Origin: a virus
Lineage: Duplodnaviria; Heunggongvirae; Uroviricota; Caudoviricetes
Length of the DNA: 64,000 nt
IMG/VR virus record: IMGVR_UViG_3300021399_000109
Span: 94,710 to 158,709 of that record
Direction: 5' to 3' (one strand)
In this document: positions 1 through 64,000 of the stretch, piece after piece
How the letters are laid out: each line of letters opens with the position of its first letter
How positions within the stretch are numbered: the stretch's first letter is position 1
Position numbers and translations under genes: made by a program
Notes under the pieces: model-generated
What the model saw: only the letters and a program-made list of their open reading frames with translations
Database searches by the model: none
What the model was told of the DNA's origin: nothing

Positions 1-1
1 A

Positions 2-193
2 AGTGAATGTATCAAATTTTACAACTTAATTATTGAAGCTAACGGCAGACCTACAAGAAATGTTTTGAATAAAAATTTTCCTGTAGCTAAAGCCACAGAA
101 CTTTCCAGAGGTTTAAATATTGGAAAAATGGCAGTTGTAACAGATGAACAGCTTGTTTCCATGGCAAAAAAAACACTTGAAATTTTTGCCTAA
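2..193 (+). CDS. hypothetical protein, 3' end of a gene that starts upstream of the window
   Basis: Frame is open from the window edge to TAA at 191-193. A rho-independent terminator follows at 201-231. Confidence 0.4.
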   Translation, partial: SECIKFYNLIIEANGRPTRNVLNKNFPVAKATELSRGLNIGKMAVVTDEQLVSMAKKTLEIFA

Positions 194-200
194 TAAAAAA

Positions 201-231
201 AGAACAGAGATTTAATCTCTGTTCTTTTTTT
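201..231 (+). terminator. rho-independent terminator
   Basis: AGAACAGAGATTTAATCTCTGTTCT followed by T7. Confidence 0.7.
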
Positions 232-247
232 ATCTGATTTTTTTTTA

Positions 248-412
248 AGTTGTTAAAAACAATAAAAAATAACAGGGAAACAAAAAGTTTTTAACAACTT
301 AAATTTCAAAAACTGAAACGGATATTTTTAATAAAAAAATCAGTTGTTAAAAACTTTTATTTATTATTTTAGTTGTTAAAAACAAATAAAAAACATAAAG
401 TTTTTAACAACT
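248..412. repeat. intergenic cluster of the 13-nt motif AGTTGTTAAAAAC and its complement GTTTTTAACAACT (5 copies, alternating orientation)
   Basis: Copies at 248, 287(rc), 342, 371 and 400(rc). Confidence 0.85.
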
Positions 413-463
413 AAAATATTATAAGTGCCACAAAAAAAAGTTAAAAAAAATAAAAAAAAGGCA

Positions 464-492
464 TTGACAATTAAATAAAAATAAGATACAAT
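464..492 (+). promoter_or_regulatory. sigma70-type promoter (TTGACA-17-TACAAT), first of a tandem pair
   Basis: TTGACA at 464-469, 17-bp spacer, TACAAT at 487-492. A-tract upstream. Confidence 0.6.
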
Positions 493-582
493 AAGGACAA
501 CAACAAAAGAGAGCCACTTATTAGGTATCTTGCTTAGGGTCTCTGCTCAGGTGAGGTGCTTAAAAAAAAGTAAAAAAAACTC

Positions 583-611
583 TTGACAACTGAATCATGG
601 TTTGATACAAT
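583..611 (+). promoter_or_regulatory. sigma70-type promoter
   Basis: TTGACA at 583-588, 17-bp spacer, TACAAT at 606-611. Drives the gene at 664. Confidence 0.6.
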
Positions 612-663
612 CAAATCATCAAAAGAAACAAAAAAACAGAAAAACAGAAAAGGAGAAAAAAAC

Positions 664-915
664 ATGAATAACACTTTTAATTTACAGCCCTGTGATTCTC
701 ACAAATCTTTTTACGGAAAAGCTGTAGTTATTACAGAAAACAACAGCAAGTTTTTAAGAAGCTATAACACAATCGTTTGTCACATTGACGAGAACAACAA
801 TTTTATTAAGGATTGGTACGGCTATAGCGCAACCACTATGAGACATATTAACAGCTTTAGGGAATATTACGGATTCCCGAAAATGAGCAAAAAGGAATGG
901 GAAAATATGGAATAA
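664..915 (+). CDS. hypothetical early protein (83 aa)
   Basis: ATG preceded by AAAGGAGAAAAAAACATG. The ORF-track start at 583 lies inside the promoter, so the internal ATG is chosen. Confidence 0.55.
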   Translation: MNNTFNLQPCDSHKSFYGKAVVITENNSKFLRSYNTIVCHIDENNNFIKDWYGYSATTMRHINSFREYYGFPKMSKKEWENME

Positions 916-920
916 AAAAA

Positions 921-954
921 AAGAGGGGAACGAAAGTTTCCCCCCTTTTTTTTA
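921..954 (+). terminator. rho-independent terminator
   Basis: GGGGAACGAAAGTTTCCCC followed by T9. Confidence 0.7.
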
Positions 955-970
955 TTTTTTTATATTTTTC

Positions 971-1115
971 AGTTGTTAAAAACTAAAAAATATTTTTTCA
1001 ATTGTTGAAAACAATAAAACAACTATAAACAATAAAAGTTTTTAACAACTAATTTTTTAAATAAAAATTGTTTTTAACAACTTAAAAACAAAATCAAAAT
1101 CAAGTTGTTAAAAAC
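971..1115. repeat. same motif family, 5 copies
   Basis: Copies at 971, 1000 (variant AATTGTTGAAAAC), 1038(rc), 1070(rc) and 1103. Confidence 0.85.
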
Positions 1116-1229
1116 AATCCCTAATAAAATATTTAAAAAATAAAAAAAATATATATTGACAGTTAAAATAAAATATGATACCATACAATTACAAAATCAA
1201 TAAAACAAATAAAAACAAAGGAGAATACA

Positions 1230-1445
1230 ATGTTACAACTAAAAAGGTATATGAGAGAATATGCAACTGATATTTTAAAAGAAAAAAGAGAAAAAGCGGA
1301 AAAATGGGAAGACTGCCAATTTAATGAAGAAAAAGTATTATCTGAAATTTATCGTTGCTTTTCTTTATATGAATTAGGTTTAATCAGAAATATTGATGTA
1401 ATGAACAAATTAACAGAATTGGCAGAAGAAGACCAAATAAAATAA
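1230..1445 (+). CDS. hypothetical early protein (71 aa)
   Basis: RBS AAAGGAGAATACAATG. Promoter at 1156-1184 upstream. Confidence 0.5.
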   Translation: MLQLKRYMREYATDILKEKREKAEKWEDCQFNEEKVLSEIYRCFSLYELGLIRNIDVMNKLTELAEEDQIK

Positions 1446-1470
1446 TTTAAAAAAAATAAAAAAAAAGGTA

Positions 1471-1499
1471 TTGACAAATAAAAATAAATAATGTAACAT
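1471..1499 (+). promoter_or_regulatory. sigma70-type promoter
   Basis: TTGACA, 17-bp spacer, TAACAT. Confidence 0.55.
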
Positions 1500-1552
1500 A
1501 AAAGCATAGAAAACAACAACACAACAACAAACAACACAAAAGGAGAAAAAAC

Positions 1553-1726
1553 ATGAGAAATCATAAAACTGTAACTGCTATTGATTACACTGTAACCATT
1601 GAAGAGTATGACGCTATGAAAAATAATGTAGCTAACATGGTAAGAAAAGCTATTCAGAGAAAGGACGAAAAAATGTTCTTTAATTCCAGTAAGGAATACT
1701 ATAGAAGATATAAAAAAGAAGCCTAA
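1553..1726 (+). CDS. hypothetical small protein (57 aa)
   Basis: RBS AAAGGAGAAAAAACATG, identical to other early genes. Promoter at 1471-1499. Below the ORF-track length cutoff. Confidence 0.45.
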   Translation: MRNHKTVTAIDYTVTIEEYDAMKNNVANMVRKAIQRKDEKMFFNSSKEYYRRYKKEA

Positions 1727-1761
1727 AATCAAAATCTAAAACATAAAAAAGGGGATAAACC

Positions 1762-1926
1762 ATGAAAGAAACAAAAGAGCTGAAAGAATACAGAAGAAAC
1801 GCAAAAACTGTAGCTAAAGACTTTGGCTATGACGAAATTATGCCAGATGTAATTAAAAGAATTAATCAGGCAAAAACAGAATCAGAAATTAGCAGAATTT
1901 TAGCCACTTGTAGAAAAAAGTGGTAA
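1762..1926 (+). CDS. hypothetical small protein (54 aa)
   Basis: RBS AAAAGGGGATAAACCATG. Followed by terminator at 1934-1968. Confidence 0.4.
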   Translation: MKETKELKEYRRNAKTVAKDFGYDEIMPDVIKRINQAKTESEISRILATCRKKW

Positions 1927-1933
1927 GGGCTAC

Positions 1934-1968
1934 GAAAACAGGAAAGATAAATCTTTCCTGTTTTTTTT
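1934..1968 (+). terminator. rho-independent terminator
   Basis: ACAGGAAAGATAAATCTTTCCTGT followed by T8. Confidence 0.7.
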
Positions 1969-1988
1969 ATTTATCTTGCGCATTTTAA

Positions 1989-2160
1989 GTTTTTAACAAC
2001 TGAAAAAATAATAATAAAAAAAATTCAGTTGTTAAAAACAATAAATAATCTAAAATTGTTTTTGACAACTAAAAAAAAATATTTCAGTTGTCAAAAACAA
2101 AAAAATATATATAGTTTTCAACAACTGAAAAAATATAGAAAAATATCAGTTGTTAAAAAC
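1989..2160. repeat. same motif family, 6 copies including G/C variants
   Basis: Copies at 1989(rc), 2027, 2057(rc variant), 2084 (variant), 2114(rc variant) and 2148. Confidence 0.85.
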
Positions 2161-2259
2161 AATTAACATAAAATAAATAAAAAAAAATAGTTGACGAATT
2201 GAATAAAGTATGATATTATTTAATTACAGTAAATAATGCAATTCAAAAGGAGATTAACC

Positions 2260-2550
2260 ATGATTTTTTATGAAGGAATAGACCGTCAGATTTATACAGA
2301 TAAAGAATGTACAAAAGAAATTACAAAAGGTTTTAAAGATAATGACGTTTTAATGCTTAGATATATGCCTTTTGCCGTATATGATGAATTTATTGGATTT
2401 TGTTATCCTATTTTAAAATCCTTATTTATGAATTGTAAGTGGTGGAACGTTTATATTAATGATAACAAAGATTTAGTATTGTACAATGAAGATATGGGAG
2501 AAGAAAATTTTTATTTTTTAAAAGATTTAAAAATAACGCTTGACAATTAA
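2260..2550 (+). CDS. hypothetical early protein
   Basis: RBS CAAAAGGAGATTAACCATG. Internal ATG of the ORF-track frame is chosen. Confidence 0.5.
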   Translation: MIFYEGIDRQIYTDKECTKEITKGFKDNDVLMLRYMPFAVYDEFIGFCYPILKSLFMNCKWWNVYINDNKDLVLYNEDMGEENFYFLKDLKITLDN

Positions 2551-2568
2551 ATAAAATTATTATATTAT
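2540..2568 (+). promoter_or_regulatory. sigma70-type promoter
   Basis: TTGACA, 17-bp spacer, TATTAT. Confidence 0.55.
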
Positions 2569-2617
2569 TAAGATACAAACAACAAATAAATTCTTTCAAA
2601 AAAAAGGAGATAAAAAA

Positions 2618-2893
2618 ATGACAGGATTTACTTTTAGATTAGGAAGAAAAGATGTTTTTGTAGAAACTACAGCAAAAAACAAAACAAAAAAATTAGCAGA
2701 AAAAATTCTCTATAAATTAGAGTTGCCAGTAAATCCTGATACAATTAGCGAGGTGCTTTACTGGTTAATGAAAGCTAATTGTGAGATTAAAACGCTCAAT
2801 AATGGCAGACAGTATTATGATATTTATGGAAACAATTTTGGAGGATACGGCAGTTTTCTTGATGACGGTATGACCATTTTAATAAAAGTATAA
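2618..2893 (+). CDS. hypothetical early protein
   Basis: RBS AAAAAGGAGATAAAAAAATG. Terminator follows at 2898-2927. Confidence 0.5.
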   Translation: MTGFTFRLGRKDVFVETTAKNKTKKLAEKILYKLELPVNPDTISEVLYWLMKANCEIKTLNNGRQYYDIYGNNFGGYGSFLDDGMTILIKV

Positions 2894-2940
2894 ATAAAAA
2901 AGGGGAAACCCTTTTTTATTTTTTTATATTTTATTATTTC

Positions 2941-3017
2941 AATTGTTAAAAACAATAATTAATCAATAATAGTTTTTAACAATTAAAAAAAATAAATAAA
3001 AAACAAGTTGTTAAAAA
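2941..3017. repeat. same motif family, 3 copies
   Basis: Copies at 2941, 2972(rc) and 3005. Confidence 0.8.
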
Positions 3018-3137
3018 CAATATTTTAAAACAAAAAATTTTTTAAAAAAAATAAAAAAAGTATTGACAATTAAATAAAACTGTTATATCATTAAAATACA
3101 AAAAAAACAACAAACAATAAACAAAAGGAGAAAAAAC

Positions 3138-3647
3138 ATGGTAAAACTTACAGTTAATGAAATGATTCTGAAAACCATTAGCACAAAACTTAATAAAGAG
3201 CCTAAATATAAAGAGATTCTTGAGACTATGGGATATACAATTTATGATTCAACATGGAGTGGCTATAATAATTGGACTGTTAGGAATGAAAAAACTAATA
3301 GGGAAATTGTTTTTAGCAGAGGATATGACGGTAGAAAACGTTTATATGATGGTTCTCGTAATATTAAAACTTATGATTTTAAAAAAGTAGATTATGCAGG
3401 ATATTTAAATTGTAAAAGAAAACCTTATAATCCATATTCTTCCACAAAAGAAAATAAATATTCAAAACTTAGATATGGTCTTAAACATACAAAAGAAATG
3501 ATTCAAATGGATAATAGATGTATTGAAAGTATTCAAAGTAAAATTGATAAATTATCTGACCGTTTAAATCATGAAATAGAGTGCAGAAATGAACGATTTA
3601 AACATTTAGAGAAAATTAGAAAAGAAATTAAGGAATTAAAAAAATAA
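3138..3647 (+). CDS. hypothetical early protein (169 aa, basic)
   Basis: RBS AAAAGGAGAAAAAACATG. Promoter at 3063-3091. Terminator at 3655-3686. Confidence 0.55.
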   Translation: MVKLTVNEMILKTISTKLNKEPKYKEILETMGYTIYDSTWSGYNNWTVRNEKTNREIVFSRGYDGRKRLYDGSRNIKTYDFKKVDYAGYLNCKRKPYNPYSSTKENKYSKLRYGLKHTKEMIQMDNRCIESIQSKIDKLSDRLNHEIECRNERFKHLEKIRKEIKELKK

Positions 3648-3654
3648 ACGATAA

Positions 3655-3686
3655 AAAAACAGGAAATATTTTCCTGTTTTTTTTAT
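3655..3686 (+). terminator. rho-independent terminator
   Basis: ACAGGAAATATTTTCCTGT followed by T8. Confidence 0.7.
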
Positions 3687-3702
3687 AAATGGAATTAATT
3701 AT

Positions 3703-3831
3703 TTTTAACAACTAAAAAAATAATTTTAGTTGTTAAAAATAATTCTTTAACTAATTGTTTTTAACAATTAAAATTATTAAAAAACATTGTTTTTGACAAC
3801 TTAAAAAAATAATATTTTAATTGTTAAAAAC
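3703..3831. repeat. same motif family, 5 copies
   Basis: Copies at 3703(rc), 3728, 3757(rc), 3790(rc variant) and 3819. Confidence 0.8.
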
Positions 3832-3956
3832 TTAAAAATTATTAACTAATTTAATATAAAATAAATTAAAAAAATACTTGACAGAAAAATATATATATGA
3901 TATATTTAATACAGATAAAACAAAAACACAAACAAACAACGAAGGGAGAAAAACAT

Positions 3957-4514
3957 ATGTCAAGATTAGAAAACGTTATCAATCAGGTTAAGGATTTTCG
4001 TAATGATTCAACCGCATGGATTTTTGATAATAACGGTAATATTTCTGAGGATGTAATTTGTGGAGATATTCTGCCTGTTTTGGAAGAATTAAAAGATTAT
4101 GAAATCAATGTATCCGATGAATGGATTAATGATTTTAGAATAAAAGCTTATAAAAAAGGAAAGGGATATAATACTTATAACAATAATGCCAATATTTCTA
4201 ATGATATTAATATTGATTATCTTTACACGAAAAATAATGAATGTATCCTTCTTATTATGATACATTTAGTAGGCGATATTAGAGCAGGATATTCTGATTA
4301 TTTTGCCGTAAAATTTGAATGTATTGAAGAATTTTTTAGTCTGGAATGTTTTTATCAGTACATTGATATTAATGATAAATACTGTGCTGATATTAATTTA
4401 TTAAGTGAAATGTATACAGTTTATGACATTGTTAATGGAATAGAAATTGGTGAATTTTACGAAATAGAAAAAACTGATTTATTAGAATCAATTAAAGAGA
4501 GAATCGCATCATAA
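3957..4514 (+). CDS. hypothetical early protein
   Basis: RBS GAAGGGAGAAAAACATATG. Internal start chosen because the ORF-track start sits in the promoter. Confidence 0.55.
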   Translation: MSRLENVINQVKDFRNDSTAWIFDNNGNISEDVICGDILPVLEELKDYEINVSDEWINDFRIKAYKKGKGYNTYNNNANISNDINIDYLYTKNNECILLIMIHLVGDIRAGYSDYFAVKFECIEEFFSLECFYQYIDINDKYCADINLLSEMYTVYDIVNGIEIGEFYEIEKTDLLESIKERIAS

Positions 4515-4521
4515 TATTGAT

Positions 4522-4556
4522 AAAAAAGGAACAGATTAAAATCTGTTCCTTTTTTT
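4522..4556 (+). terminator. rho-independent terminator
   Basis: GGAACAGATTAAAATCTGTTCC followed by T7. Confidence 0.7.
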
Positions 4557-4571
4557 ATTAATATTTTTTTC

Positions 4572-4686
4572 AGTTGTTAAAAACAATAAATATATATAAA
4601 GTTTTTAACAATTAAAAAAATATAAAAAACAAAAATAAGTTGTTAAAAACAATTTAATAGTAGATAGAATTTCAATTGTTAAAAAC
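4572..4686. repeat. same motif family, 4 copies
   Basis: Copies at 4572, 4601(rc), 4637 and 4674. Confidence 0.8.
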
Positions 4687-4724
4687 AATAAAAAAAAATA
4701 TAAAAAAAAATTTTTTATATTTAC

Positions 4725-4753
4725 TTGACAAATAAAAATTGATAAGATATAAT
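4725..4753 (+). promoter_or_regulatory. sigma70-type promoter (perfect consensus)
   Basis: TTGACA, 17-bp spacer, TATAAT. Confidence 0.65.
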
Positions 4754-4810
4754 AAAGTCAACAACAAAAAACAACAATAAATCAACTAAATTAAAAAAAG
4801 GAGAAAAAAC

Positions 4811-5413
4811 ATGAGAACAATTACAGAAACAATTACAACTGTAGTTTATAATTTTAATGAGTTGTCAGACAATGCAAAAGAAAAAGTTAGAGAACAGTAT
4901 TTAAACGGACAAGATGCTGAATTTTTTTATGAGGATTCTATGGCTTATATTAATGAATTATTCCCGAATAGTAAATTAGATATTCAGTTTTCTTTAGGAT
5001 ATTGTCAGGGAGATGGATTTAATATTTATGGAGAAATTTCTTTTTTTGATTTAATGAAAAATTTAAAAGACAAATTTACAGAAAAAGAAAAAAGATTCCT
5101 TGAATGGGCTTTTAATGAATCAGGGATTAATTCTTATACAATGCAAATGAATAACCATTATTGCTATTGTAACGCATTTTTGCACGAGTTTACAGAAGAT
5201 GTTTTTTATGAATTAGATTATTATAGAATGAAAAACATCAAAAAAGATATATTAGATAAATTTAATACAGAAGCCAGATATTATATTGGACATATCTGTA
5301 AAGAATTTGAAAATGATGGTTATGATTATTTTTATGAAATATCCAATGAGGAATTAGAAGATTGGGCTGATGCCAATGAATATGAATTTACAGAAGATGG
5401 TAACATTTATTAA
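4811..5413 (+). CDS. hypothetical early protein, paralog of 6908-7513
   Basis: Same length and shared blocks (TVYNxxELS, LxxQFSxxY, NIYG, C-terminal YEFxExGxIY) with the 201-aa ORF at 6908. Confidence 0.6.
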   Translation: MRTITETITTVVYNFNELSDNAKEKVREQYLNGQDAEFFYEDSMAYINELFPNSKLDIQFSLGYCQGDGFNIYGEISFFDLMKNLKDKFTEKEKRFLEWAFNESGINSYTMQMNNHYCYCNAFLHEFTEDVFYELDYYRMKNIKKDILDKFNTEARYYIGHICKEFENDGYDYFYEISNEELEDWADANEYEFTEDGNIY

Positions 5414-5466
5414 TAAAAAACGGGTAGATTTTATCTACCCGTTTATTTTTATATATTGAAATTATT

Positions 5467-5546
5467 GTTTTTGACAACTAATATTTTTGTGGTTTTAATT
5501 GAATTGTTTTTAACAACTAAAAAAAATATATTGAGTTGTTAAAAAC
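5467..5546. repeat. same motif family, 3 copies
   Basis: Copies at 5467(rc variant), 5506(rc) and 5534. Confidence 0.8.
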
Positions 5547-5674
5547 AATTTATTTATAAAGAAAAATAAATTTAAAAATAATTTAAATTATAGTTGACAA
5601 ATAGTTTTTTATATGATATGATTACTACAGTTCAAAAAGAACAGCAACAAACAATTGCAAAAGGAGGAAAAAAT

Positions 5675-5935
5675 ATGAGAATCACAACAGAAATTAATAG
5701 TATTGCAAATTTTGAAGCATGGAGCGGTGGAGCAGATACTTTAAACAAAATAATTGATTTAGGGTATGAATACATAGATATGCTTGATGAATTAGCAGAG
5801 ATAACGTTTGAAGGTGAATGTACAGATACAGAATTAAATGATTGGCTTTGGTTTGATAGTGATTCTATTTATGAATATCTCGGACTTGATGAAGACGGAA
5901 ATATTCCAGATGAGGAAGAAGATGAGGAATGGTAA
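5675..5935 (+). CDS. small highly acidic protein
   Basis: RBS AAAAGGAGGAAAAAATATG. Asp/Glu-rich C-terminus (DEDGNIPDEEEDEEW). Confidence 0.45.
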   Translation: MRITTEINSIANFEAWSGGADTLNKIIDLGYEYIDMLDELAEITFEGECTDTELNDWLWFDSDSIYEYLGLDEDGNIPDEEEDEEW

Positions 5936-6330
5936 TGAGAAACAATATAAAAAAACCGTTTAAAAGAAATTTAAAAATGTATAGAAATTATGTTTGCCCT
6001 TTTTGTTTTAATCAGATAAATAAATGTACCTGTGAAATCTATCCGCCATATACATTAATTTTAATAGATGAAAACATGCAGGAAGTTATTAAAAAATTAA
6101 ATGAAAAGGGATATAAAACAAGATATTCTTGTGAAAGTCATTATGAATATACTTATAATATTTATATTAAATTTTGGAGAAGATATATCTTTAAAAACTT
6201 ACCAGAAGGCTTTATTTATAAAGATAATACAATCGAACATATAATAAAAAATTTTAAGAATGAAAAAGATTTTAATCAGGAAAAAGAAAAATATTTAGAT
6301 ATTTTAAAAGAATGGGTCAACACATTATAA
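5929..6330 (+). CDS. hypothetical Cys-cluster protein
   Basis: Overlaps the upstream stop. N-terminal CPFC...CTC cluster. Confidence 0.45.
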   Translation: MVMRNNIKKPFKRNLKMYRNYVCPFCFNQINKCTCEIYPPYTLILIDENMQEVIKKLNEKGYKTRYSCESHYEYTYNIYIKFWRRYIFKNLPEGFIYKDNTIEHIIKNFKNEKDFNQEKEKYLDILKEWVNTL

Positions 6331-6403
6331 TACCACAATATAAAAAATAAAACAGAAATATTTTTAATGTTTCTGTTTTATTTTTTTATTATGCAAAAAA
6401 TTA

Positions 6404-6447
6404 AGTTGTTAAAAACAATTTTTTTATTATTAATTGTTTTTAACAAC
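6404..6447. repeat. same motif family, 2 copies forming an inverted pair
   Basis: Copies at 6404 and 6435(rc). Confidence 0.8.
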
Positions 6448-6486
6448 TAATAATTTTAAAAAAAATAAAAAATATTTAAAATCCTA

Positions 6487-6515
6487 TTGACATAATAATA
6501 AATATCTGATATAAT
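6487..6515 (+). promoter_or_regulatory. sigma70-type promoter (perfect consensus)
   Basis: TTGACA, 17-bp spacer, TATAAT. Confidence 0.65.
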
Positions 6516-6561
6516 ACAATCAAATAAAAAAATATTAATTACAAATTACAAAGGAGAAAAA

Positions 6562-6816
6562 ATGCAGAAAAAAGAATATTGTTATAAAATTATTACAAAA
6601 ACAGAAAAAATTTTTTATATTGGTTGTCCTTTTGGCTTATACCATGTTTTTGTAACTAATAAAAATCATACGGAGAATTATAGTCTTTATGGTGGTTATA
6701 AAAATTTAGGAACGGCATCAAATAAAATGTTAAACACTATTGACAAAAATGATATTATTAGTTATTATTATGCTACTAAAGAATTAATTCTTAAAAACGG
6801 TGCATTTGGAATGTAA
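6562..6816 (+). CDS. hypothetical protein
   Basis: RBS CAAAGGAGAAAAAATG. Promoter at 6487-6515. Confidence 0.4.
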   Translation: MQKKEYCYKIITKTEKIFYIGCPFGLYHVFVTNKNHTENYSLYGGYKNLGTASNKMLNTIDKNDIISYYYATKELILKNGAFGM

Positions 6817-6907
6817 AAAAAATTATAAAAAAGTATTGACATTTTATAAAAAGAATAGTATAATAACATTAAAGTTAAATAAAACAAAAAACAGGAAGGG
6901 ATAATAA

Positions 6908-7513
6908 ATGAAAACAATCACAAAAATCATTAAAATCACAGTTTACAATTACGATGAATTATCAACAGAAGCTAAAAAAAACGTAGAAACACTTTATCTT
7001 AATAGTTTAAATCCAATTGGTTTTAAGGGAATATGGGAAGGAGGATTAGAAGCCTGTTTTCCTCATAGCGATTTAAATCTCCAGTTTTCTTTTAATTATG
7101 ATAAAGAAGATGGGGCTAATATTTATGGAAGAATTTCTTATAAAGATTTAATTGCCTTTTTTAGAGATTCTTTTACAGAAAAAGAAATGTCAATAATAGA
7201 GCGAACTATTCAAAAATCTAATATAAATTCTTGCATAATGGAAGAAAATATTTATGGAAATTATTGCGTCATGCACTGGAATAATTTTATTTGTGATATT
7301 GTAGATGAATTATATCCAGAAGATAATGCTCCAGAAGATGTATTAAACATATTATTTAAATTTAACAATAAAATTAAAAATTACTTTTATACACTTTGTG
7401 ATAATATTAAAACAGCAGGATATAAATATTTTTACGAAGTCAATGAAGAAAAGATAAAAAATTGGATTGATACTAATAAATATGAATTTTTAGAAAATGG
7501 AGATATTTATTAA
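6908..7513 (+). CDS. hypothetical early protein, paralog of 4811-5413
   Basis: Paralogy to 4811-5413. RBS CAGGAAGGGATAATAAATG. Promoter at 6836-6864. Confidence 0.6.
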   Translation: MKTITKIIKITVYNYDELSTEAKKNVETLYLNSLNPIGFKGIWEGGLEACFPHSDLNLQFSFNYDKEDGANIYGRISYKDLIAFFRDSFTEKEMSIIERTIQKSNINSCIMEENIYGNYCVMHWNNFICDIVDELYPEDNAPEDVLNILFKFNNKIKNYFYTLCDNIKTAGYKYFYEVNEEKIKNWIDTNKYEFLENGDIY

Positions 7514-7570
7514 TTCAATCAATAAAAGGCAAATGAAAATTTGCCTTTTATTTTATTTATTTTTTAATTA

Positions 7571-7642
7571 TTTTTAACAACTTAAAAAATAAATAAAATC
7601 AGTTGTTAAAAACAATTATTTTTTAAATAGTTTTTAACAACT
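7571..7642. repeat. same motif family, 3 copies
   Basis: Copies at 7571(rc), 7601 and 7630(rc). Confidence 0.8.
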
Positions 7643-7667
7643 TAAAAAAAAATAAATAAAAAAACAC

Positions 7668-7696
7668 TTGACAAAATAAAAAAAATAATATATAAT
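7668..7696 (+). promoter_or_regulatory. sigma70-type promoter (perfect consensus)
   Basis: TTGACA, 17-bp spacer, TATAAT. Confidence 0.65.
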
Positions 7697-7752
7697 GCAA
7701 TTGTTCTGAAAACAAATAACTTAAAACATAAAAAAGGAAGAAGGTGATAATA

Positions 7753-8211
7753 ATGTTGTATGTAGCATATGGAAGTAACACAAACTTAGAACAGATGGAA
7801 TTTAGATGTCCAAATTCTACATTAATTGGAAATGGAAAAATTAAAGGATGGAAACTGGTTTTTAATATTCATGCTGACATAGTAAAAGGTAAAAAGACAG
7901 ATGAAGTTCCAGTTGTTATATGGGATATTCATTATAAAGATTGGAAAAATTTAGATACATATGAAGGGTATCCAAAATACTATATCAGAAAGAAAATTAA
8001 AGTCCAGAAAGATTCGGGTAAAGAAATTTTTGCTATAGTCTATGTTATGACAAAAGATAGAAAAGGATTTTCTCCTCCGATGGAAAGATATTTTAATGTA
8101 TGCGAAGCAGGTTATATAGAAAATGGTCTTGATACAAAATATCTTTATGACGCTTTAAGAGATTCTTGGGAAAATGAAACCTTTTATAATCAATATAATC
8201 CTAAATCTTAA
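7753..8211 (+). CDS. gamma-glutamyl cyclotransferase-like (AIG2/GGCT fold) protein
   Basis: N-terminal VAYGSNTNLEQMEFRCP resembles the YGSN motif of GGCT/AIG2-like proteins. Confidence 0.45.
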   Translation: MLYVAYGSNTNLEQMEFRCPNSTLIGNGKIKGWKLVFNIHADIVKGKKTDEVPVVIWDIHYKDWKNLDTYEGYPKYYIRKKIKVQKDSGKEIFAIVYVMTKDRKGFSPPMERYFNVCEAGYIENGLDTKYLYDALRDSWENETFYNQYNPKS

Positions 8212-8217
8212 TAATAA

Positions 8218-8255
8218 GAGGAAAAGCGGTATTACCGCTTTTCTTTTTTTTATTG
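8218..8255 (+). terminator. rho-independent terminator
   Basis: GAAAAGCGGTATTACCGCTTTTC followed by T8. Confidence 0.7.
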
Positions 8256-8267
8256 TTAATTATTAAA

Positions 8268-8377
8268 GTTTTTAACAACTAAAAAATATTAAAAAATTAG
8301 TTGTTAAAAACAATTTAATTAAAAAATAGTTTTTAACAACTAAAAAAATAAAAATAAAAAAATCAGTTGTTAAAAAC
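8268..8377. repeat. same motif family, 4 copies
   Basis: Copies at 8268(rc), 8300, 8329(rc) and 8365. Confidence 0.8.
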
Positions 8378-8509
8378 AATAAAATATAAAATAAAAAAAT
8401 AAATTAAAAAAAATACTTGACGGAATAAATAAAATGTGATACTATAAGACCATAGAAACAAACAGAAAAAAAACAAATTAATTATTAATTAAAGAAAAAA
8501 AGAAACACT

Positions 8510-8683
8510 ATGAACACATTTGAAATTTATTTTAATGATTTATCTGAAACTTGTCAGCAGGATTTACTGGAAAAATATGGAATTAAAAGCCCTAAAGAAA
8601 TGAATTGGGATATTTTTCCTGTAACAGTTATTGAAATTTATGGAGATGTATATGAAGATATATATAGTACATGTAATCTTTAA
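8510..8683 (+). CDS. hypothetical small protein (57 aa)
   Basis: Intact ORF between promoters 8417-8445 and 8709-8737. RBS is weak. Confidence 0.35.
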   Translation: MNTFEIYFNDLSETCQQDLLEKYGIKSPKEMNWDIFPVTVIEIYGDVYEDIYSTCNL

Positions 8684-8785
8684 ATAAAAAAATAAATTAA
8701 AAAAATAGTTGACAAAATAAATAAAATATGATAATATAAAAGCATAGAAAACAAAAACAAATTAATTAAAGAAAAGGAGAATATT

Positions 8786-9904
8786 ATGACAAACACAATG
8801 ACAAACGCAAACGCAATTGTAACTGTAGGTAATTCTGTACAGATTGGTACGGATAGCAAAGGTAAACAGACAGTAATACCTGTTATCACTTCTATGGAAC
8901 AGTATTCAAGTCTCTTTCCTACACAGAGTTGGAGTGCATGGGATGATAGGTCTCTTCTCTGGAGTGGTGTGGGTAAAGATATGAGCCATGATATGGATAC
9001 TGATACAGTTTTTAAACTGGCAGGTCTTAATTATGGAGTTGCTAAAGTTCCTACCTATATCAATAGGTACGACTTCACTGGAAAAGCCCTGACAGGCTTT
9101 GACCTTGTGGCAAATGGGAATGATTTTATCCAGATTCCTATGTATGCCATTGTTCGGGATGATAATGTAACATTTCTCGGTTCAGGGACAGAAGGATTGA
9201 ATCCTCTTGCCAATGAAAAAACAAGAGAGCTTTGTAATCTTCTTTTCAAGTTAGGTTTTCGTTACGAGAACGCAGGAGTATTTGATGGTGGCAAGGTTAC
9301 GTATGTTTCCATGAAATGGAAAGGTGCGGTTCTTTCGGGAGAAAAGTTTGATTATTATGTAGTAATTATCAACTCTTTTGACCAGACTAAACCCTTTGGT
9401 ATTTATATCACTCCTGTTAGAGTATCTTGTAAAAACACACTTAATCTTGCTATCAAAAAAGCTGTAAGATTTTGGAAAATTAAGCATACCAAAACAGCAG
9501 AGATTAAGTTACAGGAAGTACAGGAAAGTCTGATGGCATTTGAGCATTATATCCATGGTCTTGATACAGAAATTGACCGTATGAAAATGCTTACAATGAA
9601 TGATGATAAAGTTATGAAATTTTTCGAAACGTTATTCCCTATTGAGAATGGAATGACGCAGAGATTGATTGATAATGCTATGCGTCAGAGAAAAGAGTTG
9701 GCATATCGCTATTTGAATGCCCCTGACCTTGATGGAATGGAAAAGAGTGCTTTTAGGCTGATGTGTGCGGTAACAGACTATGCTGACCATACTCTTCCTC
9801 AAAAGAACACTAAAAATTGGAAAGCAAATCGTTTCCTTAAAAATATGTCTGGAACTAATAATATTATTGTGGAAACACAGAGATATATTGATTCCATGTT
9901 CTAA
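8786..9904 (+). CDS. hypothetical protein (372 aa)
   Basis: Long ORF. RBS AAAGGAGAATATTATG. Terminator at 9922-9958. Confidence 0.6.
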   Translation: MTNTMTNANAIVTVGNSVQIGTDSKGKQTVIPVITSMEQYSSLFPTQSWSAWDDRSLLWSGVGKDMSHDMDTDTVFKLAGLNYGVAKVPTYINRYDFTGKALTGFDLVANGNDFIQIPMYAIVRDDNVTFLGSGTEGLNPLANEKTRELCNLLFKLGFRYENAGVFDGGKVTYVSMKWKGAVLSGEKFDYYVVIINSFDQTKPFGIYITPVRVSCKNTLNLAIKKAVRFWKIKHTKTAEIKLQEVQESLMAFEHYIHGLDTEIDRMKMLTMNDDKVMKFFETLFPIENGMTQRLIDNAMRQRKELAYRYLNAPDLDGMEKSAFRLMCAVTDYADHTLPQKNTKNWKANRFLKNMSGTNNIIVETQRYIDSMF

Positions 9905-9973
9905 CATATTCTAATTAAAATAGTAAAAGGATACCTGTATAGGTATCCTTTTACTTATTATTAATATATTTTA

Positions 9974-10146
9974 AATTGTTAAAAACAATATAATAATATT
10001 AAAAATATATTTTTTAAGTTGTTAAAAACTATTAGTTTTATTGTTTTAGTTTTTAACAACTATTTTTTAAGTTGTTAAAAACTTTTATTAATTAATCATT
10101 GTTTTTAACAACTAAAAAAATTAAAAAAAATTAAGTTGTTAAAAAC
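9974..10146. repeat. same motif family, 6 copies; last cluster before the family stops
   Basis: Copies at 9974, 10017, 10049(rc), 10067, 10099(rc) and 10134. Confidence 0.8.
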
Positions 10147-10256
10147 AATATAAATAATTTAAAAAAATATTTTTAATTTTATTATTGACAATAAAGATAA
10201 AATATGATATTGTAATTACAGAAACAAAAACAAATAAATAAACAAAGGAGAAAAAT

Positions 10257-10400
10257 ATGATTGAATTATTTAAAGCTTTTATTATTTTTGAAAAAAGAAG
10301 AATGGAAGAGTGCGAAATTGGTTTGAAAGATTTTATTTTATTTTTTTCTGTAATTATAATGTTTTGTATTATTTGTCGTTTTATTGGAGTTGAACAATAA
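10257..10400 (+). CDS. hypothetical small hydrophobic protein (47 aa)
   Basis: RBS AAAGGAGAAAAATATG. Promoter at 10185-10213. Hydrophobic C-terminal half. Confidence 0.3.
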   Translation: MIELFKAFIIFEKRRMEECEIGLKDFILFFSVIIMFCIICRFIGVEQ

Positions 10401-10722
10401 TAAGATAATAAGTAATAACAAATAAAATGATAAATAAGTATTGACAAAAAGAAAAAAATATGTTATAGTAATTAAGAAATATGATATAATGGAGGGTGGA
10501 CGTGGGAGGGTAATATTATTATATTAATATATTTATTATATTAATATATAAAATATATAATAAATTAACAATTTTTGTTGGTTGTTTAAAAAAATAAGTA
10601 AGAGAAGAATTTGATTTAGAATTTTAAAATTAAAATACTTGACAGACTAAATAAAGGATGATAATATAACCATAGAAACAAAAACGTAAATAAAATAAGA
10701 AAGGAATTAAGGAGAATAAAAA

Positions 10723-11031
10723 ATGGTCTTATGGTTCGAAAATTATGATGGATATGTTGAAATTAATAACTATGACAATTTAGGAGATATTGTCTTATTT
10801 GTTGAAAATTTTCTTAACAATCGTCTTAAAGAAATTAAAAATAAAAACAATAATTTTAATTTTATTCACAATTATAATAATACATTTTTTACTAAAATCA
10901 ATTTAGATTATGATTATAGTAAAAGAATATTCATGGCAGAAGGAGATGTCCGCATAGAAGGAGAAATTTGGAGAAAAGATACGGTAGATGAACTTAGAGA
11001 AACATATTGTTTTATTGTAGAAAGGTATTAA
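10723..11031 (+). CDS. hypothetical protein
   Basis: RBS AAGGAGAATAAAAAATG. Promoter at 10639-10667. Confidence 0.5.
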   Translation: MVLWFENYDGYVEINNYDNLGDIVLFVENFLNNRLKEIKNKNNNFNFIHNYNNTFFTKINLDYDYSKRIFMAEGDVRIEGEIWRKDTVDELRETYCFIVERY

Positions 11032-11049
11032 AATAAATTAAAAAAACAC

Positions 11050-11078
11050 TTGACAAATAAGAAATAATTAATTATAAT
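11050..11078 (+). promoter_or_regulatory. sigma70-type promoter (perfect consensus)
   Basis: TTGACA, 17-bp spacer, TATAAT. Confidence 0.65.
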
Positions 11079-11119
11079 AGAATCATAAAAAACAAATTAA
11101 AATAAGAAAGGGAAAAAAT

Positions 11120-11440
11120 ATGGAAAAATATATTGTTACTATTAAAAATTCTGATTGTTTTATTTCAGATGATGAAAATTATGTTTTTGATACTAAAGAA
11201 GAAGCGGAAAGTTTCATTAAAAGACTTTATGTATTTAATTATTTAGACGATGAACCTTATATTAATAAGGATGAAGAAGAAACTTATTTTAATAAAAAAT
11301 ATCATGAAGGAAGAATCACTTATATTAGCGGTGAATGGGCAGATTATTCTATTAACAAAGCTGATGACCCTACTTTTATATTTAATGCTTTAAATTATGA
11401 TTATGTATTAGACGTATTAAACACTATTCCAGAAGGATAA
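11120..11440 (+). CDS. hypothetical protein
   Basis: RBS AAAGGGAAAAAATATG. Promoter at 11050-11078. Confidence 0.5.
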   Translation: MEKYIVTIKNSDCFISDDENYVFDTKEEAESFIKRLYVFNYLDDEPYINKDEEETYFNKKYHEGRITYISGEWADYSINKADDPTFIFNALNYDYVLDVLNTIPEG

Positions 11441-11543
11441 ATAGATAAATAAAATAAAAAAAAACACTTGACAGTTAAATACAAAAATATTATAATAATA
11501 ATATAAATAAAAAAAAACAAACTAAAAAGGAGTAAAAGAAAAT

Positions 11544-12044
11544 ATGAAAACAAAAACAGGCTATAAACTCTTTAGACAGGATAAAAAAGGAAATCTTCAT
11601 CCTTTATACGTCTTTCGTAAAGATACTATTCCTGTAGGGGAATGGGTACTTGCAAAAGATAATCCCCCTATGACTGATAATGGCAAGGTTAAGGGTAAAA
11701 TGGAGTTACATTATAGAGCAGGTTTTCATGTTGCAGGACTTAGACCCTATGCTCCTCAGATTACTAATACAAATGGATGTGTATGGTGTAAAGTAGAATA
11801 TTGTGTTGACATTGATTACAATGAAGAAGCACAAAAAAACGGAACAAATAAAGATGGAAAAATTATTCCTATTAAATCCGAACTTGACAGATTACCTTAC
11901 ATGGGTTATTATTATTTTAAAACTTCTTGGAAACAGGAAGAGCCTTGGATTATATGTGACAGAATTAAAGTTACAGAAATTCTTAGTTGGGAAGAAGTAG
12001 ATAAATTAAATAAAGAATTTCTTGAAAAAACACTTGACAATTAA
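11544..12044 (+). CDS. hypothetical protein
   Basis: RBS AAAAGGAGTAAAAGAAAATATG. Promoter at 11467-11495. Confidence 0.5.
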   Translation: MKTKTGYKLFRQDKKGNLHPLYVFRKDTIPVGEWVLAKDNPPMTDNGKVKGKMELHYRAGFHVAGLRPYAPQITNTNGCVWCKVEYCVDIDYNEEAQKNGTNKDGKIIPIKSELDRLPYMGYYYFKTSWKQEEPWIICDRIKVTEILSWEEVDKLNKEFLEKTLDN

Positions 12045-12062
12045 ATATAATATTGTTATAAT
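12034..12062 (+). promoter_or_regulatory. sigma70-type promoter (perfect consensus)
   Basis: TTGACA, 17-bp spacer, TATAAT. Upstream of the DUF262 gene. Confidence 0.65.
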
Positions 12063-12110
12063 AACAACATAAACAAAAACAAATTTAAACAAAGAAAGGA
12101 ATTAAAAACA

Positions 12111-13394
12111 ATGGAAAACATCATGAACACAAATGAAGCAACCGTAAACACAGTAATTGAAAACACAGAAGTAAACACAACAAATACAGAAAAGGAGATT
12201 AATACTATGACAGAAACAACTATGAACACAGAAATGAATACAGAAACTAATGCAACTGAAATGACTGATGAACAGGTACTGGACATTATTAAGGAAGAAA
12301 GGAATTTTGATTTTGATAATCTTGAGCGTTACAGTAAACATTCTGTACCGTGGTCTGTAAAACAGATGGTAGCTTCTATGAATAAAGGAACAGCAAAATT
12401 TGATAATACTGTTCAGAGAAGTCTTGTTTGGACGAAAGAAAAGAAATCCAGACTTATTCACACTGTAATTCTTAATCTTCCTTGCCCTCCACTGTATGCA
12501 AATGTATATAAAGATAAGGAAACAGGAAAAAAAATTTATGATTTCCTTGATGGTAAGCAGAGAAGTCATGCCTTTAAAGAATTTCTTGAAGATGGTTTTG
12601 AATTAACAGATGTGCCTGTTCTTACTTTCTCTGATGGAAAAGAATTTGATTTAAATGGGTATAAATTTTCTGAACTTCCTGAAGAACTTAAAGATATGAT
12701 TAGAGATTATAGTTTGAGCATCTTTGTACTGGAAGACCTCAACGAAGACGAAGTTGCCGATTTGTTCTATATTCTGAACAATGGTGTGAGTCTTACTAAA
12801 ATTGAAATTAGTAGGGTTAAGGCGAATAGCCTTGATTCCATTCATAAGGTTTCTAACCATCCTTTGTTCGATATTTGTCTGACAGAAAAGGCAAAAGCGA
12901 AATACTATAATGAAGATATTGTAGTAAAGGCATTTGCACTTCTGTTTAATGCAACTGATTCTCTTGAAAATAAGGATATTCGTCCTTATATGGAGACAAT
13001 GGAACTGACAGAAGAAGATATTAATGGAATGAATAATCTTCTGGATATTATGTATGATATTTATAATACGGAAATTGCTAAAGGCACTCCCGAAGCAAAG
13101 AAAGTAGCTAAAAAAATTACCACCAGAACACATTTCATTGCACTGATTCCTTTTATTTACAGAGGATATAAGGAAGATAGAACACTTGACCAGATGACAG
13201 AATGGATTGAAACATTCTTCAATACTGGTACAAGAGCAACAACTGTATCTGAATATTATAATGATGCTTGCCGTTCTAATGCGAATAGTTCTATGAACGT
13301 TCATGTAAGGAATAGAGAAATTGAGATTTCTTATGAGGGATTTTTCCTTGGAAAGCCCGAAGAAGAGTATCTGGAAGAGCATCATTACAACTAA
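12111..13394 (+). CDS. DUF262 (ParB/sulfiredoxin-like nuclease) domain protein with an Asn/Thr-rich repetitive N-terminus
   Basis: FLDGKQRSHAF resembles the DGQQR motif of DUF262/GmrSD N-terminal domains. QRSLVW is also present. The first 50 aa are an NT/TE low-complexity repeat. Confidence 0.55.
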   Translation: MENIMNTNEATVNTVIENTEVNTTNTEKEINTMTETTMNTEMNTETNATEMTDEQVLDIIKEERNFDFDNLERYSKHSVPWSVKQMVASMNKGTAKFDNTVQRSLVWTKEKKSRLIHTVILNLPCPPLYANVYKDKETGKKIYDFLDGKQRSHAFKEFLEDGFELTDVPVLTFSDGKEFDLNGYKFSELPEELKDMIRDYSLSIFVLEDLNEDEVADLFYILNNGVSLTKIEISRVKANSLDSIHKVSNHPLFDICLTEKAKAKYYNEDIVVKAFALLFNATDSLENKDIRPYMETMELTEEDINGMNNLLDIMYDIYNTEIAKGTPEAKKVAKKITTRTHFIALIPFIYRGYKEDRTLDQMTEWIETFFNTGTRATTVSEYYNDACRSNANSSMNVHVRNREIEISYEGFFLGKPEEEYLEEHHYN

Positions 13395-13408
13395 TGACAA
13401 TTAAATTA

Positions 13409-13441
13409 ATAGGGACTATAAATTAGTCCCTATTATTTTTT
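13409..13441 (+). terminator. rho-independent terminator after the DUF262 gene
   Basis: ATAGGGACTATAAATTAGTCCCTAT followed by a T-run. Confidence 0.65.
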
Positions 13442-13534
13442 AAAAAAAATAGTTGACAAATAACAAAAAATTTGATATTATTATATTAGAAAACAAATCA
13501 CTGTTTATTAACATTTATAAGAAAGGGAAAAAAT

Positions 13535-14059
13535 ATGAAAAACTTAACAAAACTGTTTAACGAGTGCATTGCGGATTGTGATTCTTTAGGTATTAAGTAT
13601 GGACGTATTACTAATGTATCTGTTAACACAAGAGCAAAGAGAAGATGGGGGCAGACAAAAACACATAGACCCTATAAATATAGTACATGCCATAAAGATT
13701 ATACTTTTGATATTAGCATCTCCAATCGTCTGTTAGAAGATGATGTTGAAGACATGATGGCGAAGAATACTATAATGCACGAGATTCTTCATACTGTTGA
13801 AGATTGTCAGAATCATGGTGATAAATGGAAAGCTATGGCAGATAAAGTGAATCGGGCATATGGGTATAATGTCAAAAGATGTACATCTTCTGAAGAAAAG
13901 GGAATTGAGCCTGTAAAAATTACTCACAATAAAAACTATGTTATTACATGCCAGAAATGCGGTGCAACAGTAATTAGACATCGAATGTCTGATTTTGTTA
14001 AGTATCCCTATTGCTATTCTCATAAAGATTGTGGTGGATACTTTATGAGAGTTCGATAA
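13535..14059 (+). CDS. SprT-like zinc metalloprotease domain protein
   Basis: HEILH (HExxH) motif plus C-terminal CQKCG...CYSHKDCGG zinc ribbon. Confidence 0.5.
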   Translation: MKNLTKLFNECIADCDSLGIKYGRITNVSVNTRAKRRWGQTKTHRPYKYSTCHKDYTFDISISNRLLEDDVEDMMAKNTIMHEILHTVEDCQNHGDKWKAMADKVNRAYGYNVKRCTSSEEKGIEPVKITHNKNYVITCQKCGATVIRHRMSDFVKYPYCYSHKDCGGYFMRVR

Positions 14060-14077
14060 AAAAGGAGGTAAATATAA

Positions 14078-14572
14078 ATGTTTACATTCTTTTTTCTAAT
14101 TTTTGTTTTTATCTGTTATAGTTATAAAGAGATTAAAGATACTTATTCGGAAGAAAAAAATTATTATTATAATAAAGATAAAGATTGTTATTATATTGAT
14201 AATAATGGAAAATATAGAGATAGCACTAATAGAGAATTATTAGTTTTTAAAATAATTAATGGAAAAAGATGCTTGACAAAAACAAATGGAGATATTAAAA
14301 TTATACTTAATGATAGTGATTTAATAAGAAAACAGCTAAATCAAAAAAATAAAGAAAAAAATCCAGATTATTATTTGTATTTTCCTAAAGCTAAATCTAT
14401 AGAAGACATAAATGATGGGAAACCTTATTATATCACTAAAGATGGAATAAAATATATATGTCATTTCATTAAAGGGAGTTATGGAGTGGTTTCTATTTAT
14501 AATGACGAAGACCATAAATGGAATTACAAAACGATAACAATTGCAGAATATAAAAAAATGAAAGAGGTGTAA
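14078..14572 (+). CDS. hypothetical protein with N-terminal TM or signal segment
   Basis: RBS AAAAGGAGGTAAATATAAATG. Hydrophobic N-terminus. Its stop abuts the recombinase start. Confidence 0.45.
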   Translation: MFTFFFLIFVFICYSYKEIKDTYSEEKNYYYNKDKDCYYIDNNGKYRDSTNRELLVFKIINGKRCLTKTNGDIKIILNDSDLIRKQLNQKNKEKNPDYYLYFPKAKSIEDINDGKPYYITKDGIKYICHFIKGSYGVVSIYNDEDHKWNYKTITIAEYKKMKEV

Positions 14573-14574
14573 TT

Positions 14575-15528
14575 ATGACAGGGAAAGAAGAAAAGGATTT
14601 AAAAGTATATAATGAAATTATGGGTATTATAGAAAAAAATAAAGAAAAAGATTATCTTTTAAATTTCTTTTATTTTCTTTCTGCAATGGCTATGCGTTCC
14701 GCAAAAGCATACCTACTGTATGTGATTAATTTTATTAATTATACTAATAAAACTCCAGAAAATTTAACTTTAAATGACTATACAGCTTATATGTTTTCTA
14801 TTAATGATAAAACATCAGCTTATAAAATAGCTGTATATTCTGCATTAAAAAAATTCTCTATTTTTTTAAAAATCAATGGAATTAATGATGCAAATCCAAT
14901 GGAATATGTTCATCGTCCTAAAGCTATTGAATCTCAAGCTACAAAACAAAAAAGAGAAATTGGTTATTTAAATAAAAAAGAAATTCAAATTTATTTAAAT
15001 AATGTAAATAATAAAAATAAAACTGTATGGGGTTGTAGGGATGCTTTAATTGTTTATCTGTTCTTAAATACAGGAATGCGTTGTTCAGCTTTGGAGCAAA
15101 TTAATGTTGAAGATATTGATTTTGAAAAAAAAGAATTAACAGTATATGAAAAAGAAGATAAAGTTATCACATATACTTTAAGTGATTCTTTAATAGAAAA
15201 AATTATTACTTGGCTCAATTATAGAAATAATATGAATTTAAAAACAAATGCTGTATTTGTGTCTAATCAATTAAATCGTATGTCTAATGTAAGTATTTAT
15301 AGAGTTATTAAAAAGTATGGTTTTAATATTGAAGGCAAAAAACTTTCCCCTCATAAGCTTAGAGCAACTTATGGTACTCAGCTTTATGACGCAACAAAAG
15401 ATATTGTTTTTGTTCAGAAAGCTATGAATCATAATAATTCTCATACCACTGAATTATATATTCGTGGTAAAGAAGATGTTGCCAGAAAACAGGCTTCAGA
15501 TATTATGGCAAAATTGACTTTTAATTAA
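14575..15528 (+). CDS. tyrosine site-specific recombinase (XerC/D or phage-integrase family)
   Basis: C-terminal HKLRATYGT (HxxR) and HNNSHTTELYI (catalytic Tyr), with SAM-like N-terminal domain organisation. Confidence 0.7.
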   Translation: MTGKEEKDLKVYNEIMGIIEKNKEKDYLLNFFYFLSAMAMRSAKAYLLYVINFINYTNKTPENLTLNDYTAYMFSINDKTSAYKIAVYSALKKFSIFLKINGINDANPMEYVHRPKAIESQATKQKREIGYLNKKEIQIYLNNVNNKNKTVWGCRDALIVYLFLNTGMRCSALEQINVEDIDFEKKELTVYEKEDKVITYTLSDSLIEKIITWLNYRNNMNLKTNAVFVSNQLNRMSNVSIYRVIKKYGFNIEGKKLSPHKLRATYGTQLYDATKDIVFVQKAMNHNNSHTTELYIRGKEDVARKQASDIMAKLTFN

Positions 15529-15628
15529 AATAAATAAAAGAAGATAAAAATATGACGTATAATATGATTCTTTAGTATTTAATATTATCCTCATATATAC
15601 ATTATAAAAAGAAAGGAAGTAAAAAATA

Positions 15629-16165
15629 TTGAGTTTTGTATATAGATATATTGACCCTGTATCTGATAAAACTATTTATATAGGTAAAGTAAAAGGAGAA
15701 ATTACAACAGAAGAAAATCCTTTAATAAGAAGACATAATCAGCATAGAAGAGATAATTGGTATCATGATGAACTTATATTAGCATATATAGAATGTTCTA
15801 ATCATTGTGATGCAGATATTCTTGAAACATATTTTATTTCTAAATACAATACAGAATATTTAAGGAATGTTCAAAAAGCAGATTGGGGTATTTCAGAATT
15901 AAATATTTCAAATAAATTAAATTGGAAAATTTTAGATGATACAAATTATTTAGAAAATGAAATAAATTATAATATTCGAAATCTGGTAGCAGAAATATTA
16001 GATAATTTTTATTTATCAGATGATATGTCAGACTTTGATGAAGATAGTGAAATTATACGCAATAGAATTGATAATGTAATTAAAAATAATAGAAGTTATC
16101 TTAAAGAATTAGCATTAAGAAAAAAAGAAAATATACGGAAATATCGTAATATAATTAATAATTAA
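15629..16165 (+). CDS. GIY-YIG endonuclease domain protein
   Basis: N-terminal FVYRYID...KTIYIGK plus R...QH matches the GIY-YIG motif. Probable TTG start 8 nt after AGAAAGGAAG. Confidence 0.55.
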   Translation: MSFVYRYIDPVSDKTIYIGKVKGEITTEENPLIRRHNQHRRDNWYHDELILAYIECSNHCDADILETYFISKYNTEYLRNVQKADWGISELNISNKLNWKILDDTNYLENEINYNIRNLVAEILDNFYLSDDMSDFDEDSEIIRNRIDNVIKNNRSYLKELALRKKENIRKYRNIINN

Positions 16166-16187
16166 ACTTAAAGAAAGGAATAAAACT

Positions 16188-16466
16188 ATGAAAAAACTTT
16201 ACACAGAAACAGATTTAGATAATACAACTTGGGGATATTATGTAGATGTCGAAAGCATTGAAAAAGAAATTGACAATCTTAAAAATAATGGAATTAAAAT
16301 TATTACAATTCTTGCATATATTTATGATTTATATGAGGATTATTTAATTCCAGAATCTGTTGAATCTCATTTATATAAATATACTGACCCAGAAGATATT
16401 TATAGTGATATTCATGGTGAATGGATAAAAGTGGAAAGTGAAAATCCTTTGAAAAAATATTGTTAA
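16188..16466 (+). CDS. hypothetical protein
   Basis: RBS AAAGAAAGGAATAAAACTATG. Confidence 0.45.
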   Translation: MKKLYTETDLDNTTWGYYVDVESIEKEIDNLKNNGIKIITILAYIYDLYEDYLIPESVESHLYKYTDPEDIYSDIHGEWIKVESENPLKKYC

Positions 16467-16552
16467 AAAACGCTTGACAATTAAATAGAAAAGTATTATA
16501 ATAAACATACAAAATTAAAAAACATATTTTTAAGAAAGGACTAATTATAACT

Positions 16553-16759
16553 ATGTATAAAACCGTAGAAAAAGCTATTTATAGAATTGCAAATAAAGTA
16601 AAAAAAGAAACTGGTAGTGACATTACTGATTTTTTATTTGATGCCAGTGATAATTATGAATATGATGACGATGGAAGAAAGGCAACTTGTCAATGGATTA
16701 TTAACGGTCTTGAAAATGAAGCGGATAATTTTATTCTTATGAAGAAAGGAAATATTTAA
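16553..16759 (+). CDS. hypothetical protein
   Basis: Promoter at 16474-16502. RBS AAGAAAGGACTAATTATAACTATG. Confidence 0.45.
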   Translation: MYKTVEKAIYRIANKVKKETGSDITDFLFDASDNYEYDDDGRKATCQWIINGLENEADNFILMKKGNI

Positions 16760-16762
16760 ATA

Positions 16763-16990
16763 ATGGAAGGAAAATATCTTATGCCTGAAGAATATGACAT
16801 TTACCTTGAAGGACTTAGAAGGTCTGGAGTAACCAATATGTTTGGGGCATCTAAATATCTTGAATATGAATTTGGTCTTAATAAAAGAGATGCGAGGGAA
16901 ATTCTTGCATCATGGATGAAAAATTATGAACACATTGATTATTCTATGTGTACTGAAGACCAATTTGATTATGATTATTGGATTTTTTAA
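16763..16990 (+). CDS. hypothetical protein
   Basis: Follows the previous stop directly. RBS-like AAGAAAGGAAAT. Confidence 0.4.
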   Translation: MEGKYLMPEEYDIYLEGLRRSGVTNMFGASKYLEYEFGLNKRDAREILASWMKNYEHIDYSMCTEDQFDYDYWIF

Positions 16991-17014
16991 ATTTAAAAAA
17001 GGAGATAAAAATAG

Positions 17015-17323
17015 ATGGCAAAATTTAAATTCGAACTTCCTTTTGAACCATATGATAGAGTTTATTATGTAACAGAAGAAGGTATTTATTCATTACTTAT
17101 TACACAAATTCAAATAGTTAAATATGAAAAGAATGAAAAGACACACGTTTTTATATGTTTTCCTAATTTTCCTTTTGTTGCTCTTGAAGAATATGGAATT
17201 AATTTATTTACCGATTTTGAAGAAGCAGAGAAAAGATTAAAGCAAATTAGACGAGAAGAAAAGATAAAAAAATATCAAGAGATAGTGAAAAAGGCAATGG
17301 AAAAAAATGAAAAAAAGACTTGA
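17015..17323 (+). CDS. hypothetical protein
   Basis: RBS AAAAAGGAGATAAAAATAGATG. Confidence 0.45.
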   Translation: MAKFKFELPFEPYDRVYYVTEEGIYSLLITQIQIVKYEKNEKTHVFICFPNFPFVALEEYGINLFTDFEEAEKRLKQIRREEKIKKYQEIVKKAMEKNEKKT

Positions 17324-17391
17324 CAAAAGTAATAAAATGTGCTAACATAATAATAGACATTAAAACAAATATTGAAAGAAAGGTAAAACAA

Positions 17392-17652
17392 ATGAAAAGA
17401 ATAAACACCGCATCTGAAATTATGATAAATGATTTCAAAAGATTAAAAGAACAGGGAATCACAGAATTTTATTGTACAGTTTCTAATTCGGTCAATAATA
17501 AAATTTATAAACCAGCTATAAAACATACTGCACAAGGAGTTAGTGCCTATGTAAATAAAATGTTTGATAAGTATGGTGATATTATTCTTGTTTCAGTTGA
17601 CTACTTTGATAAAGAATATAATTTACATACTTATACTATTTACGGAGCATAA
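17392..17652 (+). CDS. hypothetical protein (86 aa)
   Basis: Internal ATG after GAAAGAAAGGTAAAACAAATG. The ORF-track start at 17320 coincides with the TTGACA of promoter 17320-17348. Confidence 0.45.
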   Translation: MKRINTASEIMINDFKRLKEQGITEFYCTVSNSVNNKIYKPAIKHTAQGVSAYVNKMFDKYGDIILVSVDYFDKEYNLHTYTIYGA

Positions 17653-17662
17653 AAAAAAGTGC

Positions 17663-17691
17663 TTGACAAAAAACAAAAAGTATGTTAATAT
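17663..17691 (+). promoter_or_regulatory. promoter copy 1 of a tandem duplicated pair upstream of the tRNA/ncRNA cluster
   Basis: AAAAAAGTGCTTGACAAAA...TATGTTAATATAAT. A near-identical copy sits 96 bp downstream. Confidence 0.55.
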
Positions 17692-17758
17692 AATAATAGT
17701 TACAAACGAAGCAAAAAAAACTTACATTATTATCTTAAAAAAATATTTAAAAAAGTGC

Positions 17759-17787
17759 TTGACAAAAGCAACAAAATATGTTAAGAT
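17759..17787 (+). promoter_or_regulatory. promoter copy 2 of the tandem pair; 20 bp upstream of tRNA-Gln
   Basis: AAAAAAGTGCTTGACAAAAGCAACAAAATATGTTAAGATAAT. Confidence 0.55.
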
Positions 17788-17806
17788 AATAATGTAAGAT
17801 AAATAA

Positions 17807-17878
17807 AGGGCTATAGCCAAGCGGTAAGGCACAGGACTTTGACTCCTGCATTCGTTGGTTCGAATCCAACTAGCCCTG
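17807..17878 (+). tRNA. tRNA-Gln (anticodon TTG)
   Basis: Cloverleaf: acceptor AGGGCTA/TAGCCCT, anticodon stem CAGGA/TCCTG with loop CTTTGAC, T-arm GTTGG-TTCGAAT-CCAAC. Confidence 0.8.
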
Positions 17879-18632
17879 TTTATAGGGTGGATTTCACATC
17901 CTTTAAGATAAACGTAGTAATACGGATAAAGCAATGACCATCCATACAGGTTGTTGCGACTTATAAAAAGAAATTTTTATGAGTTCACTGGAAAATCAAT
18001 ATGGCAGACATCCTATCTAAACCTGAGAGCCAATCGGTGTAAGGCATGGTAGGTTGGGAATCTTGAAATAGGTTCTAAATAATAATCGCAGAAATGCGTG
18101 GATTGCCAATTGCTTTTAGGTACAACTGTCGCAAACGGAAGTGCTTAACTGATTGTGATTTCATATCTTAAATCGAAAGATAGGTATTGTATTACAAATT
18201 ATACTCGCAAAGTGTAAAGGATTGCGGTGAGTGGGCTGTACTCAAAAGGTATAGATGCTCAAACGTATGCCCCGTAATTCATAAAGTGTGGAACTTCAAT
18301 GCTAATGGAGATAAGAAGATAGTGTGAGCAAAAGTGCATACGGCTTACAACTGAAAACTGACTTATTCATCTGAAATATGATGACATGTGGAACTCGCAA
18401 AGTGAAACATGAAGGAGTACAAGTAGATGCAACTCTAACAGCCTGCAAGCTGTGAATCTCGCAAGGAAGAATGTGTTGAACGGAAACTTATGAAGGTGTA
18501 AGCAGTAGTTCTGCCTGTGACCAAAGCAGGTGTCAGTTCATAGCTACAGATTAATCATCTGTGTGACTGGCTTGTTCCAACGCAAGTAAATGCTATGAAA
18601 ATAGGGTCAAAAGTCTCAGCCCTAAAATTTAA
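17879..18632 (+). ncRNA. large structured noncoding RNA candidate (GOLLD/ROOL-class ornate large RNA) between tRNA-Gln and tRNA-Glu
   Basis: About 750 nt with no plausible ORF. GC is visibly higher (about 40%) than the flanks (about 25%). Many local and long-range complementary segments. Repeated ACUCGCAAAGUG-like blocks at about 18203, 18392 and 18464. Flanked by tRNAs and downstream of tandem strong promoters, as reported for GOLLD and ROOL RNAs in phages. Confidence 0.5.
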
Positions 18633-18704
18633 GGTCGGTTAGTCAAGTGGTTAAGACACAAGGTTTTCATCCTTGGAACAGGAGTTCAATTCTCCTACCG
18701 ACTA
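18633..18704 (+). tRNA. tRNA-Glu (anticodon TTC)
   Basis: Acceptor GGTCGGT/ACCGACT, anticodon stem CAAGG/CCTTG with loop TTTTCAT, T-arm AGGAG-TTCAATT-CTCCT. Confidence 0.75.
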
Positions 18705-18757
18705 TTTTCATGTTTGGTTAAAATTAGTTTATTAATAGAGAAAGGGGAAAACAAAAC

Positions 18758-18940
18758 ATGAGTAAGAAAGAGAAAAAGCGAAAAATTAAACTTTATTTTA
18801 AAGACGGAAAAACTGATACTATTCCGCAAAAACTTTGGGATGATTATGAAGTAAATAATGACCTCTTTGTGGTTAAAAAGAATGGTGAGTGGATAGCTTT
18901 TTATAAAATGGAAACTATTGACTGCATGGTAGTCGGTTAA
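18758..18940 (+). CDS. hypothetical small protein
   Basis: RBS AGAAAGGGGAAAACAAAACATG. Lies between tRNA-Glu and the next ORF. Confidence 0.4.
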   Translation: MSKKEKKRKIKLYFKDGKTDTIPQKLWDDYEVNNDLFVVKKNGEWIAFYKMETIDCMVVG

Positions 18941-19004
18941 AATTTTAAAACAGTAAAAGTTAAATCAATTATTAATTAAATATTATCAAACAAAGGAGAA
19001 AAAA

Positions 19005-19646
19005 ATGAAAACAGAAACGATGACAGTACACGAAGCACTTTCAGAAATTAAGGTAGCAGGTAAAAGAATTACATCTACTCTTTTTGAGATGGATGTAGTA
19101 ACAGCTAATAGAAAGAATGCCACTAAAATTAACGGTATTGAACCAGAAAAGTTCAATGCACAAGCAAAGGCAGATTTTCAGTCTGTTACAGACCTTTGGG
19201 CAAGACTTACTGCCATGAAAGCGGCAATTGCTACTTACAATGCTAGTCAGAAAATTACCGTAGGTGATAAGGAATATACAATTGCAGAAGCAATTTATAT
19301 GAAAGAATATGGTATGCCCCTGAAGCAGACTTTTGTTAATACGCTGAATAAGCAGTATCAGAGTGCTGTAAATAAGGTAACAACGGAAAACTCAGACTCT
19401 AAGCTTGGTGCTACTGCTGAAAGACTTGCAACTGCAAGCTTTGGTTCTAAGGATAAGGCTGATGCTGTAGAAATGGAAAAGTTCATTACTACATATAAGG
19501 AAAATAATCAGTTTATTCTGATTGACCCTATTAATGTAAAGGCGATTATTACAGAACTTCAGTCTGAAATTGATACCTTTGAAGCTAAAGTTGATTCTGC
19601 AATTCAGATTGCAAATGCAACACATACAATTACCATTGAATATTAA
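19005..19646 (+). CDS. hypothetical protein (213 aa) inside the tRNA cluster
   Basis: RBS CAAAGGAGAAAAAAATG. Codon usage is more GC-rich than neighbouring genes. Confidence 0.55.
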   Translation: MKTETMTVHEALSEIKVAGKRITSTLFEMDVVTANRKNATKINGIEPEKFNAQAKADFQSVTDLWARLTAMKAAIATYNASQKITVGDKEYTIAEAIYMKEYGMPLKQTFVNTLNKQYQSAVNKVTTENSDSKLGATAERLATASFGSKDKADAVEMEKFITTYKENNQFILIDPINVKAIITELQSEIDTFEAKVDSAIQIANATHTITIEY

Positions 19647-20124
19647 TGGGTATTAAAATATAATAAAAAGGAAACTTTTAATATATATACCCATTAGTGA
19701 CGTAAGCCATAAATAAATGTCTCTTCTTTCTTTTTGAACGGATTAGAATGAAGTAAATAAGTTAAATAAATCCGTTAGCAAGTAAGCTTATATAGACTTA
19801 AAATCTATAAAAAGCAATGGACTTTTAATCCATTTTTACAAAAAAATTAGGGTTGTTTTGTGGTTCTTATCAAAGAAAACAGTTTAGTAATAGATTAGGA
19901 AGATAAGAATGCAAAACGTAAACTAGTTATTAATTACTTGTTATTGACTAATAATTATTGATTAAAGATTATTTATTATTTCTTTATTATTAATTATTGT
20001 CTATTTATTATGGGAACTATTTTTTTCCCATTTAATAATTATAGAATCTACGAAGAAGGTTCTGTGCTGTTAGACATTTTGTAAGCCTTGGCTTCGTCCC
20101 GTAGCAGTCACTAATGGGTATTGT

Positions 20125-20214
20125 GCTAAAGTGGCAGAGTGGTTAAATGCACCTGATTGCTAATCAGGCGGTCACAAATAATGTGGCTCATAGGTTCGAA
20201 TCCTATCTTTAGCG
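20125..20214 (+). tRNA. tRNA-Ser (anticodon GCT), class II with long variable arm
   Basis: Acceptor GCTAAAG/CTTTAGC, anticodon stem CCTGA/TCAGG with loop TTGCTAA, long variable arm, T-arm ATAGG-TTCGAAT-CCTAT. Confidence 0.8.
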
Positions 20215-20493
20215 TTACACATTTTATTTATTTAAAATGCTTATTCTACATAAAGAGTTTGTAGACGATGAATTTGGCATCGTAAAAATCTAGCACACTG
20301 TTACAGTAACAGGATAAACTAACTGAGTGGCTAGACACTTAAAACCAAACAATATAGAACAAAAATTGGAGAGGTTTTTATGAGCCTTTGTACCTGTACA
20401 AGACTTAATTTTTATCTTGAGATGAACTGAAAGCTATAGATGAAAGGGAATCAAAAATAGATTGCTTGGCATGTGCCGTTGAACATGCTAATT

Positions 20494-20567
20494 GGTCTGT
20501 TAGTTCAGTTGGTAGTAACACATGTCTGTTAAACATGGGGTCGTAGGTTCAAGTCCTACACAGACCG
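20494..20567 (+). tRNA. tRNA-Asn (anticodon GTT)
   Basis: Acceptor GGTCTGT/ACAGACC, anticodon stem CATGT/ACATG with loop CTGTTAA, T-loop TTCAAGT. Confidence 0.75.
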
Positions 20568-20726
20568 TTCCTGCTGACATTTTTAATATCTGTCAGTGTT
20601 TTGAATATTTTTGTTCATTTCCTTTCTTTGTAGGCTTGGGGAGAAGCCCCTGTAAGTAGTTGATAGTTAAACAATAACCTAAAGTAAATTAAAAAAGGCA
20701 AATATAAATAATAACAAATAATATAA

Positions 20727-20800
20727 TGGGCATTAGCACAACGGTATGAGTGCAGGTGGCTTATAACCATCCGATAAGAGTTCGACTCTCTTATGCCCGA
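20727..20800 (+). tRNA. tRNA-Ile (anticodon TAT; decodes AUA)
   Basis: Acceptor TGGGCAT/ATGCCCG, D-stem GCAC/GTGC, anticodon stem GGTGG/CCATC with loop CTTATAA (TAT at 20762-20764), T-arm AAGAG-TTCGACT-CTCTT. Confidence 0.65.
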
Positions 20801-20805
20801 TTTTA

Positions 20806-20891
20806 GCTTGTATGGCAGAGTTGGCTTAATGCACCAGTCTTGAAAACTGGCAATCCAATTGGATTCGTAGGTTCAAATCCTACTGCAAGCG
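20806..20891 (+). tRNA. tRNA-Ser (anticodon TGA), class II
   Basis: Near-paralog of the Ser(GCT) gene. Anticodon stem CCAGT/ACTGG with loop CTTGAAA, long variable arm, T-loop TTCAAAT. Confidence 0.8.
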
Positions 20892-20921
20892 TTAACTATT
20901 TTTATTTAAGAGGATGGGGAA

Positions 20922-21296
20922 ATGAAGATTAATTGGTTAAGTGAAACATTACTTACTTATGAAGAAGCAATGGAATTATTAGAGCATTCTCATAAGAAAC
21001 GCTTAGAAATGGAAGATAAAAATAAATGGGACGCATATGTAAATGATTTTACATTCTACACATTTCTTAATGATACTTATGGATATATGCTTGATGAGGT
21101 TAAAAAAGAAATTGATATTAATAAGAAAAGTTATTATCCGAAAGTAAAAGAATTATTAGATTGGGAAATATTTTTAAATAAAAGTGATAAATTAATGGAG
21201 GATATTTTAAGAGATAAACCAGAAGGAAAAGATAATATTTGGGAGATTGTAGAAGATTGGTGGAAAATGTTATTTAAATTATTATATGATTGTTAA
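20922..21296 (+). CDS. hypothetical protein (124 aa) flanked by tRNA 3' end repeats
   Basis: RBS AAGAGGATGGGGAAATG. Flanked by tRNA-Ser(TGA) 3' end and a 16-bp copy of that end. Confidence 0.5.
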   Translation: MKINWLSETLLTYEEAMELLEHSHKKRLEMEDKNKWDAYVNDFTFYTFLNDTYGYMLDEVKKEIDINKKSYYPKVKELLDWEIFLNKSDKLMEDILRDKPEGKDNIWEIVEDWWKMLFKLLYDC

Positions 21297-21351
21297 TTTA
21301 AATTATTAATTTATCTACATAGGTTCAAATCCTGTTATTTCTCATTAATTT

Positions 21352-21422
21352 AGGTTGGTAGTACAATGGTAGTACAACGGTCTCCAAAACCGAAAATAGG
21401 GGTTCGATTCCTCTCCTTCCTG
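21352..21422 (+). tRNA. tRNA-Trp-like (anticodon CCA) with imperfect acceptor stem (possible pseudo-tRNA)
   Basis: D-arm GTAC-AATGGTA-GTAC, anticodon stem ACGGT/ACCGA with loop CTCCAAA, T-arm AGGGG-TTCGATT-CCTCT. Acceptor AGGTTGG/CCTTCCT has two central U-U mismatches. Confidence 0.5.
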
Positions 21423-21585
21423 CGCCCCCAGTGATAGGAATGGGTAACTTACTCTATCCGTGTGATATTTGATTCTTTTAACTACGACAACGTAAGAATT
21501 TGGTTAATCTTTTTACTGTTTTCTACGTCAGATAAGTTCACCAAGAAAACAGTTTTTAATTTTATAAGGATAATGTTTTTTATCA

Positions 21586-21660
21586 CGGAATGTAGCAAAG
21601 TGGTTTTTCTGCACACGACTTTTAATCGTGTTTACGTGGGTTCGAATCCCACCATTCCGA
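21586..21660 (+). tRNA. tRNA-Lys (anticodon TTT)
   Basis: Acceptor CGGAATG/CATTCCG, anticodon stem CACGA/TCGTG with loop CTTTTAA, T-arm GTGGG-TTCGAAT-CCCAC. Confidence 0.8.
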
Positions 21661-21662
21661 TT

Positions 21663-21750
21663 AGCCTCATAGTATAATGGAAGACGTTTTAAGCATGTAG
21701 TACACCCTATGGTTTTTGGGAGGTGCAGGTTCGATTCCTGCTGAAGGCTG
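21663..21750 (+). pseudogene. tRNA-like element / degenerate class II tRNA (anticodon not assignable)
   Basis: Good T-arm GCAGG-TTCGATT-CCTGC and a partial acceptor (AGCCT...AGGCT). I could not fold a consistent D-arm or anticodon arm by eye. Confidence 0.3.
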
Positions 21751-21768
21751 TAAGAAAGGAATTAAAAA

Positions 21769-21975
21769 ATGAAAAAAGAAGATTTGGATAAACGTATTTA
21801 TGATGTAGAACCTAATGAGATTTGTACGATGACTTATCGTGAGTATATAGATTGGGGATATGCCGAATTAGGTTATTCAAAAAAAACGGTTGAACAAATG
21901 TTAGACTTAGATAAAATGTCGGAAGATATGTTAAATGATGTATTAGAAGAACTTGATTGGCTATTGAGCAAATAG
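21769..21975 (+). CDS. hypothetical small protein
   Basis: RBS AAGAAAGGAATTAAAAAATG. Confidence 0.4.
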   Translation: MKKEDLDKRIYDVEPNEICTMTYREYIDWGYAELGYSKKTVEQMLDLDKMSEDMLNDVLEELDWLLSK

Positions 21976-21988
21976 GTAAATATATAAA

Positions 21989-22333
21989 ATGTATTATAAA
22001 GATTTTCAAGAAAAAATAATTACAATAATAGATAATGATTATATATTAAATTATAATAATCATACTTTTGATAATAGTTTTATGGAAGTTAATTCTTATG
22101 AAATGTGGCAACATATGAATAAGGATAAACTAAAAATAATTGGAATTAGTTTTAATCCGCCTTATGGTCATTATAGTTATAAAGACGTAGCTTTTGTATT
22201 TAAAGATATAAACAATGAAATATTTTGGATACATCTTACAAGAATCAGTTGGGAACATTATGTTCTTAGTGCCTTTGGAAAAGAAGACGGAGATAAAATT
22301 ATTACTGAAATATATAATAAATATAAAGTATAA
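21989..22333 (+). CDS. hypothetical protein
   Basis: ORF follows closely after the previous gene. Confidence 0.4.
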   Translation: MYYKDFQEKIITIIDNDYILNYNNHTFDNSFMEVNSYEMWQHMNKDKLKIIGISFNPPYGHYSYKDVAFVFKDINNEIFWIHLTRISWEHYVLSAFGKEDGDKIITEIYNKYKV

Positions 22334-22355
22334 AATATAAAAGGAGATAAATGAT

Positions 22356-22583
22356 ATGGAATTTAAAAGAGACATGAGTAAAAACAAAAAGAAAGCACCG
22401 ACAGATTATAAAGTTAATGATAGAGTTTTGGTGTTAACTGGTGATAATAAAGATAAAGTTGGTGTAGTAAAAGGACATTATGATGCTAATCTTATCTTAG
22501 AATTTAAGGGGAACGATGAAATGCCGACTTATACAGATAAAGTTCATTATGCCGAAGTAATCAGATGGTTTGATTGGAGTTAA
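22356..22583 (+). CDS. hypothetical protein
   Basis: RBS AAAAGGAGATAAATGATATG. Confidence 0.45.
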   Translation: MEFKRDMSKNKKKAPTDYKVNDRVLVLTGDNKDKVGVVKGHYDANLILEFKGNDEMPTYTDKVHYAEVIRWFDWS

Positions 22584-22617
22584 GTGAAATAGATAAAAAA
22601 ATTTTTTAAAAAAAAGC

Positions 22618-22646
22618 TTGACAAATTGTTAATTATGTGTTAGTAT
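22618..22646 (+). promoter_or_regulatory. sigma70-type promoter upstream of tRNA(TAA) and the TnpB/Cas12f-like gene
   Basis: TTGACA, 17-bp spacer, TAGTAT. Followed by hairpin TGTCAGATGAAGCGAAACATCTGACA at 22654-22679. Confidence 0.55.
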
Positions 22647-22685
22647 TAATAGTGTCAGATGAAGCGAAACATCTGACAATTATAT

Positions 22686-22761
22686 GCTCCCGTAGCCCAA
22701 TTAGGCAGTAGGCACAGGACTTAAAATCCTTTCAGTATGGGTTCGAATCCCATCGGGAGTA
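22686..22761 (+). tRNA. tRNA with anticodon TAA (Leu, UUA codon) but short variable arm; discriminator A
   Basis: Acceptor GCTCCCG/CGGGAGT, anticodon stem CAGGA/TCCTT with loop CTTAAAA, T-arm ATGGG-TTCGAAT-CCCAT. Preceded by promoter 22618-22646 and a hairpin. Confidence 0.6.
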
Positions 22762-22828
22762 TTTAGCATTAAAAGAATGTATAAATTAAATGCTAATTGA
22801 ATTTATTTTTATCACACGATAAAAACAA

Positions 22829-22849
22829 GTTTGTACAATCTGTACAAAC
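22829..22849. promoter_or_regulatory. perfect 9-3-9 palindrome GTTTGTACA-ATC-TGTACAAAC (operator-like) 43 bp upstream of the nuclease gene
   Basis: The two arms are exact reverse complements. Occurs once in the window. Confidence 0.4.
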
Positions 22850-22891
22850 AAGTTTATAACAACAAAAACAAAAAGCAAAGAAAGGAGCAAT

Positions 22892-24247
22892 ATGTCAAAC
22901 ACACAAATTCTAACACGTAAATTTCAGATTTTTCCAGTAGGAGACAAAGAAGAGATTAATCGAGTTTATCAGTATATTAGAGATTGTCAGTATGTACAAA
23001 ACAAAGCTTATAATATTCTTATTAGTAATGTTTATTCTGCTATTATTTCTGGTAAATCAAAAGAAGAAATTAATCTGATTTATAAAAAAGGTGGAAGAAA
23101 ACCTAAAGAGAATAATCCAGATTATAGTCTTTATAATTATAATGATTTTAAAGTACCTGTAGGATTAACAATAATAGGGGCACTTCCTCAAACAGTAAAA
23201 AATGATTTAAAAACTGCTCAAAAGGCAGGATTATTTAAAGGTAACTCTGCTTTACCTAATAGAAGAAGAACGGCTAGTTTAAATATTCAACCTATATATG
23301 TTAGATTAAGAGATATTAATTTACGTAACCCTAAAATAACTTCTAAAACTGGTATTTATCATACCTATTCTTCTTATAATGATTTTTTAGATAATTTATA
23401 TTCTAAAAGAGAATTAGATATTTATCTTGCATTTGCGAATAATATTACTTTTAAATTTGTGTTAGGAAATCCTTATAAATCCTATCAAGATAGAAATATT
23501 TTACAGCATATTTTTGAAGAAGATTATTTAGTTAAGGGAAGTTCAATCTCTTTTGATAAGACTAATAAAAAAATTATGTTAAATCTGAGTATGGAAATAC
23601 CTAAAAAAGAGATTGAATTAAAAGAGGATGTCGTAGTAGGAGTTGATGTAGGATTAGCCATTCCTGCTGTTTGTGGATTAAATATAAATTCATATGCGAG
23701 AGAATACATTGGTTCTAAGGATGATTTTTTACGAGTTAGAACACAGATTTCTAATGAATGTAAAAGAGTTCAGAAGAATTTAAAAATGATTAAAGGTGGT
23801 CATGGACGTAAGAAAAAAATGAAACCTTTAGATAGATTCAGATTAAAAGAAAAAAATTTTGTTCAGACCTACAATCATATGGTCAGTAAACGTGTTGTTG
23901 ACTTTGCCGTAAAAAATCATGCAAAATATATTAATCTAGAAAATCTTAAAGGATATGATGCCAATATATTTATTTTAAGAAATTGGTCATATCATCAGCT
24001 TCAGCGGTATATTAAATACAAAGCTGAAAAATACGGAATAGAAACAAGAATGATTGACCCTTATCATACATCTCAGATTTGTTCTTGCTGTGGTCATTGG
24101 GAAGAAGGTCAAAGAATTAACCAATCAACTTTTATTTGTAAAAATCCTGAATGTAAAAATTTTGGAATAAAAATAAACGCTGATTTTAATGCTTCAAGGA
24201 ATATAGCATTATCTACAAATTTTATATCTGCCGATTCTGCCGAATAA
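22892..24247 (+). CDS. compact RNA-guided-nuclease-like protein (TnpB/Cas12f-like, 451 aa) with split RuvC and zinc finger
   Basis: RuvC-I VVVGVDVGLAIP. RuvC-II YINLENL. Zinc finger CSCCGHWEEGQRINQSTFICKNPEC. RuvC-III INADFNASRNIA. RBS AAAGAAAGGAGCAATATG. A CRISPR-like array lies 185 bp downstream. Confidence 0.8.
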   Translation: MSNTQILTRKFQIFPVGDKEEINRVYQYIRDCQYVQNKAYNILISNVYSAIISGKSKEEINLIYKKGGRKPKENNPDYSLYNYNDFKVPVGLTIIGALPQTVKNDLKTAQKAGLFKGNSALPNRRRTASLNIQPIYVRLRDINLRNPKITSKTGIYHTYSSYNDFLDNLYSKRELDIYLAFANNITFKFVLGNPYKSYQDRNILQHIFEEDYLVKGSSISFDKTNKKIMLNLSMEIPKKEIELKEDVVVGVDVGLAIPAVCGLNINSYAREYIGSKDDFLRVRTQISNECKRVQKNLKMIKGGHGRKKKMKPLDRFRLKEKNFVQTYNHMVSKRVVDFAVKNHAKYINLENLKGYDANIFILRNWSYHQLQRYIKYKAEKYGIETRMIDPYHTSQICSCCGHWEEGQRINQSTFICKNPECKNFGIKINADFNASRNIALSTNFISADSAE

Positions 24248-24370
24248 AATCGGCAAATATAAATAAATTATATAGAAATATATACGGCTTGCTTTGAAGC
24301 CGAAAGGTGAGGTTATTTTTATAATATAAAATTTATATTAGATATTTTTAATACTTAATATAAATAAAAT

Positions 24371-24397
24371 GACACTCACTAAAAACCTTGTAAAAAT
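24371..24397. ncRNA. candidate anti-repeat (tracrRNA-like) segment between the nuclease gene and the array
   Basis: ACTAAAAACCTTGTAAAAATAA contains AACCTTGT, complementary to ACAAGGTT of the repeat. It lies in a 185-bp ORF-free spacer that also has hairpins at 24230-24254 and 24285-24302. Confidence 0.3.
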
Positions 24398-24431
24398 AAA
24401 ATTATAAAAAATATATAATAATTTATTAAGG

Positions 24432-24730
24432 CTTTATAGTCTATAAAAATAATAAGGTTACAAAGGGATGATGCCATCTTCATGGCTTCTGGACTGGTTT
24501 TATAACCTATAAAAATAACAAGGTTACAAAGGAAGTGAGTCTTATGAATCTCAGGGCATAATGTTTTGTAGCTTATAAAAATAACAAGGTTACGAAGTAC
24601 AAATGGCTTAATATCACCATTTGTGAACAGTTTTATAGCCTATAAGAATAACAAGGTTACGAAGGTTATCCAGAATATATCCTTTGTATGTCTTAGTTTT
24701 ATAACCTATAAAAATAATAAGGTTACGAAA
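24432..24730. CRISPR. CRISPR-like mini-array: 5 repeats of 34 nt (consensus TTTTATAACCTATAAAAATAACAAGGTTACGAAG) and 4 unique spacers of 32-33 nt
   Basis: Repeats at 24432-24465, 24498-24531, 24564-24597, 24631-24664 and 24697-24730, with 1-5 substitutions each. Spacers at 24466-24497, 24532-24563, 24598-24630 and 24665-24696 are unrelated to each other. The repeat has an internal hairpin TTTTATA/TATAAAA. The R1 end is the most degenerate. An A-rich leader-like tract lies at 24731-24790. Confidence 0.75.
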
Positions 24731-24811
24731 AATTAATAAAAAATAAATAAACAAAAATAAAAAACGAAATAAATAAACATTAATCATTACAGAAAGGAGG
24801 TCACTTATGAG

Positions 24812-24997
24812 GTGGAATGCAAATATTGTCATACAGTTTTTAATGAAACATCCTTAAATCCACAACCTAAAATATGGTGGGATGATAAAGGTACAGAAAG
24901 CGTCAAATTACTAAAGTGTCCTTTCTGTGATAAAATACAGGTAATAAAACGTGAACCTGTAAAAAATGTGAATTATGATAATAGATATTATAAATAA
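24812..24997 (+). CDS. small zinc-ribbon protein (61 aa)
   Basis: CKYCH...CPFCD motifs. GTG start 11 nt after AAAGGAGG. Lies immediately downstream of the array. Confidence 0.4.
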   Translation: MECKYCHTVFNETSLNPQPKIWWDDKGTESVKLLKCPFCDKIQVIKREPVKNVNYDNRYYK

Positions 24998-25033
24998 AAT
25001 AGATATTATAAATAAAATAAAAAGGAGTTAAAA

Positions 25034-25717
25034 ATGACTACAGGAACAGCTTTAAATAATGTATTTACTACAACAAGTGATATATTTACTACAACTACAA
25101 TTAAGGATTATATAAATGATTGTATAATTAATACAACTACACCATTTAGTACGGAAGAATTTATATATGGATATAATCCAGATTTAAAACCTAGAATGTT
25201 TTATCAAGCTAAAAGAAAACAATATAAAGCAATTAGGTTTGGAAAGAATAAAGAAAATTCAATATACATTATGCCTGAATTTTCTGATGTTAAAATTATT
25301 AGAAATAAGGAAAATTCCCCTATTGGTGTAAAAATTAGTTTTACAGATGGTACTGAACAGAAAGCTATTTGTATGCCAGATGATACTTTTAGTTTAGAAC
25401 ATGGTATTACCATTTGTTTATTTAAAAAAATGCTTACTTGTGGTTGTTATATTGATGAACAGTATGTAACAGGTGTTTATAATAAACTTGTTAAACATGC
25501 TATTAAAGTTAGAGAAAACAGACTTAAAGCAGAAGAAGAAGCTAAGAAAGCTAAAGAAGAAGCCAAGCTTCAGGAACAGCGTTTCCAAGAAAAAAGACGT
25601 AAAACCAAAGCTAAACGTGCAAAACGTGCATCTGAACGCAGAATTAATGAAATGGCTGAAGCTATTCGAAGAAGCGGTATTGTTCCAAACATTGATAAAA
25701 TTGATGATGGAAAGTAA
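25034..25717 (+). CDS. hypothetical protein with Lys/Glu/Arg-rich C-terminal helix
   Basis: RBS AAAAGGAGTTAAAAATG. C-terminal KAEEEAKKAKEEAKLQEQRFQEKRRKTKAKRAKRA. Confidence 0.5.
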   Translation: MTTGTALNNVFTTTSDIFTTTTIKDYINDCIINTTTPFSTEEFIYGYNPDLKPRMFYQAKRKQYKAIRFGKNKENSIYIMPEFSDVKIIRNKENSPIGVKISFTDGTEQKAICMPDDTFSLEHGITICLFKKMLTCGCYIDEQYVTGVYNKLVKHAIKVRENRLKAEEEAKKAKEEAKLQEQRFQEKRRKTKAKRAKRASERRINEMAEAIRRSGIVPNIDKIDDGK

Positions 25718-25726
25718 AAAAAATAC

Positions 25727-25755
25727 TTGACAAAAGAATATATATATGTTACTAT
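25727..25755 (+). promoter_or_regulatory. sigma70-type promoter
   Basis: TTGACA, 17-bp spacer, TACTAT. Confidence 0.55.
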
Positions 25756-25811
25756 ATATATAGTAAATAATAAATCATAGATAATTAATAAAACAAAGGA
25801 GAAACAAAATT

Positions 25812-26729
25812 ATGATTAGTGAAAAAACAAATTTAAGACAGGCTGATAGCAGAGTTACAGTTACAGGTTGGCTTGCTGAAAAGGATTTGAAAATTGAAAA
25901 GGACGAAAAGGGATTTGACAGAATTGTAGGGTATATTGTTATTAAAACTTCTGATAAAAATTCTGTTAGATTCGGTATTAGAGCATCTTCTAAGACAAAA
26001 GCAGGTGCAGATTCTAAGACATATCCCGGCATTAAGACGGTTATGGATGAATATAAAGCTATTGCCGATGTAGGTGTAGCTGATGCTGACTATATTACAA
26101 TTAATCGTGGAACACTGAACCTTTACAGAGGAGCTAATGGGAACGAAATTGTGGCTTTCCAGACTAATTTTATGAATCGAGAAAAGGATAAGGAAAAAGA
26201 CCCTGAAGCTACACTTAGTCTTGAACTTTGTATTTCAGGTTTTGCTCCTGAAATTAAAAGAGTAGATGAAGATACAGAGGAAACAGGCAGACTTATTGTT
26301 AAGGGTTGGCATCCTACCTTTAATGGAATTGAACCTGTTGAACTTATCGCTAATAAAGATATTGCAGATGCAATTGAAAGCACACTTGATGTTGGTCAGA
26401 CTGTAACTTTTTATGCGGATATTATTAATGAGCGTCATGAAGCAACTAAAACTATTCCTATGTTAATTGGTAAACCTAAGATTGAAAAGACAGTTACTTA
26501 TAAGAATGAACTTCTTATTACTGGTTGTTCCGATATTTATGAAGATAGAGAAGAGGGAGATGAAGGCGAATTTGGTACAAACGGTCTTCCTTGGGCTTAT
26601 GATACAAATACTATTAAGAAAGCTATACAGGAAAGAGAAAATCGAATTGAAGCTGAAAAGGCTAGTGGTGGTAATGTTAGAAATAACAGACCTTCTGGAG
26701 CAAGAAAGGGAAGAACACTTAATATTTGA
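25812..26729 (+). CDS. hypothetical protein (possible ssDNA-binding or recombination-associated)
   Basis: Promoter at 25727-25755. RBS AAAGGAGAAACAAAATTATG. Its position before a RecA-fold ATPase is the only functional hint. Confidence 0.3.
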   Translation: MISEKTNLRQADSRVTVTGWLAEKDLKIEKDEKGFDRIVGYIVIKTSDKNSVRFGIRASSKTKAGADSKTYPGIKTVMDEYKAIADVGVADADYITINRGTLNLYRGANGNEIVAFQTNFMNREKDKEKDPEATLSLELCISGFAPEIKRVDEDTEETGRLIVKGWHPTFNGIEPVELIANKDIADAIESTLDVGQTVTFYADIINERHEATKTIPMLIGKPKIEKTVTYKNELLITGCSDIYEDREEGDEGEFGTNGLPWAYDTNTIKKAIQERENRIEAEKASGGNVRNNRPSGARKGRTLNI

Positions 26730-26760
26730 TTCTTAATATTAGCTAATATAATACAAATAA

Positions 26761-26794
26761 GAATATGGGACATCAGAAGTGGTGTCCCATATTT
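26761..26794 (+). terminator. rho-independent terminator
   Basis: ATATGGGACATCAGAAGTGGTGTCCCATAT followed by TT. Confidence 0.55.
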
Positions 26795-26865
26795 AATCTA
26801 AAGAAACTGAAAAAAAAATAATATGAACAATAAAATAAATAAAAATAAAATAAGGAGATAAAATT

Positions 26866-27867
26866 ATGGCAGTAACAGTTGATATTTTTAATCCACAAGA
26901 AACAGTAGTAGCAAAAGGGTTAGAAGGTAAAAGTTTCTTAATATATGGGTCGAACTCAACAGGCAAAACAGCACAGTGCGTAAGAATGTCTAAACCTTTT
27001 GTAATCGCAACAGAGTCTGGTCTTAATGCTACAGTAGGTGTTAAATATATTCGTGTTCAGTCTTGGGCTGATTTTAAAAAGATTGTAAAACAGTTTACAA
27101 GTAAATCTACTGTTGAAAAAGCAAGACAGATGTATGATACAATTATTATTGATGAACTTTATGCTACAGCACTTCTTTGTCAAGATTATATCCAGACTGT
27201 AGTAGGTGGTGGTGCTTTAACTCTTGGTGATACAATTGATGGTGGTAAAGTAAACTTATATCAGGCATATGAGAAGGAATTTTTCAAGACTATTAACACA
27301 CTTCTTTCTTGTGATTATACAGTAGTATTTATTGGACATGAACAAGAAAAGGATGGAAAAGCAGTTCCTAAAGGAGATAAGCGTTCTGTTGACCCTGTAA
27401 GAGACTTTGTTGATTATGTTATTTATGTTAAATCTAATGGTGTTGATGAAGACGGTAAGGTAATTCCTTCTTCAGCTTATCTTGCAGAAACTGACGAATA
27501 TTTTGCACGTTCAAGATTTGATACAACTCCTACCTATCTTCCTGTATGGAGTGCTGAAGCCCTTGAAGAAGCAGTTAATATTGGTATTCAGGGTCTTGTG
27601 GATAAAACTGGTGTTGATGCTGTATCTTATGATGTTCAGAAAGAAATGAATACTACTGAAACTTATGATTTTGATACTGTAATGGACAATCTTATGGAAG
27701 TTGGTCAGAAATTTGCTGATGCTGATAAGATGGAAGAACTTACAGATATTGTTGAAGCTACACTTGGTGTGGGACGTAAGGTTTCTCAGTGTACAAAGAA
27801 GCAACTTGATGCTCTTGTAATTATTCTTGATGACCTTATTGATAAAGCTAAAGAATTAGGAATTTAA
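26866..27867 (+). CDS. RecA-fold ATPase (Sak4-like recombination ATPase candidate)
   Basis: Walker A GSNSTGKT and Walker B IIIDELY. Confidence 0.5.
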   Translation: MAVTVDIFNPQETVVAKGLEGKSFLIYGSNSTGKTAQCVRMSKPFVIATESGLNATVGVKYIRVQSWADFKKIVKQFTSKSTVEKARQMYDTIIIDELYATALLCQDYIQTVVGGGALTLGDTIDGGKVNLYQAYEKEFFKTINTLLSCDYTVVFIGHEQEKDGKAVPKGDKRSVDPVRDFVDYVIYVKSNGVDEDGKVIPSSAYLAETDEYFARSRFDTTPTYLPVWSAEALEEAVNIGIQGLVDKTGVDAVSYDVQKEMNTTETYDFDTVMDNLMEVGQKFADADKMEELTDIVEATLGVGRKVSQCTKKQLDALVIILDDLIDKAKELGI

Positions 27868-29067
27868 ATGTTAAGTTATATTGAACCAACAGATGACAAA
27901 GATTTAAATAAATTTAAATTATTTGAAAACCAATTAGTATCCGCAGGAGATTCACTCCTGCGGATACGTAAAAGGATTAGAATAATTAAAGATAATGATT
28001 CTAAAAGAAGAGGATACCTTTATCAATGTGAAAAATGTAATTATATAGGTATACGTAGAGAAGACCAATTAATAAAAGGAAATAATGGTTGTCCTGTATG
28101 TACTGGAAAAAAATGTAAATGGAATATTAATAGCGTAGCTGTAAAAAGACCAGATTTATTACCATTTTTTGTAAATATGGAAGACGCATATTTAAATACT
28201 ACAGGTAGTCATAATAAAGTTAATTTTTTATGTCCTAATTGTAAACAAAATGTTGGAGATAAAACTATTAAAAATGTAGTTAATTCTGGCATATCCTGTC
28301 CTTATTGTGGAGATGGAATCCCAATGGGGGAAAGAATATTTCAAACAGCTTGTGATTTAGCTAATATTAAATATGAACGGCAAAAAGAATTTCCATGGAG
28401 CGAAGGACATATATATGATTTTTATTTACCAGAACTAAATTATTTAGTAGAAATTAACGGACAGCAACATTATCCCATAGGGTCAAGTTTTGAAACTGTA
28501 AGTGGGCTGACTTATGAAGACCAACATAAAATTGATTTATTAAAAGAGAAATTAGCTTATAATAATGATATAAATGAAGTTATACAAATTTGTGCTTTCA
28601 ATTCTGATTTTAATAGTATACGCTGTGCTATTCAAGGTTGTATATATCTGGTTTTAAAAACCAATATATTTGACATAGATTGGCATAAATGTGAAGAAAT
28701 ATCTTCTCATTCAATGGTAAGAATTTGTGCAAATGAATGGAATAAAGGTTATGATGCTCCTTACATAGAAAGTAAATATCATTACAGTAGTTCTTCTATT
28801 AATAATTGGCTTACACAGGCTCAAAAAATTGGGTGGACTAAAGATTATAATAAAACTAATGCAGATTTAAGACGGGGCAAAAAAATTATTAATGTAAATG
28901 ATTTAAAATGTTATTGGTCTCCTGCTGATTTAGCTAAAAAAATAAATATTTCTTGGTCTAAAGCTTATAATTATGCTTCTAAACAGAAAGAAGGATACAT
29001 GTTTTTTGATTTATATTCTAATAATAATCATAATTTTTTTATGAAACATTTAACAGTAGATTCATAA
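27868..29067 (+). CDS. multi-zinc-ribbon protein with DUF559/Vsr-like PD-(D/E)xK endonuclease domain
   Basis: Four CxxC pairs in the N-terminal half. IYDFYLPELNYLVEINGQQHY fits the DUF559/Vsr-like endonuclease core. Confidence 0.5.
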   Translation: MLSYIEPTDDKDLNKFKLFENQLVSAGDSLLRIRKRIRIIKDNDSKRRGYLYQCEKCNYIGIRREDQLIKGNNGCPVCTGKKCKWNINSVAVKRPDLLPFFVNMEDAYLNTTGSHNKVNFLCPNCKQNVGDKTIKNVVNSGISCPYCGDGIPMGERIFQTACDLANIKYERQKEFPWSEGHIYDFYLPELNYLVEINGQQHYPIGSSFETVSGLTYEDQHKIDLLKEKLAYNNDINEVIQICAFNSDFNSIRCAIQGCIYLVLKTNIFDIDWHKCEEISSHSMVRICANEWNKGYDAPYIESKYHYSSSSINNWLTQAQKIGWTKDYNKTNADLRRGKKIINVNDLKCYWSPADLAKKINISWSKAYNYASKQKEGYMFFDLYSNNNHNFFMKHLTVDS

Positions 29068-29294
29068 AAAAAATAAATATATGAAAAATTATATAGAATC
29101 ACCGTTCTTTGATTTTAATTAAAGATATATGAAAATTGAAGAGATTATAAAAGATGAAGATATTATAGAAATAATATCGAATTCTAAACAGTATATAATA
29201 ATTGAATAAATTTAATAAGAAAATATGTAGAAGATTAATAGAAAAAATATTGTAAATTATTATCTTATTAAGGAAAAGAGGTTAAAATTAAAGT

Positions 29295-30062
29295 ATGATA
29301 TATATGGGAAGTAAAAATAGAATCTCAAAATATATTGCACCAATTATTCAATCTTATATTGATAAAAATCATATAATAAATTATCTTGAGCCTTTTGTTG
29401 GAGGCGGAAATATGATTGATAAAATTCATTGCGATAATAAATATGGTTCAGATATTGATAATATATTAATTGCTTTATTTAAACATTTACAAAATGGTGG
29501 AGAACTTATTCCAGAAGAAAAAATAACATTTGAATTATATAAAAAAGCTCGTGAAGATTATAAAAATAAAAATTATACTAATTTTACTGAATGGGAATTA
29601 GGTTGTATTGGTTGGCTATCTTCATGGGGAGGAAAGGGTTTTCAGGGAGGGTTTTCTCGTCCTAAAAATGGTAAATTTAGATATAAAGAAGGTTGCATAA
29701 ATATTTTAAAACAAATGCCTAATTTAATGGATGTCCATTTTTCTTGTTGTGATTATAAAGAATGGGATAAATTATTTAATGAAGGAAAATTAAATAATTA
29801 TATGATTTATTGTGATATTCCTTATGAAAATACGACTAAATATGGAAATAATATAAATTTTAATTATAATGAGTTTTGGGATATAATGCGAAAATGGTCT
29901 ACAAAAAATATAGTTTTAATTTCAGAATTTAATGCTCCAAATGATTTTGAATGTATATGGAGCAAAGAAATTATTAATCAAATTAATTTAAGTAATAAAG
30001 AAAATAGAAATTTAAAAAAAGTCAAAAATATAGAAAAATTATTTATATATAAAACATTATAA
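29295..30062 (+). CDS. dam: DNA N6-adenine methyltransferase (Dam family)
   Basis: Motif I LEPFVGGGNM and motif IV DIPY, in the usual order for Dam-like alpha-class methyltransferases. Confidence 0.8.
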   Translation: MIYMGSKNRISKYIAPIIQSYIDKNHIINYLEPFVGGGNMIDKIHCDNKYGSDIDNILIALFKHLQNGGELIPEEKITFELYKKAREDYKNKNYTNFTEWELGCIGWLSSWGGKGFQGGFSRPKNGKFRYKEGCINILKQMPNLMDVHFSCCDYKEWDKLFNEGKLNNYMIYCDIPYENTTKYGNNINFNYNEFWDIMRKWSTKNIVLISEFNAPNDFECIWSKEIINQINLSNKENRNLKKVKNIEKLFIYKTL

Positions 30063-30093
30063 GTATAAAATAAAATAAAAGGAGATATTTATT

Positions 30094-30330
30094 ATGGATA
30101 AAATTGATACAAATAGTGTTCATTCTCAGTGTGAATTAGTTATAGAACATCTTAAACAGTTTGGGCATCTTGGAATGATTGAAGCAAAAAAAAAGTATGA
30201 TATTCATAGACTAGCATCAATTATTTATTATATTAAAAAGAAAAACGGATTAAAAATTATAAATAAACCCATTCCTTGCGAGGATAAAATTGGCAAGAAA
30301 AAAAAATACAGCAGATTATTATCTTATTAA
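30094..30330 (+). CDS. hypothetical small protein
   Basis: RBS AAAAGGAGATATTTATTATG. Confidence 0.4.
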   Translation: MDKIDTNSVHSQCELVIEHLKQFGHLGMIEAKKKYDIHRLASIIYYIKKKNGLKIINKPIPCEDKIGKKKKYSRLLSY

Positions 30331-30385
30331 TGAATAAAAATGGAGATATAAATAATGAAAAATTATATGATAAGGAGATATAAAA

Positions 30386-30643
30386 ATGTATAGTACCTTT
30401 TTTGTTCCTATTGACCTTAAACCTTGTCCCTTTTGTGGAGAATCCCCTTATTCCAAAATATATATGGTTAATGGTTTTAATGATGTTCCTCAATTGCGGG
30501 CTAAAATAGCATGTGAAAAATGCCATATACAAAAATATAAAGATATGAATGTCGTTGTGGAAGAACCTACTTTTTTAAATGTAATAAATTTAATGTCAGA
30601 AGTAACTAAAGATTGGAACACAAGAGTCGAAGTTGAAAATTAA
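30386..30643 (+). CDS. small zinc-ribbon protein
   Basis: CPFCG...CEKCH. RBS AAGGAGATATAAAAATG. Confidence 0.4.
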   Translation: MYSTFFVPIDLKPCPFCGESPYSKIYMVNGFNDVPQLRAKIACEKCHIQKYKDMNVVVEEPTFLNVINLMSEVTKDWNTRVEVEN

Positions 30644-30662
30644 AATGGCTATAATAAATGCT

Positions 30663-30691
30663 TGACATAAATAAAAAATAATGTTATAATA
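30663..30691 (+). promoter_or_regulatory. sigma70-type promoter (perfect consensus) followed immediately by a terminator-like hairpin
   Basis: TTGACA, 17-bp spacer, TATAAT. Hairpin plus T-run at 30706-30750 lies before the next ORF at 30782. Confidence 0.55.
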
Positions 30692-30781
30692 AAGATAACT
30701 TCTGAGAGGAAGAAAGACAACAGAATACTGTTAATCTTTCTTCCTTTTTTAATCTAAGATTTAATAAAGAAAGGTGGTATT

Positions 30782-30982
30782 ATGATTACACAAGACTTTA
30801 AAGAAAAATCTACAATGCAAAAAGCAAAAGATTTATTTGAAATTAATCAACTTAATTATGTTATTATCTCTGATAATTTGATTAGTTATAATATCAGGGA
30901 AGGTACTGATAATTCTAAAGAAAAATGGTACGCAAATTTATTGTCTTTAATAAAGAAAGGTATTATTAATGACGAAAAATAA
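30782..30982 (+). CDS. hypothetical small protein
   Basis: RBS AGAAAGGTGGTATTATG. Preceded by a promoter and a terminator-like hairpin. Confidence 0.4.
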   Translation: MITQDFKEKSTMQKAKDLFEINQLNYVIISDNLISYNIREGTDNSKEKWYANLLSLIKKGIINDEK

Positions 30983-31721
30983 AAAGCTTTTAAAAAACAT
31001 AATTGTCTTATTAATATTTACAATTATTTTTACAACTCCAATTTCTGTATATGCAGATACAAAAAATAAAGATAAAAATAAAAATAAAAACAAATATGAA
31101 AAATATGAGAATGAAAAAAAATATCCTATTGATGACGAAAAATATAAAATTTGGCTTGCTGAAAATGAAGAAAAAATTAGATGCGAAGGAGAAGAAGATG
31201 GTCTTCCTGTTAATCTGAATTTTACACATGGAAAATATAATACAAAACCAAAAGCAGATGTAAAATCTAAAGGACAAAATTTAGACAGTCCAACAATTTA
31301 TTGTATTATTATTGATACTAGATATGGAAATATGTGTGTATTTGTTTATCAAGGTAGAAAAGGACATAGGAAATTGGTTAAGAAAGCCCCTTGTAGTTCA
31401 GCTAAAAATATAGCAGGAACAAAAATTTCCAGTACACCTAGCGGTAAGCACCGAATTAATTGGAAAACTCCTAGATTAGTTTACACTAATAAAGATGGAA
31501 GAAAATGGCAATATTGGTCATGTTCTATGACATGGCAGGGTTGGGGGATTCATTCATTAACTTATGCTTTAAAAGCTTCAAAATATGAGCGTAAATATCT
31601 TTGGGGTGGAAAATTAGGGGCGCATAATAGTCCTGCTTGTATTCGTACCGAAAACTGGTTAGCAGATTGGATTTATAATAATTGTGGTATTGGGACTACA
31701 ATTTATGTTATAAGTAGATAA
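30969..31721 (+). CDS. secreted L,D-transpeptidase-like (YkuD-fold) protein
   Basis: N-terminal signal/TM LLKNIIVLLIFTIIFTTPISVYA. GAHNSPACIRTEN resembles the H..S.GC[IV]R catalytic motif of YkuD domains. Confidence 0.4.
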   Translation: MTKNKKLLKNIIVLLIFTIIFTTPISVYADTKNKDKNKNKNKYEKYENEKKYPIDDEKYKIWLAENEEKIRCEGEEDGLPVNLNFTHGKYNTKPKADVKSKGQNLDSPTIYCIIIDTRYGNMCVFVYQGRKGHRKLVKKAPCSSAKNIAGTKISSTPSGKHRINWKTPRLVYTNKDGRKWQYWSCSMTWQGWGIHSLTYALKASKYERKYLWGGKLGAHNSPACIRTENWLADWIYNNCGIGTTIYVISR

Positions 31722-31737
31722 GGAGTAATCAATAATC

Positions 31738-32349
31738 ATGGCAAGAGGTAGACCTAAAAAATGTTGTGTATGTGGAAATCCGATAAAAGGTGAAGAGCCT
31801 GTTCCGTTTAAAAATAAATTTGTTCATTCAGCTTGTTTAAATATAGCTATAAAAGTATTAGCTGATGATAAACGTAAACAGTTAAAAGACAAAAATAAAG
31901 ATAAAGAACCTAAAAAAGAGTCAAAAAAAACTTCTAAAGCGGAACTCAAGGATGCCCTTTCTGAAGAAGAATATGCGGAAAAAAAGGCATATTATAATTA
32001 CATCAGGGAGTTAATGGGTATTCCTATAGGTGAAAAGTTAGATGCAAAAATATATGTTATTTCAAATAATTATTATGAAAAATATGGAATGACTTGGAAA
32101 GAAATGTATCAGACTTTAGTCTATTTAAATGAAATTTTAGAATTTGATTTTGATAAAGAAAAAGGAATAATAGGTTTAATACCTTATTATTATTCTTCAG
32201 CCAAAAGATTTTATCTTGAACTTGAAAAAATAAAAGATAAAAATAAAGATTTGGATATAACTGATACTTTCAAAGAAAAAATTATTTATATTAATCCACA
32301 ACAAAGAACGGTAAAACAATTAAGTATTGAAGATATAGGAGAAGAATAA
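31738..32349 (+). CDS. hypothetical protein with N-terminal zinc ribbon
   Basis: CCVCGNP...HSAC. Lys-rich linker. Confidence 0.45.
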   Translation: MARGRPKKCCVCGNPIKGEEPVPFKNKFVHSACLNIAIKVLADDKRKQLKDKNKDKEPKKESKKTSKAELKDALSEEEYAEKKAYYNYIRELMGIPIGEKLDAKIYVISNNYYEKYGMTWKEMYQTLVYLNEILEFDFDKEKGIIGLIPYYYSSAKRFYLELEKIKDKNKDLDITDTFKEKIIYINPQQRTVKQLSIEDIGEE

Positions 32350-32350
32350 A

Positions 32351-32818
32351 ATGGATTTGATTAATAGAAATAAAATTAATTTTCATGCTACTTGTGATAG
32401 TCTTAATACTCCAGAAGAAACAACAGCTTATGCTCTTGGTGTTTCAGATACATTAGATTATATTGACGAACTTCCGTCTGTTAATGAGAATTTTCTTTAC
32501 ATCCCTTATCCCATAGGAACATATGTAAAAATAAGGGATAAGACTTATCGTAGGGCAATTGTAGAAGCTTATGGACGGATTACAGGTTATCGTTATACAA
32601 CATTAACAAAACCAACTCCAACTGCACAGATTGAACTTTCTGGCTATGAAAACAGTAGTTTTTCTGGAGTAACGAAAATTTTTCATTCACTTTTTTTTCT
32701 TGATAATTTAGAAATTTATTCTTTAACAAAAGAAGAGTATAAAAAATATTGTACTTTATTAGTTGAAAAAATGCCGAAAAGTGAATGGACGGATGAAGAT
32801 GAATGCTTCTTAAATTGA
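32351..32818 (+). CDS. hypothetical protein
   Basis: ORF tightly packed after the previous gene. Confidence 0.45.
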   Translation: MDLINRNKINFHATCDSLNTPEETTAYALGVSDTLDYIDELPSVNENFLYIPYPIGTYVKIRDKTYRRAIVEAYGRITGYRYTTLTKPTPTAQIELSGYENSSFSGVTKIFHSLFFLDNLEIYSLTKEEYKKYCTLLVEKMPKSEWTDEDECFLN

Positions 32819-32834
32819 TTAAAGAGGTAAATAT

Positions 32835-34511
32835 ATGTATGAAAATTTATCAGATAAAAGAGCATATTCTAATACATTAGGCTGTCTAATGTTAGATACA
32901 ACATTAATAGATGATATAGACAGACCACTGGATAGAACAGACTTCAATACAGAAGCTTTTTATGAATTAATATATGTTGCGATTTATAATTTGTATATGA
33001 ATGGTTGTCAAACTATTGACGAATTTTCTATTGATTCTTATTTAAAAGATTATAAAAAGCAATATAATATTTTTCAAGAAAACAATGGATTGGAATATGT
33101 AAATAGTGCAAAGGCTATTGCTGATTTAGGTAACTATGATTATTATTATCATAGACTACGTAAATATTCTTTACTGCGCTATTATGAAAAAAATGGATTA
33201 AATACGAGCTTTATCTATGACCCAAGTATGGTTGATAAAGCTTTAGATGAAGAAAATATTAAATTTGATAATTATACTGAACAAGATATAGTTGATGAAA
33301 TTGAAAACAAATTAATCATTGATGCAAAAACAATGTATTGTACTAATACATTGACAGATAATATTCAAGCAGGTGATGGAATGGATGAATTAATTAACAG
33401 CTTATTACAAACTCCTGATTTTGGATATTCTTTTGCATCATTAGCATTAAATACAGTTAGTCGTGGGGCTAAAGCAGGACGTTTAATTTTGCGTTCTGCT
33501 TCAACTGGTGTAGGTAAAACAAGAAATTTTTTAATGGACGCTTTAAAATTTGCCTGTCCATATACATATGATTTGAAAAAAGGAGAATTTGTTTATACAG
33601 GTAATTCAGTTCCTACTCTATTTTTGGGGACAGAAGGTTCTTTACAAGAGTTTCAAACTATTTGTTTAGCTTGTGTATCTGGTGTCAATGAATCTCATAT
33701 TATTAAAGGCGAATATAAAAAAGGTGAATTGGAAAGAGTTAAACAAGCATCAAAATATATTCAAGAGTGTCCCTTATATCTTGTGTATTGTGACGATTAT
33801 AATATCACAGATATAGAAAATATTGCGAAGAAATATGTTTTGCAATATAAAATAGAAATTTTTATTTTTGATTATCTCCAAACAAGTTTAAGATTGATGA
33901 CAGAAATGCGGAACAAAACGGCAGTTAGAATGCAAGAGTATCAAATCCTAATTGTATTTGTAACAAGATTAAAAGCTTTAGCAGAAAGATTACAAATTTG
34001 TATTTTAACAGGTACTCAGCTTTCTAATGAAGCAAAAGAAGCAAGATATAAAGATTCTTCTGTAATTCAGGGGTCAAAAAGTATTCCTCAAAAATGTGAT
34101 GTCTGTTTGATTATTTCTGAACCAAATCGAGCAGAGCAAACCAAGCTTGAAACTTTAACAAGAAATATGGTAGGAATGCCTACTATTAATTTATTACAGT
34201 GGATATATAAATGCCGTAGAGGGGAATATACAAGAGTCGTTATAGCATCACATGTAGATTTAGGAACAATGAGAATTAAAGATTGTTTTGTTACTAATTT
34301 TGATTTGGATGAAGTTATTAATATGGATTTTACGGATATAAAAGCTGTGGATAAAATGATTAAGGAACATAGTATAGATGCTAAAGTTGTTGAAGCGCAA
34401 TTATCAGATAATCCAGAAGAGAATAATATTTCTTCTAATACTTCTAATGACATTGAAGAAGAAACACCTTTTATAGAAGACAAACCTAAAAAAGCAAAAT
34501 TCGATTGGTAA
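32835..34511 (+). CDS. dnaB: replicative DNA helicase (DnaB-like)
   Basis: Walker A RSASTGVGKT in a RecA-like C-terminal domain. Size and position are right for DnaB. RBS AAAGAGGTAAATATATG. Confidence 0.75.
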   Translation: MYENLSDKRAYSNTLGCLMLDTTLIDDIDRPLDRTDFNTEAFYELIYVAIYNLYMNGCQTIDEFSIDSYLKDYKKQYNIFQENNGLEYVNSAKAIADLGNYDYYYHRLRKYSLLRYYEKNGLNTSFIYDPSMVDKALDEENIKFDNYTEQDIVDEIENKLIIDAKTMYCTNTLTDNIQAGDGMDELINSLLQTPDFGYSFASLALNTVSRGAKAGRLILRSASTGVGKTRNFLMDALKFACPYTYDLKKGEFVYTGNSVPTLFLGTEGSLQEFQTICLACVSGVNESHIIKGEYKKGELERVKQASKYIQECPLYLVYCDDYNITDIENIAKKYVLQYKIEIFIFDYLQTSLRLMTEMRNKTAVRMQEYQILIVFVTRLKALAERLQICILTGTQLSNEAKEARYKDSSVIQGSKSIPQKCDVCLIISEPNRAEQTKLETLTRNMVGMPTINLLQWIYKCRRGEYTRVVIASHVDLGTMRIKDCFVTNFDLDEVINMDFTDIKAVDKMIKEHSIDAKVVEAQLSDNPEENNISSNTSNDIEEETPFIEDKPKKAKFDW

Positions 34512-34523
34512 AGGAGTGAAATT

Positions 34524-35678
34524 ATGTATTTAAATTATAAAGCAATAATAAACTCTCTTACTGAAGAAGATGTAATAAAAGTGTGTACAGCCCTTGGAAA
34601 TGGTGAATATACAAGGGGGAGTCATGATAGTTTATGCTTTAATACATGTTTGTGTCATGGTGGTGATTCACCTGATAAGTTAGTATATTATCCTCATGAT
34701 GCTGATGGAAATGGTACTGGTAGATTTAGATGCTATACTTGTGGAGATACTTATGGTATTATTGAGTTGATAATACGTGCGCATAGACAACAGGGTAAAA
34801 CATTAACTTGGTATAAGGCTTTATATTTTTTAGCTAAGACTACAAATAAACTTATTGAGTCTAATCCAGAGGATATAAAAACAAAAACAATTAATACAGA
34901 TTTATCTTGGATGAATCGAATTAAGAATTTAAAAAATAAAAGAGTCCATGCTGTTCCAAATTTAAAAACAGTGAATGAAAATAATCTTGAACTTTTTTGG
35001 TATGACCCTGACCCTTTGCAATCATGGCTAAATGAAGGTATCAGTAAAGAAGCCTTATCAAGATATGAAATTGGTTGGTATAGTTTAACAAATCAAATTA
35101 CTATTCCAGTAAGGGATAAAAATGAAAATTTAGTAGGAATTAGATGTAGAAATTTAAATCCAGAAGATGTAGCCGTAGCTAAATATGACAATATGTTTAT
35201 TAATGGACAAAAATTAAAATATTCAACTGGTTCGACTTTATATGGTATTTGGGTAACACAAGATAAAATAAAACAAAATAAAAAAGTAATGCTAGTTGAA
35301 GCTGAAAAATCTTGTTTACTTGCTTATACATATTTCAAAGATAATTCTTATGTTGTAGCTACATGTGGTTCAGCTATTACATTAACACAACAAAAAATAT
35401 TATTAAATGATTTAAAAGTTTCTAAAATCATATATGCTCCTGATAGGGACTATGAAGAAGCTGATTCTTATGAAGCTGAAATTTGGTTAAATAAACAAAT
35501 TAAAAAATTAGCACCATTTGTTCCATATTGTCAAGTATATTTAATCGCAGATAGTAAAAATAGATTAGGTTTTAAAGATAGTCCATTAGATTGTGGCAAA
35601 GATACATTTTTAGAATTGTATGAAGAAAAAATAGAAATAACAATGGATGATGTAAAGAGAATTAAAGGAGAAAAATAA
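34524..35678 (+). CDS. dnaG: DNA primase (DnaG-like, zinc-binding plus TOPRIM)
   Basis: Zinc-binding CHGGDSPDK...CYTCGD. TOPRIM-like LVEAEKS and APDRDYEE. Confidence 0.7.
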   Translation: MYLNYKAIINSLTEEDVIKVCTALGNGEYTRGSHDSLCFNTCLCHGGDSPDKLVYYPHDADGNGTGRFRCYTCGDTYGIIELIIRAHRQQGKTLTWYKALYFLAKTTNKLIESNPEDIKTKTINTDLSWMNRIKNLKNKRVHAVPNLKTVNENNLELFWYDPDPLQSWLNEGISKEALSRYEIGWYSLTNQITIPVRDKNENLVGIRCRNLNPEDVAVAKYDNMFINGQKLKYSTGSTLYGIWVTQDKIKQNKKVMLVEAEKSCLLAYTYFKDNSYVVATCGSAITLTQQKILLNDLKVSKIIYAPDRDYEEADSYEAEIWLNKQIKKLAPFVPYCQVYLIADSKNRLGFKDSPLDCGKDTFLELYEEKIEITMDDVKRIKGEK

Positions 35679-35818
35679 TGAATTATATATTTTTAAACAT
35701 ATTTTTTATTATTAGTGCTATAGTTTTAATTATTTGTGGTTATTGGTTTGGTTATTATCAGGGATTTTTAAAAGGATATGATAAAGGATATAATGATGCA
35801 AAAGCGCAAAAAAAATAA
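35678..35818 (+). CDS. small membrane protein (46 aa)
   Basis: Strong RBS AAAGGAGAAAAATAATG overlapping the primase stop. A single hydrophobic helix. Confidence 0.45.
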   Translation: MNYIFLNIFFIISAIVLIICGYWFGYYQGFLKGYDKGYNDAKAQKK

Positions 35819-35837
35819 ATAAGAAAGGATAATATAT

Positions 35838-36833
35838 ATGAATGAAGCAATTTTAAAACCATATATAAGGGCAGTAGACCCAAAAAAAGATAAAGACTTA
35901 CCAGTTTATTCTCACAGTGGAATTGAACAGTATTTGAATTGTCCTTATGCTTTTAATTTAAAATATAATGAGGATAAAAAGACGGATGATACAACATTAG
36001 CTTTAGAATTAGGGTCATTATTACATAAGATTTTAGAAATTAAAGGTCATTGGGTGCATTTAGGTATTGACATTGACTATGATATGTTGTATAATACAAT
36101 AGAAGTCGGTTATGAAGAGAAAGATGAAAAGACGCAAGAAAAATTAAGAGGTATCAAAGCTTTAAAACGTTCTTATTTTGATGATTGGTATGCAAGAGAT
36201 AATGCGTCAGGAATGACATATGAAGATAAAATAAAATTATTTAAAGCAACTGTTCTTAAAAATGAAATGGCAAACAGTAAATGGAAACCAGTTTATTTTG
36301 AATTACCATTTGAGTTTGTTTGGAATAACAGATGTATTATACACGGCTTTATAGACCGTGTTGATATAAAGGATGGTGAGTTTAGAGTTGTAGATTATAA
36401 AACAAGTAAAAAGGTTTTTGATGATGCAAAAGTTAAAACCAGTCAACAGTTTGGAATTTATGCTTGTGCTATTTTAAATATGTTTGGGAAACTGCCTATA
36501 GAATATGAATATGATTTTATTCTTTTAAATCAAACACAGCAAGCTATGTCAAAAGGTTGGGAAAAGCGTTTTATTAAGAAGATTGAGAAAGCTTTAGATA
36601 GCATTGATAAAAGTAATGCCACTAAAGTATTTAATCCTAAACCCTGTCCTTTATGTTATTGGTGTAATTATTGTACTACAAATCCCAATGCTAAAGAATA
36701 CAAAGATGAATGCGATTATTATAGTTTGTGGACACCGACAGAAAAAAAGTTTTCTGTGAATAAGGAATTTAATATTTTAGAATACAAAAAACAAAAAGAA
36801 GAACCTAAAGAAAAGCGTAAAATTATTTTTTAA
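35838..36833 (+). CDS. PD-(D/E)xK exonuclease with C-terminal Cys4 cluster (Cas4/RecB-like)
   Basis: IHGFIDRVDI...VVDYKTSKK nuclease core. C-terminal CPLCYWCNYC. Confidence 0.7.
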   Translation: MNEAILKPYIRAVDPKKDKDLPVYSHSGIEQYLNCPYAFNLKYNEDKKTDDTTLALELGSLLHKILEIKGHWVHLGIDIDYDMLYNTIEVGYEEKDEKTQEKLRGIKALKRSYFDDWYARDNASGMTYEDKIKLFKATVLKNEMANSKWKPVYFELPFEFVWNNRCIIHGFIDRVDIKDGEFRVVDYKTSKKVFDDAKVKTSQQFGIYACAILNMFGKLPIEYEYDFILLNQTQQAMSKGWEKRFIKKIEKALDSIDKSNATKVFNPKPCPLCYWCNYCTTNPNAKEYKDECDYYSLWTPTEKKFSVNKEFNILEYKKQKEEPKEKRKIIF

Positions 36834-36853
36834 TTTTAAAAAGGAGACCAAAT

Positions 36854-37282
36854 ATGGAAAAGACAAAAAAGTATGAATTAAAACCTATGAATTATTCAAT
36901 TAAAAGTACATGTGAAATTCTTGCGCATGATACATATTGTGGCTATGAATTTTGTATTATTAATCGTGGTACGCATCCTTGTGCATACATAAGGATTCCT
37001 AATGATAATAAGTTATATCATTTTTATAGTGATGTATTGGAAAATGTGATGCTTTGTCATGGTGGTATTACATGGGAATCAAATCATGTAAATGGTTTGC
37101 CTAAAGAAAACAAAAATAATAAAAAATGGTTAGGATGGGATTATGCTCATTGTTGTGATTATTTTCCTTATAATTTTATTCCCAATGATGATACCTGTAA
37201 AAAATGGACAACAGAAGAAATTTTTAAAGAAATGAAAGAAGTTATTGATAGATTAGAAAAATATAAAGCTGAATTAAATTAA
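36854..37282 (+). CDS. hypothetical protein
   Basis: RBS AAAAGGAGACCAAATATG. Confidence 0.45.
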   Translation: MEKTKKYELKPMNYSIKSTCEILAHDTYCGYEFCIINRGTHPCAYIRIPNDNKLYHFYSDVLENVMLCHGGITWESNHVNGLPKENKNNKKWLGWDYAHCCDYFPYNFIPNDDTCKKWTTEEIFKEMKEVIDRLEKYKAELN

Positions 37283-37298
37283 TTTATAAGGAGTTAAA

Positions 37299-37694
37299 AT
37301 GGGCAGAAAATATTTGGATGATATTGGGGAAGATTATTCATGGGTTTGGAAACCTGAAGGGTCTGAAAGGGATGAACTGTTTGAAAAAGAACGTGAAATC
37401 TATGGTTTTGATAGTCGTGAAACTTGGTCTTTAGATTATGTCTTTTATATGTGGTTATATGAAAGACTTAAAATGTATATAGAATACGCAGGAGAAATTG
37501 TAAATCTTAACTTTCATAAATTTATTTATAAAGAAAAAGAATATACACAACTTGAATTAATTAATATGATGATTGAAAGACTTGAATTTTATTTTGAAAA
37601 AGGAGATTCATTTGATTTATCTGAAGAGGAATATGAATTTATTAAAGAAATTGGTGAAATTTGGGCTTTAGTTCTTCCTGCGATGTGGTGGTGA
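37299..37694 (+). CDS. hypothetical protein
   Basis: RBS AAGGAGTTAAAATG. Confidence 0.45.
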   Translation: MGRKYLDDIGEDYSWVWKPEGSERDELFEKEREIYGFDSRETWSLDYVFYMWLYERLKMYIEYAGEIVNLNFHKFIYKEKEYTQLELINMMIERLEFYFEKGDSFDLSEEEYEFIKEIGEIWALVLPAMWW

Positions 37695-37697
37695 TTT

Positions 37698-40205
37698 ATG
37701 AGTTACATTGGGATACATAATCATACGGATATTGGTAGTAATCATGAGTTCCGTGATTCAATTAATAAAGTAAAAGATTTAATTGATTATGCACATTCGC
37801 TTGGACATAAGGGTATTTGCATAACTGACCATGAATCTTTATCTGCTCATTTTAAAGCTTTAGATTATTATGAATCTAAAATGGGCGAAGAAGATTGGAA
37901 AGATTTTAAAATTGGATTAGGAAATGAAATTTATTTATGTCCTGATTTTGTTACAGCAGAAAATATAGGGAATAATTTTTATCCCCACTTTATTTTAATT
38001 GCTCTTGATGCTTTTGGGCATAAAGGATTACGTGAATTAAGTACAAAAGCATGGACTGAAAATTGTTTTTATTCTAAATGGAATAGAGTTCCTACTTATT
38101 ATAATGATTTGGCTGAAATGTTAGATGTGTATAGAGGACATATTATTGGGTCAACAGCCTGTCTTGGGTCTAGCATTAATAGACAATTACTTCAATATAA
38201 AGAAAATCCTTCAGAAGATATAGTTGTGCGTATTCGTCAATGGTTAGCATTTATGGTTGATATTTTTGGAGAAGAAAATTTCTTTATTGAACTTCAGCCC
38301 AATCCTAGTGAAGAACAGGTTTTTTGTAATCAAAAATTACTTGAATTTGCACAGGAATATAATCTTCCTTATATTATTTCTACTGATGCACACTATCTTA
38401 AAAAAGAAGATAGAGCAATTCATAAGGCTTATATTACAGCAAACAAAGAAGATGACAGAGAAGTGGATTATTTTTATCAGACTACTTATGTAATGTCAGA
38501 AGAAGAAATTCATTCTTATATGGATGGGTATTTAGGCTATGATATTGTCCAAAAAGGTATTGATAATACAATGCTTATTTATGATAGACTTGAATATTAC
38601 TCCATGAAAAAGGATTTGGAAATTCCTTTTCTTCCGCTTGATAGAACTGAACCTGATAAAAAATTAATAGATAAATATAGTAAACATATTCCTTTATTAC
38701 GAGAATTTGCTGAATCTGAATACGAATCTGATAGACATATGATTCGTGAAATGCTCAAAGGTATTGAAAAAGATGAAGTATATCAAACAGAAAGAGGATA
38801 TAACGCTACCAATGAATGTTTATCTTATATAAAACAATCTTCTGAAAAAATGGGAGTTAGATGGTCAGCATATCTTGACCAAATGGCAGATTACGTTAAT
38901 ATTATTTGGGATTGCGGTAGTGTTGTAGCTGTAGGTCGTGGTTCTGTTATTGGTTTTTGTATTGCTAATCAAATGGGAATCACACAGATTAATCCTTTAA
39001 GAGAAAATACAGCTACATTTCCTTGGAGATTCTTAAATCCAGAACGGGCAAGTATACTTGATATTGATACAGATGTTAATCCTATTTTTAGAGATAAGAT
39101 TATAAATAGATTTAAAGAAATTTATGGTGCTGATAAAGTATCCAAAGTTCTTACTTATTCTACTGAAAAAAGTAGGAGTGCTATATTAACGGCAGGTCGT
39201 GGTATTGGACTTGATAATGATTTAACTTCTTATATTGCTTCTTTGGTAGTGTTTGATAGAGGTAATCCTCGTTCATTAAAAACAATGTACTATGGTGACG
39301 AAGATAACAAACCTGTTCAAGAGTTTGTCAATGAAATGAATGAGCATCCTGACCTTTGGGAAACTGCCCAAAAACTGGAAGGTCTTTGTTCAGGTATTGG
39401 TTCTCATGCAGGTGGGGTTATTATTTGTGATAAATCGTTAATTGATACTTGTGCGTTAATTCGAACTAAATCTGGGGATGTAATTACTCAATATGACCTC
39501 CATGAAGATGAAGCAATGAGTCTTATCAAGATTGACCTCTTAGCTACTAATGCAGTATCTAAGATTCAAGAGTGTCTGGAACTGTTATTAGATAAAAGTA
39601 AGATTGAATGGCAAGGTAGTCTTCGTGATACATATGAAAAATATATTGGTGTATATAATCTTGAAAGATATGCTGAAGATATGTGGAAATTGTTATGGGA
39701 ACATAAAGTTATTAGTGCTTTCCAAATGGAAAAAGAATCAGGAAAACAAGCATTAGCTTTAGTTAAACCACATTCTGTAGATGACTTAGCGACTATTAAT
39801 TCTGTTATACGACTTATGCCGCAGGAAAAAGGGGCTGAAACTCCATTAAGTAAATTTGCAAGATTCCATGAAGATATTACCGAATGGTATCAAGAAATGA
39901 CAGATTATGGATTAACAGAAGAGGAACAGAATATTCTTAAAAATATTATTGGTGTTTCGTATGGTATTTGCGAAGCACAAGAATATTTAGTTCTTTTAAC
40001 AACACATCCTGATATAGGTGGTTTTAGTTTATCTTGGGCAGACTCTTTACGTAAAGCTGTTGCAAAAAAGAATCCTAAAGCATTTGATGAATTAGAAAAA
40101 CAGTTTTTTGAAAATGCGGTTGAAAAAGGATTAAGTAAGAATTTAGTTAATTATGTTTGGAATGTATTAATTAAAACTCAGCGTGGGTACGGGTTAAATC
40201 TTTAA
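37698..40205 (+). CDS. dnaE: DNA polymerase III alpha-type (DnaE-like) polymerase, N-terminal portion (PHP, palm, fingers), interrupted
   Basis: PHP motifs GIHNHTDIGS...H. The ORF ends ...QRGYGLNL* inside the conserved GYxFNKSH region. The continuation is at 41326. Confidence 0.8.
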   Translation: MSYIGIHNHTDIGSNHEFRDSINKVKDLIDYAHSLGHKGICITDHESLSAHFKALDYYESKMGEEDWKDFKIGLGNEIYLCPDFVTAENIGNNFYPHFILIALDAFGHKGLRELSTKAWTENCFYSKWNRVPTYYNDLAEMLDVYRGHIIGSTACLGSSINRQLLQYKENPSEDIVVRIRQWLAFMVDIFGEENFFIELQPNPSEEQVFCNQKLLEFAQEYNLPYIISTDAHYLKKEDRAIHKAYITANKEDDREVDYFYQTTYVMSEEEIHSYMDGYLGYDIVQKGIDNTMLIYDRLEYYSMKKDLEIPFLPLDRTEPDKKLIDKYSKHIPLLREFAESEYESDRHMIREMLKGIEKDEVYQTERGYNATNECLSYIKQSSEKMGVRWSAYLDQMADYVNIIWDCGSVVAVGRGSVIGFCIANQMGITQINPLRENTATFPWRFLNPERASILDIDTDVNPIFRDKIINRFKEIYGADKVSKVLTYSTEKSRSAILTAGRGIGLDNDLTSYIASLVVFDRGNPRSLKTMYYGDEDNKPVQEFVNEMNEHPDLWETAQKLEGLCSGIGSHAGGVIICDKSLIDTCALIRTKSGDVITQYDLHEDEAMSLIKIDLLATNAVSKIQECLELLLDKSKIEWQGSLRDTYEKYIGVYNLERYAEDMWKLLWEHKVISAFQMEKESGKQALALVKPHSVDDLATINSVIRLMPQEKGAETPLSKFARFHEDITEWYQEMTDYGLTEEEQNILKNIIGVSYGICEAQEYLVLLTTHPDIGGFSLSWADSLRKAVAKKNPKAFDELEKQFFENAVEKGLSKNLVNYVWNVLIKTQRGYGLNL

Positions 40206-41343
40206 TTAGACCCTCTTATACAGTAATGTATATTAAAAAACTCTTTAAATTGCGGGAAACTCCTTAGAGCATTAGTAACCAAGTTTAATTAGTAATAATT
40301 AAATGGCAAATAGTAATGTATTTGGTAAGGTAACAGCACTAATGATTGGACAATCCGCATCAAAATCTCTCAAACAAATTGTATAGAAATGGAGGGAAAA
40401 TGGGATGTAAAAGATTAAGTGATGAAGACGAAAAAAAACTTGTGGACGAATATTTAAAAGGTGTTGCTGTTAAACAATTAATGATTAAATATGGTTTTGC
40501 AAGTAAAAAGTCTATAATAGATAAAGTAAAGAAGTATTATCCAAATTATAAAGAGATGTTAGAACAGGCTAAAGAAAATCGAAAAACATATTCATTAGAT
40601 TTATCAAAAATTGATAGTCCATTTAATGCGTATCTTATTGGATTATTATTAACAGATGGCTATATTATTGATAATAATAAATTTGGTTTGCAATTAACAG
40701 ATGAAGATTGTATTCGATTTATTTCTGAAGCAACTAATAATCCATATTATTCGTATAAAACAAAAGAATATAAAACAGAATATAGAATTGTATTTAGTGG
40801 CTCTCAATATATTGAGCAATTAAAAAGATATAATATTACTGCGAAAAAATCATATACTGTTAAAGGATTTGATTTTTATGAGGACGAAATTAAATATATC
40901 CCTTTTTTAATTCGTGGAATTATTGATGGGGACGGATGTATTCATAAAACTACTAAAGGAAGTGTAAGTTTTTATATTTGTTCAATGTCTTATGACTTTA
41001 TTTTATGGATACAAGAAATATTGGAAAAACGGTTTTTTATGGAAGATACTCATATAAAACAAAGTAATATAAATAATATTTGGATAGTTGAAACTTCTTT
41101 ACAAACTAATATTTTTAAATTAATGGCAATTGTTTATGACAGACCTTATGGTATGTCTCGTAAATATAATTGTTTGAGAGAGATGTTCAGAGACTATAAT
41201 AAGAGTAACCAACAAAATTTTATTTGGAATGATGTTGGTTAATGGTATAGTCCAGACCGCAACCTTAACAGGGCTTGGGAAACCAAGTGCGGTAAAGTAA
41301 TAAGTCCCATACACTTGCTTATTCAATGATTCTTTTGCAAGAA
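40203..41343 (+). mobile_element. 1.14-kb insertion carrying a LAGLIDADG homing-endonuclease gene (group I intron-like or free-standing HEG cassette) splitting dnaE; flanked by 9-bp direct repeat TTAAATCTT
   Basis: TTAAATCTT at 40194-40202 and 41344-41352. Removing the segment plus one repeat copy restores an in-frame ...RGYGLNLNYRWNPIYWQTANL... The flanks are GC-richer and structured (paired segments AATTGCGGG/CCGCAT and ACCGCA...TGCGGT, TAGTCC after the HEG). Confidence 0.6.
40400..41242 (+). CDS. LAGLIDADG homing endonuclease (two-motif type)
   Basis: Two LAGLIDADG motifs, AYLIGLLLTDGYI and FLIRGIIDGDGCI. RBS-like AATGGAGGGAAAATGGGATG. Confidence 0.75.
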   Translation: MGCKRLSDEDEKKLVDEYLKGVAVKQLMIKYGFASKKSIIDKVKKYYPNYKEMLEQAKENRKTYSLDLSKIDSPFNAYLIGLLLTDGYIIDNNKFGLQLTDEDCIRFISEATNNPYYSYKTKEYKTEYRIVFSGSQYIEQLKRYNITAKKSYTVKGFDFYEDEIKYIPFLIRGIIDGDGCIHKTTKGSVSFYICSMSYDFILWIQEILEKRFFMEDTHIKQSNINNIWIVETSLQTNIFKLMAIVYDRPYGMSRKYNCLREMFRDYNKSNQQNFIWNDVG

Positions 41344-42720
41344 TTAAATCTTAATTATAGATGGAATCCTATTTATTGGCAAACAGCTAATCTTATTGTA
41401 GATTCTGGTTCGTTGGACAATAATTCAAATGATGCTACAGATTATGGCAAGATAGGTATTGCGATTGCAAATATTAAAAAAGAAAATGTTAATATTGAAA
41501 TTCCATTAATTAATGAAGCAGGATTTGGTTTTGAACCCGATGAAAATAATAACAGAATTATTTTTGGCTTAAAAGCAATAAATGGAATCAACACTGAAAT
41601 TTCACAAGCAATTATTCAAAACCGTCCATATAGTTCCATGGAAGATTTTGCAAGTAAACTTTTAGATACTGGAATTATTAAAAATGCTCAAATGATTAAA
41701 CTAATTAAAGCAGGTTGTTTTACTGAACTTCATAGTCCTAATAAAGAGATTACAATGGAATGGTATTTAAGAAATTATAAATATAATCCACTTAAAAAAT
41801 TAACACTAAGTCAGTTACCTGCTTTAAGAGAGAAAAAACTTATTCCAGAAGCTTTTGACAAGTGTGTCAAGATATTAATTTTAAAAGATTACATCTTAGA
41901 CGATGAAGGATTTTATGCTAATTATATTGACCCTAATAAGAAACCTTTAAAACGTGGTTATCATGATAGATATTATATTTTAGATGATAATAGTCAACCT
42001 ATTTTTAAAGATTATTTTTCTGAGAATTGTATAGTTGGAGTACAAGGGGAATATTTTTTAGTTTCAGAAAAACAGATTGATAAAGAAGCCAAAGTATTTA
42101 TAGAACCTTTCAGAGAGTGGATGAATAGTGCTGATGCTATTAATAGATATAATTTAAGTTGTTTCTTAGATGTATGGGAACAATATGCAAGTGGAAATAA
42201 AGCACATTGGTCTATGGAGTCTTTGACTTATTATGACGAAGAACACGAATTAGAAAATGTAAACGAATCTTTATATGGAATAGTTAACTTCTTTGATTTA
42301 CCTGAAGAACCTGTAGCGTATGATTGGTATACAAGATGGATTAACGGTGAAAGAAAAGTATTTCCTAAATATAATATTAGTCGTATAGCAGGTACAGTGA
42401 TTAATGCAGATAATAATCATCATATGGTATCTTTATTAACTAAATATGGATTAGTTAATGTAAAAATGAATAAAGGACATTATGCCTTTTATAATAAACA
42501 GATTTCTCAAATTGATGAAGATAATAAAAATAAAAAACATAAAATAGAAGATAGTTGGCTTAAACGTGGTCAGATGATTATTGTTTCTGGCATTAGAATG
42601 GGGGATACTTTTTATCCCAGAATTTATAATGATACAATTTATAAACATACAGTTAGTTTAATTAAAGAAGTTAATAAAAATGGAACTTTATTATTACAAA
42701 ATGAAAGGACAAAAATATAA
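41326..42720 (+). CDS. dnaE: DnaE-like polymerase, C-terminal portion
   Basis: Begins MILLQELNLNYRWNPIYWQTANL, which overlaps the LNL at the end of the N-portion and matches the ...AYALxAYQTAYLK region of PolIII alpha. Confidence 0.7.
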   Translation: MILLQELNLNYRWNPIYWQTANLIVDSGSLDNNSNDATDYGKIGIAIANIKKENVNIEIPLINEAGFGFEPDENNNRIIFGLKAINGINTEISQAIIQNRPYSSMEDFASKLLDTGIIKNAQMIKLIKAGCFTELHSPNKEITMEWYLRNYKYNPLKKLTLSQLPALREKKLIPEAFDKCVKILILKDYILDDEGFYANYIDPNKKPLKRGYHDRYYILDDNSQPIFKDYFSENCIVGVQGEYFLVSEKQIDKEAKVFIEPFREWMNSADAINRYNLSCFLDVWEQYASGNKAHWSMESLTYYDEEHELENVNESLYGIVNFFDLPEEPVAYDWYTRWINGERKVFPKYNISRIAGTVINADNNHHMVSLLTKYGLVNVKMNKGHYAFYNKQISQIDEDNKNKKHKIEDSWLKRGQMIIVSGIRMGDTFYPRIYNDTIYKHTVSLIKEVNKNGTLLLQNERTKI

Positions 42721-44976
42721 ATGAATAATACAAATAATGAATCTATTAGTTGTATTGCTACAGTTGAAAGAATCAGGTATTATAAAGATAATTTTGGGAT
42801 TATTGTTTGTTCAGTTGATAGGATTGATTCAGGTGAATTAGACGAAGATATTCGGGAAGACGAAGTTATTTTTAAAGGCACTATGCCTACTCCTATTGTT
42901 GGTAATATGTATAATATTACTGCTGATTATATTGAAGACCCTAAGTGGGGGGGACAATATAATATTAAAGCTATGTTTACTGCGGTATCATTTGATACCG
43001 CAGATGGCAAAAAAAGATTTTTGTCAAGTATTTTTACAGAATATCAAATTGATGCCATGTATGAAGCTTTAGATGACCCATTTGATGCTCTTCAAAATGA
43101 AGACTATAATAAACTTGTACAAATTAAAGGATGTGGCTTAAAGACAGCTTCTACATGGGTAGAAAGATTTAAAGAAAATATTAATTTAGCAAAAATATTT
43201 CTTGAATTAAAAGATTATGATTTAACTAATGCTATGGTAGATAAATTGCTTGAAAAATATCATTCACCAGACCTTATTGTAGATAAAGTAAAGAACAATC
43301 CTTATGTTTTATGTACTGAAGTTAATGGAATTGGTTTTAAAAAAGCTGATGAAATTGCTTTAAAAGGTGGAATTGGACTTTATAGTACAGCAAGAATTGG
43401 TGCTTTTATTCAATATTATTTATCTAATTGCGGAGAAAATGGGCAATCATGGATTACTCCTGACCATTTATTAGGAGCGATTCTTGATACATTAGGAGAA
43501 GATGTTCCTGATAAAAATATATCAGAAACAATAAGCGAATTAATTGAAAATAATATATTGTGGCACAATGAAGATAAAAGTAAAATAGGATTACGTTATT
43601 ATTACGATTTAGCTACTAATATTGCTACAGAATTAATTCGGTTAAGAAATGCTAAATGTGATTTTTCTTATGATAATTGGGAAGAAGTAGTAAAACATAA
43701 TGAAAACGTACAAGGATGGGAATATACAGATGAACAGTTAAATGCCATTAAATCTGCTTTTAATAATAATGTTATTATTATCACTGGATATGGTGGAACT
43801 GGTAAAACACAAACAGTATCTGCAATTCTAAATATATTTAAAAATAATTCTCATGCTTTATGTGCTTTATCTGGAAAAGCTTCTTCTATCTTAGGTGAAT
43901 ATACAGGAGAAGAGGGTTCTACTATTCATAGATTATTGGGATTCGGGAATGATGGATTTATTTATGATTCTGAAAATCAACTTCCATATGATATTATTGT
44001 TGTAGATGAAATTTCTATGATTGGAGCAAGATTATTTTATTTTTTAATTCGAGCAATTAAATCTGGTGCAAAATTAATCATGTTAGGTGATGATGGACAG
44101 CTTGAGAGTATTGGCTGTGGTAATGTTGCTAATAATATGCTTAATTCTCCTGAGATTCATCATAATATTTTAACAAAAATACATAGACAGGCATCAAAAT
44201 CAGCTATTATTACTGAAAGTATTAAAGTCAGACAAGGAACTCAACTTATTAGTAAGGAATGGGCAGGAAAAGAAACAAGGGGTGAATTGCAGGATTTTGA
44301 TTTAATTTGTTATTCTGATGCCAATAATACTTATTATAAAGTTATAGAAGAATTTCAGAAACTTAGGACGAAAGATGATTTTGATATTATGGAAACACAA
44401 ATTATTGTTCCTGTTAAAAATAGAGGAATGGCTTGTACAAGTGAATTAAATAATATTTTACAAGAGTTATGTAATCCATCTGATGGAAGAAAAGTGCAAG
44501 TGACAGTACGCAGAAATGGACGTAATCAAATTATTCGTGAAGGCGATAAAGTAATTTGTAAAAAAAATAATTATAAAGTTGAACCAAATATTTTTAATGG
44601 AAACACTGGTATTTTAAAAGCAATTACATATAATGATTTTGATGACGAAGTATGGATTATTGATTTTAAAGGAATTGGTATTGTAGAATTACCTAAAAAG
44701 TATTGGGGAACAATAGAATTAAATTATTGTGGAACAGTACATTCAAATCAAGGTTCGCAGTATAATAATATTATTATTGGACTTGATTTTTCTTCCTATA
44801 GTTTATTGACCAGAGAACTTGTATATACAGCTATTACAAGAGCAAAGAAAAAATGTATTATGATTGCACAAAATTCTGCTCTTCGGTATGCTGTAGGTAA
44901 TAAAGCATTGTCACAAAAACAAACACATTTAGTTGAAGCTTTACATGATGTAGCGCACCCTAAACTTGTGTTCTAA
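42721..44976 (+). CDS. RecD-like / Dda-like SF1 DNA helicase
   Basis: Walker A ITGYGGTGKT. Walker B IIVVDEISMI. C-terminal GTVHSNQGSQY. Confidence 0.75.
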   Translation: MNNTNNESISCIATVERIRYYKDNFGIIVCSVDRIDSGELDEDIREDEVIFKGTMPTPIVGNMYNITADYIEDPKWGGQYNIKAMFTAVSFDTADGKKRFLSSIFTEYQIDAMYEALDDPFDALQNEDYNKLVQIKGCGLKTASTWVERFKENINLAKIFLELKDYDLTNAMVDKLLEKYHSPDLIVDKVKNNPYVLCTEVNGIGFKKADEIALKGGIGLYSTARIGAFIQYYLSNCGENGQSWITPDHLLGAILDTLGEDVPDKNISETISELIENNILWHNEDKSKIGLRYYYDLATNIATELIRLRNAKCDFSYDNWEEVVKHNENVQGWEYTDEQLNAIKSAFNNNVIIITGYGGTGKTQTVSAILNIFKNNSHALCALSGKASSILGEYTGEEGSTIHRLLGFGNDGFIYDSENQLPYDIIVVDEISMIGARLFYFLIRAIKSGAKLIMLGDDGQLESIGCGNVANNMLNSPEIHHNILTKIHRQASKSAIITESIKVRQGTQLISKEWAGKETRGELQDFDLICYSDANNTYYKVIEEFQKLRTKDDFDIMETQIIVPVKNRGMACTSELNNILQELCNPSDGRKVQVTVRRNGRNQIIREGDKVICKKNNYKVEPNIFNGNTGILKAITYNDFDDEVWIIDFKGIGIVELPKKYWGTIELNYCGTVHSNQGSQYNNIIIGLDFSSYSLLTRELVYTAITRAKKKCIMIAQNSALRYAVGNKALSQKQTHLVEALHDVAHPKLVF

Positions 44977-44982
44977 TTGTCA

Positions 44983-45053
44983 GTCAAGTCTGTATATTTA
45001 ACTAAAAATTTTAAATATACAGACTTGACAAATGACTCAAAATGTGGTAGTAT
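44983..45053 (+). promoter_or_regulatory. 18-bp perfect inverted repeat whose right arm contains the -35 of a TTGACA-17-TAGTAT promoter
   Basis: GTCAAGTCTGTATATTTA at 44983-45000 pairs with TAAATATACAGACTTGAC at 45013-45030. Promoter -35 at 45025-45030 and -10 at 45048-45053. Confidence 0.5.
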
Positions 45054-45095
45054 TAATATTATACACAACAATATATGGTAGTTAAAGGAGATAAT

Positions 45096-45701
45096 ATGAA
45101 AACGATATTTAATGCTTTTATTGATGATTGGACAAGGGTGAAGAATCATTGTCGTACTACTGATAATAAGGATTTTACAGAAAAAGAAGCCACAGATACT
45201 TTTAAAAAGAAACTTCTTATTTCTGAGCATAGTCCTATTAGACTTCTTGAATTTGATTGGTCTTGGAAAGGGATTCCTTATTGGGTAGCTACGCATTGGG
45301 TTAGACATAAATTTGAAAAATTCCAATCAACGCAAAGAACGGATAGAACAGGACATGATAGGTCGAAGAACCCACAAGATGAACCTGTTAATCTTGATGG
45401 GTATGCTAACATGCAAAATCTTATTGATGCTTGGAGAAAACGTCTTTGTTATTGTGCTAGTCCAGAGACAAGAGAATATGCAGAAGATTTCAAAATTAAA
45501 TTACATGAAACACATCCTGAAGAAGCTAACGTTTTAGTTCCTAATTGTATTTATAGATGTGGTTGTCCAGAATTTAAAACATGTGGTTATTTTGAAAATT
45601 TTTGGTGTGACTATTCAGTTTTTGAATTAACTGATATTCAAGCAAGGTATGATGCTTATAATCAAGATTTTTATTCTAAACATGAAACAACAGAATCTTA
45701 A
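45096..45701 (+). CDS. thyX: ThyX-like (flavin-dependent thymidylate synthase family) protein
   Basis: SEHSPIRLLEFDWSW...THWVRHKFEKFQSTQRT aligns by eye with the ThyX core [36 protein letters not shown] (RHR becomes RHK). Confidence 0.5.
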   Translation: MKTIFNAFIDDWTRVKNHCRTTDNKDFTEKEATDTFKKKLLISEHSPIRLLEFDWSWKGIPYWVATHWVRHKFEKFQSTQRTDRTGHDRSKNPQDEPVNLDGYANMQNLIDAWRKRLCYCASPETREYAEDFKIKLHETHPEEANVLVPNCIYRCGCPEFKTCGYFENFWCDYSVFELTDIQARYDAYNQDFYSKHETTES

Positions 45702-45821
45702 TATAAAAAAATAATGGACAATGGAAAAGATTTACTTTTAATAATTAGTATAGTAACTATATATCAAATTATACAAACTATACGAAATATTACAAGAACT
45801 TATATAATAAAGGAGAATTAA

Positions 45822-46127
45822 ATGGATAATAAATTTATTATACCTTATTTTAGGGCTAAAGCTTTAAACAAAGATTACTATGTTGAAGGATTTTATATGG
45901 CTTATCCAGATACAACTTATTGTTTCATTGAAGACTATATTAGGTCTCCTGTAAAAATTATACATTGTATAGTTAATCATCGAATGACTGATTGGGGATT
46001 GCCTAATGAATCAAGAATTATTGAAATAGATATTGATACATTAGAACAAATAGGTTATTTTGATTCTCAAAGAAAAGTATATAAAGATGAACCTTGGATA
46101 GAATTAATTAGTACAAAGGAGAGTTAA
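45822..46127 (+). CDS. hypothetical protein
   Basis: RBS AAAGGAGAATTAAATG. Confidence 0.45.
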   Translation: MDNKFIIPYFRAKALNKDYYVEGFYMAYPDTTYCFIEDYIRSPVKIIHCIVNHRMTDWGLPNESRIIEIDIDTLEQIGYFDSQRKVYKDEPWIELISTKES

Positions 46128-46128
46128 A

Positions 46129-46356
46129 ATGAGTTATAATGGAATATATTGTTGCACAAAAGATAAAAATAATTGTCCTAAAAAGGATACTTGTTATAGA
46201 TACAATAATCCTGATAATAATCCTTGTGCGACTTTATATAAAGTAGCTTGTACAGAAGAAAATGGTCGTTTATTGTATAAAGAATTTTTATGTGCAAAAA
46301 ACGATATTAAAAGTGAAGAAGAAAGTGAGGTGAATAAGGTATCAAATGAAGGTTGA
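46129..46356 (+). CDS. hypothetical Cys-rich small protein
   Basis: Eight Cys in 75 aa. Confidence 0.4.
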   Translation: MSYNGIYCCTKDKNNCPKKDTCYRYNNPDNNPCATLYKVACTEENGRLLYKEFLCAKNDIKSEEESEVNKVSNEG

Positions 46357-46696
46357 TTATTCAAAAAGACCCATAAATTTAGATATGAAAATGGTCAAAA
46401 AAGGCACTGACGAGTATGATTACTACCAATCTAACTATGAAGATGTTAGATTACCTGATGCAATTTATCTTGGTGAATGTGAAACAGAATCTGAAGCATG
46501 GGATTTATTAAAAAAATATTTAGAAGATAATGGGAAAAGGTGTCCTTACTATTATCGTTGTAATTATTATGGCAATTTAATTGAAATTGATTATGGCAGT
46601 TGGACATATTTTGCTTATATATATGATTTACCAGAAGATAAAAAAGAATTAATTAAACTTAATAAAGAAATTTTTAGTTCATACATAGAGGAGTAA
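46346..46696 (+). CDS. hypothetical protein
   Basis: Overlapping start. ORF of uniform composition. Confidence 0.4.
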   Translation: MKVDYSKRPINLDMKMVKKGTDEYDYYQSNYEDVRLPDAIYLGECETESEAWDLLKKYLEDNGKRCPYYYRCNYYGNLIEIDYGSWTYFAYIYDLPEDKKELIKLNKEIFSSYIEE

Positions 46697-46699
46697 AAG

Positions 46700-47002
46700 A
46701 TGTTAGCATATAATTTAAATGATTTAAGTAATGTAAAACCTTTAGTTGATATTTGTGAAAAATATAAACCTTACTTTAATGTAGATATTATTCATGGACA
46801 TTATGTGGTTGATGGTTGTAGTTATTTGGGGATTTGTTCAATGTGTCCCAATATTGTTTCTATTGTGCCTGTTCTTCCAGAAATTATTGATGAAGGAACA
46901 AGAACTAAATATTTTCAATTTAATCAAGAAATAATGAAATTGGGTAGAGAAAGTCATGAATCTAATTGGGCGGAGAAAGTCATGAGTCTAAGGAGCGTCT
47001 AA
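46700..47002 (+). CDS. hypothetical protein
   Basis: RBS AGAGGAGTAAAAGATG. Confidence 0.4.
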   Translation: MLAYNLNDLSNVKPLVDICEKYKPYFNVDIIHGHYVVDGCSYLGICSMCPNIVSIVPVLPEIIDEGTRTKYFQFNQEIMKLGRESHESNWAEKVMSLRSV

Positions 47003-47017
47003 GGAGTAAGATAAGAT

Positions 47018-47605
47018 ATGTTATTAATTATTGGTGGAAAATCTGGTTCTGGAAAAGATAGTATTGTTAAAGAATTTGAGAAAAATGGTTGGAAAAAAAT
47101 TATTAAATACACTAATAGACCTAAAAGAGAGGGCGAAATTGATGGAGTAGATTATCATTTCGTATCCACTGAACTTATGGAAATAATACCTTTTATTTTT
47201 AAACAATCTTTTGTAGTAGCAAATGGTGATACATGGTATTATGGTTTTCCTATGGAACACATAATACTTCCCGATAATAAAAATGATAAATATATAACAA
47301 TTATGACTCCATTTGAATATAATAGTTTTCTTAATATGACAAAGGAGTTTAAAATAATAGGAAAAGATTTTATTTCCGTACAGATTGATATTCCAGATAA
47401 CATACGAAGAGAGCGTTTAATTAAGCGTGGAGATAATATAGAAGAAATTAATAGAAGAATTAAAGCAGATAACAAAGATTTTGAAGGATGGGAACTAAAA
47501 CATAGAAAAGAAAGTCAATTTCCTTTATTTTATATTCGTGATGGAATAGGAGATAGAACTCCTGAAGATATATATAATACAATTATTAAAATGATGGAAT
47601 CATAG
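47018..47605 (+). CDS. P-loop nucleotide (dNMP/guanylate-type) kinase
   Basis: N-terminal P-loop LLIIGGKSGSGKDS. About 195 aa. Sits in the nucleotide-metabolism module. Confidence 0.5.
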   Translation: MLLIIGGKSGSGKDSIVKEFEKNGWKKIIKYTNRPKREGEIDGVDYHFVSTELMEIIPFIFKQSFVVANGDTWYYGFPMEHIILPDNKNDKYITIMTPFEYNSFLNMTKEFKIIGKDFISVQIDIPDNIRRERLIKRGDNIEEINRRIKADNKDFEGWELKHRKESQFPLFYIRDGIGDRTPEDIYNTIIKMMES

Positions 47606-47618
47606 AAAGGAGTTACAT

Positions 47619-47834
47619 ATGGATGTAGTTTTATATTCAACAGATGGATGCCCTAAATGTAATGAAATAAAAAAGGGACTCGATAAAAAGAAAATTGATT
47701 ATATTCTTATTCATGGGGAAGAAGCTGAGAATGAAGTAATTAAAATGGGATATAATTCAATGCCTATTTTAAAAGTAGATGATAGAATTATGAAATATCC
47801 AGAAGCTTATAACTGGTTAAGAAAAGAGGTTTGA
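47619..47834 (+). CDS. nrdH: NrdH/glutaredoxin-like redoxin
   Basis: CPKC active site near the N-terminus of a 71-aa protein, immediately upstream of nrdD. Confidence 0.6.
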   Translation: MDVVLYSTDGCPKCNEIKKGLDKKKIDYILIHGEEAENEVIKMGYNSMPILKVDDRIMKYPEAYNWLRKEV

Positions 47835-47835
47835 T

Positions 47836-49695
47836 ATGGGATTAGAGCAATATAGAAAAAATATAGAATATATACAAAGATATAGAAAAGCTTCTAATGC
47901 GGCTACAGGTAGTAAGTTTGATGCCAATGCTAATGTAGAAAATAAAAATATTACTACCATGATGGGAGAATTACCCAAAGAAGATATAATTGGAACTAAT
48001 AGGCTTCTTATGTATGATAAAATAACTGAAATATTTGACAACTATCTTGCTCAAAACTATTTAGAACAACTTAATGAACATTTAATTTATAAACATGACG
48101 AAACAAGTTTATATCCTTATTGTGTAAGTATTACTATGTATCCTTTTATTTCTAAAGGAATGAAAGATATAGGTGGTATTTCAGAAGCACCTAAAAATTT
48201 ACAGTCTTTTTGCGGTTCTTTTATTAATTTAGTATTTGCTGTTGCCGCTCAATTTGCAGGAGCAGTTAGTACCCCAGAATTTTTAACATATATGGATTAT
48301 TTTATTCGTAGAGAATATGGGGACGAATATTATAAACATACCAAAAAGGTAGTAGATTTATCTAAAAGAGGACGAACATTAGATGATGTAATTACAGGCT
48401 ATTGGCAACAAATTATTTATTCTATTAATCAGCCTGCCGCCGCAAGAAATTATCAAAGCGTATTTTGGAATATTGCTTATTTTGATGAACCATATTTTAA
48501 TGGTATTTTTGAAGATTTTGTTTTCCCAGATGGTACTGCCCCTAAGTGGGAATCAGTTAATTGGTTACAGAAACGATTTATGATTTGGTTTAATCAAGAA
48601 AGACTTAGAACTATTTTAACTTATCCTGTTGAAACATTTAATTTATTAAATAATGAAGAGGATTTTGTAGATAAAGATAATGCTGATTTTGTTGCAGAAA
48701 TGTGGAGTAAAGGGCATTCATTCTTTATGTATAATAGTAATAGTGTAGATTCGTTGGCTTCATGTTGCAGACTTCGCAACGAATTACAGGACAATGCTTT
48801 TTCATATACGCTTGGAGCAGGTGGTGTTTCAACAGGTAGTAAAGGTGTTATTACACTTAATTTTAATCGTTTGATTCAAAATACCATTAAAGATAAAGAA
48901 CATATTGATTGGGATGCTTTAGATAAAGCAATTAGAGATGAAATTAAAACAATTCATAAATTCCTTATTGCTTATAATGAAATTGTTAAGGATAATCTTA
49001 AAGCAGGTATGTTACCTGTGTATGATGCAGGATATATTAATATGTCTAAACAATTTCTTACAATAGGTATTAATGGTTTAATTGAAGGAGCAGAATATTT
49101 AGGAATTGATATATCTACAAATGATAAATATTTTGATTTTTGTACAAAATGTTTAAAACCTATTTATGAAGAGAATAAAAAGGCTAAGACTAGAGACTTA
49201 ATGTTTAATACTGAATATGTTCCTGCTGAGAATCTCGGTGTTAAAAATGCTAAATGGGATAAAGAAGATGGCTATTTTTCTCCTAGAGATTGTTATAATT
49301 CATATTTTTATCGTCCAGAAGATGAAACTTGTTCTCCTGTTGATAAATTAATTTTACATGGTAAACAAACCACAAAATGGTTAGATGGTGGTTCAGCTTG
49401 CCATATTAATCTTCAAGAACATCTTTCTAAAGAACAATATAAAAAGTTAATGAAAATAGCAATTAAAACAGGCTGTTCTTATCTAACATTTAATATACCC
49501 AATACTATTTGCAACGATTGTGGAAATATTAGTAAACATCGGTTTGAAAAATGTCCTAAATGTGGTTCTGAAAATATTGATTATGCCACAAGAATAATTG
49601 GATATTTAAAAAGAGTTTCTAAATTTTCTGAACAAAGACAAAAAGAAGAAGCTAAGAGGGTTTATTGGGATGATACCAAAGTTAAAGTATGTTAA
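47836..49695 (+). CDS. nrdD: anaerobic ribonucleoside-triphosphate reductase (class III)
   Basis: C-terminal zinc ribbon CNDCG...CPKCGS followed by the glycyl-radical motif TRIIGYLKRV. Confidence 0.8.
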   Translation: MGLEQYRKNIEYIQRYRKASNAATGSKFDANANVENKNITTMMGELPKEDIIGTNRLLMYDKITEIFDNYLAQNYLEQLNEHLIYKHDETSLYPYCVSITMYPFISKGMKDIGGISEAPKNLQSFCGSFINLVFAVAAQFAGAVSTPEFLTYMDYFIRREYGDEYYKHTKKVVDLSKRGRTLDDVITGYWQQIIYSINQPAAARNYQSVFWNIAYFDEPYFNGIFEDFVFPDGTAPKWESVNWLQKRFMIWFNQERLRTILTYPVETFNLLNNEEDFVDKDNADFVAEMWSKGHSFFMYNSNSVDSLASCCRLRNELQDNAFSYTLGAGGVSTGSKGVITLNFNRLIQNTIKDKEHIDWDALDKAIRDEIKTIHKFLIAYNEIVKDNLKAGMLPVYDAGYINMSKQFLTIGINGLIEGAEYLGIDISTNDKYFDFCTKCLKPIYEENKKAKTRDLMFNTEYVPAENLGVKNAKWDKEDGYFSPRDCYNSYFYRPEDETCSPVDKLILHGKQTTKWLDGGSACHINLQEHLSKEQYKKLMKIAIKTGCSYLTFNIPNTICNDCGNISKHRFEKCPKCGSENIDYATRIIGYLKRVSKFSEQRQKEEAKRVYWDDTKVKVC

Positions 49696-50149
49696 TTATG
49701 GAATTGTACTCGAAGAAGTTCCAGATGAAATTAGTTTAGCAATTAATATTAGTGGATGCCCTTATAGGTGTGAAGGATGTCATTCAAAATATCTTTGGGA
49801 ATATACTGGTAATTATTTAGAAGAAGATTTAGATAAAATAATTGAACCTTATAAAGAATATATAACGTGTATTTGTCTTATGGGTGGAGACCAAAATATT
49901 TCTGAATTATATAAAATATGTGAATTAATTAAAAATGAATATAATTTAAAAATTTGTATTTATTCTGGACATAATACAAGAGCTATATTCACTAAATTTA
50001 TTGCTGATGAACTATTAGATTATTTAAAAATAGGTTCTTATATTCGTGAATTAGGTGGTTTAAATAATCCGGCTACAAATCAAAGAATGTATAAAATAGA
50101 GAATAGAACAATAAAAGATATTACAAAAAAATTTCAACATACTACTTGA
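49670..50149 (+). CDS. nrdG: anaerobic RNR activating protein (radical SAM)
   Basis: CPYRCEGCHS matches the CxxxCxxC radical-SAM cluster. Overlaps the nrdD end. Confidence 0.75.
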   Translation: MIPKLKYVNYGIVLEEVPDEISLAINISGCPYRCEGCHSKYLWEYTGNYLEEDLDKIIEPYKEYITCICLMGGDQNISELYKICELIKNEYNLKICIYSGHNTRAIFTKFIADELLDYLKIGSYIRELGGLNNPATNQRMYKIENRTIKDITKKFQHTT

Positions 50150-50174
50150 CAAAAGCATAATAATAAGCTATAAT
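50146..50174 (+). promoter_or_regulatory. sigma70-type promoter (perfect consensus) overlapping the nrdG 3' end, followed by a leader hairpin
   Basis: TTGACA, 17-bp spacer, TATAAT. Hairpin plus T-run at 50194-50228. Gene at 50250. Confidence 0.55.
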
Positions 50175-50249
50175 AAGAATATACCAAAGTTCGAAAGGCA
50201 GTATCTTGAACATGGTACTGCCTTTTATATTCACAAAAAAGGAGGAAAA

Positions 50250-50642
50250 ATGAAACCAATTAGCTACAATAGTCAATATAAGAATAAGTATTATGTTCCA
50301 AAAAAAGTTCGAGAAAATTTATATAGAAGAGGTTTTAGATACAGCTTCTTAGATGATGGATATGTGCTAAAATTTCCAATTGATACTTATAAAAATATTC
50401 CAACTTTATTCGCAAGAATTGTAATTAATGATTATACAAATGAAGTTAGAATTAATGTAGTTAATGGGTCTAACGAACCTTATCCTGCTTTTTATAAGTG
50501 TGAAAATAAAGGGTATATTAACTATTTAGATAGAGTTTGCACTACAATTAATAAGCGTATGAAACGCATGGGATTTAAAGTAAAACATAAAAAAGAAAAA
50601 GTAATTTTTGAATATGAAAACCCTAAACAGATTTTTAAATAA
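50250..50642 (+). CDS. hypothetical protein
   Basis: RBS AAAAAGGAGGAAAAATG after a leader hairpin. Confidence 0.45.
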   Translation: MKPISYNSQYKNKYYVPKKVRENLYRRGFRYSFLDDGYVLKFPIDTYKNIPTLFARIVINDYTNEVRINVVNGSNEPYPAFYKCENKGYINYLDRVCTTINKRMKRMGFKVKHKKEKVIFEYENPKQIFK

Positions 50643-50658
50643 TAGAAAAGGAGATTAA

Positions 50659-52020
50659 ATGTATAACGGTTATGTAACAACAATTAAAGAAATCCATAAA
50701 CACTCAAATGCTGACAGATTACAGTGTGTTACAGTATTTGGCAACAATGCTATTGTTGATATGTCATATAAAATGGGACAGAAAGTAGTTTTCTTTCCTG
50801 TTGATGGTCAGCTTAGTAAAGAGTTTGCTACTAAATGCAATCTAGTTAAAAAGTATGTTCCAGTTTCTGAACTTTCAGAAGAGGAAATCGGGAATAAACC
50901 TATTGTACAGAAAGATGGAATTGACGTTGTTAATGTAGGTGGATATATGGATGCTGAAAAGCGTAATATTACTGCATTAAAACTTCGTGGTGAAAAATCA
51001 GAGGGATTAATTCTTCCTATTGAAACTTTATCTGATTATACAGATATTAATAAATTAAAAGATGGGGATATTATTTCTACATTAAATGGACATGAAATTT
51101 GTAAAAAATATATTCCTATTAGAAAAAAGAGAGGTTCTCAGAATAATAATATTAAAGTCAATAAGAAAGAATTAAAAGAAGTTGTAGCCTATCCTTTTTT
51201 CTGTGAACATATTGACACACAGCAGTTAGCTTATAACCAGAACGCATTTAAAGAGGGGGATATTTGTTATATTACTTTGAAAATGCATGGAACAAGTCAG
51301 CGAACTGCAAATACTGTTCAGGTTACTACAATTAAGAGGAATCCTATTTTAAAGAAACTTTTCCATCTTAAAGATAAGGTAGTTAAAGAATATAAATATA
51401 TTTCTGGAACTAGAAGAACTACTTTAAGAGAATACGATGGTGGTTATTATGGTGATAATAAATTTAGACAGAAATATCATGATTTCCTTAAAGATAAACT
51501 TCCTAAAGGTGTAGAAATTTTTTATGAAGTTGTAGGTTATGCAAACGGTGAACAAACTATTATGGGCAAATGCTCTAATAAACTTATTAGAGATAAGAAA
51601 TTCCAGAAACAGTATGGAGAAGAAACAGTATTCTCTTATGGCTGTGGTGTAGGCGAAAATGATGCCTATGTTTATCGTATGACTATGACAAATGAGGATG
51701 GTTACGCTATTGAAATACCTTGGGAGCAGGTACAGATTGAAGTAGAAAAAATGGGTATGAAATGTGTTCCTACTTTTGAGAAATTTATTTTTACTACTTG
51801 GGAAGATTTGATGGAAAGAGTAGAAAAATATTATGATGGAGTTGACCCCATTGGTAAGACACATGTTCGTGAGGGTGTTGTCGTAAGAATTGATAATAGA
51901 CCTACTTTTACAGCATATAAACATAAGAACTTTAGTTTTAAATGCTTAGAGGGTATTATTAAGGATAATGCTGATGCCCCTGACATGGAAGAAGCGGAAG
52001 AAATTATTAATAATGAATAA
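50659..52020 (+). CDS. Rnl2-type RNA ligase with N-terminal tRNA-binding (Trbp111/EMAP-like OB) domain
   Basis: Nucleotidyltransferase motif I ITLKMHGTS (T4 Rnl2 has KIHGTN). Motif IV-like REGVVVR. Motif V-like YKHKNFSFK. N-terminal IKEIHKHSNADRLQCVTVFGN resembles tRNA-binding domains. Confidence 0.6.
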   Translation: MYNGYVTTIKEIHKHSNADRLQCVTVFGNNAIVDMSYKMGQKVVFFPVDGQLSKEFATKCNLVKKYVPVSELSEEEIGNKPIVQKDGIDVVNVGGYMDAEKRNITALKLRGEKSEGLILPIETLSDYTDINKLKDGDIISTLNGHEICKKYIPIRKKRGSQNNNIKVNKKELKEVVAYPFFCEHIDTQQLAYNQNAFKEGDICYITLKMHGTSQRTANTVQVTTIKRNPILKKLFHLKDKVVKEYKYISGTRRTTLREYDGGYYGDNKFRQKYHDFLKDKLPKGVEIFYEVVGYANGEQTIMGKCSNKLIRDKKFQKQYGEETVFSYGCGVGENDAYVYRMTMTNEDGYAIEIPWEQVQIEVEKMGMKCVPTFEKFIFTTWEDLMERVEKYYDGVDPIGKTHVREGVVVRIDNRPTFTAYKHKNFSFKCLEGIIKDNADAPDMEEAEEIINNE

Positions 52021-52040
52021 TTAAAAAAGGAGATTAAAAA

Positions 52041-52709
52041 ATGAATATGGCAGATGGATTCAATAATATGTTTAATGGTATGTTTGGTAAAATTCAGAGT
52101 GGTCAGTGTAGACTTGCTATGAATGGACGTATTGCAGTAAAGACTTCTACTGGTTATAAAACTTATGACCTTAAAAAGAATAGACTTACTAACTGTAATA
52201 ATTTTGTTTTTAATGGTATGGATGAATTTTTCTTTGTCATTCCTACTAATAAAGCCCAGAGGGGAGATATTATTCTTGTTCAGGGTCAGCCTAGATGCGT
52301 TGTTAAAGTAGAAGATAACCAGATTACTGTTGTTAATTACGAAAACAATACAGTAGAAACCGTTCTTCCTGAAAGACATGTATTTATGGGCAATACTTAT
52401 TTCTACGGTAAAATCGTATCTCTGTTTGGCGGTACGAATTTTAAAGGCAAGAATGGTATGAATAACATCATGAAATATATGATGCTTTCCGAAATGATGA
52501 AAGGTAATGGCGGTAATAATAACAACATGTTTGGTAACATGATGCCTTTTGTACTTATGAGTAATAATGGTATGGATATGTTTGCAGGTCTTTTTGATTT
52601 TGAAGATTCTGTTATTGATATGCCTTTCTCTTTGACGAAAGATAATGATACAGACGATACTGATGATTCTGATGATACAGATAATGATGTAGATGGAGAT
52701 GACAAGTAA
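52041..52709 (+). CDS. Met/Asn/Gly-rich protein with poly-acidic C-terminal tail
   Basis: Low-complexity GNGGNNNNMFGNMM and C-terminal DTDDTDDSDDTDNDVDGDDK. Confidence 0.45.
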   Translation: MNMADGFNNMFNGMFGKIQSGQCRLAMNGRIAVKTSTGYKTYDLKKNRLTNCNNFVFNGMDEFFFVIPTNKAQRGDIILVQGQPRCVVKVEDNQITVVNYENNTVETVLPERHVFMGNTYFYGKIVSLFGGTNFKGKNGMNNIMKYMMLSEMMKGNGGNNNNMFGNMMPFVLMSNNGMDMFAGLFDFEDSVIDMPFSLTKDNDTDDTDDSDDTDNDVDGDDK

Positions 52710-53596
52710 TGGGTAGCGGAAGTTATAGTAAAGACGATTTTATAAGTTATACTAGTGCGACAAAACGTGATGCAATTTTTGATAGTTTAGGAAGGATTAC
52801 CAATAGTTATTCTGAACAAGATGTTTTTAAACAGACTAATCTTTCTTCTACATTAAATCCTTATAATGTTATGCGTGAATGTTGTGACACGGAAGAGCAT
52901 CCTAACACAATTCCTGTAATTCTTGCTCTTGATGTTACTGGTTCTATGGGTTCTGCTTCTCTTGAAGTAGCTAAAAGTCTTAATGTGATTATGGAGAATT
53001 TATATAAGAATATTAAAGACATTGAATTTTGTATTATGGGGATTGGTGATATGGCTTATGACCGTTGCCCTGTTCAAATGTCTCAGTTTGAATCTGATAT
53101 TCGTATTGCAGAAAATGTAGATGCTATCTATCATGAACATGGTGGTGGGGGCAATTCCTATGAATCTTATTCTTTGGCATGGTATATGGGATTACATCAT
53201 ACTAGTCTTGATTGTTGGAAACGTAATAAAAAGGGTATTATTATTACATTAGGAGATGAGAATCTTAACCCTTATATTCCAGTAGTTGGTTATAAAACTA
53301 CGATTGAAAGATATATGGGAGATGATGTTCAAGGAACAATTGAAACCAAAGACCTTTATGAAGAAGCATCCAAAAAATTTGATATTTATCATATTCATGT
53401 AAATCATTCTCATAGTAGTAATATGAGAGAGAAAGACGCTGTTACTACTTTCGGTGATGTTATTGGGGCAGATAAGGTTAAAGTTGCTACATTAGAAACA
53501 TTACCTGATACTATTGTAGATATTATTGTAAATGCTAGTGATAATAATTATGTTGCACCTGAAAATAATTCTAGTGGGGGTATTGCTTGGGTATGA
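52709..53596 (+). CDS. von Willebrand factor A (vWA) domain protein
   Basis: MIDAS-like LDVTGSMGS. Confidence 0.55.
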   Translation: MGSGSYSKDDFISYTSATKRDAIFDSLGRITNSYSEQDVFKQTNLSSTLNPYNVMRECCDTEEHPNTIPVILALDVTGSMGSASLEVAKSLNVIMENLYKNIKDIEFCIMGIGDMAYDRCPVQMSQFESDIRIAENVDAIYHEHGGGGNSYESYSLAWYMGLHHTSLDCWKRNKKGIIITLGDENLNPYIPVVGYKTTIERYMGDDVQGTIETKDLYEEASKKFDIYHIHVNHSHSSNMREKDAVTTFGDVIGADKVKVATLETLPDTIVDIIVNASDNNYVAPENNSSGGIAWV

Positions 53597-54837
53597 CAAA
53601 AAATGTCAAAGTAATAATTGGTGCGAATTACGGTGACGAAGGAAAGGGATTGGGGACAGATTACTTCTGTTCCCTTAACCCTGAATCTACTATTGGTGTA
53701 TTGACTAATGGTAGCGCACAAAGAGGACATACTGTAGATACAAAAGATGGACATCATCATGTATTCCATCATTTTAGTTCAGGCACTTTCAATAATATCC
53801 CCACTTATATATCTAATTCTTTTTTAATTAATCCTATGGCTTTTGTTAAAGAATATAATGAATTAATGACTAAAGGTTTTCAGTCTAAATATTATATTCA
53901 TCCAGATTGTCGTGTTGTCACACCTTTTGATATGATGTGCAATCAAGTTGACATGAAGAAAGAAGAATCTCATAATTCTTGTGGCATGGGAGTATGGCGA
54001 ACTATTAACAGATATAGAAAAGATAAAGAAATAAATCTTAGTATTCAAGAATGGTTTAATTTAATTTTAAATAATAAAGAACAAGCCTTTCAAGAATTAT
54101 ATAATATATTTTTATATTATTATGAAGATATAGATGGGTATTGTACTGATATTAATATTACTAATTTAATAGAACATTTTATACTTGATATTTGTTTTGT
54201 AGTAGATAATGCCATACTTGTTGTAAAAGATACTGAAATTTTAAATAATTTTGAAACAGTAGTTTTTGAAAATGGACAGGGATTAGCATTAAGTGATGAT
54301 TTTTGTTCAGAAGACGAGTTCGAAAAAAACTACTTGACTTCTACTATCACAGGTGCTATAATACCTTATGAAATCATTGAAAGAAATTTTAATAATGCTA
54401 ATGTTGAAATATGTTATGTAACTAGAACTTATTTAACTAGACATGGAGATGGATGGTTTATTGAACTTGATAAAAATAATCCGATTTTTTTATTCGATTA
54501 TACCAATATTTATAATCCATTTCAAGGAAGATTAAGATATAGCTATTTTACTCCTATATTAATTGCAGATATGTTAGATAGAATTACAGATGACTTTTTT
54601 AAAATTTTTACACATCAACTATTTACAATTGATAAAAATAATTATTTTTGTTCTATATTGGTTACACATTGGAATGAAAAACCAGAAATTCATGAGAAAT
54701 TAGCATTAGAAATTACACGATATATAAATTATTTAAAAGAATATAAATATAATGGGAATTTTTATATATCTGATTCTAAATACAGAGATTCTGTAAGAAT
54801 ATATAATAAAGAAGAATTAGAAAAGGAGAACAAATGA
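53587..54837 (+). CDS. adenylosuccinate synthetase (PurA) family homolog
   Basis: N-terminal GANYGDEGKG (PurA GDEGKGK P-loop). AQRGHTV and VFHHFSSGT match the PurA NAGHT...PSGI region. The rest is diverged. Confidence 0.65.
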   Translation: MGMTKNVKVIIGANYGDEGKGLGTDYFCSLNPESTIGVLTNGSAQRGHTVDTKDGHHHVFHHFSSGTFNNIPTYISNSFLINPMAFVKEYNELMTKGFQSKYYIHPDCRVVTPFDMMCNQVDMKKEESHNSCGMGVWRTINRYRKDKEINLSIQEWFNLILNNKEQAFQELYNIFLYYYEDIDGYCTDINITNLIEHFILDICFVVDNAILVVKDTEILNNFETVVFENGQGLALSDDFCSEDEFEKNYLTSTITGAIIPYEIIERNFNNANVEICYVTRTYLTRHGDGWFIELDKNNPIFLFDYTNIYNPFQGRLRYSYFTPILIADMLDRITDDFFKIFTHQLFTIDKNNYFCSILVTHWNEKPEIHEKLALEITRYINYLKEYKYNGNFYISDSKYRDSVRIYNKEELEKENK

Positions 54838-55103
54838 AAAAGAAAGAAACGATTTATGTAATTCCTGCACATATCCTTGAAAAATATGCAAAAGCATATT
54901 ACTTGGTAGAAGCTATGAATGAGGATGGGATTTTTGATAATCTGGGGGATAGTTTTATTATTGATTATATTGATAATAATTTCCCTGATAAAGATTACAA
55001 TGACCTTGATGACGTAGTAAAACATGAAGATATGCTTTACTGGAAATCTATCAATGCTAAAGATTGTTATGAAAGAGAAGATAAAAAGAAAGGGAGTAAA
55101 TAA
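54834..55103 (+). CDS. hypothetical acidic protein
   Basis: Overlapping start. RBS GGAGAACAAATG. Confidence 0.4.
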   Translation: MKKKETIYVIPAHILEKYAKAYYLVEAMNEDGIFDNLGDSFIIDYIDNNFPDKDYNDLDDVVKHEDMLYWKSINAKDCYEREDKKKGSK

Positions 55104-55104
55104 T

Positions 55105-55527
55105 ATGATTAAAATGAATATTTCACTTGATAAAGGGGCTTTTCTTCCAGAAAGAAAGCATCCTACAGATGCAGGTTATGATTTAAAAACACCTTTTGAT
55201 TTTTCTATTGCTATGAATAGTAGAATGTTTATTAACACAGGAGTTCATGTAGAACTTCCTCCTAATACGGTAGGTATGATTAAATCTCGTTCAGGGCTTA
55301 ATAAAAATTCTGGTATCCAATGCGAGGGAGTAATTGATGAGAATTATAGAGGAGCAATTGGGATTGTCCTTTATAATCATTCTAATGAACCTGTTGTATT
55401 TAAGAAAGGTGATAGAATTGGTCAGCTTGTGATTCTTCCTTGTATTTATACTGAACTAACAGTTGTCGATGAATTAACGGATACTGATAGAGGTGAAGGC
55501 GGTTTTGGTAGTACGGGAGTAAGTTGA
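55105..55527 (+). CDS. dut: dUTPase (trimeric dUTPase/dCTP-deaminase fold)
   Basis: KHPTDAGYDL and SRSGL motifs. RBS AAGGGAGTAAATAATATG. Internal start chosen over the ORF-track 55024. Confidence 0.7.
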   Translation: MIKMNISLDKGAFLPERKHPTDAGYDLKTPFDFSIAMNSRMFINTGVHVELPPNTVGMIKSRSGLNKNSGIQCEGVIDENYRGAIGIVLYNHSNEPVVFKKGDRIGQLVILPCIYTELTVVDELTDTDRGEGGFGSTGVS

Positions 55528-55733
55528 AGGGGGCTAAAATGCATTTTTTCTTAAACAATATATTTATACCAACTTTTATATTTATAGCCTATATATTTGG
55601 CGTAGTTGCTTCTACAATGCTTATACTTTATTGCATAGGTCTCATTCTAGACGCAAAATATTCATTAGAAACACAATTTAGATGTCATAAAAAAGAAGTA
55701 GAAAGGAGAAAGAAACGAAATGATTGTACTTGA
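55524..55733 (+). CDS. small membrane protein
   Basis: One hydrophobic helix. Overlaps the dut stop. Confidence 0.4.
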   Translation: MKGAKMHFFLNNIFIPTFIFIAYIFGVVASTMLILYCIGLILDAKYSLETQFRCHKKEVERRKKRNDCT

Positions 55734-55896
55734 AGTTAAAAATTTAATTGCTATTGTTGTTGCTATTTTTGTACTTTTTAGTGGTGTATTACTTTTTACT
55801 CCATTTGCTAAAGTATTTGAGAATCTTACTAAAAAGCATTTTATTGTAGGTTGGTTTCTTCTTATGATTTCTTTGATTGCAAATATTCTTTCTTAG
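55720..55896 (+). CDS. small membrane protein (58 aa)
   Basis: RBS AAAGGAGAAAGAAACGAAATG. Two hydrophobic segments. Confidence 0.35.
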   Translation: MIVLEVKNLIAIVVAIFVLFSGVLLFTPFAKVFENLTKKHFIVGWFLLMISLIANILS

Positions 55897-55922
55897 AATA
55901 TTAAATAAAGGAGTAAAATAAT

Positions 55923-56147
55923 ATGGGAAGATTACCAGAAAGATTAGTACCTATATATGATATTATAGGACATTATCATATGACAACTTGCCCAGATTTA
56001 CGAATAGGACAGTTATTTTCTAATTTTGAAGTATGGTTAGAAAAAGAAGTTGGAACAGATATTTATTATTTGGAAGACTATAGATTTTTAGAATATTTAG
56101 AAAAATATTTAGATTCAATTACTTATATTAAAAAAAATAAGGATTAA
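55923..56147 (+). CDS. hypothetical protein
   Basis: RBS AAAGGAGTAAAATAATATG. Confidence 0.4.
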   Translation: MGRLPERLVPIYDIIGHYHMTTCPDLRIGQLFSNFEVWLEKEVGTDIYYLEDYRFLEYLEKYLDSITYIKKNKD

Positions 56148-56162
56148 AAAGGAGATTAATAA

Positions 56163-57086
56163 ATGATTGGTTTAATTATTTTAGGAATTGTTATTATTGG
56201 TGGAGCATTAATATTTATGGGTCTGTCAGAAAATGTTAATTTATTTGGGGTCATTGGAGTTATTGTTGGTCTTATTACTCTTATATTAGGATTCTCAATC
56301 AGTTTTGTCCCTACAGGGTATATTGGTATTAGAACTGCATATGGACAAATTGCAGGAAATCCTGTTTCGTCTGGTCTTCATTTTCATGTACCGTTCGTAG
56401 AAGATATTCATAATATGAACTGTAAACAGCAAGAAATTGTTTTTGGTGAAGGACAGATTTGGTCTGAAACTTCTGAACGTACCGAAGTATATGCTGAAAA
56501 TATTGCAATTGATTATCAGATTAACTCTGAATATGGCGCATGGATTTGGTCGAATGTTGAGGAATGGGACACTAATCTTGTTAAAAGGACTTCTGTTGAA
56601 TCTGGACTTAAAGCGGCTTTCAAACAGTATAATGACGCTGATGTAACAGATAGAAGTAAAATTGAAAAAACGGCTAAAGAATGTATTCAGGAATCTTTAG
56701 ACATAAAATATAATAATCGAGTTGTTACTGTTATTAGCGTAACAATTAGCAATATTAACTTCTCTGATGCTTATAATGATGCTATTGAAAAAAAGGCACA
56801 GGCTAAACTTTCTGCTGAAGCACAGGCTTATGAGAATCAGAAAGCTGTTGACCAAGCAAAGGCAGAAGCTGAAAAACGAAAAATTGAAGCTGAAGGTAAG
56901 GCTGAAGCTAAGATTATTGAAGCTGAAGCTGAAGCTGAAGCTAATAAAAAGATTGCCAATTCTATTACAGAAAAAACTCTACAAAGAGAATGGATTAAAA
57001 AGTGGGATGGTAAGACACCTGTAGTAGTAAGTTCTGACGGTAATATTATGTATGGCATTGAAACTACTGAAAATAAAGAAGAATAA
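56163..57086 (+). CDS. SPFH/band-7 (stomatin/prohibitin/HflK-like) membrane protein
   Basis: N-terminal TM. YIGIRTAYGQI...GLHFHVPFVEDI matches the SPFH core. C-terminal AEAEAEA coiled coil. Confidence 0.7.
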   Translation: MIGLIILGIVIIGGALIFMGLSENVNLFGVIGVIVGLITLILGFSISFVPTGYIGIRTAYGQIAGNPVSSGLHFHVPFVEDIHNMNCKQQEIVFGEGQIWSETSERTEVYAENIAIDYQINSEYGAWIWSNVEEWDTNLVKRTSVESGLKAAFKQYNDADVTDRSKIEKTAKECIQESLDIKYNNRVVTVISVTISNINFSDAYNDAIEKKAQAKLSAEAQAYENQKAVDQAKAEAEKRKIEAEGKAEAKIIEAEAEAEANKKIANSITEKTLQREWIKKWDGKTPVVVSSDGNIMYGIETTENKEE

Positions 57087-57130
57087 TTTTAATTAAAATA
57101 TATTTTACTAAAATATAATTTAGTAAAAAA

Positions 57131-57176
57131 CAAAAAAGGGGGATACCAACCTACACGGCTAGTACCCCCCTAATTT
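57131..57176. terminator. bidirectional terminator at the convergence point of the + strand and - strand gene blocks
   Basis: AAAAAAGGGGGATACC...GGTACCCCCCTAATTTT, with A-run upstream and T-run downstream. Confidence 0.6.
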
Positions 57177-57679
57177 TATTTCTGATTCTGATTTAATTGG
57201 TCTTGTAACCCCATTTCACTTAAATCAGCAAAATCAGCATTATGAATATGGTCAGAATATCTGCGTCTAATTTCTTTAATTGACGCTTCAATTACACCAT
57301 TTTTCCTATTATATTTTTTAATATACTCTTCGTATTCATCACATTCCATTATCATAAAATCAAAAGCTTCTTTCGTATAATGTTTCCCACCCATACCGTC
57401 TTCAACAAACTGCAATATTCTTGCTCTTTTTCTTTTTATTGAACTATCTCGGCTTTCTTCTACGTGTTCTGTTAATTTAGCATCTAAACTATCAACTTTT
57501 TTTATGATATGTGAGTTTAATCTATCTCCTATCCAACCCAAGAGGAAATCCCAAGGATTTATTTTGATAGGAGCTATTTGAATTATTGTCATTAAAACGA
57601 GAATTAACGCTACTATAAAACCTGTTGCTCCTGTCATTTCTGATATATTTATCATTTCAAATAAGTCCTGTAAAGACAT
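57176..57679 (-). CDS. single-TM membrane protein downstream of endolysin (holin or lysis-regulator candidate)
   Basis: TM segment ATGFIVALILVLMTIIQIAP. The start abuts the endolysin stop on the minus strand. Confidence 0.4.
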   Translation of the reverse strand: MSLQDLFEMINISEMTGATGFIVALILVLMTIIQIAPIKINPWDFLLGWIGDRLNSHIIKKVDSLDAKLTEHVEESRDSSIKRKRARILQFVEDGMGGKHYTKEAFDFMIMECDEYEEYIKKYNRKNGVIEASIKEIRRRYSDHIHNADFADLSEMGLQDQLNQNQK

Positions 57680-57697
57680 AGTAAGTTTCTTTACCCT

Positions 57698-59347
57698 TTA
57701 TCCTTTCTTAATATAATTTGAACTTACAAATCCAAATTTATTAGAACACTCAATGTAATACCAAGTTGTCCCATTATCATCTAAGATAGCATCACAGACA
57801 TTTACTTTAGAACCATTGGTTAAAGGACTAAAAGATACTTTATCATTTTCAGTTCCTGCCCATTCTCTAACATTTAAAGAAGACGCTGTAACTGTTCCAA
57901 CAAATTTTGTCGTTTTATTAGGAGAAAAAGTACCAGATACTGTAAATATAGTGGCAGATTTTCCTTTTAAAGAATCAATGTTATTAGTATCATTAGAAAC
58001 TGTAACAGTAGTACCTATGACACTGCTCCAATCAGGTCTTCCATATCCTGCAATTCTACTATAGCTGAGACTATAAGATTTCTTGGCAACACAACCACCA
58101 TTTGCAACTACTCCTGAAGCACTAGAAGTATTACCTTCTATAGTATAAACTTTAGAAGAATCTACTTTATAAACTATACCAGTATGACAGATACCATTAT
58201 TATTCTTAAAGAAAATTTGGTCTCCTGCTTTGGGATTTTTTGTAAACCATCTACCTTTTTTCTTATAATAATTGGCTGAATAAACTGTATAGTCATCAAA
58301 ATTTCCGCAAAGAACTTTCTTAGCTTCTACAGTTCCTTTACCAAATGCTTTACAAGTTTCTAAAATAACCCAATCTACGAAAGCATCGCACCATGCCGCA
58401 GGAAAGTCCATATTACTAGGTTGAATCTTGTGCATTTCATAACCATATTTAGTATAATTATTATAACCTGCATTTCCAGTTTTACTATATAAATTGAAAT
58501 TAGATTTCTTTTCAAGATACCCAACTTCATTACTGGCAATTTCAATCATTTTATTAATACAATCAGCTTCAGTAATCATAACTTTTTCTTCCTTTTTTTC
58601 ATCTTTTATTTCATTAGTTTCAGTATTCTTAGAATCTTTTATTTCTTCTTTTTTATTCTCTTCTTCTACTTTTGAATTAGATTTTGTTTTAATTTCAGAA
58701 TAACAATAACTGGCATCAACACCACTTTTAGAAAAACTCATAGGATATTTACTCGTATATTGCCACATATCTACTTTACCCTTATAAGTACATTTAGAGG
58801 AATATTGAGCAACCCATCTATAAGTTCCTTCTAATAAATCATCGTCATTTAAACAATCATAAAACCAAGAAGTAGAAGCATAAACTCCATAATTATATCC
58901 TGCGTCTTTTAAATGTTGATTAATTATATTAATAAACTTAGTTCTATTTGCTTTTGAAAGTTTATCTGCTCTACCATTTTTGTTTGCAGTATCTACAATT
59001 TCAGAATCTTGACAAACAGGAATAGAAGGATTGATGTCATTATCTTTTAAAGCTTGCACTAACCACTCACCTTCTTCGTGTGCTTCATTTTCCGAAATTG
59101 ATGTGGGGAAATAATAAACACTATAAGGCAGACCTCTTTTCTTAATTTCTGCTAAATATTCTTTAAATTTAAAATCATAGCGAATTTTCCCATAATATTT
59201 AGGATTTGATTTTAATGAACCTCTTAATCCAATTCTAAGAATAATGCCACTACATTTACTGTCATTATACATTTTTTTAAGATTATCCCAATCAGAACTT
59301 TTAATTGTATTATGTTCTGAAAAATCAAAAACTATTTTATTAGCCAT
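57698..59347 (-). CDS. endolysin: GH25 muramidase plus CHAP peptidase plus SH3b cell-wall-binding domain
   Basis: N-terminal FDFSEHN...GIILRIG (GH25). Central WCDAFV...CHTGIV (CHAP Cys/His). C-terminal LNVREWAG...GTTWYYIECS...GFVSSNYI (SH3b-like). Confidence 0.8.
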   Translation of the reverse strand: MANKIVFDFSEHNTIKSSDWDNLKKMYNDSKCSGIILRIGLRGSLKSNPKYYGKIRYDFKFKEYLAEIKKRGLPYSVYYFPTSISENEAHEEGEWLVQALKDNDINPSIPVCQDSEIVDTANKNGRADKLSKANRTKFINIINQHLKDAGYNYGVYASTSWFYDCLNDDDLLEGTYRWVAQYSSKCTYKGKVDMWQYTSKYPMSFSKSGVDASYCYSEIKTKSNSKVEEENKKEEIKDSKNTETNEIKDEKKEEKVMITEADCINKMIEIASNEVGYLEKKSNFNLYSKTGNAGYNNYTKYGYEMHKIQPSNMDFPAAWCDAFVDWVILETCKAFGKGTVEAKKVLCGNFDDYTVYSANYYKKKGRWFTKNPKAGDQIFFKNNNGICHTGIVYKVDSSKVYTIEGNTSSASGVVANGGCVAKKSYSLSYSRIAGYGRPDWSSVIGTTVTVSNDTNNIDSLKGKSATIFTVSGTFSPNKTTKFVGTVTASSLNVREWAGTENDKVSFSPLTNGSKVNVCDAILDDNGTTWYYIECSNKFGFVSSNYIKKG

Positions 59348-60516
59348 TATTTCTTGTACCTTTCATTAATAATGCTCTGTACTTCTGTATAATACCCTTT
59401 AAGATTTTCTTTACGAGTATCTCCATTTCCTGCAAGACCACGGATTGTATAATCAGCCATTGCATTTAACATTTTATTTCTGTCATTAATAAATTCGCCA
59501 ACTATTTTTTGAACATCCGTATATCTTGTTCCAAGAGCATTTTTTCTATAATCACCATTGTTCCATTTTTTAAGCATAACTTCTACTGCTAATTCAGTAT
59601 CAGTTCTTTGCCAATTTTTATAATCATCTAAAGAATAAGTTTTGCTACCATTTTTCTTACTTTTGATAATTACTTCTTTATCAGTAAATATCATATCTAA
59701 ATCACCATGAGCATAATTATTCCAAATATCTATTCCCTTTTTAGTTAATTTAGGAATAGTCCATGAAGTAAATCCTTTATCTTTTCCAATAGCACCTTTT
59801 ACTTCCCCGTAATTATACCAAGCGGCTTTAGGATTTAATTTATTAAAAGCTTCTGTATCTACATAATTTCCATGATGCGGTATTTGGGCAATAATAACTT
59901 GAGGTAATAATTTCCTAATTTCAGAATGCGTTAAATGATTATCACCTGCTGTAAAATATCCAAAATCAAATAAAAATACAGGAGAACTATTGTTAATGTA
60001 ACTACCTGCTGTATTATCATCATTAGGACTTCCATAACTTGATTTTTGCCATAATACTTTACAATGAATATCACCTAATCTAATATGTGTACCTGTCTTT
60101 AACATACCTACTGGTATATTATTTTTTTTACATAAATCATATAAACCTTTTCCACATTTATTGTACATATTGCATAATTGTGTATACCAAGGTTTAGATT
60201 TATACTTATCAGACATATAAACTTTTAAATATTCATAATCTACACACCAAACTTTATCTATTTTAATATCAGGGTCATAAATCCCATCAATGATTCCGTT
60301 TACATGGTCTGTGTGTGCATGTGTACCTACTGCCCATATTCTTTTAAAATTTTGTTTCTTTATCCATTCACGCAATTTGGCAGATGCAGGTCTTTGACCT
60401 GCATCTAATATCAATGCGTTACCGTGTTCATCATAGAAAACTGCATAATCACCACTTTTTGTGCCTTTATTTGTTGGAATATCCATTCCTATAATATGTA
60501 ATCTTACAGTTCCCAT
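59347..60516 (-). CDS. metallo-beta-lactamase-fold protein with two C-terminal Cpl-7 (CW_7) cell-wall-binding repeats
   Basis: HAHTDHVNG (HxHxDH). C-terminal ELAVEVMLKKWNNGDYRKNALG..YTDVQKIV and LAGNGDTRKENLKGYYTEVQSII resemble Cpl-7 repeats. Confidence 0.55.
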   Translation of the reverse strand: MGTVRLHIIGMDIPTNKGTKSGDYAVFYDEHGNALILDAGQRPASAKLREWIKKQNFKRIWAVGTHAHTDHVNGIIDGIYDPDIKIDKVWCVDYEYLKVYMSDKYKSKPWYTQLCNMYNKCGKGLYDLCKKNNIPVGMLKTGTHIRLGDIHCKVLWQKSSYGSPNDDNTAGSYINNSSPVFLFDFGYFTAGDNHLTHSEIRKLLPQVIIAQIPHHGNYVDTEAFNKLNPKAAWYNYGEVKGAIGKDKGFTSWTIPKLTKKGIDIWNNYAHGDLDMIFTDKEVIIKSKKNGSKTYSLDDYKNWQRTDTELAVEVMLKKWNNGDYRKNALGTRYTDVQKIVGEFINDRNKMLNAMADYTIRGLAGNGDTRKENLKGYYTEVQSIINERYKK

Positions 60517-60646
60517 AATTTAACTCCTTTTTATACTATTATATATTATTATTTATAAACTTCAAAAATTCAATGATAACTATAATTAATATTATTATTT
60601 CTTAGCGTTATGTTGTCTCTTCTGTGTTATCTCTCTCCTACAAACA

Positions 60647-61939
60647 TTATGGCATATATCGTCTAATTGCCTGCATAATGTTAGGAGCAAAATACTCCTC
60701 ATAGAACCATCCTGGAGGATGTAACTGTACATTGTCACTGGTTGCTTGACCATCCATCATCTTCGTGCAAGCCCCCAATTCGTGAACATTGTCAACAACA
60801 GGTACACTCCACTTCTCACATACCGCTTTGATACTAGATATAAAAAGGTCTGCCGTTTGTTTATTCCATGAGTTAACCCAATGCGTTGTTGCGAAGATTG
60901 TTTTTTTTCTAGTCCAGTGGGTATTGATATACCTTAGACATTCTTCTATACCACCTGTCCATGTTGATGTATCGAATGTTTCCCAATCATTAGATAATGT
61001 CAAACTGTAGTTCGCATCATTAAAACCACCAGAAAGGATTATCATATCAGCATCTGGGTGTTCTGTGTATGCCGTTTCGATTTGTGTTAATATTCTTTTC
61101 GGTGTATCCGTTGTCTGTTCTTTAAAGTATGCACCCCCAACAGCGTAACTGATAAAAACTGCATTTGGTTCTAACATATTTAAATAATAAGCAAAGCCTT
61201 TTCCCCCAGAACCAACTCCATAAGCAATTGAATCTCCAAACACAAGGATTTTTTTACCTTTAAGACGATTTTCTATCCATCCACCATTTAAAACTTTATT
61301 TATTACTCCTACACTGTCTTTATAACCTGCAAGTAAATAATCAATATCAATATAAGGTCTACCACCATATGGAACATACCCATATTCACTATGCAAATCA
61401 CCGTATTCGGTATAATCCCATACCATGATGTTCTCAAGATGTGTGCGGTCATATATTGATGTTGAAAACAGGCAGGTTGTGGCATCGGCAGGAACAGTAA
61501 TTGTCCTGACATTCGGTGATGCCCATATGGTTGTTGTTGATAGGAAATTTCCTGACGAATCATAAAAGTGCCAATTACCAGAAACAGGGCTATAAGAACC
61601 ATAATTGTCTTTGCCATGCTGATAGGCACTAAAAATATGCTCCGCTACAACAGGAAATGTTATATTAGTCCATCCTGTCGGGTGTGCGCCATTATAACTT
61701 CCATCTGCTCTTTTTTCTGTTTCACTTAAATCAATACATGTATTTGGGTCACAAACATTAGCATCTTGTAAAATAAAACTAAAAAATGTTGTATCAGCAG
61801 GAGTAATATTTACAGATTTCCCATTTAAAGGAGCATATAATTTTGTGTTATTTATTGAAGCAATTTCAACCCCATTTAAAAGATTAGGCACTATTTCTAC
61901 TACATTAAGTTCTGAACCATTATTATATAATTTATCCAT
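60647..61939 (-). CDS. SGNH/GDSL hydrolase domain protein (tail-associated esterase candidate)
   Basis: KILVFGDSIAYGVG (GDS block) in the C-terminal half. N-terminal beta-rich region. Confidence 0.55.
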   Translation of the reverse strand: MDKLYNNGSELNVVEIVPNLLNGVEIASINNTKLYAPLNGKSVNITPADTTFFSFILQDANVCDPNTCIDLSETEKRADGSYNGAHPTGWTNITFPVVAEHIFSAYQHGKDNYGSYSPVSGNWHFYDSSGNFLSTTTIWASPNVRTITVPADATTCLFSTSIYDRTHLENIMVWDYTEYGDLHSEYGYVPYGGRPYIDIDYLLAGYKDSVGVINKVLNGGWIENRLKGKKILVFGDSIAYGVGSGGKGFAYYLNMLEPNAVFISYAVGGAYFKEQTTDTPKRILTQIETAYTEHPDADMIILSGGFNDANYSLTLSNDWETFDTSTWTGGIEECLRYINTHWTRKKTIFATTHWVNSWNKQTADLFISSIKAVCEKWSVPVVDNVHELGACTKMMDGQATSDNVQLHPPGWFYEEYFAPNIMQAIRRYMP

Positions 61940-61942
61940 ATC

Positions 61943-63148
61943 TTATTCTCCTGTATATCCATAATGGAATGTTGCATTAGATAATCCAAATGGATTATTT
62001 GCATTAATAGTATCAGTTTCTTGCCAAGGAACATAAACATCAACATGATTTCGTATTGACATAGCATTAGTTGGAATTGTAGTAGGAATACTATTAAAAT
62101 AGATTTCAGCACAATTAGGAGCATATATTGAGACATTTCCTACACTAGTTACTAAAGAACCAAAAATAAGTTTTGTACTGGCAATATTAGTTAAGGCATT
62201 AGATTCTATTCCACCTTTAAGATTAGTAAAATCTTGTGTAATTAAAGAGGTACAACCCTTGAACATCCCAGATGTGCTATAGAAAGGAACATCTGAAATA
62301 AAATCTTCTAAATTTGTATATCCATTAAAGATGTTATGCCACCATTGTAATGAGAAATCTATATTATGTGCTTCAGTAATTTCATCTTTATACTGATACC
62401 AAGGATACCAAGTTGCATCATTTATTCCTAATCTGTGATTTTCATATCCTTCTTTAGCTTTTAAAGTTAATAACCCATTATTATCTATAGTATATTCACC
62501 TATTACAGTATCTCCTGCTGAGTTAGTGATATTCCCTGAATATTTATAAGTAGGTTCTGTATCTTCCGTAGCACTTGCCGTAATAACAATATTTCCAGTA
62601 ACAGCGGATATAGTAATTGTTCCATTATTGTAAACAGTAGAAGTAATATCTGTTCCGCCCATCGTTACTATGACACTATCAAGTGTGTAACCACTATTTG
62701 TTGTAATAGTTGCTGTATAAGAACTATTTTCTTGAATAGTTGAAGCATTATTAGAATTAGAACAATTAGTTAAAGTATTTGTAATAGTATAATTTATTAC
62801 TGTAGGTGTATCACTACCACCAGAATTTAATTCTGTTTCTAATGCGGCAATATTACTTGCTTGGTCAGAATTGGTAACAGTTGCTTTAAGAATTGTTAAA
62901 AGTAAATTCTTTGCAGTATTAGATAAACCAGAGTTATCTCCACTTGATTGACCGCCACCATCTATATTACTGATTAAATTATCAACTTCAGATTTAGTAT
63001 AATAATTTGACATATCTGATGTATCAGCTTTAGTATCTAAAACTGTATTAATTGTTTGTATATTACTTCTTGCAGAAGCATCTTCTATTTCAAACGTTTT
63101 ACCGCCAATGGTAAACGTACTCATAGTATTATTTTCTATATCTGGCAT
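61943..63148 (-). CDS. tail fiber / receptor-binding-like protein with BspA-type LRR-like C-terminus
   Basis: Ser/Thr/Asn-rich beta repeats. C-terminal MFKGCTSLITQDFTNL resembles BspA-like LRR units. Confidence 0.4.
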   Translation of the reverse strand: MPDIENNTMSTFTIGGKTFEIEDASARSNIQTINTVLDTKADTSDMSNYYTKSEVDNLISNIDGGGQSSGDNSGLSNTAKNLLLTILKATVTNSDQASNIAALETELNSGGSDTPTVINYTITNTLTNCSNSNNASTIQENSSYTATITTNSGYTLDSVIVTMGGTDITSTVYNNGTITISAVTGNIVITASATEDTEPTYKYSGNITNSAGDTVIGEYTIDNNGLLTLKAKEGYENHRLGINDATWYPWYQYKDEITEAHNIDFSLQWWHNIFNGYTNLEDFISDVPFYSTSGMFKGCTSLITQDFTNLKGGIESNALTNIASTKLIFGSLVTSVGNVSIYAPNCAEIYFNSIPTTIPTNAMSIRNHVDVYVPWQETDTINANNPFGLSNATFHYGYTGE

Positions 63149-63175
63149 TTAAGACACTCCTTTCTTTATAATCTA

Positions 63176-63406
63176 TTATTCTTCCTGCGCCCTCATGTCA
63201 TCAAGGTCACGCTCCTCGCTCTTGAGGATGTTGCCTGTCGCATCCATCAGCTTGATAGTATAAAATGTTCTACTTGTGTCTGCTGTAATTTCTGCCTGTT
63301 TTCTGTCGTAGTTGACAAGAGCAGTCGCAAAACTACGAAAATCATAGGTATAATAAGAATAGGTATTGTCTGTATTAGTTACGATTAAAACAATAAGATA
63401 TAACAT
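63176..63406 (-). CDS. hypothetical small protein
   Basis: GC-richer ORF between structural genes. Confidence 0.35.
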   Translation of the reverse strand: MLYLIVLIVTNTDNTYSYYTYDFRSFATALVNYDRKQAEITADTSRTFYTIKLMDATGNILKSEERDLDDMRAQEE

Positions 63407-63421
63407 AATTTTTTACCCCCT

Positions 63422-64000
63422 TTATGTTGATGTACTTGTAAGAATTGTATCTCCTGCTTGATAATTGACATCATTATAAGTTGTGATTTCAGCCGCCTTA
63501 TAAACAAAAGTGATATTTGCTCCTGCGCCATCCTGTACTGCGCTTCTCAATGTATCAAGGACATCGCCTTTGGTATAGATTGTTACAGTTCCGCTTGCCT
63601 TGGAAGTCGAGCCGAATGGCTGTGCTCTTGAACCTGTAACTGCATGGCCGATACTGCCTATCGTTACATCAAGACCAGCCGTCGAATATTTATACCATGC
63701 GTATTGTGGAACAATGACGCACACTGGCAGATTGAATACCTTTGGTGCGTATGCGCTACTAGAACCGAACAAACTCGTGGCATTATCTGTTATCGTATAT
63801 CCAACAAATTTAGGGAGGCTGACGACATCGGCACTACAGTTATTGTAGAAGCCATAAAACAGCAATAAAGAACACTTTCCATTAACGGTTTCCAATTCTG
63901 AAAGACCTGACCAGTCCATCTTTGCATGCGCTTGGTAAAAAGCGAAATTGCCGATATGTTTTGGTTTCACAGCAAATTTAACATTCGGTACACCGTCATC
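63422..64000 (-). CDS. structural (tail/fiber-like) protein, partial; the N-terminus lies beyond the window
   Basis: Gly/Thr/Ser-rich ORF open to the window edge on the minus strand. Confidence 0.4.
   Translation of the reverse strand, partial: DDGVPNVKFAVKPKHIGNFAFYQAHAKMDWSGLSELETVNGKCSLLLFYGFYNNCSADVVSLPKFVGYTITDNATSLFGSSSAYAPKVFNLPVCVIVPQYAWYKYSTAGLDVTIGSIGHAVTGSRAQPFGSTSKASGTVTIYTKGDVLDTLRSAVQDGAGANITFVYKAAEITTYNDVNYQAGDTILTSTST

Follow-up and report, generated by a model that had tools for sequence, protein, structure and literature searches.

A putative type V-F1 CRISPR-Cas12f cassette with a predicted tracrRNA in a phage of about 159 kb

The window analysed here (the whole stretch of DNA, 64 kb in length) contains a cassette of about 1.9 kb. 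We regard it, with a probability of roughly 80%, as a self-contained CRISPR-Cas12f cassette of type V-F1 (former V-U3) that forms an accessory module of a phage roughly 159 kb long (contig of 158,921 nt). Judged from its sequence the cassette looks functional and appears to be a complete miniature system, composed of a nuclease, a helper RNA and four fixed guides. The array and the open reading frame are not products of chance. The coordinates of the features are compiled in Table 1.

Table 1. Features of the cassette and its surroundings; positions refer to the window.
Feature	Position	Strand	Remarks
Tyrosine recombinase	14575-15528		Window gene
Promoter-like site, putative	22618..22646	+	TTGACA, 17 nt, TGTTAGTAT with extended -10; 5' of tRNA-Leu
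Ribosome-binding site AAGGAG	22882..22887	+	4 nt 5' of the cas12f ATG; from sequence
cas12f gene	22892..24247	+	451 aa, type V-F1 / V-U3 effector; sequence profiles, PDB phmmer, AF2 model and Foldseek
Candidate tracrRNA gene	24281..24411 (about)	+	Scaffold start to anti-repeat end; covariance model
tracrRNA stem-loop 1	24285..24302	+	CGGCTT GCTTTG AAGCCG; covariation
Loop bases CTTTG of stem-loop 1	24292-24296	+	Predicted pseudoknot with the repeat 3' tail CAAAG
tracrRNA stem 2	24307..24379	+	Arms GTGAGG (24307-24312) and CACTCAC (24373-24379); covariation
Alternative anti-repeat	24311-24333	+	Second repeat-complementary stretch, inside the stem 2 insertion
Anti-repeat	24384..24409	+	Two predicted 8-bp helices with the repeat
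Anti-repeat part AACCTTGT	24384-24391	+	Predicted to pair with repeat positions 22-29 (ACAAGGTT)
Anti-repeat part TTATAAAA	24402-24409	+	Predicted to pair with repeat positions 2-9 (TTTTATAA)
CRISPR array	24431..24731	+	Five 36-nt repeats, four spacers; order is repeat, then spacer
Repeat starts	24431, 24497, 24563, 24630, 24696	+	Period 66-67 nt
Spacers 1-4	24467-24496, 24533-24562, 24599-24629, 24666-24695	+	30-31 nt

Effector protein and its expression

The earlier note had described a protein of the RuvC/TnpB superfamily with a full set of catalytic motifs, and all of these are present in the 451-aa product of the gene: GVDVG at residue 250 (D252), LENL at residue 349 (E350), ADFNASRNI at residue 430 (D431), and a zinc ribbon in the TNB domain (C397-x2-C400, C416-x4-C421). 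Across 32 aligned homologues the residues D252, E350, D431, C397, C400 and C421 do not vary, and the RuvC and zinc ribbon residues align with the motifs of CnCas12f1. On 11 contigs the same uninterrupted open reading frame is found.

The protein had been considered not nameable from sequence alone. Profile, PDB and structure searches place it over its full length in the Cas12f1 / V-U3 group, and it is therefore not an unnamed new effector. With PADLOC the Cas12u3 profile was matched with an E-value of 1.9e-103 (residues 9-447 against profile positions 5-394 of 398) and the Cas12f profile PDLC01699 over the full length with 4.7e-100, while the match to Cas12j (8e-4) is confined to 25 residues. 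The cut-off of the Pfam Cas12f1-like_TNB domain is exceeded. The NCBIfam Cas12f2 model scores 110.9, below its cut-off of 450, as is expected because this model represents a different subgroup. A phmmer search of the PDB sequences returned CnCas12f1 (8hr5, 2.4e-76), Al3Cas12f (3.8e-66) and RhCas12f (3.2e-63), and matches also include AsCas12f and Un1Cas12f1. The AF2 model of the protein (pLDDT 83.7) was compared to the PDB by Foldseek, where ranks 1-21 are all occupied by Cas12f chains (E 1e-32 to 1e-17, CnCas12f1 best); the best TnpB follows at rank 22 (3.6e-15), and Cas12p (8.4e-13), CasLambda (9.5e-9) and CasPhi (1.9e-7) were also found. The TM-scores to Cas12f structures are just ~0.5, because the domain arrangement differs between a free model and solved complexes. 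Both kinds of comparison, which had been proposed beforehand, put Cas12f well ahead of TnpB, CasPhi and CasLambda, and on these grounds we assign the protein to Cas12f, type V-F1 (formerly V-U3). Its length of 451 aa also agrees with the earlier statement that it is smaller than CasPhi.

The top curated match in NCBIfam is the generic subfamily guided_TnpB (E 8.5e-49) and homologues are labelled “transposase” or “TnpB” in their sources, as would suit an ordinary TnpB element of the IS200/IS605 type, whose downstream omega RNA guides the cut of the empty donor site and beside which the “array” is incidental. Against this, the IS200 and IS607 TnpB profiles reach only 4e-12 and 1e-7 compared to ~1e-103 for the Cas12u3/Cas12f profiles, and Foldseek puts every Cas12f over every TnpB. 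Elements of the IS200/IS605 type have LE/RE ends and frequently come with TnpA, a Y1 transposase; one guide only, joined to the scaffold, is located at their right end. Their TnpB has the RuvC and zinc-ribbon core in common with the window protein, and the structured RNA likewise lies directly 3' of the open reading frame, its scaffold ending in a pseudoknot beside the guide. In the window, however, the guide RNA is predicted to consist of two parts, a tracrRNA and crRNAs that stem from the array. A transposase of the TnpA or Y1 type was found neither in the window nor as a recurrent gene in 17 related loci, and the cassette boundaries show no IS ends, the upstream palindrome being found in cassette-less phages, too. 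The cassette is present in some related phages and absent from others, and a single guide of fused, omega-like form occurs in one relative (L010/L110); both would fit a TnpB element, but the array comprises five repeats, its spacers are replaced between sister phages, and none of the spacers matches, within the stretches fetched, the empty site in relatives without the cassette. We consider a TnpB element highly improbable, and this reading is already largely refuted. The proposed intermediate between a TnpB and a CRISPR effector has to be abandoned as well, because cas12f, tracrRNA and array are arranged as is canonical for V-F1, with a split guide RNA backed by covariation.

Upstream of the gene, the promoter-like site is the region's top consensus match (10 of 12 positions, plus TG). 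No terminator on the + strand lies between this site and cas12f, and the site is also kept in related phages without the cassette. According to its sequence this putative promoter probably drives tRNA-Leu together with cas12f.

Candidate tracrRNA and CRISPR array

The stop codon of cas12f is separated from the first repeat by 183 nt. This gap had been given as 185 bp, and the tracrRNA gene inside it had been overlooked. Covariation across relatives indicates that it encodes a predicted tracrRNA with two stems, a pseudoknot loop and an anti-repeat. A covariance model of the scaffold matches positions 24281-24391 with 55.8 bits (E 1.9e-14), which is the sole match in the 64-kb window, and 195 out of 195 scaffold matches lie on the same strand as the gene. 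The scaffold is 96% conserved in sister phages; no Rfam family was found for the tracrRNA region.

In an alignment of 10 loci the scaffold is 100% paired with compensatory changes in 7 out of 12 pairs, and in 82 distinct sequences it is 98.5% paired with compensatory changes in 9 out of 12. For stem-loop 1 the corresponding values are 100% of cells paired with compensatory changes in 5 out of 6 pairs (10 loci) and 98.9% paired (82 distinct sequences). The pseudoknot between its loop and the repeat tail, in a pairing register picked by eye, is 90.6% paired with all 6 pairs compensatory, compared to at most 57% in slid controls. The arms of stem 2 are conserved and covarying (98.2% paired), with the outer pair changing from GC to UA, AU or GU. 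Among relatives the loop of stem 2 varies from 6 to ~60 nt, and the 60-nt AT-rich insertion in the window is lineage-specific.

The anti-repeat starts at a constant offset after a CACTCA motif in 7 out of 10 loci and follows the repeat of its own locus. The summed energy of the cognate anti-repeat/repeat duplexes is -184 kcal/mol compared to -103 +/- 8 kcal/mol in 37,006 derangements, none of which was as low. In the window the two helices of the canonical anti-repeat amount to -11.7 kcal/mol. The alternative anti-repeat reaches -21.1 kcal/mol with the cognate repeat vs -9 to -13.5 kcal/mol with foreign repeats. Because this stronger complementary stretch lies inside the stem 2 insertion, the exact pairing of the repeat in the window phage is ambiguous.

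The array had been described correctly as to its five repeats and unique spacers, but the repeat measures 36 nt instead of 34 nt and the spacers 30-31 nt instead of 32-33 nt. The repeat reads GTTTTATAACCTATAAAAATAACAAGGTTACAAAGG, with the perfect repeats of sister phages taken as reference. The + orientation follows from the pairing with the tracrRNA and from the terminal repeat, which has a degenerate tail. Of the outcomes that would have refuted the earlier note, neither of the two accessible from sequence has occurred: the protein does not group with ordinary IS605 TnpB elements bearing IS ends, and the repeat is no satellite spread over the genome. With up to one mismatch the 12-nt core of the repeat occurs in the five array copies and at one more site in 64 kb (0.76 expected by chance), and the four spacers are unique within the window. 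Their GC content also speaks for genuine spacers, the mean being 43% compared to 28% for 30-mers of the phage; none of 50,000 resamples was as high.

The same array is found in five independent assemblies without gain or loss of spacers. Sister phages with an effector 97-98% identical have the same repeat and other spacers, one spacer being common with two mismatches. The five identical arrays, set against this replacement, indicate rare exchange of whole arrays and not continuous acquisition.

Of the five repeats in the window lineage, four differ from the reference by 3-5 substitutions, while those of the sister phages are perfect. Together with the frozen array this could reflect slow decay instead of use. 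The cassette would then be a decaying, non-functional CRISPR remnant that hitch-hikes in the phage lineage, with which the weak pairing of the canonical anti-repeat and the lack of any target in the spacer searches (see below) are in agreement. Yet the intact open reading frame, the same on 11 contigs, the retention of every catalytic and zinc-binding residue and the conserved, high-scoring tracrRNA scaffold argue against decay. In our own reading most substitutions at paired positions replace A by G or C by T and keep G.U pairs; in the four guide-bearing repeats pairing is retained in this way for 7 out of 8 such substitutions. This count carries little weight, as the A9-to-G change is possibly ancestral. 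In one assembly a single base of one spacer differs, the remaining array being unchanged, and this also speaks against a remnant. Altogether we judge a remnant to be unlikely and retain the reading of a functional-looking Cas12f cassette.

Phage setting and proposed role

The window contains phage genes (DNA polymerase, helicases, NrdD, endolysin, tail fibre) and a cluster of nine tRNAs at 17.8-22.8 kb, in accordance with the phage context stated by the earlier note. Its description as virulent-looking is not established because of the tyrosine recombinase. A megablast search of the locus against GenBank phages gave no match. Cas1, Cas2 and Cas4 are absent from the best 25 of the 53 PADLOC families matched by the 81 open reading frames of the window, which is in line with the earlier claim, and do not recur near 17 relatives. 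As the PADLOC and Pfam results comprise the best 25 families each, a very weak Cas1 or Cas2 match may lie below these. A PD-(D/E)XK nuclease at 35838-36833 has a score equal to the Pfam Cas_Cas4 threshold. We rejected it as Cas4 and treat it as a recombination nuclease, because it belongs to the replication module, at a distance of 11 kb, and matches the general PDDEXK_1 family far better.

Nothing about the missing cas1, cas2 and cas4 is peculiar to this locus: V-U3 systems, which consist of gene, tracrRNA and array, normally do without them (Karvelis 2020, PMC7229846), and so do the CRISPR systems of phages (Al-Shayeb 2020, PMC7162821). The boundaries of the cassette lie in an AT-rich intergenic spacer. 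The same flanks recur in related phages without the cassette, and we therefore regard it as an accessory module that represents an indel between related phages.

The following sequence of events is proposed. The cas12f gene would be expressed, probably along with the upstream tRNA-Leu, and the tracrRNA would be made from the 183-nt gap, the coding role of which is indicated by covariation. The array would be transcribed from the same strand, and each repeat may contact the tracrRNA at two places supported by covariation, namely with its CAAAG tail at the loop of stem-loop 1 (pseudoknot) and with its body at the 3' anti-repeat. A host RNase could trim the duplex, and Cas12f would bind as a homodimer on one guide RNA, as in solved relatives. 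By analogy to characterised homologues the RuvC site D252/E350/D431 would then cut double-stranded DNA that matches the spacer beside a 5' PAM. The window lineage has four fixed guides and acquires no new spacers. In the wider group spacer sets are swapped on a time-scale of 2-3% protein divergence, presumably via Cas1-Cas2 of the host acting in trans, or via recombination.

The whole array compared to GenBank phages and PLSDB plasmids (blastn “distant”, E <=10) gave chance matches of 23-40 nt only, and spacers 1-4 used as 22-24-nt seeds had no match in IMG/VR. The lone match of spacer 1 in a metagenome collection (L088) represents this very phage and its array, and not a target; similarly, the spacer common to two sister phages retrieved from IMG/VR its two source arrays only. 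When 14 spacers (four from the window and ten from sister phages) were compared to the window and 179 loci (2 Mb) with up to 6-7 mismatches allowed, the arrays themselves were the only matches. Because no spacer target was found, we infer the role of the cassette, which is most likely to destroy DNA that belongs to other mobile elements, or to the host, in the same cell.

The high GC content of the spacers is what one would expect for conserved genes of an AT-rich host, and a guide set that is fixed across samples is more in keeping with a hard-wired target than with an arms race. Both would be consistent with a function in regulation or host takeover, where the four guides bind or cut sites on the host chromosome and not competitors. 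Some arrays of huge phages were proposed to target host genes of transcription and translation, and phage spacers against host genes as well as a “dCas14” case were reported (Al-Shayeb 2020, PMC7162821). However, the different spacers of the sister phages point to variable enemies more than to a conserved host gene, and binding without cutting is not expected because the RuvC site is intact. We see regulation or host takeover as a less probable function of the cassette.

Known relatives and significance

The closest characterised system is that of CnCas12f1 (Clostridium novyi, PDB 8HR5) and the V-U3 branch (AsCas12f, SpCas12f1, RhCas12f1, Al3Cas12f), with which the window protein shares whole-length homology, size class (415-506 aa), tri-split RuvC and zinc ribbon. 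The layout of gene, tracrRNA and array without cas1/2/4 is the same (PMC7229846), and repeat length and period are alike. The window Cas12f is ~34% identical to CnCas12f1 in the structural alignment, the N-terminal half being weakly similar in sequence. A difference is found in the location, which is a bacterial chromosome for CnCas12f1 and its branch and a phage in our case, and in the predicted tracrRNA with its stem 2 insertion.

Systems of type V-U/V-F that are encoded by phages and lack adaptation genes were described in 2020 (PMC7162821) and again in later surveys (PMC11748809, PMC12297358). The V-U / V-F (Cas14-like) systems of huge phages likewise combine a miniature Cas12f-type effector that has kept its catalytic residues with a small array, and lack Cas1, Cas2 and Cas4. 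In contrast, the window phage is below the “huge” threshold of 200 kb, and tracrRNA, frozen array and indel analysis are specific to the present work. CasPhi (Cas12j), CasLambda (Cas12l) and Cas12p are also phage-borne single effectors of type V with small arrays and no adaptation genes, and are likewise presumed to be used against rival DNA, but Foldseek assigns them to different families. CasPhi and CasLambda comprise ~700-800 aa and need no tracrRNA; their guides consist of crRNA only, which the effector processes on its own, whereas a tracrRNA is predicted for the window locus. Cas12p (“Cas12 hacker”) has 500-700 aa and requires host thioredoxin (bioRxiv 10.1101/2025.01.20.633832). The kind of system, the missing adaptation module and the location on a phage were thus all reported previously, and the knowledge of type V is unchanged.

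Relatives of the window Cas12f are encoded on at least 179 IMG/VR stretches. Arrays with a period of ~66 nt lie beside the gene in 7 out of 7 viral relatives first fetched, in 68 out of 80 viral loci examined afterwards, and in the majority of bacterial relatives. The locus of a Roseburia homologue is situated on a predicted provirus and has tracrRNA-like modules. We rejected a reading of the clade as transposon TnpBs from the labels “TnpB” and “transposase” on the Roseburia homologue and RhCas12f, as these labels are unspecific and RhCas12f has been characterised as a Cas12f (PMC13186708). We further report that up to five modules of tracrRNA and mini-array per cas12f occur in relatives, each with its own co-varying pseudoknot and anti-repeat, and that some modules possess a single repeat or a fused tracr-repeat hairpin resembling a natural single-guide RNA.

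With its small size and computed guide-RNA architecture, this natural Cas12f system of ~1.9 kb and 451 aa is directly testable as a compact editor, and the predicted tracrRNA and the repeat could be fused to a single-guide RNA. It also provides a clean case of a mid-sized, not huge, phage whose accessory cassette contains a fixed set of guides, and shows the persistence of phage CRISPR systems without adaptation genes. As a tentative suggestion, the window could be one member of a large, mainly phage-borne Cas12f lineage, barely described as far as we found, in which the evolving unit is a portable module of “tracrRNA plus mini-array”. If this should be true, both directions of the “RNA splitting” between omega RNA and tracrRNA/crRNA would be found within one protein clade, and phages would use small, hard-wired guide sets and not adaptive immunity.

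Identity of the nuclease and its array

All protein motifs named in the earlier note were found in the 451-aa ORF (GVDVG at residue 250, LENL at 349, CSCCG at 397, CKNPEC at 416 and ADFNASRNI at 430), and its observation of a nuclease gene with an adjoining five-repeat array was confirmed. The protein contains a Cas12f1-like TNB domain (Pfam) and gave full-length PADLOC matches to the Cas12u3 (1.9e-103) and V-F Cas12f (4.7e-100) models. In NCBIfam the generic subfamily guided_TnpB matched at 8.5e-49, the IS200 and IS607 TnpB models just at 4e-12 and 1e-7. The best PDB sequence match was CnCas12f1 (8HR5, 2.4e-76); Al3Cas12f (9NZO and 9NZR, 3.8e-66) and RhCas12f (9NZP, 3.2e-63) also matched, the 9NZx entries being identified from PMC13186708. 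Weaker matches were AsCas12f (~1e-37), Un1Cas12f1 (~1e-26) and ISDra2 TnpB (4e-3). With an AlphaFold2 model (32 homologues in its alignment, mean pLDDT 83.7) as Foldseek query against the PDB, ranks 1-21 were all Cas12f chains, followed at lower rank by TnpB (3.6e-15, 1.8e-12), Cas12p (8e-13), CasLambda (9.5e-9) and CasPhi (1.9e-7).

The earlier note regarded the protein as not identifiable by name from sequence alone; the PADLOC, PDB and Foldseek matches identify it as Cas12f. It is not a new effector but a member of Cas12f1 (type V-F1), in the branch formerly named V-U3, by sequence, fold and locus layout. Nor is the locus, with this sequence, fold and nuclease-tracrRNA-array layout, the suggested intermediate between a TnpB and a CRISPR effector. 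V-U3 systems have no adaptation module and consist of a nuclease gene, a putative tracrRNA and an array (Karvelis 2020, PMC7229846). The family alignment shows no variation at the catalytic and zinc residues D252, E350, D431, C397, C400 and C421, so the nuclease is predicted to be active.

Features of the cas12f locus and its surroundings (window positions)
Feature	Position	Strand	Remark
Tyrosine recombinase	14575-15528		
Promoter-like site, strong	22618-22646	+	precedes tRNA-Leu
AAGGAG upstream of cas12f	22882-22887	+	read from sequence
cas12f ORF	22892..24247	+	451 aa
tracrRNA stem-loop 1	24285-24302	+	shared architecture; short purine linker next
tracrRNA stem 2	arms GTGAGG 24307-24312, CACTCAC 24373-24379	+	loop 6 to about 60 nt among relatives
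Alternative, stronger repeat-complementary stretch	24311-24333	+	-21.1 kcal/mol; inside lineage-specific stem-2 insertion
Canonical anti-repeat helix 1, 8 bp	24384-24391	+	predicted to pair with repeat positions 22-29
Canonical anti-repeat helix 2, 8 bp	24402-24409	+	predicted to pair with repeat positions 2-9
CRISPR repeats	starts 24431, 24497, 24563, 24630, 24696	+	five direct repeats, period 66-67 nt

The first repeat begins 183 nt past the cas12f stop codon. Comparison with the perfect repeats of sister phages gives a 36-nt repeat unit (GTTTTATAACCTATAAAAATAACAAGGTTACAAAGG) and spacers of 30-31 nt; the five repeats of the earlier note stand, and its lengths of 34 and 32-33 nt differ in boundary placement only. 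The repeat core has 6 matches in the window compared to 0.76 expected, namely the array copies and one chance match with 1 mismatch. This confinement to the array speaks against a satellite shared across the genome; no second copy of the window spacers was found elsewhere in the window. Orientation and tracrRNA pairing agree in putting the leader on the tracrRNA side of the array. The tail of the last repeat is degenerate (…ACGAAAA), likewise in all sister phages. Four out of five window repeats carry 3-5 substitutions. Eight substitutions in the four guide-bearing repeats fall on tracrRNA-paired positions, and seven of them, being A-to-G or C-to-T, keep a G.U pair. This is our own reading and no more than suggestive, as A9-to-G may be an ancestral change.

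The entire array, substitutions included, is identical in five independent assemblies encoding the identical protein, so that the window lineage carries a frozen four-guide set; in one assembly otherwise sharing the array, spacer 4 differs by a single base. Sister phages with effectors 97-98% identical have clean repeats and wholly different spacers, two of them having one spacer in common with two mismatches, which indicates that spacer sets are replaced at a few per cent of protein divergence. The mean GC of fourteen spacers from four phages is 43% compared to 28% for phage 30-mers (0 out of 50,000 resamples reach that), the window's own four having 36% (p about 0.05). The spacers therefore derive from DNA unlike these phages. 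No target was found for the array in GenBank phages and PLSDB plasmids, for the four window spacers or one sister-phage spacer in IMG/VR, or for the fourteen spacers in the window itself and in fetched loci totalling 2 Mb, cassette-less relatives included. The sole match of spacer 1 in JGI/ENA metagenome contigs was the same phage and not a target. Our tentative reading of the role, to which we give slightly less than even odds, is that the system attacks the host or the DNA of rival mobile elements.

A predicted tracrRNA between gene and array

The 183-nt gap between cas12f and the array is 96% conserved among sister phages and has a common architecture across relatives of 42-60% identity, in which stem 2 is followed by UAAAA and a segment complementary to each locus's own repeat. 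In ten loci, all cells of 12 modelled scaffold pairs hold standard pairs, with compensatory changes in 7 out of 12; 0 out of 500 shuffles reached the observed values and slid controls were at most 43% paired. A covariance model built from these loci found 195 scaffold copies in 78 sources, every copy on the strand of the gene, and exactly one match in the window (24281-24391, 55.8 bits, E 1.9e-14). Among 82 distinct scaffold sequences 98.5% of cells are paired and 9 out of 12 pairs show compensatory changes, in an alignment that was fitted to the model and is biased toward structure. No Rfam family matched the tracrRNA region.

Contacts of the tracrRNA with the crRNA are supported at two places. 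In all loci examined, the loop of stem-loop 1 matches the final 5-6 nt of the repeat by complementarity (GCTTTG/CAAAG in the window; ACTTCA/TGAAGT, GTTTGA/TCAAAC and ATTTTG/CAAAA in others). Compensatory changes occur here in 6 out of 6 pairs, with 90.6% of cells paired compared to at most 57% in slid controls, a count somewhat inflated because the register was picked by eye. This pairing is the pseudoknot that, in published work, the guide RNAs of Cas12 and TnpB share (bioRxiv 10.1101/2025.01.20.633832). The anti-repeat begins at a constant offset past CACTCA in 7 out of 10 loci, and the cognate tracrRNA-repeat duplex energies sum to -184 kcal/mol compared to -103 +/- 8 for 37,006 derangements (minimum -136).

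We regard the system as real, well formed and probably functional. We give a probability of about 0.8 that the identity as Cas12f and the guide-RNA model are correct. We further report a perfect 8-bp hairpin spanning the cas12f stop codon (24229-24255, +; TGCCGATT … AATCGGCA), kept in close sister phages; it might signal transcript end or processing, or form the 5' extension of the tracrRNA.

Arrays and guide modules in the clade

Relatives are encoded on at least 179 IMG/VR stretches. Arrays of ~66-nt period flank the gene in 7 out of 7 first-fetched IMG/VR relatives (42-98% identity) and in 68 out of 80 further viral loci. Such arrays also flank it in most relatives in bacterial assemblies (Lachnospiraceae, Ruminococcus, Treponema, Bacteroidales); in the bacterial loci that the array script missed, the arrays consist of two repeats or have a long period. 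The 108 ORFs that neighbour the gene in 17 related loci showed no recurrent Cas1, Cas2, Cas4 or Y1 transposase, the neighbours being methylases, ligases, phosphoesterases and integrases. We conclude that this clade is associated with CRISPR and is not a transposon. For the 81 window ORFs scanned with PADLOC, Cas1, Cas2 and Cas4 are absent among the matches listed, in agreement with the missing adaptation module of the earlier note.

The sole PD-(D/E)XK nuclease of the window (35838-36833, +) lies at the gathering threshold of Pfam Cas_Cas4 (22.8 vs 22.7 bits). Considering its location in the replication/recombination module and its general PDDEXK_1 match (1e-25), we treat it as a recombination exonuclease and not as Cas4; a part in Cas4-like spacer uptake is conceivable.

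In one relative (L162, IMG/VR 3300045988_130749, 2200-5200) five tracrRNA-plus-mini-array modules surround one cas12f, each with its own matching pseudoknot. Tandem modules of a tracrRNA scaffold plus 1-3 repeats also occur in loci L096, L097, L146, L148, L150 and L165, and module-specific loop/repeat-tail matches are seen inside one locus, e.g. TTTCG/CGAAA, CTTTG/CAAAG and TTTCA/TGAAA. In L110 and L111 the modules are reduced to a single repeat or a fused tracr-repeat hairpin. The latter joins anti-repeat and single repeat (ATTATGTT-AATT-AAACATAAT-ACAAAAG) and is directly followed by unique sequence with no array (L010 11290-11400, equal to L110 4297-4400, a Roseburia sp. 1XD42-69 provirus; L111 4403-4480). 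This hairpin represents a naturally occurring single-guide or omega-RNA-like form in the same protein clade (55% identity). No paper on the multi-module or fused-guide architecture was found in the literature searched, which did not include the key Cell 2022 survey; this is weak evidence of novelty.

Two further loci deviate in layout. L009 has a second, orphan tracrRNA-like scaffold (11740-11790; GCAGCC…GGGGCTGAAAGTTGAG…CTCAAC) ~450 nt downstream of a two-repeat mini-array, past a small ORF. In L003, a 90%-identical sister phage, a ~375-nt insertion (2840-3215) of three forward AATGACACTAAAG and three inverted CTTTAGTGT units separates tracrRNA and array; its make-up suggests a small element of MITE-like or palindromic type.

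An accessory cassette in a phage genome

Three more distant phage relatives (L173-L175) share the gene order of the flanks (orf75, promoter, tRNA-Leu, palindrome, orf61, orf227, YorF-like ORF, Sak4) and no cas12f, the orf75-orf61 distance in L175 being just 335 nt. The segment ~22863-24735 with cas12f, tracrRNA and array is therefore an insertion/deletion difference within an AT-rich spacer between genes; neither inverted ends nor a target duplication were evident. No + strand terminator was found between the strong promoter-like site and cas12f, and tRNA-Leu and cas12f may be co-transcribed. Two promoter-like copies with extended -10 (TTGACA … TGTTAGTAT / TGTTACTAT) at 22608-22651 and 25717-25760 bracket both the tRNA-Leu/cas12f cassette and the operon that follows, and the former copy is kept in phages without the cassette. 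In cassette-less L174 the tRNA-Leu(UAA) is split in its anticodon-arm region by a ~410-nt insertion (~1830-2240), possibly a group I intron; when aligned with the window and with L175, the two tRNA halves flank it.

The identical Cas12f protein occurs on 11 public contigs, the longest of 158,921, 158,218 and 154,113 nt, indicating a phage genome of ~159 kb; GenBank phages gave no DNA-level match to the locus. The window (GC about 28%) contains nine tRNA genes (17.8-22.8 kb), DnaB-like and RecD/Dda-like helicases, a Sak4-like annealing protein, NrdD/NrdG, an RNA ligase, a dUTPase, an endolysin with CW_7 repeats and tail fibre proteins. The phage context of the earlier note holds; the virulent lifestyle that it read from the genome's look is not established, a tyrosine recombinase being present.

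A PolIII-alpha-type DNA polymerase is split in two ORFs (37698-40205 and 41326-42720, +) around a LAGLIDADG homing-endonuclease-like ORF (40346-41242), which looks like an intron or a free-standing homing endonuclease insertion. A 399-aa HNH/homing-endonuclease relative (27868-29067, +; phrog_4538, phrog_559) is inserted immediately downstream of the Sak4-like gene. Clusters of 2-4 copies of the palindromic motif (A)GTTGTTAAAAACAA(C)T (8267-8391 and 9964-10149; spacing 43-66 nt, AT-rich intergenic) are unrelated to the CRISPR repeat and may be operator or iteron-like sites. The 416-aa adenylosuccinate-synthetase homologue at 53587-54837 (+; Pfam Adenylsucc_synt 4e-23) matches phrog_1211 (E 1e-43), a PurZ-type family ('2-aminooxy adenylosuccinate synthetase'). 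Nearby are a guanylate kinase (47018-47605) and the dUTPase (55024-55527), and the neighbours scanned included no recognisable DatZ or MazZ. If the product is a phage PurZ, this would suggest that 2-aminoadenine (Z) replaces adenine in the genome.

Phage V-U and V-F variants without Cas1, Cas2 and Cas4 were already published (Al-Shayeb et al. 2020, PMC7162821), and later work noted huge phages of soil and oral origin with Cas12f-clade proteins beside arrays. As every computationally testable defining feature of Cas12f1 / V-F1 (V-U3 branch) was found in the window locus, the system belongs to a described kind. The abundance of the clade in IMG/VR phages, the frozen array and the multi-module or fused guides of the relatives may be less well known.

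Follow-up and report, generated by a model that had tools for sequence, protein, structure and literature searches.

The best-described systems close to the locus analysed here are those of the nucleases CnCas12f1, Al3Cas12f and RhCas12f, in which the tracrRNA is encoded between the effector gene and the CRISPR array (PMC13186708; PMC7229846), and Cas12f relatives have been found to function with a separate tracrRNA and crRNA (PMC13186708). The guide RNA of RhCas12f contained in its cryo-EM structure starts with ACGGCUG-AUUUAG-CAGCCG-AAGU-CUGAGGG...CC-A-CUCGG (PMC13186708, supplement), and its stem 2 is long, with a deletion of nucleotides 50–60 abolishing interference (PMC13186708, supplement file 8). 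In the sgRNA of Al3Cas12f, the corresponding part reads CACUCAA-AAAA-UUCACUUGA-GAAA-UCAAGUGAA-UAUCCAAC (PMC13186708, supplement). With respect to the origin of such systems, a published view holds that type V arrays arose from segments of omega-RNA (PMC10691335), and transposon-CRISPR intermediates termed TranC, whose omega/reRNA is split into a tracrRNA and a crRNA, are described by papers that cite the original work (Jin et al. 2025, Cell 188:6283, via PMC13639567 and preprint 10.64898/2026.03.27.714800), with phage-borne examples of TranC reported as well (preprint 10.64898/2026.03.27.714800).

The window, by which we refer to the entire 64-kb stretch of viral DNA that was analysed, has a GC content of 28% and a phage-like character. 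Besides nine tRNA genes located between 17.8 and 22.8 kb, it carries genes for a tail-fibre protein, a Sak4-like annealing protein and a homing endonuclease. Within this window, the interval separating the gene of a small nuclease from a CRISPR mini-array very probably encodes the scaffold of a guide RNA with an anti-repeat at 24384–24391. Sequence comparison supports the assignment that a phage-borne nuclease of the Cas12f1 clade has its tracrRNA, or the scaffold of its split omega-RNA, encoded here. This is a kind of element already known, and its finding in this context does not overturn previous knowledge.

The nuclease and its gene neighbourhood

The scaffold, whose parts are listed in the following section, is embedded in a unit with these features:

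22618–22646, + strand: candidate sigma-70-like promoter (TTGACA, 17 nt, TG-TAGTAT), upstream of tRNA-Leu, nuclease gene, scaffold and array
22892–24247, + strand: gene for a 451-aa putative RNA-guided nuclease of the TnpB/Cas12f family, TAA stop codon at 24245–24247
24392–24430, + strand: AT-rich stretch leading from the anti-repeat to the first repeat; its terminal TTAAGG is a degraded version of the family motif TTGAGG
about 24431–24731, + strand: CRISPR mini-array with 5 repeats of 36–37 nt and 4 spacers of 29–30 nt, downstream of the nuclease gene and on the same strand

The relationship of the nuclease to RNA-guided effectors is reflected in its match to the profiles guided_TnpB of NCBIfam (8.5e-49) and Cas12f1-like_TNB of Pfam (1.1e-18), and in the integrity of the RuvC residues D252, E350 and D431 and of the zinc finger CxxC...CxxxxC, whose cysteines, like the RuvC residues, do not vary across 21 homologues (alignment A1). 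The nearest solved structures are those of CnCas12f1 (8HR5, E 2.4e-76), Al3Cas12f (9NZO/9NZR, 3.8e-66) and RhCas12f (9NZP, 3.2e-63), and the similarity to ISDra2 TnpB is marginal (E 0.004). Since all three of these relatives use a tracrRNA, the comparison bears out the view of an initial sequence-only reading of the locus, which had described the protein as a Cas12f-type effector requiring such an RNA. The term Cas12f1-clade or TranC-like, which we use for the protein, refers to similarity and not to a formal placement. The NCBIfam model of Cas12f2 assigns a score of 110.9 bits, which is below its cut-off of 450 bits, and the protein is therefore not Cas12f2. In total, 950 homologues were found at E <= 1e-3, including array-less proteins with 55–60% identity that are labelled as IS605 OrfB transposase by their sources, with one cluster of these being present on 33 contigs.

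The promoter-like site at 22618–22646 is the top consensus match of the region (10/12, with the TG), and the 44-nt block that holds it has a near-copy at 25717–25760. As a strong candidate, it could drive the entire unit of tRNA, nuclease, scaffold and array. A scan of positions 22500–25100 against Rfam detected the tRNA-Leu, while all further matches, to models of miRNA and sRNA, stayed below threshold and are attributed to chance, and in a blastn search of the locus against GenBank phages the tRNA was the sole match. Genes for cas1, cas2 or cas4 are not found near the array, and neither transposon ends nor tnpA were seen.

The presence of an array next to the nuclease gene, as named in the sequence-only reading, was confirmed. 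It has five repeats and spacers of 29–30 nt, with repeats starting at 24431, 24497, 24563, 24630 and 24696, the first and last of which are degenerate. The repeats are homologous to the 36-nt repeats of related loci, to which they can be aligned free of gaps. Of 59 non-redundant modules, 44 have the motif TTGAGG directly 5′ of their first repeat, and the close relatives L009 and L010 also carry it at the place where the window has TTAAGG. The spacers differ in relatives with 97–98% identical proteins. When searching for their targets, the sole hit of the array to GenBank phages by blastn was a partial match with 82% identity (E 0.7). Exact 20-mers queried against IMG/VR returned nothing for spacer 2 and a single match for spacer 1, which is restricted to the first 20 of its 29 nt, is located on a GC-rich contig of 1.4 kb and probably reflects chance. 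These searches of GenBank phages and IMG/VR thus yielded neither a target nor a PAM that would back the predicted activity of the system.

A conserved element downstream of related nuclease genes

For a comparative analysis, 80 loci were taken from viral contigs, to which about 22 relevant ones from bacterial genomes were added. Most of the viral loci reside on contigs of 50–190 kb and most carry a mini-array with a period of ~66 nt just 3′ of the gene. A common order recurs downstream, consisting of a 6-bp stem with a 6-nt loop, the sequence GAA-R-R, a second stem GUGAG-NN...NN-A-CUCAC containing a bulged A, the linker (U/C)AAA and a complement to the 3′ half of the repeat of the same locus. 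The covariance model R1 was seeded with 18 loci whose proteins are 42–60% identical to that of the window (in case of L101 with a match limited to residues 175–445, at 44%), leaving out the close relatives of the window. If applied to both strands of the window, R1 identifies one significant match, at 24283–24395 on the + strand (43.3 bits, E 1.7e-9); a second one at 13882–13945 (E 3.4) falls within a coding region and was dismissed as chance. Across 100 sources, the model yields 211 matches, which without exception share the strand with the nuclease gene, and among the best 150 of these an array follows within <=330 nt downstream in 118 cases. In the window, the element comprises the following parts:

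24221–24263, + strand: hp0, hairpin whose loop contains the stop codon, arms 24221–24236 and 24248–24263 (16 nt, 94% complementary)
24269–24284, + strand: hpX, UAUAUA-GAAA-UAUAUA, directly 5′ of stem 1, found in MFE and centroid folds
24285–24302, + strand: stem 1, CGGCUU / GCUUUG loop / AAGCCG, defined by the R1 match and covariation
24303–24306, + strand: purine linker AAAG, conserved as GAA-R-R in the seed alignment A2 and in validated guide RNAs
24307–24379, + strand: stem 2, GUGAG-GU ... AC-A-CUCAC with bulged A24374, defined by the R1 match, covariation and the MFE fold
24312–24323, + strand: GUUAUUUUUAUA, 12 nt perfectly complementary to repeat nt 12–23, within the 5′ arm of the stem-2 extension
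24380–24383, + strand: linker UAAA between stem 2 and anti-repeat, conserved as (U/C)AAA in alignments A2, A3 and A4
24384–24391, + strand: predicted anti-repeat AACCUUGU to repeat nt 22–29, four nt after stem 2 at the fixed position of the family

In the mechanism we propose, a transcript of this region would contain, in this order, hp0, hpX, stem 1, AAAG, stem 2 with its bulged A and AT-rich extension, UAAA and the anti-repeat, the latter of which would pair with nt 22–29 (ACAAGGUU) of each 36-nt repeat. Past this duplex, the repeat continues with the 7-nt tail ACAAAGG, from which the crRNA would run on into the spacer as 3′ guide. The 451-aa RuvC nuclease would load the two-part RNA and cut DNA matching the spacer. 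The scaffold would be derived from the omega-RNA of a TnpB and the system would constitute a phage-borne miniature type V. Under this explanation, and with the same high probability, the stretch coding for the scaffold extends on the + strand from about 24221, and certainly from 24283, to 24391.

The structure of the element is illustrated by the covariation of its two stems. In alignment A3, which contains 83 distinct sequences, 96.4% of the cells in stems 1 and 2 are paired, compared to 76.5% in shuffled and 28–45% in slid controls, although these percentages are inflated by the fitting of A3 to R1 and kinship alone can exceed shuffles in the absence of structure. Changes on both sides have occurred in 10 of the 13 pairs, and none of 500 shuffles reaches the observed values. 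For stem 1, such changes concern five of six pairs, with 99% of its cells being paired, whereas the covariation of stem 2 includes the outer five and the inner two pairs. Within the immediate lineage of the window, the inner part of stem 2 has changed from GU/AC to AU/AU in L008 (96% identical protein), which constitutes a compensatory replacement of G-C by A-U, and the same pair becomes G-U in L009. The segment 24225–24400 folds with an energy of -40.2 kcal/mol (z = -5.5), which is not reached in any of 200 shuffles, and hp0 is present in the MFE fold. In the lineage of the window, stem 2 contains an AT-rich, self-folding extension (24314–24371) corresponding to an insertion of 55 nt relative to R1, which is absent from most relatives. 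Since part of the long stem 2 of RhCas12f is needed for interference, this extension may be of functional importance.

Several of these features had already been recognized in the sequence-only reading. The hairpin GCCGATT...AATCGGC that it placed across the stop codon at 24230–24254 can be read at 24230–24236 and 24248–24254, with the TAA in its loop, and its second hairpin at 24285–24302 (CGGCTT GCTTTG AAGCCG) is identical to stem 1. The interval was found to be free of ORFs, as described: none has a length of at least 50 aa, and the sole one of at least 20 aa is a 34-aa frame on the minus strand that enters the array. Its account of the anatomy holds for stem 1 and the anti-repeat but had missed the conserved central stem 2.

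The 5′ part of the element is less clearly delimited, with hp0, hpX and stem 1 as candidates for structures at which the RNA could begin. A hairpin spanning or just following the stop codon is a recurrent feature of the family, although its sequence is unrelated between loci (mean z of -2.1 over 50 non-redundant loci, 54% of which lie below -2), and hp0 therefore probably belongs to the unit, where it might act as a 5′ stem of the scaffold RNA or as an element for processing or stability. In contrast, cassettes that follow arrays, such as L014b, are without an obvious counterpart of hp0, which is thus not required in the scaffold. The adjacent hpX and its linker are invariant in all five close relatives, with proteins that are 90–98% identical, and hpX may be homologous to a small hairpin (CCCC-UUCG-GGGG) found at the matching position of the validated Al3Cas12f sgRNA (PMC13186708, supplement). 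The RNA would probably begin upstream of 24248, within the end of the ORF.

Predicted pairing with the repeats and alternative explanations

The relationship between the anti-repeat and the repeats was investigated in alignments whose two sides were not fitted to each other. An alignment built from nothing but the repeats of 58 modules is gap-free over 36 columns except for the divergent L056 and L101, and the anti-repeat side was taken as the 16 nt after stem 2, at an offset fixed from R1. In a fixed register, with position 5+k of the tracrRNA facing position 29-k of the repeat, 84.1% of the cells from 43 distinct modules are paired, compared to 72.4% after shuffling and 23–44% after sliding, and double changes were counted 56 times versus an expected 23, a value that is reached in none of 500 shuffles. 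The mean duplex energy decreases from -4.7 kcal/mol for shuffled anti-repeats to -7.5 kcal/mol for non-cognate and -11.2 kcal/mol for cognate pairs, and the duplex of the window (-10.6 kcal/mol, z -5.0) is formed with its own repeat, which ranks first of 62. This correspondence is particularly evident in L011 (90% protein identity), which carries another repeat and where a change of the anti-repeat from CCUUGU to CCUUAU goes along with a change of the repeat from ACAAGG to AUAGGG, whereas in L008 the first base of the anti-repeat has turned from A to G while retaining a G-U pair with the repeat.

In the window, the segment 24371–24397 had been reported to contain a complement to the repeat, which we find as AACCTTGT at 24384–24391; its reverse complement is identical to ACAAGGTT of repeats 2–4. 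The partner sites of the five repeats are located at 24452–59, 24518–25, 24584–91, 24651–58 and 24717–24, and those of repeats 1 and 5 read AUAAGGUU (ATAAGGTT), where a G-U pair still permits the interaction with the anti-repeat. By itself, however, the complementarity on which the proposal of a tracrRNA was initially based in part is not significant: when the spacer region was shuffled 2000 times with dinucleotides preserved, 49% of the shuffles held a complement to the repeat of at least 8 nt. The duplex has a length of only 8 bp, which as complementarity alone is at chance level, and in a duplex scan with the repeat several nearby AT-rich sites are equal or better in energy. It is instead the comparative model and the covariation that sustain the candidate tracrRNA, and two of the checks suggested along with it have turned out in its favour: a cofold of the scaffold with repeat 2 and spacer 2 forms exactly the duplex AACCUUGU:ACAAGGUU, and in homologous loci stems 1 and 2 covary while the anti-repeat tracks the repeat of each locus. 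The repeat is also weakly self-complementary, with its columns 9–12 covarying with columns 25–28, which could lead to a competition with the anti-repeat. As main partner of nt 22–29, this internal palindrome was rejected in light of its weak pairing (58.9% versus 53.8% in shuffled sequences, compared to 84% for the anti-repeat of the tracrRNA).

The way in which the scaffold would be produced leaves room for a different view of its action. A scan for promoters and terminators revealed none that would convincingly delimit a separate RNA, with no terminator-like site on the + strand past the anti-repeat, and in many relatives the first repeat follows the anti-repeat within 1–25 nt, which provides no room for a terminator and a promoter. 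Scaffold and array are therefore probably part of one primary transcript that needs processing, and the scaffold may come from the transcript of the array instead of its own gene. Such a transcript, composed of scaffold, a 39-nt connector and the array, might act mainly in cis, where the scaffold together with the first repeat and spacer would form a single guide resembling an omega-RNA, and where spacers 2–4 would either require processing and re-pairing or be inefficient. This possibility, which is encouraged by the many relatives that contain one repeat only and consequently a contiguous guide RNA, appears doubtful but deserves consideration, since in close relatives arrays of 3–5 or more repeats are maintained whose spacers differ, the anti-repeat fits each of the five repeats in the window and the related Cas12f systems employ separate RNAs (PMC13186708). 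We thus prefer a two-part guide RNA, whose tracrRNA would either be released to act in trans or be cut from the long transcript.

A second question concerns the identity of the anti-repeat. The longest complement to the repeat in the interval, which the sequence-only reading had missed, is a perfect match of 12 nt (GTTATTTTTATA, P about 0.005 in shuffles) at 24312–24323. It could serve as functional anti-repeat on its own or jointly with AACCUUGU, reminiscent of Cas12f guides with two duplexes, as its duplex would abut the one formed by nt 22–29 on the repeat. We have nevertheless rejected it as the true anti-repeat and consider its involvement quite unlikely, in view of its burial in stem 2, in which it has a cis partner, its lack of conservation in L011, which is the nearest relative with a different repeat, the absence of the stem-2 extension in most relatives and the post hoc nature of a test carried out on very AT-rich sequence.

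Similarly small is the probability that the locus is a decaying relic, with a scaffold that is recognizable by descent in a system that has ceased to function. The degenerate terminal repeats, the degradation of TTGAGG to TTAAGG, a mismatch in hp0 that is absent in relatives and the lack of spacer targets in the searches of GenBank phages and IMG/VR would be in line with such decay. Contrary to this expectation, the ORF is intact and has kept its catalytic and zinc-binding residues, as have the stems and the anti-repeat their pairing, and the differing spacers of relatives suggest turnover. Moreover, a comparison with L011 shows stronger conservation for the non-coding scaffold than for the coding sequence: the 63 nt past the stop codon are 95% identical, compared to 89.5% in the ORF as a whole and 79% in its third codon positions.

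Finally, a role of the interval as terminator of the gene and leader and promoter of the array, devoid of any structured helper RNA, is very improbable. In its favour are the hairpin CGGCTT...AAGCCG, which is listed as terminator-like, though on the minus strand only, and weak promoter-like matches in the AT-rich part (e.g. 24369–24397). Against it, a T-run is missing after either hairpin on the + strand, the two stems show covariation and keep their order, as do the single-stranded linkers their sequence, the anti-repeat tracks the repeat of its locus, the element is also found away from gene ends, after arrays and upstream of genes, and it aligns with solved guide RNAs.

Probable descent from omega-RNA and comparison with known guide systems

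The reading as scaffold of a two-part guide RNA is placed into an evolutionary context by relatives of the locus. In the array-less loci L028 and L090 from Roseburia (55% identity), stem 1 and stem 2 are followed by AAAA, AUUAUGUU, a loop, AACAUAAU and ACAAAAG and finally by a unique guide sequence, with the anti-repeat and repeat of L028 being joined by a loop of 5 nt. As predicted from these sequences, the RNA of both loci is a contiguous omega-RNA with a last stem that is equal to anti-repeat and repeat. Since array-less relatives have the same RNA in which these two parts are loop-joined, that of the window would be a split omega-RNA of the TranC/Cas12f type. Its tracrRNA and crRNA are jointly homologous to the contiguous omega/reRNA of TnpB relatives, a relationship that serves as criterion for TranC. 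Intermediate forms are found in L051, L064, L047 and L030, where exactly one full repeat after the anti-repeat gives rise to a natural single guide, and in L023, which contains both a closed-stem guide and an array, while most loci have arrays of 2–5 repeats. The omega-RNA-like, single-repeat and array forms are all detected by R1. This graded series matches the published origin of type V arrays from omega-RNA and the view of TranC as a split system, the latter as portrayed in the citing papers.

The family, whose members are mostly found in large gut-phage contigs, thus displays the progression from a contiguous omega-RNA to single-repeat guides and to a tracrRNA with array side by side, and provides natural examples of the published idea that type V CRISPR systems have emerged by splitting and duplicating the guide RNA of TnpB. 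Relatives may carry <=5 tandem cassettes of scaffold and mini-array per nuclease gene, in each of which a separate pair of anti-repeat and repeat co-varies. It is conceivable, although in our estimate improbable, that the guide system is modular, with tandem orthogonal cassettes being repeatedly born from omega-RNA in phages, and that in the 57-nt extension of stem 2 the 12-nt complement serves as a second anti-repeat or as a switch between a closed and a crRNA-bound scaffold. In practical terms, our analysis predicts a guide for the phage nuclease that would be assembled from the scaffold (24269/24283–24391), a tetraloop, repeat nt 22–36 and a spacer, and its length of 451 aa is in the size range sought for compact genome editors.

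Collectively, the locus shows by computational analysis the features of a Cas12f1-type (V-F) system, namely a related small RuvC effector, a downstream array on the same strand and a structured tracrRNA with an anti-repeat. With RhCas12f, Al3Cas12f and CnCas12f1 it shares the order of gene, tracrRNA and array, and the succession of stem 1, purine linker, stem 2 with the signature UGAGG...A-CUC, A-rich linker and anti-repeat. The start of the RhCas12f guide has its counterpart in ACGGCUU-GCUUUG-AAGCCG-AAAG-GUGAGGU...AC-A-CUCAC of the window, and in a MAFFT alignment the RNAs of the window, RhCas12f and Al3Cas12f correspond column by column at stem 1, UGAGG, ACUC and the A-rich linker. The layout of the Al3Cas12f sgRNA equals that of the window, where CUCAC-UAAA-AACCUUGU is paired with ACAAGGUU-ACAAAGG, and a natural Alistipes locus (L100) has the validated anti-repeat TTCACTTGA and the repeat end TCAAGTGAATATCCAAC at the same positions. 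As in guides of the Cas12f1 clade, the anti-repeat would bind the 3′ part of the repeat, with a short tail left before the guide.

Differences to these systems concern details of the RNA, the protein and the host. Stem 2 is long in the window and in RhCas12f, but the extension in the window consists of unrelated AT-rich sequence, and whereas RhCas12f contains an additional stem 3 before the anti-repeat, the latter directly follows stem 2 in the window and in Al3Cas12f. Unlike in guides of the Cas12f1 clade, the anti-repeat duplex of the window comprises only 8 bp. The N-terminal half of the nuclease is poorly alignable to CnCas12f1, Al3Cas12f and RhCas12f, and its host is a phage with 28% GC whereas the comparators of the Cas12f1 clade are bacterial. 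The resemblance to TranC, as far as these are portrayed in the citing papers, lies in a nuclease of the size of TnpB, short arrays, the existence of single-repeat intermediates and the absence of cas1, cas2 and cas4 nearby. As in the omega-RNA of TnpB proteins from IS200/IS605 elements, the RNA shares the strand of the nuclease gene and is located at and past its 3′ end, with a scaffold that is followed by a 3′ guide. In contrast to that RNA, the last stem is split in the window and the part that bears the guide is repeated five times as an array.

Complementarity within the scaffold and the repeat

The complementarity of the scaffold, the predicted tracrRNA-like guide RNA encoded between nuclease gene and array, to the repeat extends beyond its anti-repeat, and the repeat itself contains segments that are complementary to each other (window coordinates):

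24312-24323, perfect 12-nt complement GTTATTTTTATA / TATAAAAATAAC to nt 12-23 of the repeat (e.g. 24508-24519)
nt 7-12 and nt 25-30 of the window repeat, segments of a palindrome

The first of these, which is located on the 5' strand of the stem-2 extension and finds its partner in the middle of the repeat, exceeds in length the anti-repeat proposed in the sequence-only reading (P about 0.005 in shuffles), and it is not conserved in the homologous locus L011. The palindrome is a weak feature of the 36-nt repeat throughout the family, with partner positions obeying i + j = 37 in A6, the alignment of these repeats, where covariation links the variable columns 9-12 to columns 25-28 (double changes: 48 observed vs 26 expected). 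Each repeat therefore contains an internal anti-repeat-like segment, which could act as competitor of the anti-repeat of the tracrRNA.

Borders and content of the array

The array and its nuclease gene are embedded in the following elements of the window:

17807-22762, nine clustered tRNA genes (Gln, Glu, Ser twice, Asn, Ile, Trp, Lys, Leu)
22608-22651 and 25717-25760, a 44-nt block present twice
24425-24430, TTAAGG, a degenerate form of TTGAGG, before the first repeat

Both copies of the 44-nt block contain predicted near-consensus sigma-70 promoters (TTGACA, 17 nt, TG-TAnnAT), and between them lies a unit of tRNA-Leu, nuclease gene, scaffold, array and two small ORFs. The nuclease gene of the window is found directly downstream of the tRNA cluster.

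Of 59 non-redundant modules of scaffold and mini-array, 44 have TTGAGG directly in front of their first repeat, modules with a single repeat among them, and this form is found in L009 and L010 as in most related loci. It could constitute a leader signal, an integration signal or part of the ancestral loop. In L011 (90% protein identity), several hundred base pairs are inserted between anti-repeat and array (L011:2830-3215), with many direct ACACTAAAG and inverted CTTTAGTGT motifs; this insert could be a small mobile element or serve as a group of binding sites.

The spacer sets of L009 and L010, whose nucleases are 97-98% identical to that of the window, share one spacer with each other and differ from that of the window array (24431-24731). 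This implies spacer turnover, even though the genes on either side of the nuclease (window about 19.0-29.1 kb) revealed none for adaptation.

Cassette number and single-repeat relatives

In many homologous phage loci, the one nuclease gene is surrounded by between two and five cassettes of scaffold plus mini-array:

L078:829-3617, multi-cassette locus
L014, L030, L083, L057 and L060, further multi-cassette loci

These cassettes are located upstream and downstream of the nuclease gene, in all cases on the gene strand, and each contains its own matched pair of anti-repeat and repeat. Among the best 150 of 211 matches to the covariance model R1 of the scaffold RNA, at least two cassettes are present in 45 of 74 loci; the window contains one.

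In L051, L064, L047, L030 and L012:1438-1560, the anti-repeat is followed on its 3' side by exactly one full repeat, an arrangement that would thus constitute a natural single-guide RNA. L023:2922-3100 combines a closed last stem, equipped with its own guide, with a separate array about 100 nt downstream. Together with the single-repeat loci, it looks like an intermediate in a transition from an omega-RNA to a tracrRNA plus array.

Follow-up and report, generated by a model that had tools for sequence, protein, structure and literature searches.

A phage C-family DNA polymerase gene very probably interrupted by a mobile group I intron with a LAGLIDADG endonuclease gene

The polymerase gene and the limits of the intervening element

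Positions 37698-42720 of the 64,000-nucleotide stretch of viral DNA analysed here (the window) very probably hold one phage DNA polymerase gene of the C family (DnaE/YorL type), interrupted by a mobile group I intron of 1102 nt (40196-41297, plus strand). The assignment is based on presence/absence polymorphism, restoration of the polymerase ORF, core structure, covariation and HMM matches that flank the internal ORF. Three ORFs reported in an earlier note on this DNA were recovered where it had placed them, and inspection bore out that each lies in a different frame: an N-ORF (37698-40205, 835 aa, ending in RGYGLNL and a stop) with the Pfam domains PHP, DNA_pol3_alpha and finger (DNA_pol3_finger), a two-motif LAGLIDADG ORF, and a C-ORF (41326-42720, 464 aa) that begins with MILLQELNLNYRW and contains an HHH_6 domain (Pfam). 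The comparison with intron-less homologs that the note had called for identified eleven relatives in IMG/VR (58-95% amino acid identity) whose gene is uninterrupted at exactly this site.

The boundary of exon 1 (37698-40195, plus strand), which retains all three N-terminal Pfam domains and is colinear with SPbeta YorL, was set by comparison with the intron-less alleles, giving 833 codons minus one base with CGT GGG TAC GGG TT as final bases. Exon 2 (41298-42720, plus strand), with HHH_6, opens with U AAU AAG UCC CAU, coding for (F)NKSH. Joining 40195 to 41298 produces a single ORF of 1306 aa that reads RGYG/FNKSHTLAYSM at the junction, and this is the sole U/...G/ combination that gives back GYGFNKSH. 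The 5′ splice site lies directly after U40195, the first intron base is A40196 and the terminal guanosine is G41297, kept in all seven same-site introns. The element is thus 1102 nt long, not the 1141 nt proposed earlier. SPbeta YorL was the top-matching homolog of the polymerase among deposited phage genomes (52% identity, junction region); the spliced junction aligned without gaps to YorL (1305 aa), to the polymerase of Enterococcus phage 9183 and to others, and the junction segment was matched in one piece by 419 phage records.

According to the reading with two products, a free-standing homing endonuclease gene (HEG) was inserted and the polymerase assembles non-covalently from polypeptides of 835 and 464 aa. 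Such an arrangement would suit the two long ORFs, the stop that separates them and the ATG at 41326; gene callers annotate related contigs in this way, and an HEG-fragmented phage nrdA is reportedly re-assembled at the protein level. We nevertheless assign it a very small probability, since the sequence FNKSHTLAYS, coded in frame immediately 5′ of the C-ORF ATG and overlooked in the earlier note, would be in neither product, yet is stop-free and conserved in 7/7 diverged copies, and since the HEG is flanked by a complete, covarying group I ribozyme (see below) whose guide sequence covaries with exon bases. A search for a Shine-Dalgarno sequence 5′ of ATG 41326 found none, and in homologs without an interruption the corresponding Met is conserved and internal; this ATG codes for a Met within the protein and does not serve as a start.

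The interrupted-gene interpretation also had to be weighed against protein splicing, in which a split intein together with a free-standing HEG would join the polymerase halves in trans. Such an order of DnaE N-part, HEG and DnaE C-part is known from marine metagenomes (PMC2677866), inteins often contain LAGLIDADG_3, and an intein-associated enzyme ranked first among the Foldseek matches of the endonuclease. A split intein, however, requires about 88-105 aa of N-intein plus a C-intein half (PMC2677866), and the N-ORF extends just 3 codons beyond the break in homology, with the exons abutting gap-free. No Hint/intein Pfam domain was detected in the N-ORF or C-ORF, the three ORFs occupy three frames, and the flanking non-coding sequence is accounted for by the ribozyme, rendering this explanation extremely improbable; the earlier argument against an intein (different frames, a stop codon) holds, with the missing Hint domain added to it.

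The earlier note had further regarded two copies of the 9-mer TTAAATCTT as the bounds of the element and as a target duplication. Both copies are present as reported, with the C-ORF ATG 18 nt 5′ of the second, but neither matches an intron end (40196/41297). Copy 1 (40194-40202, plus strand) spans the 5′ splice site (TT/AAATCTT) and is not a structural boundary; copy 2 (41344-41352, plus strand) lies inside exon 2 at +47 nt and codes for a conserved Leu-Asn-Leu, at which YorL likewise reads LQELNLNYR. The suggestion that the splice junction falls within the repeat is not sustained either, with the 5′ site after base 2 of copy 1 and the 3′ site 47 nt upstream of copy 2, and splicing there would remove 16 conserved residues (FNKSHTLAYSMILLQE). 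The 9-mer occurs 8 times in the window (5.9 expected), and at the 28% GC of this sequence an exact 9-mer is shared by 7-17% of randomly placed pairs of segments (60-100 nt each, separated by about 1.1 kb). In intron-less alleles it is absent at the insertion site and, where present, is solely the exon-2 copy. The duplication at the intron edges is a coincidence. The identical 9-mers close to both ORF ends were also the point in favor of a transposon or IS-like insertion with a 9-bp target-site duplication, leaving the polymerase inactivated or a pseudogene, to which we give a vanishingly small probability: besides the chance frequency of the repeat and its absence from the insertion point of intron-less alleles, deleting the segment between the copies loses those 16 residues, no transposase is present, purifying selection acts on both exons and on the HEG, and lineages whose HEGs are just 49-59% identical have kept the arrangement.

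Ribozyme fold and covariation

The alternative in the earlier note that the element is a group I intron was borne out by the ribozyme core, by covariation and by the intron-less alleles. P1 (40191-40213, plus strand) pairs the exon bases GGGUU (40191-40195) with the guide GACCC (40209-40213), U40195·G40209 being the wobble pair at the 5′ splice site. The P1 loop contains a TAA (40203-40205, plus strand) that is in frame with exon 1. This pairing is maintained in 7/7 same-site introns, with a compensatory G-C to U-A change in L148. The Gly codon is GGG in 6/7 intron-bearing alleles compared (window, L014, L140, L141, L144 and L146), the seventh, L148, having a Ser codon (AGU) and a matching change in the guide sequence; it is also GGG in intron-bearing L011 and in 0/8 of the intron-less alleles shown. 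The P10 half of the guide (AUUA, 40205-40208, plus strand) pairs with UAAU, the exon 2 bases 41298-41301, and a compensatory U-A to C-G change is found in L146 and L148 (pair 23/423). Covariation of the guide with exon bases makes no sense unless both P1 and P10 are in use.

All further helices are likewise on the plus strand. P2 is a hairpin (UAUACA-GUAA-UGUAUA, 40217-40232) of the MFE fold in which L141 and L148 show a compensatory change from C-G to U-A. The P3 strands ACUCUU (40240-40245) and AAGAGU (41201-41206) form a long-range helix identified by RNAalifold, with both-side changes in 5/6 pairs. P4 (UGCGGG/UCCGCA), P5, P5a, P5b and P5c occupy 40251-40359, as indicated by a partial Rfam match, an HMM and covariation, including a U-A to C-G change in P5c of L014. 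The 5′ strand of P6, AUCUCUCAAACAA (40365-40377), pairs with UUGUUUGAGAG(AG)AGAU (41170-41184), with both-side changes in 6/13 pairs, which places the endonuclease gene within the P6 loop. Following J6/7 (GUUCA), the 5′ strand of P7 (GAGACUA with a bulged A, 41190-41196) pairs with UAGUCC (41248-41253), located after J8/7 (AAUGGUA); P7 is covered by partial Rfam matches and by the 3′ domain (dom3) HMM, and covaries among relatives (G-C vs A-U, C-G vs G-C). P8 (AACCAAC ... GUUGGUU, 41207-41240), found by partial Rfam match, MFE fold and covariation, ends on the first base of the endonuclease stop TAA (41240-41242). The region 41256-41297 comprises P9 (ACCGC/GCGGU), the inner hairpins P9a and P9b (CUUGG-GAAA-CCAAG) and AAAG up to G41297, with compensatory changes in L014, L140, L141, L144 and L148.

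RNAalifold recovered P3, P4, P5, P5a-c, P6 and P8. In the consensus with P7 added, 95.9% of cells were paired, compared with 72% for shuffles and 35-45% when partners were slid, the latter control being tilted in favor of the structure (A3) because that structure was derived from the window sequence; compensatory changes, whose counts are free of this bias, occurred in 38/51 pairs, and the window row makes 51/51. The full P1-P10 model (89 pairs), with seven same-site introns of 1093-1116 nt as rows, was 94.4% paired (shuffles 79.8%; slid partners, with the same tilt, 32-44%) and had 41 compensatory pairs, P1 and P10 among them. Since P4 and most of P7 do not vary, they carry no covariation information. 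Removal of the intron gives back GY[GS]FNxSH in all seven cases.

A search with group I models, as the earlier note had advised, was only partly successful: Rfam Intron_gpI had no match on the whole window, and on the region it gave two partial matches of 20 and 17 bits (40251-40394 on the 5′ side), split and below the 50-bit cut-off. The weakness of these matches is attributable to the ORF of about 790 nt in L6, and the same behaviour has been described (PMC11878797). Sequences with 65-74% identity to the intron 5′ domain occur at 91 viral loci, 11 of which, when sampled, yielded 22 Intron_gpI matches of 52-104 bits, over the cut-off. HMMs made solely from 12 of these independent introns, which lack an ORF, each matched the 64-kb window once on the plus strand, the 5′ HMM at 40243-40370 (E = 7.3e-22) and the dom3 HMM at 41179-41254 (E = 0.015, weak alone), in the correct order on either side of the endonuclease ORF, and did not match the intron-less alleles.

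By analogy with known group I introns, the transcribed intron would fold as a canonical ribozyme, with P1 between the internal guide and the final five bases of exon 1, a core of P3-P9 helices with the P3/P7 pseudoknot, and P10 between the guide and the four bases that open exon 2. Attack by free guanosine after U40195, and then by exon 1 after G41297, would yield a ligated mRNA for the 1306-aa polymerase, in which the two exons together reconstitute the GYGFNKSH motif. Translation of exon 1 would halt three codons into the intron, at the stop in the P1 loop, and ribosomes would so be kept off the ribozyme core. The element might also be a group I intron by descent that no longer self-splices, either because it is decaying or because it strictly requires a protein cofactor, for example the LAGLIDADG protein that it encodes, acting as a maturase. 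The ORF overlaps P6', P7, P3' and P8, so that translation and folding may compete, P1 has just 5 bp, and the maturases I-AniI and bI3 are among the closest solved intron-encoded structures. Against this stand the intact core helices of the window, in which every consensus pair and all P1-P10 helices form, the compensatory changes that show continuing selection for pairing, and the conserved exons of a presumably essential polymerase. We consider loss of self-splicing unlikely, and maturase dependence would be a refinement of the group I intron explanation, not a contradiction.

The endonuclease and the distribution of the intron

The LAGLIDADG homing endonuclease gene (40400-41242, plus strand; 280 aa plus stop) belongs to Pfam LAGLIDADG_3 and PHROG 4645 (E = 1.5e-23). 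A Shine-Dalgarno sequence (GGAGG, 40391-40395, plus strand) lies 4 nt 5′ of its ATG, and the homolog consensus N-terminus MGYKxLS agrees with a start at 40400. The protein has an N-terminal four-helix domain followed by two alpha-beta-beta-alpha-beta-beta-alpha domains with the motifs LIGLLLTDGY and LIRGIIDGDGC. Its AF2 model (pLDDT 86.8) displays a double LAGLIDADG fold, and every top PDB match in Foldseek was a LAGLIDADG enzyme (probability 1.0). With a dN/dS of 0.15 (vs L014), the endonuclease is under purifying selection. Translated from its own ribosome-binding site, it presumably cuts intron-less polymerase alleles at the GYGFNKSH-coding sequence, and repair from the intron-bearing copy would spread the intron by homing.

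Two relatives, L011 and L014, have the intron at exactly the same position. When the window is compared with L014, identity is about 95% over the intron but about 86% over the exons; it is 96% in the first 100 nt of exon 2, in keeping with co-conversion during homing. The endonuclease family comprises 573 homologs, and those sampled (49-59% identity) were located at the same PolIII-alpha gene site in 6/6 gut-phage contigs. The view that the arrangement is unusual for a dnaE-type gene stands in part: our literature search found no published description of it, but the same intron and HEG at the same site are common in metagenomes.

Comparison with known systems

An HEG-bearing group I intron in a phage DNA polymerase gene is likewise found in SPO1 (I-HmuI), Bastille (I-BasI), T7-like phages, Pf-WMP3 (I-PfoP3I) and Bastillevirinae. 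The host genes in these phages, which we take to be family-A (Pol I-type) polymerases, presumably harbor mostly HNH or GIY-YIG HEGs, whereas in the window a host gene of the C family (DnaE/YorL type) carries a LAGLIDADG HEG whose product has two motifs and, in addition, a helical domain at its N-terminus. In the T4 td and nrdB introns, the HEG ORF (GIY-YIG or HNH) is looped from P6 and has its own ribosome-binding site, and early stops shield the ribozyme core. The window HEG likewise sits in the P6 loop behind a ribosome-binding site of its own, but is a LAGLIDADG gene whose final ~24 codons also encode P6', J6/7, P7, P3' and P8.

As in other phage polymerase introns (PMC3984707, PMC11878797), a peripheral loop holds the HEG, the reading frame meets a stop just inside the intron and close relatives occur with or without the intron; phage group I introns are known to show such a stop near the intron start and to prefer DNA polymerases as targets (PMC3984707). 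A survey of Bastillevirinae reported one LAGLIDADG HEG only, in a phrog_17 DNA polymerase gene (PMC11878797). In SPbeta, group I introns and an intein interrupt genes related to replication (PMC8270828); its introns are in ribonucleotide reductase genes (bnrdE/bnrdF) and its yorL is uninterrupted, in contrast to the polymerase gene of the window. In the parts of PMC12880540 available to us, essential genes of gut jumbo ('Jug') phages, including DNA polymerase, are described as broken up by endonuclease genes and group I introns, with splicing confirmed by metatranscriptomes; the 'Jug' phages are a different clade (360-402 kb; predicted hosts Bacteroides or Phocaeicola), and these parts contain no mention of the window intron, HEG or site.

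With I-AniI, bI3 maturase and I-Tsp061I the window endonuclease shares a two-domain fold and an intron-encoded state (Foldseek probability 1.0, TM about 0.5), yet it is only 14-16% identical to them, adds an N-terminal helical domain of ~60 aa and resides in a phage rather than in a mitochondrion or archaeon. Fractured genes and split DnaE inteins (Dassa et al. 2009; PMC2677866; cyanobacterial DnaE) resemble the present gene in that the DnaE catalytic subunit is in two pieces, sometimes with an HEG between them, but those pieces are joined at the protein level, whereas the window lacks intein halves and its exons would be joined at the RNA level.

Exon boundaries of the polymerase gene and its uninterrupted homologs

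The interrupted polymerase gene (37698-42720) comprises an 835-aa ORF (37698-40205) with RGYGLNL at its C-terminus, a LAGLIDADG-type ORF and a 464-aa ORF (41326-42720) with the N-terminus MILLQELNLNYRW, a map proposed in the earlier note that we recovered unchanged. Pfam searches assigned PHP, DNA_pol3_alpha and DNA_pol3_finger domains to the first ORF, LAGLIDADG_3 to the middle one and HHH_6 to the last, with a RecD2-type helicase (42721-44976) as the next gene after the polymerase C-part. Joining 40195 to 41298 generated a single 1306-aa ORF reading ...KTQRGYG/FNKSHTLAYSMILLQELNLNYRW... (slash, exon junction), with the predicted spliced-RNA junction ...CGUGGGUACGGGUU/UAAUAAGUCCCAUAC..., and when all nearby in-frame U/...G/ joins were enumerated, GYGFNKSH was rebuilt only by the ends 40195/41297. 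Precise excision of this 1102-nt segment (40196-41297) restores both the frame and the sequence of the host gene, as does removal of a group I intron. Splicing within the repeated 9-mer TTAAATCTT, as previously modelled, would yield GYGLNLNYRW with the loss of 16 conserved residues and was rejected; that model had overlooked NKSHTLAYS, whose codons lie in frame immediately 5' of ATG 41326.

A 200-aa query that crosses the proposed junction matched 419 phage records in one piece, the best being SPbeta YorL (52% identity). The spliced product aligned without a gap at the junction to four homologs, namely YorL (1305 aa), the Enterococcus phage 9183 polymerase (1284 aa) and the C-terminal fragments of Staphylococcus and Mammaliicoccus phages; across the junction the window reads GYGFNKSHTLAYSMILLQELNLNYRW and YorL GYSFSLLHTLAYSIIALQELNLNYRY. 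The possibility that the polymerase is truly split into two polypeptides is contradicted by the conservation of the otherwise "orphan" FNKSHTLAYS segment, by the absence of a ribosome-binding site (no Shine-Dalgarno sequence) before ATG 41326 and by the presence of a ribozyme, described below. A fractured gene rejoined by a split intein, which requires N- and C-intein halves at the fragment ends (PMC2677866), is excluded, as no Hint or intein Pfam domain was found at the polymerase fragments and the three extra codons past the break, together with the gap-free exon junction, leave no room for such halves.

Fourteen related loci were retrieved from IMG/VR. In 11 of them (58-95% amino acid identity) the spliced junction DNA aligned uninterrupted, all 300 nt being covered in the closest relatives, and in two others, L011 (99%) and L014, the alignment was broken at exactly the intron site of the window; presence and absence of the intron are thus directly observed. 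Intron-less alleles read ...GGxTAyGGnTT/TAAyAAATC... at the site (...CGTGGATATGGTTTTAATAAATCCCACACACTT... in locus L008). The L014 intron (1108 nt) is about 95% identical to that of the window and the exons only about 86%, with the first 100 nt of exon 2 reaching 96%. The higher identity of the intron and the exon-2 tract form the pattern expected of horizontal homing with co-conversion. Phages whose polymerases are 94-95% identical can differ in whether they carry the intron, which, taken with this tract, suggests that homing continues in natural phage populations. Among 50,697 phage records, a megablast search with the entire region returned no match, a distant blastn search of the insert just two short marginal matches, and a search of genome contigs for a prophage copy of the locus no relative.

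Both copies of TTAAATCTT lie where they had been placed, at 40194-40202 and 41344-41352. Their interpretation as a duplication bounding the element did not hold: the window contains eight copies of the 9-mer where 5.9 would be expected, and two random 60-100-nt stretches of this 28% GC DNA lying about 1.1 kb apart have an exact 9-mer in common in 7-17% of cases. Insertion of a transposon with target-site duplication is likewise excluded, since the empty sites read ...GGnTT/TAAyAAATC... and no intron-less allele carries even a single copy of TTAAATCTT there. Given that YorL aligns gap-free through the junction, the downstream L-N-L is ordinary conserved exon-2 sequence.

Ribozyme core, pairing at the splice sites and covariation

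Rfam model Intron_gpI (RF00028) gave two partial matches, one on either side of the endonuclease ORF, at 40251-40394 (P4-P6) and 41106-41277 (P7, P3', P8, J8/7), with scores of 17 and 20 bits; the gathering threshold, an operational rather than a biological criterion, is 50 bits. Rfam scans of the whole window with the gathering cut-offs and with E <= 1 reported tRNAs and noise only and no group I match, so that the intron escapes a standard scan. The score is weak and split because the ORF of about 790 nt in L6 divides the model, a limitation of Rfam with ORF-bearing introns that a survey of Bastillevirinae introns also describes (PMC11878797). A permissive scan of four other loci together (L002, L004, L011 and L014) produced nothing at E <= 0.01, so that the intron-bearing L011 and L014 too go undetected once more sequence is searched.

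As the Rfam evidence was weak alone, relatives of the intron were sought. The P3-P4 motif AAATTGCGGGAAACTCC is present in at least 120 viral contigs, and 91 motif-bearing loci have sequences with 65-74% identity to the 5' domain of the intron; 11 of these loci were scanned and contained 22 full Rfam group I matches (52-104 bits). HMMs built solely from 12 ORF-less introns of related loci, hence independent of the window, matched the 64 kb once each, at 40243-40370 (E = 7e-22) and 41179-41254 (E = 0.015), on the + strand, in order and flanking the ORF; they also matched L011 and L014, with no match in intron-less alleles or in SPbeta. Related ORF-less group I introns recur within a few kb on many viral contigs, giant-virus bins included (L092, L103, L041, L024 and others), L092 having 12 Rfam-level matches in 13.8 kb.

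Minimum free energy folding of the ORF-deleted mini-intron yielded P1, P2, the P4-P6 domain, P8 and P9, and RNAalifold on the window plus the 12 independent introns recovered P3, P4, P5, P5a-c, P6 and P8, with compensatory changes in 36 of 45 pairs. After addition of the P7 pseudoknot, standard pairs filled 95.9% of alignment cells, compared with 72% after shuffling (0/500 reaching the observed value) and 35-45% for slid partners; changes on both sides occurred in 38 of the 51 pairs, all 51 of which form in the window row. J6/7 GUUCA with GAGACUA, and J8/7 with UAGUCC, agree with the Rfam consensus. The window therefore holds a complete group I catalytic core (P3-P4-P6, P7-P3'-P8, the P3/P7 pseudoknot, J6/7 and J8/7), observed with covariation, and since P6 (40365-40377/41170-41184) encloses the endonuclease gene, the ORF lies in L6.

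At the 5' splice site, GGGUU (40191-40195) pairs with GACCC (40209-40213), U40195 forming the U·G wobble, and the last intron base is G41297; the P1 U·G pair and the terminal G are both kept in all seven introns found at the same polymerase position (the window, L014, L140, L141, L144, L146 and L148; 1093-1116 nt), each of which restores GY[GS]FNxSH at U/...G/ boundaries. P10 is formed by the guide AUUA and exon-2 UAAU. On the alignment of these seven, the full P1-P10 model of 89 pairs had 94.4% of cells paired, against 79.8% shuffled (0/500) and 32-44% slid, and 41 compensatory pairs; the structure being derived from the window row, the slid-partner control favours it, and the compensatory counts are free of that bias. 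Covariation extends to both splice-site helices: L148 has exon AGUUU for GGGUU with guide GAACC for GACCC (G-C to U-A), and in L146 and L148 the first base of exon 2 is C rather than U, matched by G in place of A at the pairing position of the guide (U-A to C-G). The codon preceding the splice site is GGG (Gly) in six of the seven intron-bearing alleles compared and in L011, and AGU (Ser) in L148, with the compensating guide change; in the eight intron-less alleles shown it is GGT, GGC, GGA or TCG. The L144 intron, from a Logan SRR12730746 contig, lacks the P2 hairpin, GACCC being followed almost directly by P3 with the other core elements kept, so P2 appears dispensable in that lineage.

A group I intron in a DnaE/YorL-type polymerase gene is thus well supported. 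By analogy with group I biology (PMC3984707), splicing would proceed in two guanosine-initiated steps guided by P1 and P10, and ribosomes stalling at the in-frame stop codon 40203-40205 would protect ribozyme folding. That the intron is instead decaying, or dependent on a maturase, seems very improbable, all helices being intact and still covarying.

The intron-encoded endonuclease

The 280-aa product of the ORF at 40400-41239 carries the motifs LIGLLLTDGY and LIRGIIDGDGC, with the acidic residues that end both motifs conserved; all 52 homologs compared share D86, G87, D176 and G179, and D178 is kept in at least 90% of them. It matched Pfam LAGLIDADG_3 with 33.2 bits (cut-off, 22.5 bits) and PHROG 4645 "endonuclease" (E = 1.5e-23), and had no match in NCBIfam and no meaningful match in a PDB sequence search. 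The consensus of the homologs opens with MGYKxLS, which makes ATG 40400 the true start codon; GGAGG lies 4 nt 5' of this ATG. A single-sequence AlphaFold model was unusable (pLDDT 39.7), and an AF2 model based on the 52-homolog alignment (pLDDT 86.8, pTM 0.86) was used instead. In this model an N-terminal domain of four helices precedes two alpha-beta-beta-alpha-beta-beta-alpha units (H74-86 E E H E E H135-144 and H161-178 E E H E E H235-245). The best 50 Foldseek matches in the PDB were all LAGLIDADG enzymes with probability 1.0, including I-AniI, the bI3 maturase, I-Tsp061I, I-SmaMI, I-OnuI and I-SceI. The dN/dS ratio against L014 is 0.15, and we regard both the fold and the constraint on the protein as shown.

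Disorder in the AF2 model is confined to residues 266-280, whose codons form ribozyme P7, P3' and P8, and this stretch is probably constrained more by RNA than by protein. A broader proposal, which we regard as unlikely, is that the intron and its LAGLIDADG enzyme are an undescribed, ancient, site-faithful pair whose evolution at GYGFNKSH was coupled to that of the C-family (DnaE-type) polymerases in large gut phages, the HEG tail codons doubling as P6', P7, P3' and P8. If true, a transcript could either be translated into the endonuclease or fold as a ribozyme, but not both at once, so that the element itself would switch between making the homing enzyme and expressing the polymerase; the protein might, in addition, be a maturase, like I-AniI. 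On the more general grounds of homing biology (PMC3984707), the endonuclease would cut intron-less alleles, with homing by double-strand-break repair; indirect support for this comes from the presence/absence polymorphism, the stronger conservation of the intron than of its exons, the closely matching first 100 nt of exon 2 and the dN/dS of 0.15. The target of the family is predictable as the intron-less GYGFNKSH-coding site.

The endonuclease had 573 homologs at E <= 1e-5, nearly all of them without a name; this large and unexplored family of single-chain LAGLIDADG enzymes may be of interest for meganuclease engineering. Six that were looked up (49-59% identity) all lay between a PolIII-alpha N-part (828-843 aa) and an HHH_6 C-part, three of them with RecD2 helicase downstream, on contigs of up to 200 kb, the largest from human gut metagenomes. 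The polymerase intron with its HEG is widespread in metagenomes, and gene callers break the polymerase, here and on many metagenomic contigs, into two fragments and a hypothetical protein; the correct gene model is one 1306-aa polymerase with an intron-encoded endonuclease. The only GenBank phage homolog, in Dulem virus 36 (PP511521, 3225-4373; 36.7% identity), sits between two CDSs both annotated "polymerase/primase", which looks like another interrupted replication gene; that locus had no Rfam group I match at E <= 1.

Genomic surroundings, further breaks in dnaE genes and known systems

Upstream of the polymerase, separated from it by two small ORFs, a PD-(D/E)xK nuclease-like ORF (35838-36833) resembles the nuclease found in the same position on related contigs, and this replication module (nuclease-like ORF, polymerase and RecD2-type helicase) is conserved in gut-phage contigs. 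The window also contains nine tRNA genes on the + strand (17807-22761) and a tenth, borderline match (21664-21749; 28.7 bits, cut-off 29), a cluster that fits a large phage genome. An L31-Firmicutes ribosomal protein leader match at 10908-10945 (29.8 bits, cut-off 33.3; E = 0.033) is probably due to chance.

Breaks elsewhere in dnaE genes were also noted. In an SPbeta-like Staphylococcus phage (L004, NC_029119), the annotation divides dnaE into two CDSs, dnaE_2 and dnaE_1, which together are colinear with SPbeta YorL and break at the catalytic LP/DIDID motif. The 462-nt gap between them (2546-3007) holds CAACGACTA and TATAGTC, resembling group I J6/7-P7 and J8/7-P7'; it had no Rfam match at E <= 1 and a match to the ORF-less-intron HMMs at just E = 2.8, and the gap could be an intron of a different subgroup that the annotation lacks. 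Two gut metagenome contigs with the same-site intron, L146 (171 kb) and L148 (165 kb), have a second, upstream polymerase interruption with a GIY-YIG ORF (1175-2156 and 1131-2140, respectively), between the PHP/pol3_alpha and pol3_alpha/finger parts and roughly at the Staphylococcus phage dnaE break. These DnaE-type genes accordingly have at least two insertion sites.

Phage DNA polymerase genes with HEG-bearing group I introns have been textbook examples since SPO1. The HEGs of phage introns named in a review are mostly of the GIY-YIG, HNH, PD-(D/E)xK and EDxHD types (PMC3984707), and in Bastillevirinae one LAGLIDADG HEG was reported, in an intron of a DNA polymerase gene (phrog_17; PMC11878797). 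Gut jumbo phages are described as having many introns, with endonuclease sequences frequently splitting the DNA polymerase genes (PMC12880540). A literature search of incomplete coverage, and so a weak negative, found no paper reporting that phage polymerases of the DnaE/YorL type carry group I introns. The present findings extend the genes known to harbour phage polymerase group I introns to C-family (DnaE/YorL-type) polymerases and leave the accepted view of how such elements work unchanged.
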